This document shows, one piece after another, positions 1-32,000 of a DNA stretch of 32,000 nucleotides. Source of the stretch: Pyrodictium delaneyi (GTDB lineage: Archaea; Thermoproteota; Thermoprotei_A; Sulfolobales; Pyrodictiaceae); assembly GCF_001412615.1 (NCBI RefSeq), contig NZ_CP013011.1, positions 420,001 through 452,000 of the forward strand. Direction: 5' to 3'. The notes under the pieces were generated by a model. The model saw nothing but the letters and a program-made list of their open reading frames with translations. It was not told the origin of the DNA and did no database searches. Position numbers and translations under genes: made by a program. Within the stretch, counting starts at the first letter, position 1. Each line of letters opens with the position of its first letter.

Positions 1-499
1 GTGCTTCTCGGTACCTGAACCCTGTTATGCGGAGTACGCGGGTTACGCGCCCGTGTATGGGGGAGTTGTAGCTGAGTGCTAGCTTCTCTACGACGCCTAC
101 GCCGCTCCCGACGAGGACCACCATGGGGTTGTACTCGTGCGCCTCGGTGTCCCAGAAGCTCTGTAGCTCGCTGAGCAGCCCCGTGCCTGCTAGGCGCTGG
201 AACTCGTCGATCACTATTACCGGCCTCTCGCCGAGGAGCCGGGCCGCGAAGCGTAGGAGATCGCGCAGCCACTGGAAGGAGGCCTCGAACCCCGTTGCCA
301 CGGAGAGCTGGCGGGAGAGGTCGCGCAGCGCTAGCTCCCGCTCGGCGTAGTTGACTACAAGGCATAGGCCGCGGCGGCCGCGAAGGAAGCGCCGTACGAG
401 GAATGTCCCCAGCCTCCTCTGCCCATAGACTACCACCAGCTCTGGCCGGCCGGAGGCATATACTTCTTCCAGGACTGCTAGCTCCCTCTCACGGTCCAC
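1..499 (-). CDS. Archaeal ATPase family protein (Arch_ATPase/AAA, PF01637-like). Only the N-terminal ~165 aa are present because the 3' end runs off the window. Possibly inactivated.
   Basis: My own minus-strand translation reads (F)VDRERELAVLEEVYASGRPELVVVYGQRRLGTFLVRRFL...PVIVIDEFQRL...VVLVGSGV. This is the family N-terminus FVDRE.EL, followed by a P-loop and a Walker B hhhhDE. The frame is open from 526 to 1. The only in-frame start is GTG at 499. The ORF track omits it because the stop lies outside the window. Confidence 0.6.
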   Translation of the reverse strand, partial: MDRERELAVLEEVYASGRPELVVVYGQRRLGTFLVRRFLRGRRGLCLVVNYAERELALRDLSRQLSVATGFEASFQWLRDLLRFAARLLGERPVIVIDEFQRLAGTGLLSELQSFWDTEAHEYNPMVVLVGSGVGVVEKLALSYNSPIHGRVTRVLRITGFRYREA

Positions 500-650
500 G
501 AAACGCGTACCCAGGATACCCGGACCCTAGAGCCCCGTACTCCATAGTACGTATCCCGTAGGCAAGCTAGGTAAGTGGCTATCCCCACAGCGCTAGTATC
601 GTCCAGCCCCGTCCTCGGCTAGACTGTGTTGGAGCCCTGCGAGCAGGGAG

Positions 651-1064
651 TTAGGATGGGTGTGGATCAACGGCTCGGGGTACGGAGGGATCGTCGATCC
701 CTGGGCATCGGGCTAGGGAGTCGGGCTCTCCGGCTACTGGGCCTTGGGGTTGGCGGTGTCCTTGCTGTGTGCCGGGTATATGCGTACTGGGTAGACGCCA
801 TTTGTTATCGTTAGATGGCTTCTGCCCCCTGTAGACTCTTAGCCCCCTTCTCTTAGCCTCCTCAGCGAGCTTCTCGACATCGCTGCATACAAACTCGAGG
901 TAGCCCGGCAAGTAGTCCACTAGGAGTGCGTCACCAGCGTCGATCGCCTTCTTTGTATAGCCGGTGGGCCTGCAGCGCTCTATTATGAAGCCCATGTATT
1001 CGGGGAGTACTAGCCCCGGTACAAGCTGTATTACTCGTGCCCCTAGCGGCCTGGGTTTCCTCAA
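651..1064 (-). CDS. hypothetical protein; the last ~55 aa are low-complexity P/G/Q-rich
   Basis: 137-aa ORF with a TTG start that overlaps the stop of the upstream ORF by 4 nt (TTGA). I recognised no motif. Composition changes at about 820-830. Confidence 0.35.
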   Translation of the reverse strand: MRKPRPLGARVIQLVPGLVLPEYMGFIIERCRPTGYTKKAIDAGDALLVDYLPGYLEFVCSDVEKLAEEAKRRGLRVYRGQKPSNDNKWRLPSTHIPGTQQGHRQPQGPVAGEPDSLARCPGIDDPSVPRAVDPHPS

Positions 1065-1639
1065 ATCTTCACCCCGATCCTCCGGAGCAGCCTAGCGAGT
1101 TCCTTCTCTATGCCTGCTTCTCTCGCACGTCTGAGCATATAGGCTAGGTCGAGTTCTTCTATCTTCTGTGTGACTGCCTTCTTGACGTTGCTAATGTCTT
1201 TTCTCTCCCCCGACATCAGCTTAAGGATCACCAGGTCCTCTATGCTCGGCAGGTAGACGTTTCCTGTAATGTGTAGTGCTCTGGCCTCCCATTCTTCGTC
1301 GAGTATGAGTGGTGCGTAGTTTATATCGACGTGGATATCGTCCTCGACTAGGAGCCCCCATTTTTCCACTGCACCTTAAACCCCTTGCTACGGAGCATCC
1401 CGGTAATACAGTCTCGTAGCTCCTTAGTGAATGACGCTGTTATTGTAACATCCCAGTCTCTTGTCTCCCTCTGTAACCCGACACCATGAAGCATTAAGGC
1501 ACGCGCACCAATTATGTATACACGGAGCCCAAGATTTTCAGCAGTTCAGCTATCTGAGGCACTGTTCTAGTCTAGAAATCCTCTCAACGGTTGTGTACTC
1601 GCTTGAGCCGCCATACTGCTGGTCGTGGACCTCAGCCAT
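1061..1639 (-). pseudogene. Nucleotidyltransferase-fold protein (minimal NTase/DUF2204-like) broken into 4 frame segments
   Basis: Segment 1639-1550 reads MAEVHDQQYGGSSEYTTVERISRLEQCLR*. Segment 1556-1512 reads QIAELLKILGSVYT*. Segment 1545-1348 reads ..ENLGLRVYIIGARALMLHGVGLQRETRDWDVTITASF..KGFKVQWKNGGS*, which carries the NTase G-x(n)-D-x-D signature. Segment 1369-1061 is the ORF-track ORF EKWGLLVEDDIHVD...LPSIEDLVILKLMSGERKD. Concatenated, they read as one ~195-aa protein. Confidence 0.5.
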
Positions 1640-1832
1640 CTAGCACCGCCCACCCGAGACGACAAAAACCCGTAGTAGTAGATTATGGCTTGATTACACT
1701 CGGCTCTACAATGTAGCTCTTAGACGTTTAGACGCCGGAAGCTTGGCCTAGTCATAGCTGGTGCATCTACATCTCCTTACGTTCGCCATAGCTGTATAGC
1801 CGGGAGTCGTGTACTAGAGAGGTGTCTAGGGA

Positions 1833-2729
1833 TTGGGTGTGGGCCAGTTATTGCTGCTCGTGGCTGTCTTGGTGGCTTCGCTGCTGCAGGCGAGTTCCGG
1901 GGTTCTGGCGTGCTATGGGCCCCGTGTTGATGGGCTGCGTGGCTTCCTGGAGGCGCAGTACGTGCCGGAGGCTGGCCTGCTGCGGGCAGCTGTGGCTGCC
2001 TATCCCGATAACGCTACCATCTGGGTTGCTAGTGACAACTTGCTGGCTGCTAGGGCGCTGTTGGTGCTCGGGTCTCCTCTCGCTGGCCGGGTCCTGGAGG
2101 CGCTGGAGAGGTATGGCGGCGGGTTTGACGGGGTCCATGAGGTGCTTATCGGGTACCGTATACCTGGCGTGTTCTACGAGGCCGGGGAGGTTGTTCTCGG
2201 CGAGGTGTACTCGCACAGCCTCGGGGCTGTTCTCGTGGTGAAGCGGGAGCTGCACTGCTGCAGGGTTATGGAGGACTGGAGCCAGTACGCGGACCTCGTG
2301 GTGTATCGTGCCCTGGACCAGCTGCTGGCTGGGGACATCGCGGGGGCTGAGAGGCTCTACAGGCTACTCATGAGCATGTGGGATGGCCGTGGGTTCCGCG
2401 ACGCTGCTTTCAGCGGCGCGTACGAGTCTTACAAGCTGGCTCTCGCCGTGTACCTCCACCGGGCCCTCGCCGCCGCGGGCTCGCCGGTGGTGGGGGAGTA
2501 CTGGGGCGTGGTGGAGGAGTGTTGTAGGCTCCTCAAGCTGCTCCAGAGGGGTGATGGTAGCATAGCCACGCATTACAGGGTGGACGACAACGGGGCCGTC
2601 GTGCCCGTGGGTGATGCTAACGTGGAGACTACGAGTATCACGGTGCTCGCGCTCTACTCGGCCTATCCTCTAGCCGCGGGGCTGCACGCTAGGATGCTCG
2701 AGCTACTGCAAGACCCTGCCTGTGGGTGA
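1833..2729 (+). CDS. hypothetical secreted or membrane-anchored protein
   Basis: 298-aa ORF in a very GC-rich stretch. It has an N-terminal hydrophobic signal/anchor (GQLLLLVAVLVASLLQASSGVLAC) and a TTG/GTG start. Its stop overlaps the next start (GTGA). Confidence 0.6.
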   Translation: MGVGQLLLLVAVLVASLLQASSGVLACYGPRVDGLRGFLEAQYVPEAGLLRAAVAAYPDNATIWVASDNLLAARALLVLGSPLAGRVLEALERYGGGFDGVHEVLIGYRIPGVFYEAGEVVLGEVYSHSLGAVLVVKRELHCCRVMEDWSQYADLVVYRALDQLLAGDIAGAERLYRLLMSMWDGRGFRDAAFSGAYESYKLALAVYLHRALAAAGSPVVGEYWGVVEECCRLLKLLQRGDGSIATHYRVDDNGAVVPVGDANVETTSITVLALYSAYPLAAGLHARMLELLQDPACG

Positions 2730-3718
2730 GGGGCTACACACTCTTCAAGGGAAGAGCGCCGGCTGACGCCCTCTGGGGTCTGCTGTTGGGCGCTGTGCTG
2801 GCCAGCTTCTGGGGTAAGGGCGGCGTGGGTAAGACTACGCTCGCCGCTGCTGCTGGGCTTGCACTCCGGGACCGCGGGCTCCGCGTAGCCTTGGTCTCTA
2901 CGGACCCTACCCCGGGGCTCTCTAGGCTCCTCTGCCCCGGCGGCTCTGCTGCTCCTGGCATGCCGGTGCGCTGCGCTGGGGTGGATGTGGTAGAGGCTTC
3001 GGAGGAGGATGTGAAGGAGCTCTGGAAGAAGCGCTTCGGCGACGAGGTCTACCTGGTCGTGTCTTCGCTGCTCCCGGTGGGCAGGGAGATAATAGACTAT
3101 GTGGCTGGTGCTCCGGGTATCGCTGACCAGTTCATGATGTACTATGTCTACACGCTTGCCCGGGAAGGCGGCTACGACGTGGTTGTCTGGGATACTCCGG
3201 CTGCTGGTGGGAGTCTCAGGATGCTCCGGATAGAGTACGAGCTGTACAGCCACATGGGGGAGGCTGCACGGCTCTACCTGCGGGTGAAGGGGGTTCTCGA
3301 GAGGCTGCGGCGCCGCGACGAGGGCAAGACGCCGCTAGAGCTTGTGGAGGAGTGGAGGGAGCTTGCGAAGGGCATTCTGGATTTCCTGGCATCGCCGCTG
3401 CACCGGCTACACCTGGTGGCTACCCCGGACCAGCTAGGCGTACACGTTACGAAGACCCTGCTCCGGGAGTTCTGGCTACACGGTATAGAGGCGCGGAGGC
3501 TGATAGTCAACCAGCTGCTCGACCCCGGGATGTGCCCGGGCTGCCGGCTCCTGGAGAGCTGGGCGCAGAGCCAGAGGGAGGCGCTACGTGTGCTCCAGGA
3601 GCTGAGGGTCAGGACCTGCACGGTGCCGCTGCTCGGGGAGGAGCCTCGGAGCGTAGGGCAGCTCGCGAGACTCGCAGAGCTGTTGGAGGAGCAGGACTGC
3701 CTAGACGTGGGCGTATAG
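2726..3718 (+). CDS. ArsA/Get3-family P-loop ATPase
   Basis: Deviant Walker A GKGGVGKTT, switch I-like STDPTPGLSRLL, switch II-like WDTPAAGGSLRML, and IVNQLL followed by CPGC (a Get3-type CxxC position). The exact start is uncertain. Confidence 0.85.
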   Translation: MRGYTLFKGRAPADALWGLLLGAVLASFWGKGGVGKTTLAAAAGLALRDRGLRVALVSTDPTPGLSRLLCPGGSAAPGMPVRCAGVDVVEASEEDVKELWKKRFGDEVYLVVSSLLPVGREIIDYVAGAPGIADQFMMYYVYTLAREGGYDVVVWDTPAAGGSLRMLRIEYELYSHMGEAARLYLRVKGVLERLRRRDEGKTPLELVEEWRELAKGILDFLASPLHRLHLVATPDQLGVHVTKTLLREFWLHGIEARRLIVNQLLDPGMCPGCRLLESWAQSQREALRVLQELRVRTCTVPLLGEEPRSVGQLARLAELLEEQDCLDVGV

Positions 3719-3734
3719 GGCGAGAAGCAGGGGC

Positions 3735-3757
3735 AGACGCGGAGGCGAGGCGCGTCT
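3735..3757. terminator. Hairpin (AGACGCG-N9-CGCGTCT) between convergent genes; possible bidirectional 3'-end element
   Basis: A 7-bp perfect inverted repeat read directly from the sequence. It is flanked by A/T-rich ATACAAAATA. Archaeal terminators are usually oligo-T tracts, so this call is weak. Confidence 0.2.
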
Positions 3758-3785
3758 ATACAAAATAGGGCGTGCGGGGCCTCTG

Positions 3786-5807
3786 CTAGCGGCCCTTGAA
3801 CTTGGGCTTCCTCTTCTCTAGGAACGCTGTCACGCCCTCGACGACGTCGTCGGTGCTGAACAGTAGGCCGAAGAGGCTACTCTCCAGCGCCATGCCGGTC
3901 CATATGTTTGTCTCCATTCCTATCTGTATTGCGTACTTGGCCGCCATTACTGCTAGTGGCGGCTTTTCAGCTAGCTTCAGCGCTAGCTGACGGACCTCTT
4001 GCTCGAGCCTCTCTGGCGGCACTACCCTGTCTACTAGGCCTAGCTTAGCGGCCTCGTTGGCCGGTATCATGTCACCAGTGTATATAAGCTCCTTGGCACG
4101 GCTCCTGCCTATGAGCCTGGGGAGCCTCTGCGTACCGCCAGCGCCCGGTATGAAGCCCAGGTTGATCTCTGGCTGGCCTAGCATCGCTGTCTCACTAGCT
4201 ATCCTAAAGTCTGCCGCCATTGCCAGCTCTAGGCCTCCGCCGAGAGTATAGCCGTTGAGCGCCGCTATCACGGGCTTTGTGTAGTATTCTAGCTTGAAGA
4301 GTATCTCCTGGAACCTCCTAGAGTACATCATCGCTTTTACCGGCGATATCCCCATGAATGCTGTCACGTCTGCGCCAGCGCTGAAAGCACGGCCACTACC
4401 AGTGAGCACGACTACTCTTATCCTCTCGTCCTCCTCTAGCTCGTCGAGGGTCTCGCCGAGTTCGCGGAGCATCTCGGGGCTTATCGCGTTGAGCTTGCTA
4501 GGCCGGTTGAGCACTATCCAGGCTATCGGCGGCTCTATACGGATTAGCAGAGTCTTCTTCTGTCGCTGCTCTACAGCACCATACTCGTAGAAGCCCTTAC
4601 CAGTCTTGACGCCCAAGCGGCCGTCTTGTACCATCTGCTTTAGCAGTGGGTCCGGCTCATACTCCTCCCAGCCGGTCTTCTGCTTGAGCTTTTCCAGCGC
4701 CTCTACCACCTTGTCTATACCGAACTCGTCGGCGTACTCGAGTATACCCTTAGGGTAGCCGAGGCCCAGCTTGACCGCCTTGTCTATATCGTCGCGGGTC
4801 GCTATGCCCTCGCGAAGCAGGTAGGCCGCCTCGTTTATGCCGGGCGCTAGGATTAGTAGCGGGTCTACCTTCTCGCCAGCCTCCTTGGGTATGTTCGGCC
4901 TCTGGTACTTACCGGGCACCGGATACTCGTAGAAGCCCTTACCAGTCTTGACGCCTAGCTCGCCTTTCTCGAACTTCTCCTTGAACAGCGGGCATGGGTG
5001 CGCCCTGAAGCCGCGCTGCGCCATTGCCTGGAACACGTAGTAGAACACGTCTATGCCGCTGTAGTCGGCTAGCTCGAAGGCGCCCATTGGCAGGCCTAGC
5101 TTGTACTTGAGCGCTGAGTCCACCTCGACTACGCTTGCCTCGCCACGGGCTACCATGTGGCAGGCCTCGTTCAGCACACGGGCTAGTATGCGGTTGACTA
5201 TAAAGCCTGGCACATCCTTGTTGACTACTACCGGCTGTTTGCCGAACCGCTTGGCTAGCTCCACGGTGACGCGTACTGTCTCGTCGCTAGTCTTCTCGCC
5301 CTTTATCACCTCGACTAACGGCATGAGAGGCGGTGGGTTGAAGAAGTGCATCCCTACGACGCGTTCGGGCCTCTTTGTGGCTGCTGCTATTTCTGTTATC
5401 GGTAGGCTGCTAGTGTTGGTGGCTAGGATAGCGTGATCCGGGGCCTTCTCGTCGGCGAAACGGAAGAGCTGTTGCTTGAGCTCGAGCTTCTCGGGTATAG
5501 CCTCTATCATGAAGTTTGTCTCCGACAGCACCCTGGCGAAGTCCTCGGTATAGTTTCCATTCTTATCGATACTCACTACCGTCTTTATTCTCTCCATTAT
5601 CTTGTCTGGGTGTTCACGTAGCTGGCCTTTCTCGTATAGCTTGTCAAGGCTCCACCGTATACGCTTTAGCGCATTACGGAGTATGTCCTCAGATATGTCG
5701 GCCAACCATACCTCGTAGCCAGCAATGGCTGCTACTTCTGCTATACCGTGGCCCATTGTGCCAGCGCCAACCACTGTTATCTTACGTATTCTATCGACCG
5801 ACGCCAT
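3786..5807 (-). CDS. Fused 3-hydroxyacyl-CoA dehydrogenase (N-terminal) / enoyl-CoA hydratase (C-terminal)
   Basis: Rossmann motif VVGAGTMGHGIA, two 3HCDH_C repeats each ending LGVKTGKGFYEY, and a C-terminal crotonase fold (VVLTGSGRAFSAGADV, GGGLELAMAADFRIA). Confidence 0.95.
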   Translation of the reverse strand: MASVDRIRKITVVGAGTMGHGIAEVAAIAGYEVWLADISEDILRNALKRIRWSLDKLYEKGQLREHPDKIMERIKTVVSIDKNGNYTEDFARVLSETNFMIEAIPEKLELKQQLFRFADEKAPDHAILATNTSSLPITEIAAATKRPERVVGMHFFNPPPLMPLVEVIKGEKTSDETVRVTVELAKRFGKQPVVVNKDVPGFIVNRILARVLNEACHMVARGEASVVEVDSALKYKLGLPMGAFELADYSGIDVFYYVFQAMAQRGFRAHPCPLFKEKFEKGELGVKTGKGFYEYPVPGKYQRPNIPKEAGEKVDPLLILAPGINEAAYLLREGIATRDDIDKAVKLGLGYPKGILEYADEFGIDKVVEALEKLKQKTGWEEYEPDPLLKQMVQDGRLGVKTGKGFYEYGAVEQRQKKTLLIRIEPPIAWIVLNRPSKLNAISPEMLRELGETLDELEEDERIRVVVLTGSGRAFSAGADVTAFMGISPVKAMMYSRRFQEILFKLEYYTKPVIAALNGYTLGGGLELAMAADFRIASETAMLGQPEINLGFIPGAGGTQRLPRLIGRSRAKELIYTGDMIPANEAAKLGLVDRVVPPERLEQEVRQLALKLAEKPPLAVMAAKYAIQIGMETNIWTGMALESSLFGLLFSTDDVVEGVTAFLEKRKPKFKGR
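4581..4613. repeat. Copy 1 of a 33-nt perfect direct repeat inside the HAD/ECH gene
   Basis: atactcgtagaagcccttaccagtcttgacgcc is identical at 4581-4613 and 4923-4955. It encodes GVKTGKGFYEY in both 3HCDH_C repeats. Confidence 0.9.
4923..4955. repeat. Copy 2 of the 33-nt perfect direct repeat inside the HAD/ECH gene
   Basis: Same 33-mer as 4581-4613, read directly from the sequence. Confidence 0.9.
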
Positions 5808-5850
5808 GGCTGTTACACCTCTTACCTTTCTCGCTACGGCTGCCCGTTGG

Positions 5851-5860
5851 AGAATATTTA
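5851..5860 (-). promoter_or_regulatory. Candidate TATA box for the HAD/ECH gene
   Basis: The minus strand reads TAAATATTCT about 49 nt upstream of the ATG at 5807. A GAGGTG Shine-Dalgarno-like sequence lies 8-13 nt before the ATG. Confidence 0.3.
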
Positions 5861-5946
5861 GTGTTCAGCTGGGTTAAAAGAGGAGAAGAGCCCGTGGAGA
5901 CCTGGGTATAGGCGGGTAAAACACCCGGGTATATACGCAGGCCTGC

Positions 5947-7155
5947 TTATGTGAGTACGAGCTTTATGCCGAAGAGGTCCTTTAGCATCTGCCTTATTAT
6001 CGTGAGCCTCTGTATATCGTTGGCGCCCTCATATATGGTTGTTATTAGCGCGTCTCTTAGGTACCTCTCTACGCCAGTCTCTATGTCAACGCCCACGCCA
6101 CCGTGGATCTTTATCGCCATGTTTGCTACTCTCTCGGCCACCTCTGTGGCGAAGGTCTTAGCGATGCTTGCCGCTATCACGAATTTCTTGTCGCCCTTGT
6201 CGGCTAGCGTAGCAGCCCAGTAGGCTAGCAGCCTAGCCGCCTCTAGCTGCATCAGCATGTCAGCGAGCTTGAACGCTATACCCTCGAAGCTGATTATTGG
6301 ACGGCCGAAGGCCTGGCGCTGGAGCGCGTAGTTTAGTGCCTTCTCGAACGCACCCTGAGCTATGCCTACGGCCTGTGCAGCTATACCGACACGGGTATGG
6401 TCATAAGTCGAAACTATTACTTTGAAGCCCTGGTCTACCGGACCTACTACGTTCTCCTCAGGGACCTTCACTTCGTCGAGGATGACTTCGTGGGGCCTTT
6501 CGCCACGTAGGCCGGTTACGTTGAAGCGCTGGCCTACTTTGAGGCCCGGGGTGTCACGCTCCACTATGAAGACCGTTATGCCCCACCAACGCTTGTCCTC
6601 CTTAGGTGGGCTTGTCCTCGCAGATACCACGAAGTAGTCCGCCTTGTCAGCGCCCGTTATGAATATCTTCCTACCAGTTATCACGTAATGACCATTAACT
6701 TTCTTGGCACGGGTCTGCATTCCAGCCACGTCGCTGCCGCAGCAGGGCTCGGTATTAGCATGAGCTGCAAACTTTTCGCCACGCGCCACAGGAGTCACAT
6801 ATTGTTTCTTCTGCTCCTCAGTACCGAAGAGGAGGATTGGCGTCGTGAACAGGGCGCGTACAGCTACAGCTGTGCCAAAGGCGGGGCTTACTCGGGAAAG
6901 CTCCTCCATCAAGATAGCTTCCATTAGGTGACCGCCACCCTGGCCACCGTACTCTTCGGGTATACCGACGCCGAAGAGGCCGAGCTTCCGGGCTTCCTCG
7001 AAGAGTTCGTCTGGTATCCTGTCCGTCTTCTCGATCTCCATAGCTCTTGGCTCGAGATGCTCCTCAACGAAACTCCTTACAGCCTTACGGAATAGTTCGT
7101 GTTCTTCTGTAAGTTCGACACGAAAGTCCTCTAGGCTCTGGAAGGGAAGAACCAT
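5947..7155 (-). CDS. Acyl-CoA dehydrogenase
   Basis: 402 aa with ACAD signatures (TEPCCGSDVAG, C-terminal YEGANDIQRLTIIRQ). Confidence 0.95.
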   Translation of the reverse strand: MVLPFQSLEDFRVELTEEHELFRKAVRSFVEEHLEPRAMEIEKTDRIPDELFEEARKLGLFGVGIPEEYGGQGGGHLMEAILMEELSRVSPAFGTAVAVRALFTTPILLFGTEEQKKQYVTPVARGEKFAAHANTEPCCGSDVAGMQTRAKKVNGHYVITGRKIFITGADKADYFVVSARTSPPKEDKRWWGITVFIVERDTPGLKVGQRFNVTGLRGERPHEVILDEVKVPEENVVGPVDQGFKVIVSTYDHTRVGIAAQAVGIAQGAFEKALNYALQRQAFGRPIISFEGIAFKLADMLMQLEAARLLAYWAATLADKGDKKFVIAASIAKTFATEVAERVANMAIKIHGGVGVDIETGVERYLRDALITTIYEGANDIQRLTIIRQMLKDLFGIKLVLT

Positions 7156-7229
7156 CGCCCAGCCCCTCGCCTACCGTTCATGCCCTAGGATTTGCCTAGA
7201 GAGGGAATAAAACGGGATTGGAGGCGGTG

Positions 7230-7775
7230 TTAGCCTTGTTCATCTACCGGCACTAGCTCGTAAGTTAGATAGTTCTCCGGTTGCCTCCGCACCACTTCTA
7301 GTCTGACTTTCATGCCTACACGAAGCTTCTTCGGGTCTGTCTCGCGCACCCATGCCAGTACGTTAACTCCCTGAGGGAACCGGGCTATACCCACCGTATA
7401 GTCTGGGTAGTGAGCAAAGCTCGCAGGTTTAGTGTAGATGATGGTGTAGGTTAGTAGTTCGCCCTCACCTGTTATCTCTATCCACTCCATGTCTCCCCGG
7501 CGGCACTTGGGGCAGTCAGCTTGTGGTGGGAAGTATGTGGCTCCACAATGCTTACACTTGGTAGCATATACCTTGCCTTCAGCGAGGCCCTCAAAGAACT
7601 TACGTATCCGCTCAACGCTTATCGTGTAGCGTATTGATAGCTCTCTCTGGTCGAACCAGAGAGCTGCGCCAGTACGCTGGTCGGGTACTATCGGGAGTCC
7701 GGTGCTCTTCTTCACCTCCTCTACGAACGCTTCTACCTGCTTCATGTACTCCTCCATCTGCTTCTTCTGACTCAT
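7230..7775 (-). CDS. DUF35 OB-fold/zinc-ribbon protein (thiolase-associated)
   Basis: Zinc ribbon CKHCGATYFPPQADCPKC followed by an OB-fold-like C-terminus. It lies immediately downstream of the thiolase, which is the canonical archaeal pairing. Confidence 0.9.
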   Translation of the reverse strand: MSQKKQMEEYMKQVEAFVEEVKKSTGLPIVPDQRTGAALWFDQRELSIRYTISVERIRKFFEGLAEGKVYATKCKHCGATYFPPQADCPKCRRGDMEWIEITGEGELLTYTIIYTKPASFAHYPDYTVGIARFPQGVNVLAWVRETDPKKLRVGMKVRLEVVRRQPENYLTYELVPVDEQG

Positions 7776-7800
7776 CCCGGGCTCACCTCACGACACAGAG

Positions 7801-8982
7801 CTAGGGCTGTAGAGAGTAGATCATCACGTAAGCATAGTGCCCCGTGCCACCTACGTTATTGGCTACAGCCATGCCGTTCTTTACTGGTACTTGGCGGCCC
7901 TTGTCAGCCTCGCCGCGCAGCTGCTTGGTCAGCTCAACCGCCATGCCTACGCCCGTGGCGCCTAGCGGGTGACCCTTAGCCTTGAGGCCGCCGCTCACGT
8001 TTACCGGTATGAGGCCACCAATGTATGTCTGGCCCTCGCGTATCAGCTTGTAGCCCTCGCCAGGCTTGGCAAAGCCTAGTTCCTCGTATGTCAGTATCTC
8101 AGCTATAGTGAACGCGTCATGTACCTCCGCGGCGTCGAGGTAACGTGCCGGGTTCTCTGGGTCAATGCCCGCTTTCTTGTAGGCCATCCTGGCTGCCTCC
8201 ATTACGCCACGGCGTAGGAGGAAGTCCGGCCTCCTACTGATATTGGAAGTGTCGGAGGCGGTGCCTATCGCTTTTATCCAGACGGGAGTATCGGTGAGCT
8301 TACGGGCTATCTCCTCGCTAGCAAGTATGACCGCAGCTGATCCGTCTGTTATGGGGCTACAGTCGAAGAGCTTGAGAGGCCAGGCTATGTAGCGTGACTG
8401 CATACACTGTTCAAGCGTTATCTGGCGAGGGAAGTGCGCCTTGGGGTTCATGCTGGCGTAGTAGTGGTTCTTGACCGCAACCTTGCAGAGATCCTCCTCA
8501 GTGGCGCCATAGCGGGCCATGTAGGCTGTAGCATAGAGTGCATAGTAGCCGGGGAAGGTTAGCCCGAAATTCTCGAACTCCCAGAAGTAGTTGCCTGCAC
8601 GACCTATCAGTTCGACTACGGTGGGCGTAGGAGACTCGTTCATCTTCTCAACGCCAACTACAAGGACTATGTCAGCTTCACCACTGGCCACTATATCATG
8701 GCCAAGCTTTATTGCTGCACTCCCAGTAGCACACGCTGCCTCTACTCTGACCGTGCCACGGGGTGTAAGACCTGCATATTCGTTGATGACAACTGCGGGA
8801 AGCGGTTCGCTACTCCAAACACCCACATTCCCATAGACTACATAATCTATATCCTCCTGGCCTATACCAGCGTCATTCAATGCTTGTTTGATGCTCTCCC
8901 ATGCTAGTTCTGCAAGGCTTACATCATTGCGGTACCCATACTTAGAGTGCCCCACACCAACTATAGCTACTCGACGGCCCAA
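7801..8982 (-). CDS. Thiolase (SCPx/archaeal-type acetyl-CoA C-acyltransferase)
   Basis: Active-site Cys context VEAACATGSAA, C-terminal GHPLGATG and NNVGGTG. The start is TTG. Confidence 0.93.
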   Translation of the reverse strand: MGRRVAIVGVGHSKYGYRNDVSLAELAWESIKQALNDAGIGQEDIDYVVYGNVGVWSSEPLPAVVINEYAGLTPRGTVRVEAACATGSAAIKLGHDIVASGEADIVLVVGVEKMNESPTPTVVELIGRAGNYFWEFENFGLTFPGYYALYATAYMARYGATEEDLCKVAVKNHYYASMNPKAHFPRQITLEQCMQSRYIAWPLKLFDCSPITDGSAAVILASEEIARKLTDTPVWIKAIGTASDTSNISRRPDFLLRRGVMEAARMAYKKAGIDPENPARYLDAAEVHDAFTIAEILTYEELGFAKPGEGYKLIREGQTYIGGLIPVNVSGGLKAKGHPLGATGVGMAVELTKQLRGEADKGRQVPVKNGMAVANNVGGTGHYAYVMIYSLQP

Positions 8983-9195
8983 GAGGAATCCACACCCGAC
9001 TCCACTTATGGGGCCAATACATGATACGTCAGAGCAGACATGTCAAAGGCTTAGCCGGGCACCACACCTATTCCACACCGTATTAAGCCTAGCCCCTTGA
9101 TCAACGGAATCGATCGTGACGAAAGCTTCAATCAACAATCCTAACTCTTTATTTACTTCAACACACATATGAACCATTCACGGAGGCTAGAGAAC

Positions 9196-9534
9196 ATGGA
9201 CTTTGAACTTCTACGCAAAACATTCCTGGAGGTAGTTGAGAAAGCAAAAGCAAAGATAGGAGACGAGATGAAGACATGGAATCGTGCGTTCCAATTCATA
9301 CTAGACGATGGCACTGAGTTCTACGTGGAGATCAAGAATGGAGAGGTTACAGTACAACAAGGTCGTCATCCTTCCCCCGTAGCTACGCTCTCAACAGACT
9401 CTAATACACTGGAGAAAATCCTTCAGGGAGAACTCGACGCAATGGCAGCATTCATACGGGGCAAAATGAAGATCACTGGCAACGTCCTCGAGACAATTAA
9501 ACTCCGTAAAATACTAGAAGCAGCAAAAGACTAG
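9196..9534 (+). CDS. SCP2 (sterol carrier protein 2) domain protein
   Basis: Contains LSTDSNTLEKILQGELDAMAAFIRGKMKITGNVLETIKL, a typical SCP2 C-terminal pattern. The ATG at 9196 is preceded by GGAGG 9 nt upstream. An alternative ATG lies at 9169. Confidence 0.8.
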   Translation: MDFELLRKTFLEVVEKAKAKIGDEMKTWNRAFQFILDDGTEFYVEIKNGEVTVQQGRHPSPVATLSTDSNTLEKILQGELDAMAAFIRGKMKITGNVLETIKLRKILEAAKD

Positions 9535-9663
9535 ATACACAGATACCACAGCTATAATATATTCTGAATCAAGCCACCTACACAAATCAACTCAAACTAC
9601 GATTTATTTACACTATCTAATCTAGATTCATATATTTAGACCTAGTATTGCGATTCCATAAGT

Positions 9664-9689
9664 CTAGCATGTTAAGTTCTACATGCTAG
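9664..9689. promoter_or_regulatory. Inverted repeat CTAGCATG-N10-CATGCTAG in the AT-rich spacer upstream of the acyl-CoA synthetase gene
   Basis: An 8-bp perfect inverted repeat read directly from the sequence. Function unknown (operator or RNA hairpin). Confidence 0.3.
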
Positions 9690-9911
9690 TATAGTTCTTC
9701 CACATAATATTTTTGGATATTAATCAGCATTATTATCACGAAAACCGCGTTTAATATTATCTTATGTGGGCAAAATTAAATATTTTGTTGGCTTGTTCCC
9801 ACTACCGGGGTACTCAAAATATCCCGCAAGTCTTTTTGATATAGTTTTATATGATTCTAACGTCATCACGATGAATATCCAAGCTTTGTATATCAGAAAT
9901 GGGTGTTTGCA

Positions 9912-11717
9912 ATGGCCGCTTCAGCCCGTGAACCGGGGCCGAGAGAGCTCACTCGTCAACTCCCCTCGAGCGAGGAAGTCTTTAGGACGTTTATAGAGCC
10001 ACGGATATGGACACGCTTCTACGACGAGTTTGTGCCTCGCGAGATAAAGATCCCAGAAGTACCGCTCTTCAAGCTCCTCGACGATTCAGCTACGAGATTC
10101 CCCAAACGGTCTGCATTCATCTTCTTCGGCCGACGTGTATCATACGAAGAGTTTCTACGTTCAGCCAATAGTTTTGCACGAGCCCTACGCGAAAACTGGG
10201 GGATAGACCGAGGCGATAGAATCGCCCTCTTCCTTCCGAATTCTCCTCAGTTTGCCATAGCTTTCTACGGTGCTCTAAAAGCTGGAGCTACGGTTACTCC
10301 CGTTAACCCGCTATACACCGGCTTCGAGCTAGCACGGCAGATACGAAAGAGTAATGCTAGGATCCTCGTAGCACTCGATATGTTCAAGGACAAGGTAGAG
10401 GAGGCCATAAGCGAGCACGGGGCAAAGCTGGATGCAGTTATCTATACTGGGATAGACGACTATCTGCCAGGTATTCTAGCGATACTCTACCGGCTCAAAG
10501 AGAGGAAACCGAAGATACGTTATGACGGTAAGAAAACGGTGAAATTCAAAGAGCTCGTCAAAAGCTACGAACCAAACCCACCGAGCGTCAAAATAGACCC
10601 GAAAGAGGACTTAGCAGCCCTAATGTTTACCGGCGGTACTACCGGTGTCCCTAAGGGAACTATGCTAACACACTACAACATTGTAGCTAATGTACACCAG
10701 ATAGATGCGTGGTGGAAGCCCGGCGCCAAAGGAGAGGACATAATGGTTGGTGTGCTCCCCTGGTTCCACATTTATGGCCAGACAGCAGTACTTCATACTG
10801 GTATATTCCGTGCAGCAACTATCCTTGTCTATCCACGGTTTGATCTAGATAGGATACTAAGAGACATAGAGAAGTATAAGCCAAACATATTCCATGGTGT
10901 TCCCACGATATACTCTAAGATAGTGAGTCGCCCAGACATCACGAAGTATAATCTACGGAGTATAGAGGTTTGTATAAGCGGTGCTGGTGCTTTACCAAAA
11001 GCTGTTGCCGAGAAGTTTGAGAAGCTTACCGGCGCCAAGATTCGCGAGGGCTATGGATTAACAGAGACCAGCCCAGTGACACACATAAACCCAATCTACG
11101 GAAAATACAAGATAGGTAGCATAGGCATACCTGTACCCAATACTCTAGCAGCTGTAGCTGACCCGGAGAAGCCGGTTCTCCTCCCACCAGGCCAGATAGG
11201 CGAGATAGTGATCAGTGGCCCTCAAGTGATGAAAGGCTACCTAGACATGGACGAGGAGAACAAGAAGGTGTTCTTCGAGTGTTGTGGCCGCCGCTGGCTA
11301 CGCACAGGCGACATTGGTTACATGGACGAGGAAGGCTTCTTCTTCATAGTCGACAGGAAAAAAGACGTGATAAAGTACAAGGGCTATAGCGTGTACCCGA
11401 GAGAAATAGAAGAGGTACTATACATGCACGACTGTGTCACCGATGCAGCCGTAATAGGTGTACCTCATCCACACGTCGGCGAGAGGATCAAAGCGTTCGT
11501 CACATTAAAGCCCGAGTGCAAAGGCAGGATAAAACCAGAGGACATCATAGAGTTCGCCCGTAAGCATCTAGCACCATACAAGGTGCCCAAAGAGGTAGAG
11601 ATACGTGACGAACTGCCTAAGAGTGCTGTCGGCAAGATACTCCGCCGCATACTACGCGAAGAGGAGCTAAAGAAGCTACAGTCTAGTGAACCACGCCGTA
11701 CTGGAACCAGCCAGTAG
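9912..11717 (+). CDS. Long/medium-chain acyl-CoA synthetase (AMP-forming)
   Basis: AMP-binding motifs MFTGGTTGVPKG, YGLTET and TGDIGYMDEEGFFFIVDRKKDVIKYKG. I chose the ATG at 9912; the ORF track starts at an upstream GTG at 9903. Confidence 0.93.
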   Translation: MAASAREPGPRELTRQLPSSEEVFRTFIEPRIWTRFYDEFVPREIKIPEVPLFKLLDDSATRFPKRSAFIFFGRRVSYEEFLRSANSFARALRENWGIDRGDRIALFLPNSPQFAIAFYGALKAGATVTPVNPLYTGFELARQIRKSNARILVALDMFKDKVEEAISEHGAKLDAVIYTGIDDYLPGILAILYRLKERKPKIRYDGKKTVKFKELVKSYEPNPPSVKIDPKEDLAALMFTGGTTGVPKGTMLTHYNIVANVHQIDAWWKPGAKGEDIMVGVLPWFHIYGQTAVLHTGIFRAATILVYPRFDLDRILRDIEKYKPNIFHGVPTIYSKIVSRPDITKYNLRSIEVCISGAGALPKAVAEKFEKLTGAKIREGYGLTETSPVTHINPIYGKYKIGSIGIPVPNTLAAVADPEKPVLLPPGQIGEIVISGPQVMKGYLDMDEENKKVFFECCGRRWLRTGDIGYMDEEGFFFIVDRKKDVIKYKGYSVYPREIEEVLYMHDCVTDAAVIGVPHPHVGERIKAFVTLKPECKGRIKPEDIIEFARKHLAPYKVPKEVEIRDELPKSAVGKILRRILREEELKKLQSSEPRRTGTSQ

Positions 11718-11993
11718 CCCCACGTCTACACGCTACCTTTCTTCGCTCTACTACATGTCTCAATACTTGCCCAGTACTAGTCCCTGGATACGCCCTTATT
11801 TCCCGGCGTCCCAGCAATCACAGAGATCAATATTCACTTCTCCCTGACATACCTCTATAACTTTATGGCTAGATTTAAACTATCTAATCCTAGTAGCACT
11901 AGAAGCAAGCCACCCTGGTAAATAGCCGAGGACGAGAGCTGAACTAGTGACTTGGGACAGTGGTATTGGGCCAAAAGCGGGAGGACGAGGGTA

Positions 11994-12914
11994 TCAACTG
12001 CCTAGCTTTTCGCGCAGCTTCTTTATCATTACTGGTAGGAACTTGTAGAGGTCTGCAACTACACCGTAGTCGGCGTACTGGAATATTGGGGCGTTCTTGT
12101 CCTTGTTGATAGCGACTATTATCTTGCTATCTAGCGTCGCAGCCATATGTTGCGGCGCGCCAGATATGCCTATCGCTATGTAGAGCTTAGGTCTTATCTT
12201 CTTACCCGATATGCCTATCCACCGGTCCTCCGTGAGCCAGCCATAGTCTGCCGCTATAGGCCTAGAGCCTCCTACTACACCACCGAGCAGCTGGGCTAGC
12301 TCCTCTGCCATGGCTAGGTCTTCTTTCTTGCGGAAGCCGCGGCCGACACCAACTACTACTTCTGCCGTCTCTATGTTTACGGCTTCACGTTTCTTCGGCT
12401 CTACAGCTGTTACCTTCACCTTGGGCTCCGGGGCCTTCACCTCGACAATCTCAGCACCAGTCTCACCTGTATAGCTGTACACACCAACCGGGATAGTGAC
12501 GACAACTGGTAGTTGTGAGGAGATTTTTGCTATAGCACGGCCACCCAATACCTGGCGTTTTACCGTTATCTTATCCTCTGTGAGTTCTACTAAGGTTGCT
12601 TCGGTGAACATAGGTATCTTCTTCTGAGCTGCTAGTCTTGCACCGACATCAGTATTGTTTTTAGCAGCTATTGCAGCGACTATGCTGGGCTGTAGCTCGT
12701 CATAGAGCTTTGCTAGCACCTCTGTTATCTGATCGGGGCTAGGTTGCTCTACGCCAGCAAGGTAGACACGCTTGAATACCTTGAAGCTATGTTTCTTTAC
12801 ATCCTCGACATTCCCGAAGACTAGGGCATAGGCTTCAAGGCCATGCTTCTCAGCGAACCCTGCTAGCTCAGATAGCTGACTAGGTTTCTCCGCATAGAGG
12901 AGTGCACGCACCAT
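11994..12914 (-). CDS. etfA: Electron transfer flavoprotein, alpha subunit
   Basis: C-terminal FAD-binding region GISGAPQHMAATLDSKIIVAINKDKNAPIFQYADYGVVADL. Confidence 0.93.
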   Translation of the reverse strand: MVRALLYAEKPSQLSELAGFAEKHGLEAYALVFGNVEDVKKHSFKVFKRVYLAGVEQPSPDQITEVLAKLYDELQPSIVAAIAAKNNTDVGARLAAQKKIPMFTEATLVELTEDKITVKRQVLGGRAIAKISSQLPVVVTIPVGVYSYTGETGAEIVEVKAPEPKVKVTAVEPKKREAVNIETAEVVVGVGRGFRKKEDLAMAEELAQLLGGVVGGSRPIAADYGWLTEDRWIGISGKKIRPKLYIAIGISGAPQHMAATLDSKIIVAINKDKNAPIFQYADYGVVADLYKFLPVMIKKLREKLGS

Positions 12915-12930
12915 TATAAGTCACCAATCC

Positions 12931-13776
12931 TTAAGCTTTTATAACACCCTCTTTTATGAGGGCGTCTATGAGCTTCTCGGCTATCTCTTCTAGACTCTCG
13001 CCCTCGATTATAACGTTCTTGCGCTGAACCGTCACAACGCGTAGTTCTTCTAGGCTTGGCTTAGCTGGCAGCCCTACACCGAGGTCGGCGAGGCTATACT
13101 TCTTGATAGGCTTGCGGAAGGCACGGCGTATCTGTATGAGCGTTGGTATACGTGGCTTATTTATCTCGCCCGTAACGCTCACCACAGCAGGTGTAGGCGA
13201 TTCTACTGTTTCTAGCCTATCCTCTAGGTCCCGCTTTACCCGGATAACACCGTCAACATACTCTATACTTCTAGCGTAGCTAAGGAACGGTATTCCTAGT
13301 AGGGTTGCTACCCGAGCACCTACTTGTGACGATATCATATCCATCGATGCTTCACCAGTTATGTATAGGTCGAAGTCTCCAAGCTTCGTAAGCAGCGATG
13401 CGAGCACAGCAGCTGTGGTGTTCGGGTCACCAGGTATTAGCGCCTCATCCACGACCACATGCGCCTCGTCGGCACCCATTGCAAGCGTCTCGCGTATGGC
13501 TTGTTCGATTTCACGGCTCCTCTTCGCTAAGGGTCCCCATGTTAGGGCTGAGACGACAACGATCTTTCCACCATACTTGTCGCGGAGCTGTATGGCGGCC
13601 TCCACGGCGTTCTTGTCGTATTCGCTTACAGCTAGGGGTATATTGTCTACGTCTACCTCTCCACTAGTCTTAGACCGCAGCATGTTAGGGTCGAGAGAGG
13701 CTTTGACAAGGACAGCTATATTGAGGGGCAAGGGGCGGTCCGACCTCCATATCCTCTCAATGTTTTGAAACGGCAT
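12931..13776 (-). CDS. etfB: Electron transfer flavoprotein, beta subunit
   Basis: ETF-beta pattern (NIAVLVKASLD..., VVSALTWGP, ITGEASMD). It lies 16 nt upstream of etfA. Confidence 0.9.
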   Translation of the reverse strand: MPFQNIERIWRSDRPLPLNIAVLVKASLDPNMLRSKTSGEVDVDNIPLAVSEYDKNAVEAAIQLRDKYGGKIVVVSALTWGPLAKRSREIEQAIRETLAMGADEAHVVVDEALIPGDPNTTAAVLASLLTKLGDFDLYITGEASMDMISSQVGARVATLLGIPFLSYARSIEYVDGVIRVKRDLEDRLETVESPTPAVVSVTGEINKPRIPTLIQIRRAFRKPIKKYSLADLGVGLPAKPSLEELRVVTVQRKNVIIEGESLEEIAEKLIDALIKEGVIKA

Positions 13777-13861
13777 CTGACCCCATGTATGGGTGGATGA
13801 CGTTCGTTATTGCAGGGTTTCCGTGAACAGAGAGCCCCGAGGACCTAGAGAGTAAAAGGGC

Positions 13862-15991
13862 TTATGTCCCACCCGAAGGGCTAGAATTTTCCTCGCTTAG
13901 GCTCTCAGCAAGCAACTCGGCTATATCCTTCACTTCCATCCCGTAGTCCGGCGCTTCCGCTGCGAGCATCGTGTTACAGAATGGGCACGCTACTGCCAGT
14001 ACCTGAGCCTTAGTAGACGCTGCCTCCTCGACACGGACCCGGCTCATACGCTTACCTATCTTGATGTCATAGAACACGCCGCCGCCACCGCCGCCACAGC
14101 AGAAGCTCCTCCACCGGCTCCTCGGCATCTCTACGACCTTCTCCACCGTGTCTGACAGTACTCTTCTAGGCTCCTCGTAGACGCCATTCCAGCGGCCAAG
14201 GTAGCACGGGTCGTGGTAGGTAGCCTTCACATGCAGCCTGGTTCTAGGCTTCACCTCGCCTTCCTGTAATAGGCGTGCTAGCAGCATTGAGTGATGCACG
14301 ACCTCAACTCTTACGCCGTACCTCGGGTATTCGTGGCGGAACACGTTGAAGCCATGAGGGCATGTTACTAGCAGCTGCTTGAACCGGAAGCGGGATAGCA
14401 GTTCAGCATTCTGCTTCACTAGCTCAACAAACATTAGTTCGTCGCCGATACGGCGTGCTGGCTCGCCACAGCACTGCTGTTCTAACGATACGGCGACCTT
14501 TACTCCCGCGTGTTTTAGTACCTTGAGGAGGGCCTCGATGGTGTCACGCAGCCTTGGGTCGTAGGCTGCCGCGCAGCCGACCCAGAGGAGGTAGTCGTAC
14601 TCCTCGTTCTCTTTTGCCTCTTCGACTAGACCTCTCTCTATGAGGCTGTTTAGCCATTCCTCTTTCTCGACCGGGTTAGCCCCGTATGGGTTACCAGCGC
14701 GCATTAGGTTGTAGCTTACCTGTAGCAGCTCGTCGGGCACATGTTCGCCGCGCGATACCAGACCACGGCGTAGGTCTAGAACTGTCTCGACATGGTGTAT
14801 CAGTACTGGGCAGTTGTATACACACGCGCCACAGGTAGCACAGCTCCACAGAACATCCGGTTCTACGTGCGCTGGTACTAGTTCCTCATTCCATTCCTCC
14901 TGCCTCATAGCCTCCCGAAGCTTCAGCACGAGGTTCATCGGGGAGAGTGGCTTACCGGTAGCTACTGCGGGGCACGCGTTGTGACAGCGTGCACACCGGG
15001 TACAAGCGTCGTAGTCCATTCTTTGCTTCCATGTTGTATCGGCTAGCGTTACTACTCCGAAGGTCTTGCCTTCCTCGACAAGCTTCTCTACATCAGGTAT
15101 TGGTTTGAATGATGCAGGATGCTCTAGCCTCGCATAGAACGTGTTGAAGAATCCACTGACAAGTATGTGGGCTAGCTTTGTGCCCGGTATAGTGGCCAGT
15201 AACAGCACACTAACCGCTAGATGTACAACCTGTGTTACACGGTATAGTGCGAGGAACCTGGCTGGCGTTAGACCCTCTAATACTTGTGACAAGAGTTTAC
15301 CAGAGAAGTCCCACCAGGGTATCCCTGTAACAGATAGGTGGGCAGTAGCAGTCATAGCGTCCAAGACCATGCCGGTAATCACTATTATCGCCAGCCATAG
15401 TAGTACTAGACTGTCCTCCAAGCTGTTGGGGAGCCCTGGCGTGAGTCCTAATGCGCGCCGAATACCGGCCGCCACGGTACCGACTAGTAGTAGTAGGCCG
15501 CCAAAGTTCACAAGCATACGGAATATTGTGAATACTATGCCGCCTGGATATCTTGTGGCGGGAGCATCTATGACATAGATTATCCCAGCTACTGCAAGGA
15601 GCACAGCACCTAGATATATCAACAAGTGTATTGTGCCTCCACGTCTCTCGCGAAGAACACGGGTCTGAAGCAAGCCCACTCTTATGAAATTCCATAGCCT
15701 TGTTGCAATGTTGTTTAGGGGTAGCTGCTGCCCACCACGAGTCCATCTAGCAATATACCGGTTCAATCCATACAAGAAGAGCAGGGAGCCTGGAACTATG
15801 AGGAGCACGCGGAGAAGATCAAGCTCAGCGCCACTTATGACGGGGTAACGGAACGGACCGCCCGGAGTAACGTGGCACGCCATACAGTTTCCACGTAGCT
15901 CCCCAATAGTAGTAGCGGCCGCTTCTACTGGCTGAAACACAGCAATCACAGCAGCTACTAGGAATAGCCACCGGAGCCGCCTCACAGCCAA
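13862..15991 (-). CDS. Membrane-bound Fe-S oxidoreductase (HdrD/GlpC/DsrK-like with a NarI-like TM domain); candidate ETF:quinone oxidoreductase
   Basis: N-terminal signal-like segment, about 5 TM helices, two 4Fe-4S ferredoxin motifs (CTRCARCHNACP, CATCGACVYNCP) and two CCG domains (QQCCGEP, SFCCGGGGGG). It is the first gene of the operon with etfBA. The start is TTG or GTG. Confidence 0.85.
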   Translation of the reverse strand: MAVRRLRWLFLVAAVIAVFQPVEAAATTIGELRGNCMACHVTPGGPFRYPVISGAELDLLRVLLIVPGSLLFLYGLNRYIARWTRGGQQLPLNNIATRLWNFIRVGLLQTRVLRERRGGTIHLLIYLGAVLLAVAGIIYVIDAPATRYPGGIVFTIFRMLVNFGGLLLLVGTVAAGIRRALGLTPGLPNSLEDSLVLLWLAIIVITGMVLDAMTATAHLSVTGIPWWDFSGKLLSQVLEGLTPARFLALYRVTQVVHLAVSVLLLATIPGTKLAHILVSGFFNTFYARLEHPASFKPIPDVEKLVEEGKTFGVVTLADTTWKQRMDYDACTRCARCHNACPAVATGKPLSPMNLVLKLREAMRQEEWNEELVPAHVEPDVLWSCATCGACVYNCPVLIHHVETVLDLRRGLVSRGEHVPDELLQVSYNLMRAGNPYGANPVEKEEWLNSLIERGLVEEAKENEEYDYLLWVGCAAAYDPRLRDTIEALLKVLKHAGVKVAVSLEQQCCGEPARRIGDELMFVELVKQNAELLSRFRFKQLLVTCPHGFNVFRHEYPRYGVRVEVVHHSMLLARLLQEGEVKPRTRLHVKATYHDPCYLGRWNGVYEEPRRVLSDTVEKVVEMPRSRWRSFCCGGGGGGVFYDIKIGKRMSRVRVEEAASTKAQVLAVACPFCNTMLAAEAPDYGMEVKDIAELLAESLSEENSSPSGGT

Positions 15992-16031
15992 GACACCGAT
16001 TTGGACAAACGGAGCGATTACTACTAAGGTG

Positions 16032-16037
16032 TTAAAA
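16032..16037 (-). promoter_or_regulatory. Candidate TATA-like element for the Fe-S oxidoreductase-etfBA operon
   Basis: The minus strand reads TTTTAA about 43 nt upstream of the start at 15991. Confidence 0.2.
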
Positions 16038-16079
16038 GGGTATCTCAGTCTATAGCGAGATCCCTCAAGCCGTCATATA

Positions 16080-16943
16080 TTAGTCGTCCTTTGTTAGAAC
16101 GGTAATTATATTGCTTACGATACGCTTATGGTCTTCCTCGTCTCTAGCTATTGCTTCGAGAAGCGGCTCATATATGCTCCTATGCGGTTCCTGAAGAACT
16201 CTAGACAGCAACGGTGAGACAAGCGCCATGAAATATTCGGCATCTATATCATTCTCCATAGATGCTAGAAGTCTAAGCTTATCAACGAGCATGCCCTTAT
16301 TTGCTTCCTGCTTAGACGATAGAAGCTTAATTATCTCTTTAAGTCTGTTTATGAACAATACTGAAGAGGAGCGGCTGCAGATAAACGAACCTCCATTACC
16401 ATACAATAATTGATAAATTTTTTTATATATATGTGCATGTGCGCTACTCTCAATTGATATGTAGCGAAAAGCAGATGAAATAGGCTCTTCAAAGTGCTCC
16501 GCAAGCTTAACATAAACCTCTGCTGCAAGCTTCTCTATCTCAATTGCACATGACAATATCTCCTTGAACATTTTCTTTTCGAAACCGACATCGCCAGCAG
16601 CTTTAACAGACTGCGGACTTAAGCCTACTATATGAAGAGCTTCCTTATCATTACCTTCTTTTATTAATTCAAGTACCCGGCTTACTGTATCACCTGCAAT
16701 ATTCTCACCGCTCGCATAAACTAACGGGACAGCTACCAGAAGCCTCGCAGCTATATCAATTTGTCTATTATATAATTTACGAACCACCTTGTAAGCAGCC
16801 GATGGCGAGCGAAGCAGGAGAGTGCTATAGGGGATTCCATAAAGTCTCTGAGAAACAGAGTTAAGTACCAGCAGAAATCCTGGTGCACGACTACTAAAAT
16901 ATTCTTCAATGCTTCTTTCTTTTTTCTCATACAAGGTCAGCAC
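16080..16943 (-). CDS. Orphan protein: unknown N-terminal domain plus a C-terminal ferritin-like/rubrerythrin-like four-helix bundle
   Basis: 287-aa ORF in the AT-rich islet with a GTG start. Residues ~124-280 show paired helices: AIEIEKLAAEVYVKLAE / ISIESSAHAHIY, and ASMENDIDAEYF / IARDEEDHKRIV (ExxH). Confidence 0.6.
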   Translation of the reverse strand: MLTLYEKKERSIEEYFSSRAPGFLLVLNSVSQRLYGIPYSTLLLRSPSAAYKVVRKLYNRQIDIAARLLVAVPLVYASGENIAGDTVSRVLELIKEGNDKEALHIVGLSPQSVKAAGDVGFEKKMFKEILSCAIEIEKLAAEVYVKLAEHFEEPISSAFRYISIESSAHAHIYKKIYQLLYGNGGSFICSRSSSVLFINRLKEIIKLLSSKQEANKGMLVDKLRLLASMENDIDAEYFMALVSPLLSRVLQEPHRSIYEPLLEAIARDEEDHKRIVSNIITVLTKDD

Positions 16944-17017
16944 ATCACCGCTACTCGCTCTACTTACGACGCTAGATTATACACTGGCGTATGGTCATAC
17001 ATAACTCTTTCTAGTAG

Positions 17018-17026
17018 TTTATATAA
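17018..17026 (-). promoter_or_regulatory. Candidate TATA box for the 16080-16943 gene
   Basis: The minus strand reads TTATATAAA about 78 nt upstream of the GTG at 16943. A weaker TATAAT-like element lies at about 16974-16983. Confidence 0.25.
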
Positions 17027-17060
17027 TAACCAACAATCTTAATAACTATTAGCTTTATAC

Positions 17061-17070
17061 TATTTAAATA
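17061..17070 (+). promoter_or_regulatory. Candidate TATA box (perfect palindrome TATTTAAATA) for the 17094-17807 gene
   Basis: Its centre is about 28 nt upstream of the ATG at 17094. This fits a leaderless crenarchaeal transcript. Confidence 0.4.
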
Positions 17071-17093
17071 ATCGAAATATATTAGAAATATGA

Positions 17094-17807
17094 ATGTTTA
17101 ACGAATGTTGCGGGATTTATGAGACACTGCCATCGCTAACAAAGAGTTTAATAGACAAAGACTCTGAGTTTCATGCCTCATCAGAGGTTGAGACTGTGAC
17201 ACACGGTAATCCAATAAATAAGAGTAAAATAACAGACAATGTTATAAAACAAGTTAATAGAATTGATACAAATTGGCGGCAAATAGACCGCATAATTACA
17301 ACAATGAACACAATAGTATTAGGCTATCAAGTGGTTATAGGGAAAATATTCGGGAAAAATTTCAGTGGAATGACACAAATGCTTTTACGTGAAGTGGGAA
17401 GCTTACTTTCAAAACTAGTAGATAGTTACGTTAATGGCTCGGATTATATAAAAAATGATTTAGCAGAAGCAATAAAAAGGAGTCTTCTCGAAACAGGTAT
17501 TGCAAAGAAAGTCTACGTACATGAATTACCAGCAGATACGCGCTCTCAGAGGATTATACGAAAGTTCAAGATCAAGATAAAGGACAGCATATTTAGACCA
17601 GTATATAAGACACTGGCAACATATGGCTACAGGGAATTCCCCTTAAGTCCCGAAGGTCTTCTTGTAACAGCTATTATACTTAGGCATCTACAAGAGAAGG
17701 GCAACACAGACACTAGACTGACCATGCATGCACTCATACCCCAAGATAGCGAGGAAGATCTGGAAATAATAGTAGAACAGGTCAAAACACACATTACTGG
17801 CAAGTAG
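17094..17807 (+). CDS. Orphan protein, family not recognised (weak V4R-like pattern at the C-terminus)
   Basis: 237-aa ORF with an ATG start and AT-rich codon usage like its divergent neighbour. It has no TM segment and no catalytic motif that I recognise. Confidence 0.55.
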   Translation: MFNECCGIYETLPSLTKSLIDKDSEFHASSEVETVTHGNPINKSKITDNVIKQVNRIDTNWRQIDRIITTMNTIVLGYQVVIGKIFGKNFSGMTQMLLREVGSLLSKLVDSYVNGSDYIKNDLAEAIKRSLLETGIAKKVYVHELPADTRSQRIIRKFKIKIKDSIFRPVYKTLATYGYREFPLSPEGLLVTAIILRHLQEKGNTDTRLTMHALIPQDSEEDLEIIVEQVKTHITGK

Positions 17808-17945
17808 TTCTCAAGGCTTTCTAATCGTAGTGCTCTATTATCATAGCTTCTATATTTCCATACTCTTCCTAATAACAATGTTTTGAATATTTTATAAATT
17901 GTAATAAATTGTATTCATAAGAGAGTTACCGTAATTGCTGGGTCG

Positions 17946-18033
17946 TGGCGCCGGGGGCGGGATTTGAACCCGCGCGCCCCCGCGGGGCACCGGCTCTCAA
18001 GGCCGGCCCCTTAGACCGCTCGGGCACCCCGGC
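17946..18033 (-). tRNA. tRNA-Ser (anticodon UGA), type II with a long variable arm and genomically encoded CCA
   Basis: The reverse complement folds as acceptor GCCGGGG/CCCCGGC, D-arm CCC-GAGCGGTCTAA-GGG, anticodon stem CCGGC/GCCGG with loop CTTGAGA, variable arm TGCCCCGCGGGGGCGC, T-arm GCGGG-TTCAAAT-CCCGC, discriminator G, then CCA. Confidence 0.9.
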
Positions 18034-18179
18034 GCCCAGTGGAAGGGAGCCTCGCCCCAGGTAGTCTTGCCTAGGATCTTGTAAGAGGGTATTATTGCTT
18101 ATAGCCGTATTGAGTACATAGTGTTTTAAAGAAAGTCTAGCTGTTTATAGATATGAAGTATAGAACTAGTCTGCCAGGG

Positions 18180-18488
18180 TTAGCGTAGCCGTATCTCGAT
18201 GTATACATCCTCGGGCACGCGGACTCTCATTATCTGCCTCATGACGCGCTCGTCTGCATCGAGTATAACTAGGCGCTTGTGGATACGTAGTTCCCACTTG
18301 TCCCACTTCTTGGAGCCCTCGCCGTGTGGAAGCTTTAGCGTAGGCACTATCAACCTTTTAGTTGGTAGTGGTATCGGACCGCGAATGCGTACGCCAGCCT
18401 TCTGAGCTATCTTGCGTATCTGGTCCACTACCGCGTTTAGGTTCTGGACATTCGTGCTCCAGAGCCTTATCTCTGCACGCTGCACCAT
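18180..18488 (-). CDS. rps10: 30S ribosomal protein S10 (uS10)
   Basis: 102 aa, [18 protein letters not shown]...[10 protein letters not shown], in the typical position after EF-1alpha. Confidence 0.95.
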
Positions 18489-18526
18489 AGCTTAGTGCCC
18501 CTAGAGCTAGGGCGTAGCTACTCCGG

Positions 18527-18532
18527 TTTAAA
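18527..18532 (-). promoter_or_regulatory. Candidate TATA element (TTTAAA) for rps10
   Basis: It lies about 42 nt upstream of the S10 ATG at 18488, inside a 285-nt spacer. Confidence 0.3.
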
Positions 18533-18748
18533 GGCTTACATCTCTCTGGGTTGCAAATGACTAGTAGATGCCAGAGAAGCATCTATTGGCTGTTCTTAGC
18601 AAGCTTTTAAGAAGGTTATATCGTGAGTGTGCAGAGTGCAGTATAAGGCTAAGTCGGGCATAGGGTAATGTGACAAAACATGTAGAACGTGAAGCGCCGC
18701 GGTAGAGAGTAAAAGACTGTTAGTGAGCGAGATTCCTCCGTGGGTCTT

Positions 18749-18753
18749 AAAAA
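18749..18753 (-). terminator. T5 tract downstream of the EF-1alpha stop
   Basis: The minus strand reads CATTTTTAAG 21-25 nt after the TAA at 18774-18776. T4 tracts follow. Oligo-T is the usual archaeal termination signal. Confidence 0.3.
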
Positions 18754-18773
18754 TGAGACGCTGTTGCGCGGCG

Positions 18774-20093
18774 TTACTTCTTCTTAATCTCTACCTTGGC
18801 AGGCTTGACCTCCATTACTACGCCAATGCCTACAGTCTTACCCATGTCTCTCATAGCGAAGCGGCCTAGCTGTGGGAACTCACTGTACTTCTCAATGACC
18901 ATTGGCTTTATAGGCTTGAACTTTACTATGGCAGCGTCGCCCATCTTTAGGAACTGTGGGTTCTTCTCGACTACCTGGCCGGTCCTCGGGTCTAGCTTAG
19001 CCTGTATCTCGGTTATCCTAGCAGCTACGCTAGCTGTGTGGGCGTGTATTACTGGGCTGTAACCTACGGTGACAGCGCTGGGATGCCATATGATGAAGAT
19101 CCTTGCTGTGAACTCCTCAGCTACTGTTGGCGGGTTGTCTGGGTGGCCTGCCACATCACCACGCTTGATGTCCCTCTTGGAGATGCCACGGACGTTGAAG
19201 CCTATGTTGTCGCCAGGCTCTGCCTGCTGTATCGGCTGGTGGTGCATCTCGATGCTACGGACCTCGCCGACCACGCCCGGAGGCATGAAGACTACCTTGT
19301 CGCCTACCTTGAGTACACCGGTCTCTACACGGCCTACTGGTACTGTACCTACACCGGGTATTGTATAGACGTTCTGTATGGGTATCCTTAGCGGCTTGTC
19401 TACTGGCTTCTTAGGCGGCTGTATGTAGTTGTCTAGAGCCTCTACTAGGGTTGGGCCGTTGTACCAAGGCATGTTGGGGCTGCGCTCGATGAGGTTCTCG
19501 CCAGTCCAGGCGGATACTGGTATAAATGGTATCTGATCAACCTTGTAGCCGAGACCCTTCATGAACTTCTTGAGTATAGCTACTATCTGCTCATACCTCT
19601 GCTGGCTGTAGTTCACGTCAGGAGCGTCCATCTTGTTGACAGCAACTATGAGCTGGTCGATACCCATTGTCTTTGCTAGGATGAGGTGCTCACGGGTCTG
19701 ACCCTCAGCGCTCATACCGGCCTCAAATTCACCCTTCCTTGCAGATACTACTAGGATGGCTGCGTCTGCCTGGCTAGCACCAGTAATCATGTTCTTGATG
19801 AAGTCTCTGTGACCGGGGGCGTCGATGATGGTGAAGTAGTACTTCTTGGTCTCGAACTTTACGAAGCTCAGGTCAATCGTTACACCGCGCTCGCGCTCCT
19901 CCTTTAGCCTGTCCATTAGCCAGGCGAACTTGAACGACTCCTTACCCTTCTTCTTTGCCTCCTCCTCTAGTGTCCTTAGCGTCTTCTCGTCGACGAAGCC
20001 TAGACGGAATAGCAGGTGGCCTACTAGCGTGCTCTTACCGTGGTCTACGTGGCCAATTACCACTAGGTTTATGTGAGGCTTCTGCTGGCTCAT
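18774..20093 (-). CDS. tuf: Translation elongation factor EF-1alpha (aEF1A)
   Basis: [17 protein letters not shown] and NKMD GTPase motifs; 439 aa. Confidence 0.97.
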
Positions 20094-20194
20094 GAGTCTT
20101 CCCCCAGTACCTTTCCTCTTTGCCGGAGAGGCAGCTTTGGGAAACGCGTCTTATAAAGGTTTAGTGAATGGTATTTACACAGTATTATTACACG

Positions 20195-20803
20195 CTACCT
20201 GGAGCTTAGCGCTATCCTCTCGATTTCCTCCTTCTTACGTACGGCAAAGCTCTTCGGATCGCCCTCAGCAGCAGCGATTAGCTCATCTGCTAGACACTCT
20301 TCGATAGGCTTGGGATTGTTGAAGGCACACATCCGTGCACCCTCCGTTAAGTGCTTCAAAGCTACATCTACACGGTGCTGCGGCGCTACGTCGACAGCAA
20401 CGAAGTAGGTTATACCACCGTACATTATCCTCGTTACGTCCTCACGGGGTGCCGAGTTCTCTATAGCGCGTACAAGTATCTGGAGTGGGTTCTCTCCTGT
20501 CCGTAGGTGTATTATCTCAAAGGCCTGCTTCACTATGTTATATGCGAGATGCTTCTTGCCCATGTTGCGGCCGGGACGCATTAGCTTGTTTATCAGCCTC
20601 TCTACTATCGGAACCTCGGATTTACCAAAGCGGCGGTGCTCGTGCCTACCACCAGTGTGTGGCAGCCAAACTGGCTTGAGGCTTATATAGCGTTTGAGTC
20701 CGGGGTCCCTTATCTCTACTCCCTCAAAGCTCCATTTACCAAACAGCTTGATGTTAGCTGGATCCATGCCCACTGTGCGGGTCTCCTGCTCTACGGCAGC
20801 CAT
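20195..20803 (-). CDS. rps7: 30S ribosomal protein S7 (uS7)
   Basis: 202 aa, [21 protein letters not shown]...[14 protein letters not shown]...[12 protein letters not shown]. Confidence 0.95.
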
Positions 20804-21001
20804 ACCCCGTGTCCCCGGTACACAGGCGCACCCGCTACCCGGATAAATTTAGGCTTGCAGTTTCCGTAGTTGTAATAGGAGTAAGGCCCTTAGTGGGACA
20901 AGGATAAGCTCAATGAGGAAAGCGTTACTGGGAGGGTCTGAAACACTATGCCGCCTCCACGTTCCGGCGACGTACTCCTTGAGGCACGAAGCATAACAGC
21001 C

Positions 21002-21445
21002 ATGATAACCCCCAGTCCACCCCACATACCAGTCATAATTCTCGAGCTAGAGGACGGTCGGGAGTTCACGCTCTACAACGTACCCTTCGAGATAGTCCAG
21101 GCCCTCAATAGGCTCGAAGAGAACGAGGAAATATCAGCATTCGGGCAGCGCGAGACGCTCTTCGACGTATTGGCAGACCTTCACTCCTTCATAGAGGAGT
21201 TGGGCAAACACCTCGAACACGTAGTTATAGACGAGATAGATTACACTACGTTCCTCTACACAGCAAAAGTGAGTTTCAACCTTAACGGATTATACATGAT
21301 AAGGAGAATGGTGCCAAGCCACGCGATATTTCTGGCACGACTCTTCAAGAAACCAATATATGTGTCCAAGAGGCTTGTAGACGAACAAGAGGAGTATGAG
21401 AGGCGTTCGCACGAAGAGGAGGAAGAGGAAGACCTACAACCTTAG
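21002..21445 (+). CDS. Divergent bifunctional-nuclease (BFN/DUF151)-like protein with an acidic tail
   Basis: The pattern matches the DUF151 layout: IPVIILELEDGREF..NVPFEIVQAL..RETLFDVLADL..VVIDEIDYTTFLYTAKV..RRMVPSHAIFLARLFKKPIYVSKRLV. It ends HEEEEEEDLQP. An alternative ATG lies at 20948. Confidence 0.65.
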   Translation: MITPSPPHIPVIILELEDGREFTLYNVPFEIVQALNRLEENEEISAFGQRETLFDVLADLHSFIEELGKHLEHVVIDEIDYTTFLYTAKVSFNLNGLYMIRRMVPSHAIFLARLFKKPIYVSKRLVDEQEEYERRSHEEEEEEDLQP

Positions 21446-21470
21446 GACCGAACCAGATAGAAAGGCCAAA

Positions 21471-21484
21471 GTAATAATTATTAC
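21471..21484. repeat. 14-nt perfect palindrome GTAATAATTATTAC between convergent genes
   Basis: Read directly from the sequence. It lies between the BFN-like stop (21445) and the S12 stop (21531). Confidence 0.8.
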
Positions 21485-21530
21485 AATAGGATTACGAGGG
21501 GGCGGGCTCGTTGTACTCATAAAGAGTTGG

Positions 21531-21974
21531 TTAGCGCTGTGGCTTCTGCTTACGGCCCTCTAGTATAGCCTTCAGCGATACACCATTGACTGTTACTACA
21601 CGATAACGTACGCCCGGAATGTCACCCATTGAGCGACCGCGGGGACCACCTATACCCTCTATGAGTACCTCATCGTGCTCGTCTACTACTAGGAGGCCAC
21701 CGTCACCAGGCACGAATGCAGTTACTACACGGCCATTCTTGATTAGCTGAACGCGTACACACTTACGTACAGCAGAGTTCGGCTGACGAGCCTCTACGCC
21801 AACTTTCTCTAGCACTATGCCACGGGCCATAGGGGCTCCTTCTAGAGGATCGTACTTCTTCTTGAGGCCCAGCATGCGTATCTTGAACTCGCGCTCACTC
21901 CAGCGGAACTTGAGCCTCTTACGGCGCAGCTTACGTGCCGCGAACAGCCCGTTAGGCGACTTCTTGCCGGTCAC
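21531..21974 (-). CDS. rps12: 30S ribosomal protein S12 (uS12)
   Basis: [15 protein letters not shown]...[19 protein letters not shown] chose the GTG at 21974 because of an SD-like GGAGGGTG upstream. The ORF track begins at the GTG at 21986. Confidence 0.93.
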
Positions 21975-22036
21975 GACCCGATACACCCTCCTCTAAGCTG
22001 CTCCCCATCTACTAGGGGCGATGAAACTGGAGGGGG

Positions 22037-22468
22037 TTATCTTATTTTTATCTCGTCTATATCGTAGTACCGCTTTAGGACGATACGGGCTACTGATACC
22101 TTGCGTCCACCCTTGCCGATAGCCCGACCCTTGTCGCTTGGGTCTACTGTCACGTAGAGTATTTTCCTGCCATTGCGCTGGGCGACACGGACGCTGAGAA
22201 TCCTTGCCGGGGCAAAGAGGTTCTTTACCAGGCTCTCGAGATCATCAGCAAACTCTACTACCTCGATCTCCTTGCCTAGTAGCCTGCGCAGCCTGTTTAT
22301 ATTGGCGCCCCGCCTACCTATCGCCTTGCCCGCGTCACCAGGGCGTACTAGGAATATCACGCGGTTGTTCTCGCTGTCTACTATACAGTCACGGGCTATA
22401 GCTCCTGTAAGATCCTGGAGGAGAGCCATGTAGCGCATCTCTTCAGCTGTTAGCCTTATGTTGACCAA
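22037..22468 (-). CDS. nusA: Archaeal NusA-like KH-domain protein
   Basis: 143 aa with two KH-type GxxG motifs (GKAIGRRGANI, GRAIGKGGRKV), in the conserved position between L30e and S12. The start is TTG. Confidence 0.9.
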   Translation of the reverse strand: MVNIRLTAEEMRYMALLQDLTGAIARDCIVDSENNRVIFLVRPGDAGKAIGRRGANINRLRRLLGKEIEVVEFADDLESLVKNLFAPARILSVRVAQRNGRKILYVTVDPSDKGRAIGKGGRKVSVARIVLKRYYDIDEIKIR

Positions 22469-22502
22469 GGCCCTCCACTACACCCCCATCATTCATTGCT
22501 TA

Positions 22503-22834
22503 CTAGGCTTTGCTCCTAGCAGCCTCTATTAGATCGAGGATGCGAGAGCTTCCCGGATCGAGAATAGCTAGGCTGGCTACTGTAAAGGGTTTACCGCAGA
22601 CGGCTCCCAGCTCTACACTCGTACCGGGATAGACATATACCGGAATGCCGCTAAGTTCTGCATAGTATAGTATGTCACTACGCAGCTCTGGTGGAGCATT
22701 AGCTGCTACGATTACTGCCTTCGCCTTACCTGTTTTCACATAGCGTAGCGTCTTCCTCGAGCCGAGTATAACCTTGCCTGTCTTGAGCGCGTTAACTAGT
22801 TCCTTTTCGATATCTGTTACCTGGACCGCGCTCA

Positions 22835-22835
<1 letters not shown>
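22503..22835 (-). CDS. rpl30e: 50S ribosomal protein L30e (eL30)
   Basis: 110 aa, [32 protein letters not shown]. The GTG start overlaps the rpoA'' stop by 1 nt (TAGTG). Confidence 0.9.
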
Positions 22836-24106
<1,271 letters not shown>

Positions 24107-26752
24107 TTACACCCTCCAACCTATTACGCGTTCTATCTCGCGGTCTATGTCTACGGCTTTGCCGTGAGCGCTCTTCATTGGATCGACGCCGTCTTCGCCG
24201 TATACGAACTGTAGTATCTCGCCTTGTGGCGTCCTCACGGTACCGTCGTATTCGACACGCAGGTCTTGTAGTGCGTTTATCAGCCTTCTCTGCATGTAAC
24301 CGCTCTGTGATGTGCGCACAGCAGTGTCCACCAGACCCTCGCGGCCACCTGCCGCGTGGAAGAACACCTCTAGCGGCGTTAGGCCGTCATAGAAGCTCGA
24401 GTAGACGAAGCCACGTGCTGCTGCACCGAGATCGCCGGGACGGAAGTGTGGTAGGAAGCGTCCACGGTAACCGCGGTGTATACGTTCGCCGCGTACCGAC
24501 TGCTGGCCCAGCAATGCTGCCATCTGTGTGATGTTCAGCTCGTTACCCCTTGCACCAGTACGGGCCATAATGTATACGTTGTTGAATGGGTCAAGGTAGT
24601 TTACTACCACGTCTTCAACCTTCTTACGGGCCTCTGAGAGTACGTCGAGTATTCGAAGCTCTAGGGACTCCTCCATGGTGCGGCCTGGTACTGGTTCCAG
24701 CTTGCCTTGCTTGTAGATCTCTATTAGCTCATACACCTTCTTCTCAGCCTCTTTGAGGATTTCACGTATCTTCTCTTTGGCCTCCTTGGGCAGTGCTACG
24801 TCGTCAACGGTCATAGTGAAGCCTCTCTTCTCGATGAATCTTATGAACATCTTGAACATGTTGTCGTATACAAAGCGTGCATAGTCGGTGCCATACTCTT
24901 TTATCAGCCAGTGCATCATGTTCCTAGGCTGCTCAGCACCTATAGCCTTCTTGTCAAACACACCAGTGAGTAGTTCGCCCTTCTTAATCGTTATGAACGA
25001 GTCATTCCAGCACCATTCGTCCTCGCAGAGGAATATACCAGCAGCTACACGTGCCTTGCCACGGAAGTTGAACTCCTTAGGGAGGAAGAGGCTTACTAGC
25101 TGTTTGCCGGTCCACCGCTTCTTAGGCGAGAGTATAGCCGGTTCTGGTATCTTGCCACGGTAGCCAGCAGCGGAGAGTAGGTCTATTACGTCCTCCTGGG
25201 TGAGTAGTGTAGCCTTGCTTGTGAGCAGATAAGCGCCGCTTACGTAGTCTTGCAGACCACCTATTATTGGACCACCATAGCGCGGGGAAAGTATATGGTA
25301 CTGTACTAGCATTAGCTCGCGTGCTTCCGCCTGCGCCTCCTCAGTGCGCGGCACATGGAGGTTCATCTCGTCGCCGTCGAAGTCAGCGTTATATGGTGGA
25401 CATACGAGTAGGTTGAGGCGGAACGTCTTACCCGGCAGCACCTTGACTATATGAGCCATTATGGACATACGGTGGAGACTTGGCTGCCGGTTGAACAGCA
25501 CTATGTCGCCATCACGTAGGTGCCTCTCGACGTACCAGCCTGGCTCGAGCATCTCAGCTATACGCTTGCGATCAGCGTAACGGAGGTCTATCTTACGCCC
25601 GTCCTTGGTTATGACGTAGTTTGCACCAGGCCAGCGCTCTGGACCGTTGAGAACGTATCGGCGCATCTCTTCGATGTTCCACGGGGTTACCGGAGTTCTC
25701 ACTGTGAGCGTCTTTGCTATGTCTATCGGCACGCCCACCTCGTTTATACTGATATTCGGGTCCGGTGATATGACCGTACGCGCCGAGTAGTCTACACGCT
25801 TACCGCTGAGGTTACCACGGAAGCGGCCCTCCTTGCCCTTGAGCCTCTGTGCTAGCCCCTTCAAAGGCCGGCCGCCACGATGCCTTGCAACAGGAATGCG
25901 CGGGAGTTCATTGTCTATGTAGGTAGCTACGTGATACTGGAGGAGTAGCCAGTGCTCGTCTATAAGCGCTTGAGGAGCGCCACTCTCGAGTAGCTCGCGA
26001 AGCCTCTCATTGGTACGGACTATGTCTGCCAGCTTGTGAGTTAGGTCGTCCTCAGCCCTTATACCCGTCTCAAGCACTATCGAAGGACGTACATGTATTG
26101 GTGGTACTGGCAGTACTGTTAGAACCATCCACTCGGGCCTAGCCTCCTCCGGGTCTAGGCCCAGGAGTCTCGCGTCATCGTTAGTTATCCTCTCTAGTCG
26201 CGACCTCACCTCTAGAGGGTTCATTTGTACACGGCCTTCAGGACGCTCCTCAAAGAAGTTGTATGGCTTTTCGAGTATAACCTTGTACTGGCGCTCGCCA
26301 CAGTGTGGACACTCGGTGACCTTTGCTGCTTTCTTCTTGACTACTGTCACAAGTAGCTTGGCTAGCAGGGGCCAGCGCTTTTCTAGCCTCTCTAGTAGAC
26401 GGATGTAGCGTTGTACTTCGTTCTCGGGTAGAAGTATGCGGCCACAACGTCTACAAGTTGCCCTTAGTGCATCGTGTATGTGCTTAGCAAAACCAACATG
26501 TATAACTGGACGGGCTAGCTCTATATGGCCAAAGTGCCCAGGACAATGCTTGGCATCGTTGCCACATGTGATACACACTTGGCCTGGCGCTATAGCGCCT
26601 AACCGTGGATCCATGAGGCCGCCTTGTATCGGACGGCCGTCCTCGTCATAGAGTTCACTGGTAACTATAGCTGTGACCGACATACGCCGTATCTCGTCGG
26701 GAGAGAGTATGCCAAACTTTATCTCTTTGATTATCTTCTCCTCGAGCACCAT
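24107..26752 (-). CDS. rpoA1: DNA-directed RNA polymerase subunit A' (Rpo1N)
   Basis: 881 aa with zinc motifs CxxC..CPGHFGH and the catalytic [10 protein letters not shown]. Confidence 0.97.
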
Positions 26753-26754
26753 TG

Positions 26755-29700
26755 TTACTCACCCTGAGGCCTCCACTCATGCTTGGGTGCAAGGCGGAGT
26801 CTGGGCATTACACACATACTCATCATTTCTTGGAGGAGGAGCTTGAAGGCGTAAGGCACTGTCACCGCCGAGATCTTGCCCTTGTCGCCATGTATTGGGC
26901 ATATATACTTCCTCTTATTGCGGTCAAACCATGCCATGTGACCGCATTTCTCGCAGACATACATTACGTAGCGGTCGCTGCTCTCCAGCATACGCTCGCG
27001 CAGCAACATTGCTGCTCCATGACCAATGAGGCAGTCCCGCTCCATCTCACCGAATCTTAGACCGCCTTCACGGGCACGACCCTCGGTAGGCTGCCTGGTT
27101 AATACCTGTACGGGGCCCCTAGCGCGGGCGTGCATCTTATCTGCTACCATGTGGTGTAGCTTCTGGTAATAGACTATTCCAATTAGTATGGGGTTTCTGA
27201 GTAGCTCGCCGGTACGGCCATCATACATTAGTTCTGTGCCATCAGGAGCGTAGCCAGCCTTTAACAGTTCTATCTTAAGGTTCTCTATAGGTTCCTTAGC
27301 GAACGGCGTACCGTCCACGAAGCGGCCGTAAATCGCCGCATATTTTCCTGCTATGGCTTCGAAGAGCTGGCCCAGGGTCATTCGCGATGGGAACGCGTGT
27401 GGGTTTATGATGAGATCTGGCGTTATACCATCCTCGGTGAATGGCATGTCGTACTGCGGGATGAGCATACCTATTACGCCCTTCTGGCCGTGGCGGGATG
27501 CAAACTTGTCACCCAGCTCTGGTATACGTTGATCACGTACACGGACTTTGATGAGCTTGAAGCCTTCGATATTCTCTGTAAGTATAACTGTGTCAACGAA
27601 GCCTTTCTCGCCATGCCTCATTGTTACTGAAGTATCGCGGCGTCTTACCGAGACAGTGCCGAACTCGCGGTATTCCTCCATGAATCTTGGCGGGCTTGTC
27701 TTGCCTATCAGCACCTCGCCACCCGATACTTCTACTTCAGGGCTGATTATACCGTCTGCGTCTAGTTTACGGTACATCTCTGGCGGTTTAGAGCCCTCTA
27801 TATTTGCCTCAGGTTTCTCTATCCTGTCGCTGAGACCGCCAGCGTAGCGGCGCTCCTCGGTAGCATAGAGACGGAAGAATGTTGAACGGGCTAGGCCACG
27901 TTCTACTGAGGACTTATTCATTATTATAGCGTCCTCGATGTTGTAGCCAGTGAACGACATTACAGCTATTACCATGTTCTGACCAGCAGGGCGTTCGTTG
28001 AAACCGATGACGTCAAGTGTGCGTGTCTGGACTAGTGGCTTCTCAGGGTAGTGTAGCAGATGTGCACGTGTGTCTACACGTATCTGGTAGTTGGCAGCGT
28101 ATAGACCTAGAGCCTGCTTGGCCATAGCTGCTTGATAGGTGTTACGTGGCGACTGGTTATGTTCGGCGTAGGGTATGGTGCTCGCTGTTACACCCATTAT
28201 TGCCGCTGGCCATATTTCCATGTGAGTATGCTCTGGCGTTAGGTCTTCCGGGTTGAGCGCTATGTATGTATTCTCCTCTTCTTCAGCGTCTAGCATCTCT
28301 ACTATACCATTGCGGAGGAGATCGCTGAAATTCCACTCTCCTCGGCGTAGCTTCTCAGCGTGTTCTGGGCTGTAAACGAGGCGGCCCTTCTCGACCACGA
28401 ATACCGGACGCAGTATTCTGCCCTGGTCGGTGTTGATGTATACTTCGTTGATGTACTCGGTCTTGTATACCGAGACGTTCACGTCTGGCGGCAGCTTACC
28501 ACTGCGGCGGAGACGACGCAGTTCCTGGGCTAATGCCTCGCCATCGGGGTGGTAGCCTATGAGCCTGCCATTGAGGAATATCTTGCTCCACTGTTGTAGC
28601 TCGGGTGGATAGTATCCAACTTTCCGGACTTCGTTGAACACCTCTACCGCGTCACGTACACCCATGTCGTACAGTATCTTCTCTACCTCTTCCTCGCTGA
28701 CGCCCGGAGAGACGTAGGCCATTAGCGCGAGGTTCTTGACGAGACCACAGTTGGGGCCTTCAGGAGTCTCGAAGGGGCATATTCTGCCCCACTGTGTACC
28801 ATGCACGTCTCGCGCCTCGAAGTGCGGCTGGCTACGGCTTAGCTGCGAGACTACGCGACGGAGGTGACTGAGCATCGACAGCCAGTTTGTACGATCCAAT
28901 ATCTGGCTTACACCTGTACGCTGTCCAGGCCAGTTACCTGTTGCAAGTGCCTCACGTAGACGGTTAGTTATGATGTCGGAGCGTATGACCATACGGACGC
29001 TGATATGCCGGCCGCGGGCGCGTAGCTTCTCAAGCTGCTGGCGTACATCATACGCTAGAGCCCTCATAGCTATACGGAAGACCATTGCTATTAGGTCGCC
29101 TGCTAGTAGGACACGCTTGTTAGCATAGTGGTCCTTGTCATCCTCGCCACGGCGGCCTAGTACGTACTCGAGTAGCTTTGCAGCCATCTGGCCAAGGAAG
29201 AGTGCTTTACGTAGACGAGCTTCTGGACGAGTACCTATGTGAGGGAGTAGTATATAGTCAAGAACTCTCTCTGCTACACGTATACGCTGTTCACGAGGCT
29301 TACCTATACCTTCACGGAATCTGCTGCCTATGAAGTCTAGTGCGTCTTCAACAGTGTTTATGGCGCGCGCTTGCTCGAGCGATGGAATGAGCATCTGCTG
29401 TATCTGCGGGTCAGGACTTATGGCTAGGACTATGTCGCGATCACTTTCTAGGCCTAGAGCACGCATTAGTATGATAAACGGTATCTTGCTCAGGGCTCTG
29501 CTCATAGAGACATGAAGTGTACCATCCTTATGCATGTCTAGGATTAGCTGATAGCGTACACCTGCGTGGGAAGAAATGACCTTAGCTGTGTACACCGCAC
29601 TACCAGTACCAGCCCGAGCCTTGCCTACTAGTATCCGGTTGAGTGCCTGATCTTCCTGAATCACAACGACACGCTCAGACCCGTTAATTATGAAATAGCC

Positions 29701-30189
29701 GCCTGGATCGCGGGGATCCTCGCCTGCTTCAATGAGTATACGTTCACAATCCTCCCTGGGACCACCTTCGTAGAAACACTTAGCAAGGGGATCCGCCTTT
29801 GATCGCAGCATTACGGGGAGGAAGCCTAGAATTATATCTTCAGGTTCACGCTCTATACCATTCTCTACTATTATTACCTTGGCCTTGATAGGCGCTGCGT
29901 AAGTTAGATCACGAATGCGACATTCCATAGGCGTTACTGGATGTTCGCTTCCATCGCTCTCCATTACCATTGGTTCGCCTAGTTCTACGTCTACTATACG
30001 TACCTCATACTCGCGTCTCGGCGTCGCTATTACTCCGAATTCTTTTACTATCTCCTTCAGCTCTTTCTCTACAAATCTGTTATACGAATCTATGTGCTGC
30101 TTAACTAGACCATATTCGTCGATGAATGCTTTCATTACGAGCCATCTATCCTCTACTGTTGGGAAAGCCCTCTGTGCCAGTGTAACCAC
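26755..30189 (-). CDS. rpoB: DNA-directed RNA polymerase subunit B (Rpo2), unsplit
   Basis: 1144 aa with conserved blocks ([24 protein letters not shown]) and a C-terminal Zn ribbon CEKCG...CPIHG. The start is GTG. Confidence 0.97.
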
Positions 30190-30194
30190 CCCAT

Positions 30195-30211
30195 CTAGAC
30201 TATAAGTCTAG
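30195..30211. repeat. Palindrome CTAGACT-ATA-AGTCTAG 6 nt upstream of the rpoB start
   Basis: A 7-bp inverted repeat with a 3-nt spacer, read directly from the rpoH-rpoB spacer. Confidence 0.7.
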
Positions 30212-30268
30212 GGCCACGAGTTGGGCTTAATGTGGAGGATACATCAAGAGATAAGTGTTATACATAGC

Positions 30269-30520
30269 CTAGTATCCCACGACATACCTATAGACTACTA
30301 CTTCACCCGAGGTAGGACTCTTCCTATAAATTCTCACTATGTCGCCCGGTTTAGCACCTATAGCACGGGCAACGGGATCTGTAACACGTAACCAAGGCAG
30401 CTGTTCTGGCCGTATACCGAGCTCACGTAGTATACGTGCAGCCTCTTGGGGAGGCACAACCTCGTGTCTAGGCACAAGCTCGTGCTCGAGTATATTGAAT
30501 TTCTTCTTCTGCCGCGCCAT
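30269..30520 (-). CDS. rpoH: DNA-directed RNA polymerase subunit H (Rpo5)
   Basis: [15 protein letters not shown]...[21 protein letters not shown] chose the ATG at 30520 because GGGGTGA lies just upstream. The ORF-track start is the GTG at 30529. Confidence 0.9.
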
Positions 30521-30550
30521 AATCGTCACCCCATATTAGGTAGAAACATA

Positions 30551-30574
30551 CAGGAGGCGAAAGTACTCCTCCTG
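30551..30574. promoter_or_regulatory. Inverted repeat CAGGAGG-N10-CCTCCTG between the L37e stop and the rpoH start
   Basis: A 7-bp perfect inverted repeat read directly from the sequence. It abuts the tandem TATA-like octamers at 30574-30589. Confidence 0.3.
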
Positions 30575-30589
30575 GTTATATGGTTATAT
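30574..30589 (-). promoter_or_regulatory. Tandem ATATAACC ATATAACC (minus strand); candidate TATA element(s) of the rpoH-rpoB-rpoA operon
   Basis: A direct 8-mer duplication read from the sequence, about 55-70 nt upstream of the rpoH ATG. Confidence 0.3.
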
Positions 30590-30623
30590 TGGTAGTTAGT
30601 TCCTAGTAGGCTCTCGTTTAGGT

Positions 30624-30812
30624 CTAGCGGAGACGGACTCTATTCACCTTCTTATTCATCCAGGAGTAGCGACGGAGCCTCTTACTTCTACCATATCCGC
30701 ATGCTGCACAATATCCCTTAGCAGCGTGGTAGGAATGCCTTCCACAACGGGGGCATCTTATATGTGTATAGTTCTTGTTCATTTTACCAAACGAAGGTGT
30801 TCCCTTGCTCAT
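30624..30812 (-). CDS. rpl37e: 50S ribosomal protein L37e (eL37)
   Basis: 62 aa, [33 protein letters not shown] zinc ribbon. Confidence 0.93.
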
Positions 30813-30849
30813 TTTCTACACCTCCAGCTAAGTTATTGCATATTTGACA

Positions 30850-31077
30850 TTAGAACTGAGCCGGTGATATGAGTAACACAGTGTCGCCACGTATGACAAT
30901 AGTTCCAAGCTTTCTTGTACGTCCATCCTCATAAATCTCCTCGGCATCCTCTAGAACCAGATTCAAGTGTTGATCATAACTCTTTAGCTTTCCTCTGACC
31001 TCATTCGCACCCTTAAGTTTCACTAGGACGATGCTACCTATGCTGTCACCAAGGACACGGTGTGTCGTCTCGGCCAT
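30850..31077 (-). CDS. Sm-like archaeal protein (SmAP/LSm)
   Basis: Sm1/Sm2 motifs ([31 protein letters not shown]...[13 protein letters not shown]). I chose the ATG at 31077. The Sm-L37e gene pair is conserved. Confidence 0.9.
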
Positions 31078-31115
31078 CCCGCTGCTGCACCCCAGGCAGG
31101 GGCACACTCAGGGGG

Positions 31116-31123
31116 CTTTATAG
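31116..31123. promoter_or_regulatory. TATA-like CTTTATAG in the divergent Sm / PUA spacer
   Basis: This is the only A/T-rich element in the 102-nt divergent spacer. It lies about 40 nt from the Sm ATG and about 60 nt from the PUA-gene ATG. Confidence 0.25.
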
Positions 31124-31179
31124 GGAATTCTCTCCTAGCCGCTTCTAGCGCGAACGGTGACCAGGCTGTGCGGAGATGG

Positions 31180-31656
31180 ATGCTCTCCAAGAAGGATAGA
31201 AAGAAACTTTCCAGGAGATTATCCGAACTCTATCCGAAACTTAATTTGTCTAATGTAGACCACATAGAGGTGACCGTGGACGATGATATAGAGATCTACA
31301 TCTTCGACGGAGTACCTGCATTCATAAAGTTAGGAGAGGAACTGTTTGTCCCACATCTCAAGTACTTGCTACGTTATGGCTACAAGGAATGGCTCCCATA
31401 CATAGTAGTAGACAAAGGCGCTGTTAAGCCCATATCAAGGGGAGCAGACTTGATGAGGCCAGGCATAGTAGAAATACCAGTCGACTTCGATAAAGGATCA
31501 ATCGTAGTCATAGTAGAACCTACAAGAAGGCTTCCATTAGCAATACATCATACACTCTATAACAGCTCGGAAATAAAGACCATGGAGAAAGGAAGGGTTA
31601 CAAAGAAGCTGCACAACCTTGGCGATAGGTTCTGGAAGTTCTCAGAAATTCTCTAG
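31180..31656 (+). CDS. PUA-domain RNA-binding protein (MCT-1/Tma20-like)
   Basis: MLSKKDRKKL... followed by the PUA pattern VVDKGAVKPISRGADLMRPGIV...GSIVVIV. I chose the ATG at 31180. The upstream part of the ORF-track ORF overlaps the Sm gene. Confidence 0.85.
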   Translation: MLSKKDRKKLSRRLSELYPKLNLSNVDHIEVTVDDDIEIYIFDGVPAFIKLGEELFVPHLKYLLRYGYKEWLPYIVVDKGAVKPISRGADLMRPGIVEIPVDFDKGSIVVIVEPTRRLPLAIHHTLYNSSEIKTMEKGRVTKKLHNLGDRFWKFSEIL

Positions 31657-32000
31657 GCATAGCCAGCTACGTGGACGGAGTCTAAGATCGACGGTGTGTA
31701 CATACGCACATCTGGTAGACCAAGATACTTACTTTTCTTCCTTATAGTCTCTGCAAGTGAATATATGGCTTGTGGTTCGCCGTGATTTAGGATTATATTT
31801 TTCGGCTTTGGCTTTATATTGGCTAGGAATGCTAGTAACTGACGTCTATCAGAATGTCCTGAGAAACCATCGATGGACTTTACCTCCATATTTATCTTGA
31901 CTACCTCAAGTCTGCCATCTTCACCTACCATTGTTATCTCGCGTTCACCATCTAGTATTCTTCGACCAAGTGTACCCCTGGCTTGGTAGCTTACAAATAC
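31653..32000 (-). CDS. beta-CASP RNase (aCPSF1-like), C-terminal ~115 aa; the 5' end lies outside the window
   Basis: VFVSYQARGTLGRRILDG...SIDGFSGHSDRRQLLAFL...NHGEP. The frame is open up to position 32000. Confidence 0.8.
   Translation of the reverse strand, partial: VFVSYQARGTLGRRILDGEREITMVGEDGRLEVVKINMEVKSIDGFSGHSDRRQLLAFLANIKPKPKNIILNHGEPQAIYSLAETIRKKSKYLGLPDVRMYTPSILDSVHVAGYA

Follow-up and report, generated by a model that had tools for sequence, protein, structure and literature searches.

Does the strongly AT-rich islet at positions 15992–17945 of a 32,000-nt stretch of the Pyrodictium delaneyi genome (contig NZ_CP013011.1, positions 420,001–452,000; hereafter the window) represent a horizontally acquired cassette at the 3′ end of a tRNA gene, carrying an undescribed two-gene module, as a preliminary description of this DNA had proposed? 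The anomaly in composition was confirmed: G+C is 0.380 in the islet vs 0.529 across the rest of the window, the published genome mean being 53.88% (PMC5556600). The islet is the lowest 1954-bp stretch of the window (minimum 0.382, start 16001; next-lowest outside the islet 0.448), and G+C in a 300-bp sliding frame stays at or below 0.44 throughout ~16050–17999, with a minimum of 0.323 at 16950–17249. The right border held as well, since tRNA-Ser(UGA) lies on the minus strand and its 3′ end is at 17946, directly against the first islet base at 17945; on the left, G+C at 15992–16079 is only mildly lowered (0.443).

The two predicted genes, ORF1 (16080–16943, minus strand) and ORF2 (17094–17807, plus strand), are both present, and their codon usage is distinct from that of their neighbours, as had been noted. 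Their GC3 values (0.361 for ORF1; 0.345 for ORF2 from ATG 17094, or 0.333 from GTG 17196) lie about three standard deviations below those of the 23 other ORFs in the window (mean 0.586, SD 0.078, minimum 0.475; z = −2.9 to −3.2), and synonymous choice is shifted for leucine (CTT+TTA share 0.58 vs 0.13 in other window genes), asparagine (AAT, 0.79 vs 0.24) and glutamate (GAA, 0.59 vs 0.25). The 150-bp divergent spacer is as extremely AT-rich as first reported and includes the TATA-like boxes TTTATATAA (~17018) and TATTTAAATA (~17060). Read from the sequence, TTTAAATA at 17063–17070 lies ~23 nt ahead of ATG 17094, a spacing that fits a leaderless ORF2 mRNA if this box acts as a promoter; the true start may, however, be GTG 17196, as annotated by NCBI, with homologues aligning from residue ~41–47. 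On the minus strand, TATAAT ~32 nt ahead of GTG 16943, followed by GGTGAT, is a putative ORF1 promoter. The second AT-rich spacer, between the ORF2 stop and the tRNA, holds a perfect tandem repeat of the 10-mer ATAAATTGTA (two copies, 17894–17913).

On the left, the EtfD-like gene has native composition and is the conserved downstream neighbour of ORF1, and etfB and etfA belong to a larger β-oxidation cluster at 3786–11717, with genes for acyl-CoA dehydrogenase, hydratase/dehydrogenase, thiolase, SCP2 and acyl-CoA synthetase (Pfam). On the right, the S10 gene is on the same strand as the tRNA gene, which follows it after 146 bp. Rfam searches of the islet and of the flanks of the related loci L090, L115 and L117 returned nothing besides the tRNA. 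Coordinates of these features are collected in Table 1.

Table 1. Features in and around the AT-rich islet, in window coordinates; L numbers denote related loci.
Feature	Coordinates	Strand	Description
etfA	11994–12914	−	Pfam ETF_alpha
etfB	12931–13776	−	Pfam ETF
EtfD-like membrane Fe-S oxidoreductase, 709 aa	13862–15991	−	Pfam: 4Fe-4S dicluster and two CCG domains
Left junction of patch	16038–16095		Identity to L091 breaks sharply
ORF1 C-terminal domain, aa ~120–287	16080–16586	−	Predicted ferritin-like four-helix bundle
ORF1 N-terminal domain, aa 1–115	16599–16943	−	Predicted all-helical, family-specific
Divergent spacer ORF1/ORF2	16944–17093		150 bp; G+C 0.293; TATA-like boxes
ORF2	17094–17807	+	237 aa from ATG 17094, or 203 aa from GTG 17196 (NCBI annotation)
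AT-rich spacer, ORF2 stop to tRNA 3′ end	17808–17945		G+C 0.297
tRNA-Ser(UGA), CCA encoded	17946–18033	−	Right islet border; ARAGORN; Rfam tRNA 50.5 bits
Ribosomal protein S10 gene	18180–18488	−	Native right flank; 87–88% aa identity to L004/L007
EF-1alpha gene	18774–20093		Beyond S10; 94–97% aa identity to L004/L007

Judged from gene order, ORF1 is an ancestral resident of this locus. In three related lineages, the order runs tRNA-Ser(UGA), ORF1, etfD-like, etfB, etfA, or ORF1 followed by etfD. The L115/L116 and L117 sequences start within tRNA-Ser(UGA) and continue into an ORF1 homologue ~165–177 bp on and then an etfD-like gene, with amino acid identities to the window of 80.6% (EtfD-like), 86% (etfB), 84% (etfA) and 94.7% (acyl-CoA synthetase); their gene order is that of the window without ORF2. 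In L090/L091, ORF1 lies immediately upstream of etfD, whose product, compared over its N-terminus, is 94.6% identical between L091 and the window. ORF2 was found neither between the tRNA and ORF1 in L115–L117 nor in the 930 bp preceding ORF1 in L090, with ORF1 in place in all of these, and ORF2 is the sole islet gene missing at this position from related ORF1-containing loci. We take the conserved locus of the P. delaneyi clade to be S10, tRNA-Ser(UGA), ORF1, etfD-like, etfB, etfA. An S10-anchored scan of 185,579 species genomes, in which the matches listed came from distant archaea only (best 70% identity), showed S10 followed by tRNA-Ser(GGA) in Desulfurococcaceae, Sulfolobales and Acidilobaceae among those matches.

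Divergence at the left edge of the islet supports a separate history for the patch. Compared with the closest relative, L091, nucleotide identity changes from ~95% in etfD to 71% at the junction, 83–87% at the 3′ end of ORF1 and 58–65% at its 5′ end, and no homology to L091 was detectable upstream of ORF1. Synonymous divergence is 0.12 for etfD (0.03 over codons 1–40) and 1.57 for ORF1 (0.58 over its last 40 codons; 63.9% amino acid identity, dN/dS ~0.15), a 13-fold rise within ~60 bp. The sharp break, together with the mismatch in divergence between etfD and ORF1, argues that ORF1 was replaced by a divergent allele rather than newly inserted. The GC3 of ORF1 and of the adjacent etfD N-terminus is 0.36 and 0.48 in the window, and 0.46 and 0.44 in L091; window-specific ORF1 substitutions number 59 GC>AT vs 34 in reverse, while L091-specific ones are unbiased (33 vs 43). 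From composition only, we infer that the window lineage, rather than that of L091, is the recombinant. The L091 ORF1 branch is also long (83 unique changes) and the upstream flank of L090 is unrelated, so that more than one event is needed.

We consider it somewhat better than even (probability about 0.55) that a short recombinant patch (≤1.9 kb) makes up the islet, set into a chromosomal locus conserved in the P. delaneyi clade, with the low-GC stretch probably derived from another lineage. DNA of a lower-GC relative with the same locus architecture would have put a strongly diverged, AT-rich allele in place of the resident ORF1, and the same incoming DNA would have brought or relocated ORF2, a V4R/TRAPPC3-like gene (see below), between the tRNA and ORF1. 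The first crossover would be the one shown by the break at the ORF1/etfD junction (~16040–16095), and the second would lie at or within the invariant tRNA-Ser gene, the event being recombination, homologous or illegitimate, at a hotspot flanking the tRNA, without integrase-mediated insertion and with ORF1 and ORF2 functionally independent. Such a patch would be an ordinary small genomic islet, sharing with tRNA-flank islets and xenologous allele replacements in prokaryotes its anomalous composition and codon usage, its position at a tRNA 3′ end, flanks near-identical to those of a close relative, synonymous saturation within the patch and a tRNA flank that hosts an att-bracketed remnant in a relative, and differing in that it has no integrase, att repeat or mobile genes and in that one of its genes is an overwritten positional orthologue. 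Several observations temper this reading. In other lineages, too, ORF1 homologues are somewhat richer in AT than the genes around them (GC3 0.50–0.53 vs 0.63 in L115; G+C 0.39–0.43 vs 0.44–0.46 in L002/L088), so the family itself may account for some of the skew; local deamination-driven mutation would also be expected to yield transition-rich differences in ORF1; and the functions described below depend on gene position and on fold predictions whose Foldseek scores are modest (E 1e-3 to 1e-2).

The first two of these observations also speak for an in-situ explanation, according to which the two genes are native and have descended vertically, the AT skew and fast divergence stem from local mutation bias (e.g. 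deamination where transcription is high or the DNA is often single-stranded) and from weak selection on accessory genes with poor expression, and ORF2 was placed by small local rearrangements. The third-position changes between the window and L091 in ORF1 are mostly transitions (95 vs 38 transversions), and the codon shifts CTC>CTT, CTA>TTA, AAC>AAT, GAG>GAA and AAG>AAA are all C:G>T:A; ORF1 is decaying elsewhere, since the L115 and L117 copies were frameshifted independently and P. abyssi has an 84-aa fragment; and the ORF2 family is native to Pyrodictiaceae, where it stays beside tRNA-Ser. However, a regional mutation process is unlikely to end as abruptly as the jump in dS at the gene boundary, and the low dN/dS, with all invariant residues kept, is contrary to relaxed selection in P. 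delaneyi. Third-position substitutions also run both ways (72 GC>AT vs 41 AT>GC), and reaching the convergent tRNA/ORF2 geometry of the window from the divergent one of relatives would take at least two separate single-gene inversions. We regard evolution in place as unlikely.

At the other edge of the islet, the first 33 nt and the last 31 nt of tRNA-Ser(UGA) are identical to those of the tRNA-Ser UGA, GGA and GCU genes of relatives, and the variable arm of the window gene is of the L115 type. In L004/L005, a 1.9-kb lower-GC segment with a toxin–antitoxin pair is bounded on one side by the tRNA and on the other by a degenerate copy of the 58 nt at the tRNA 3′ end, and this att-flanked remnant on the 3′ side of the same tRNA marks the site as a recombination hotspot. 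Recombination at tRNA-Ser flanks in this family is further indicated by L097 and L093, in which ORF2 and its spacer are near-identical, yet the tRNA anticodon, variable arm and 3′ flank differ. The suggestion that the tRNA 3′ flank serves as an integration site is thus demonstrable in a relative, and tRNA-Ser genes appear to act as recombination anchors at this locus. A decayed integrase-borne element, i.e. a virus or plasmid remnant with two cargo genes integrated at the tRNA-Ser(UGA) 3′ end, would fit the L004/L005 remnant and the foreign composition of a patch beginning one base past the tRNA, and in a lineage of 45% GC an ORF1 relative also lies directly against a tRNA 3′ end, that of a tRNA-Gly. 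However, no att repeat in the form of a partial tRNA copy was found in 15400–18300 or in the window, either by repeat search or by blastn-short (word 7, E ≤ 50), although the same search recovers the L004/L005 copy. Searches of ORF1, ORF2 and the flanking genes against Pfam, NCBIfam and PHROG gave no integrase, transposase or mobile-element domains, in agreement with the absence of such features noted at the outset; 2.9 million viral contigs held no relatives of either ORF; and PHROGs and BFVD gave nothing convincing (best E ~0.06 and 8e-3, respectively, the BFVD fold search being with ORF2). For ORF1, which is fixed at the locus in three other lineages, integration of an element is largely refuted, and the ORF2 family is chromosomal and of native composition in relatives, making this origin very unlikely for the islet overall. 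An AT-rich islet with a sharp outline beside a tRNA is not necessarily an inserted element; a recombinant patch here would consist mostly of an overwritten resident and one extra gene.

The proposal that the two genes form an undescribed, co-functioning module was not borne out. In P. delaneyi both are read outward from one AT-rich promoter region of 150 bp and are atypical in composition in the same way; however, none of 37 related loci holds both (0 of 10 with ORF1 relatives and 0 of 27 with ORF2 relatives), no sampled genome has them side by side, and each has conserved neighbours of its own: ORF1 has etfD/etfBA, whereas ORF2 has tRNA-Ser or Roadblock/LC7. A two-gene module is therefore extremely improbable. 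A P. delaneyi proteomics paper (PMC8105010) mentions neither protein. The proposed cassette thus keeps a history separate from its left flank and loses its status as a new insertion; relatives do not uniformly have both genes here with this composition, although ORF1 itself recurs at the locus, and both proteins, at first left unplaced, can be assigned to known superfamilies, ORF2 by structure only, neither being a well-characterised housekeeping protein. The original finding is accordingly reshaped rather than refuted.

ORF1, named a ‘ferritin family protein’ by NCBI, is a ferritin-like and probably di-metal carboxylate protein whose N-terminus forms a helical domain peculiar to its family, as indicated by its predicted structure (AF2, pLDDT 81) and profile matches. 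Its C-terminal domain matches Pfam Rubrerythrin PF02915 (E 3.8e-8, 34.2 bits, cutoff 22.8) over aa 128–183 only, and Foldseek matches include 1vjx, 2fzf, YciF, 4eru, 3qhb and symerythrin (TMt 0.59–0.72, prob 1.0; TM 0.66–0.72 for those on which we base the assignment together with Pfam); a profile search of PDB sequences likewise led to TM1526 (1vjx). Candidate metal ligands are E137 and E165/H169 in the first half, a non-canonical E-x3-H in which S166 aligns with the canonical Glu of TM1526, and the canonical E230/E236 and E269-x2-H272 in the second half; two cysteines, C132 and C189, do not vary across the family alignment. The sequence ends at the bundle and has no CxxC pairs, and so lacks the C-terminal rubredoxin-like Cys4 domain of rubrerythrin sensu stricto. 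ORF1 thus shares the bundle and the canonical E269-x2-H272 with ferritin-like diiron-carboxylate proteins (erythrin/TM1526/PF1190/YciF; PDB 1vjx, 2fzf, 2gs4, 3qhb), and differs from them in its 115-aa N-domain, in the Ser in place of a canonical Glu, and in belonging to a tiny family conserved beside etfD/etfBA.

The N-domain carries the invariant motif VLN..Q..YG..Y..L...SPS.A.K. No known fold relative was found for it, a PDB sequence search was empty, and its profile gave four further matches only in 5.8 billion proteins, all members of the family (one being the P. abyssi fragment) and none with another domain architecture; the family comprises 7 + 4 clusters in that set. A helix-turn-helix DNA-binding role for this domain was considered and not adopted, its sole support being a weak HTH_psq match (E 0.053). 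The conserved position of ORF1 suggests, from position only, a link to the EtfD/EtfAB electron-transfer genes of β-oxidation. The 709-aa protein of the window shares the 4Fe-4S dicluster and CCG domains of the EtfD-EtfAB module and precedes etfB/etfA in the β-oxidation cluster; this module is the neighbour of the islet only, and a ferritin-like ORF1 upstream is not among its described parts. The analysis thereby yields a very small ferritin-like family positionally tied to the Pyrodictium EtfD/EtfAB genes.

ORF2 belongs to no family in Pfam, NCBIfam, PHROG or PADLOC, and its likeness to the V4R/TRAPPC3/H-NOX group is by structure only. The AF2 model (pLDDT 76.8, pTM 0.74) shows helices at 9–100, then four strands and two helices, and the top 50 Foldseek matches in the PDB are mostly TRAPPC3 (6aq3), PoxR/MopR/DmpR sensor domains and H-NOX, with modest scores (E 1e-3 to 1e-1, prob up to 1.0, TM 0.3–0.50). 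The predicted two-layer fold, with long N-terminal helices and a four-stranded sheet, resembles that of the V4R/TRAPPC3(Bet3)/H-NOX superfamily (Podar et al. 2008, PMC2253512; Tran et al. 2024, PMC10933270), and distant archaeal relatives of ORF2 have a Roadblock/LC7 gene alongside. In contrast to V4R/TRAPPC3 proteins, TM reaches only 0.36–0.50, neither ORF2 nor 28 family members matched Pfam V4R (PF02830) or TRAPP_Bet3 (PF04051) at E ≤ 1, and profiles against PDB sequences gave chance matches only. In V4R/Thor-TRAPPC3, Zn-binding cysteines, and in mouse TRAPPC3 a Ser/Asn hydrogen bond, tether the sheet to the helix (PMC10933270). The ORF2 family alignment is devoid of conserved Cys and thus of the Zn-site cysteines; S131 and Ser151-Pro-Glu are invariant, N38 is near-invariant, and small residues are conserved in the long helices. 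On the basis of the predicted structure and the Roadblock/LC7 neighbours of distant members, ORF2 probably encodes a small, dimeric protein of V4R/TRAPPC3 fold that binds a hydrophobic ligand. This Pfam-less family has a predicted V4R/TRAPPC3-like fold, and the consistent Roadblock/LC7 pairing of its distant members is relevant to where TRAPP/Ragulator-type modules have their roots among prokaryotes.

ORF2 occurs once in P. delaneyi and falls within a Pyrodictiaceae subfamily (287/300 bootstraps, neighbour-joining) on a long branch (mean distance 0.72 vs 0.36 among other members), its nearest clade being lower-GC and Pyrofollis-like (gene GC3 0.39–0.48); this placement speaks for the recombinant patch. 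In Pyrodictiaceae, genes of this type adjoin tRNA-Ser instead of Roadblock, and occur beside three isoacceptors (UGA, GGA and GCU) in three geometries. A single inversion was considered as the source of the window geometry and rejected, because inverting the pair leaves divergent genes divergent. As a decidedly long shot, the family could be an undescribed V4R/TRAPPC3-like one that in other archaea works with the Roadblock/LC7 protein encoded next to it, the two forming a minimal TRAPP/Ragulator-like pair of prokaryotes, and in Pyrodictiaceae is mechanistically tied to tRNA-Ser. ORF2 would then possibly be moved by recombination at the invariant tRNA-Ser ends or act on tRNA-Ser or serine metabolism; if the tie is true, the P. 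delaneyi islet would be another outcome of tRNA-Ser-anchored shuffling.

The AT-rich islet (15992–17945) has a G+C content of 0.380 against 0.529 in the remainder of the window and is the lowest-G+C stretch of its length there, the next lowest reaching 0.448; the published value for the P. delaneyi genome is 53.88% (PMC5556600). GC3 is 0.36 in ORF1 and 0.33–0.35 in ORF2, the two divergently transcribed genes of the islet, compared with 0.586 ± 0.078 (minimum 0.475) in the window's remaining 23 ORFs (z ~ −3), and synonymous codon choice is likewise shifted, with CTT+TTA at 0.58 of Leu codons (0.13 in the others) and AAT at 0.79 of Asn codons (0.24). The sharp drop in G+C and the deviant codon usage of both ORFs noticed in the preliminary description are thereby confirmed, as are, on reading the sequence, the AT-richness of the 150-bp spacer and the TATA-like boxes within it. 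In the stretch from the ORF2 stop codon to the 3′ end of the tRNA gene, the 10-mer ATAAATTGTA is perfectly duplicated in tandem (17894–17913). Elsewhere in the window, a milder dip at 9000–10500 (0.416 in a 1-kb window) spans an intergenic region, the SCP2 gene (9169–9534; G+C 0.451, GC3 0.475) and the start of an acyl-CoA synthetase gene. Two ORFs at 1833–3718, one an ArsA/ParA-type ATPase and the other without a Pfam family, form a high-GC outlier (G+C 0.64–0.65, GC3 0.77–0.78), preceded by a DUF6036 nucleotidyltransferase-like ORF (1061–1369) that may be part of a toxin–antitoxin pair.

Our preferred explanation, to which we assign a probability of roughly 0.55, is that the islet arose by recombination, as a patch at most 1.9 kb long that came from a relative with lower G+C and the same locus. 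The imported DNA would have overwritten the resident ORF1 and set an allele of ORF2 next to it, on the side of the tRNA. The break in identity shows the left crossover at about 16040–16095; the right crossover is presumably at or in the tRNA.

ORF1 itself is native to this place. In two related lineages (L115/L116 and L117), contigs start within tRNA-Ser(UGA), and an ORF1 homologue lies ~165–177 bp on, followed by genes for the etfD-like Fe-S oxidoreductase (80.6% identical to the window's at the amino acid level), etfB (86%) and etfA (84%), which is the window's order minus ORF2; L115 also has a convergent acyl-CoA synthetase gene (94.7% identity). A very close relative, represented by two independent, 100% identical assemblies (L090/L091), has a homologue of ORF1 immediately upstream of etfD. 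Because of this order and this adjacency, tRNA-Ser(UGA)→ORF1→etfD→etfB→etfA is taken as ancestral for the P. delaneyi clade. The earlier proposal of a horizontally acquired cassette thus survives in part: a probable foreign origin of the patch is retained, and a newly inserted ORF1 is not. The ORF1/etf locus ends a beta-oxidation cluster (acyl-CoA dehydrogenase, hydratase/dehydrogenase, thiolase, SCP2, acyl-CoA synthetase), and a separate lineage of ~45% G+C keeps the gene stably at another site (MoeA–OMP decarboxylase–ThiS–unknown–ORF1–tRNA-Gly).

The ORF1 allele has a history discordant with that of its neighbour. Over the first 186 codons of etfD, the window and L091 are 94.6% identical in protein and ~95% in DNA (dS 0.12), against 63.9% protein identity and a dS of 1.57 in ORF1, and DNA identity changes across the junction (see table). 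Purely local, AT-biased evolution in situ would fit the transition-rich substitution spectrum of ORF1; however, the divergence boundary at etfD/ORF1 is sharp, the gene is under purifying selection (dN/dS ~0.15) and its substitutions go both ways, leaving this explanation unlikely. Returning to the imported patch, GC3 in ORF1 and the etfD N-terminus is 0.36 and 0.48 in the window and 0.46 and 0.44 in L091, and because of this contrast the window's ORF1, not that of L091, would be the allele out of place. When changes were polarised with L115, those specific to the window leaned GC>AT (59:34) and those specific to L091 did not (33:43). The transition/transversion ratio of ORF1 between the window and L091 (~2.5) is lower than in the recently diverged etfD (22:5) and higher than on the deeper branch to L115 (~1.1), suggesting that the allele may come from a third lineage within the same clade.

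Features of the islet, window–L091 DNA identity along the etfD/ORF1 junction, and placement of ORF2 relative to tRNA-Ser genes
Feature	Locus or position	Strand or orientation	Identity or distance
ORF1	16080–16943	−	
ORF2	17094–17807	+	
tRNA-Ser(UGA)	17946–18033	−	
Identity, etfD	up to 16037		55–59/60
Identity, junction	16038–16095		41/58
Identity, ORF1 3′ end			47–52/60
Identity, ORF1 5′ half			35–39/60
Identity, upstream of ORF1			none
ORF2, tRNA-Ser(UGA)	L004/5/95, L006, L007, L093	divergent	280–305 bp from tRNA 5′ end
ORF2, tRNA-Ser(GGA)	L097		beside tRNA, spacer as in L093-type loci
ORF2, tRNA-Ser(GCU)	L094 (46% G+C, Pyrofollis-like)	same strand	232 bp downstream of tRNA
ORF2, tRNA-Ser(UGA)	window	convergent	138 bp from tRNA 3′ end

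Neither ORF nor any neighbouring gene encodes an integrase or transposase, the window contains no partial tRNA repeat, and a search for viral relatives of ORF1 or ORF2 found none; the domain and tRNA-repeat searches agree with the preliminary description, which had reported no integrase, transposase or att repeat, and make a decayed integrase-borne element improbable. The two genes had also been put forward as the best candidate for an undescribed module, yet among the 117 loci compared (1.4 Mb), ORF1 relatives occur in 10, ORF2 relatives in 27 and both in none, so that a true two-gene module is barely credible. The islet is an ordinary kind of feature, and both proteins are poorly characterised yet classifiable.

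In three related loci, L004 (5683–7695), L005 and L095, the 3′ ~58 nt of tRNA-Ser(UGA) recur in degenerate form on the strand of the intact gene, 1.9 kb downstream of it. Between the intact gene and this copy lies a segment of lower G+C (0.40–0.55 vs 0.62–0.68) with an AF2212-like/PIN toxin–antitoxin pair, and the whole is an att-flanked integrated remnant at the same tRNA flank as the islet. Upstream of the ORF1 homologue, L090 (430–800) is GC-rich (0.54–0.58) and completely different from the window, with no long ORF, no Rfam match and nothing related anywhere in the window. Because of the bracketed L004/L005 remnant and this wholly different sequence, the tRNA-Ser(UGA) flank is regarded as a recombination hotspot.

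ORF2 is probably the extra gene at the locus; its family is chromosomal and tied to tRNA-Ser. Its homologues in relatives of 62–64% G+C have native GC3 (0.72–0.83), and in L007/L093 and L004 the tRNA-Ser(UGA)/ORF2 arrangement lies 2–7 kb downstream of EF-1alpha–S10. The window's ORF2 groups within the Pyrodictiaceae subfamily (287/300 bootstraps) on a branch twice as long as any other, nearest to a lower-GC Pyrofollis-like pair, and no second copy was found in P. delaneyi. The 3′ 31 nt are identical in all these tRNA-Ser genes (UGA, GGA, GCU), and the 5′ 33 nt are also common to UGA and GGA. L097 (38–126) and L093 (7634–7720) share a near-identical ORF2 homologue and spacer adjoining tRNA-Ser GGA and UGA, respectively; their variable arms differ, sequence past the tRNA 3′ end is unrelated and the breakpoint falls inside the tRNA, which points to a recombination that switched the isoacceptor at a fixed locus. 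No single inversion can turn the divergent tRNA/ORF2 arrangement into the convergent one or the reverse, and this route was ruled out.

ORF1 (287 aa; NCBI 'ferritin family protein', 284 aa) matches Pfam Rubrerythrin above the curated cutoff (aa 128–183), and its family profile matches TM1526 (1vjx). The AlphaFold model (pLDDT 81) consists of an all-helical N-domain (aa 1–110) and a C-terminal helical bundle; by fold, it best matches ferritin-like diiron proteins in the PDB (1vjx, 2fzf, YciF, symerythrin; TM 0.59–0.72). Of the two metal motifs, the first (E165-x3-H169) has Ser in place of the canonical Glu and the second (E269-x2-H272) is canonical; C132 and C189 are invariant. We infer a ferritin-like, probably di-metal protein, linked to EtfD/EtfAB by position. 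The family is tiny, with seven clusters for the full protein and four further for the N-domain, including an 84-aa P. abyssi fragment (P0052, PABY_01580), the sole annotated remnant there. Homologues in L115 (232–1073) and L117 (218–1077) are frameshifted between the N and C domains at positions that differ between lineages; decay or domain fission of the gene seems to be under way outside P. delaneyi.

ORF2 (237 aa from ATG 17094, or 203 aa from GTG 17196) has 16 close relatives of ~195 aa each and belongs to a family of 27 clusters at 50% identity among 1.84 billion proteins searched; no family was found for it in Pfam, NCBIfam, PHROGs or PADLOC. In its model (pLDDT 77, pTM 0.74), long helices at the N-terminus precede a sheet of four strands with two helices, and PDB fold matches were consistently to TRAPPC3/Bet3, H-NOX and the phenol sensor domains of PoxR/MopR/DmpR, which contain V4R (probability up to 1.0, E ~1e-3, TM 0.36–0.50). 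The predicted fold thus resembles that of the V4R/TRAPPC3 superfamily (Podar et al., PMC2253512; Tran et al., PMC10933270), with no link to Pfam V4R or Bet3 at the sequence level. No cysteine is conserved across the family alignment; S131 and S151-P-E do not vary, and N38 hardly does. On the model, ORF2 may be a V4R/TRAPPC3-like small-ligand binder.

Of greatest interest are two features of the ORF2 family, its linkage to tRNA-Ser and its pairing with Roadblock. Distant members (31–41% identity) lie away from tRNA-Ser, and in eight loci (L102, L103, L104, L107 (=L092), L108, L109, L112 and L113) a Roadblock/LC7 gene of 114–119 aa directly follows the ORF2-family gene, or precedes it in L109 (Pfam E 1e-11 to 4e-24 in the six loci scanned). 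V4R/TRAPPC3-like and Roadblock proteins may therefore form a conserved pair in archaea from hydrothermal metagenomes. A tRNA-Ile(GAU) lies ~180–360 bp upstream of the distant ORF2-family gene, on the same strand, in L103 (201–278) and L112 (1040–1115). In Desulfurococcaceae, Acidianus, Sulfolobales and Acidilobaceae (L008, L009, L012, L028), S10 is followed after ~50–120 bp by tRNA-Ser(GGA) on the same strand; the tRNA at this place in P. delaneyi is UGA, and L007/L093 have no tRNA directly after S10.
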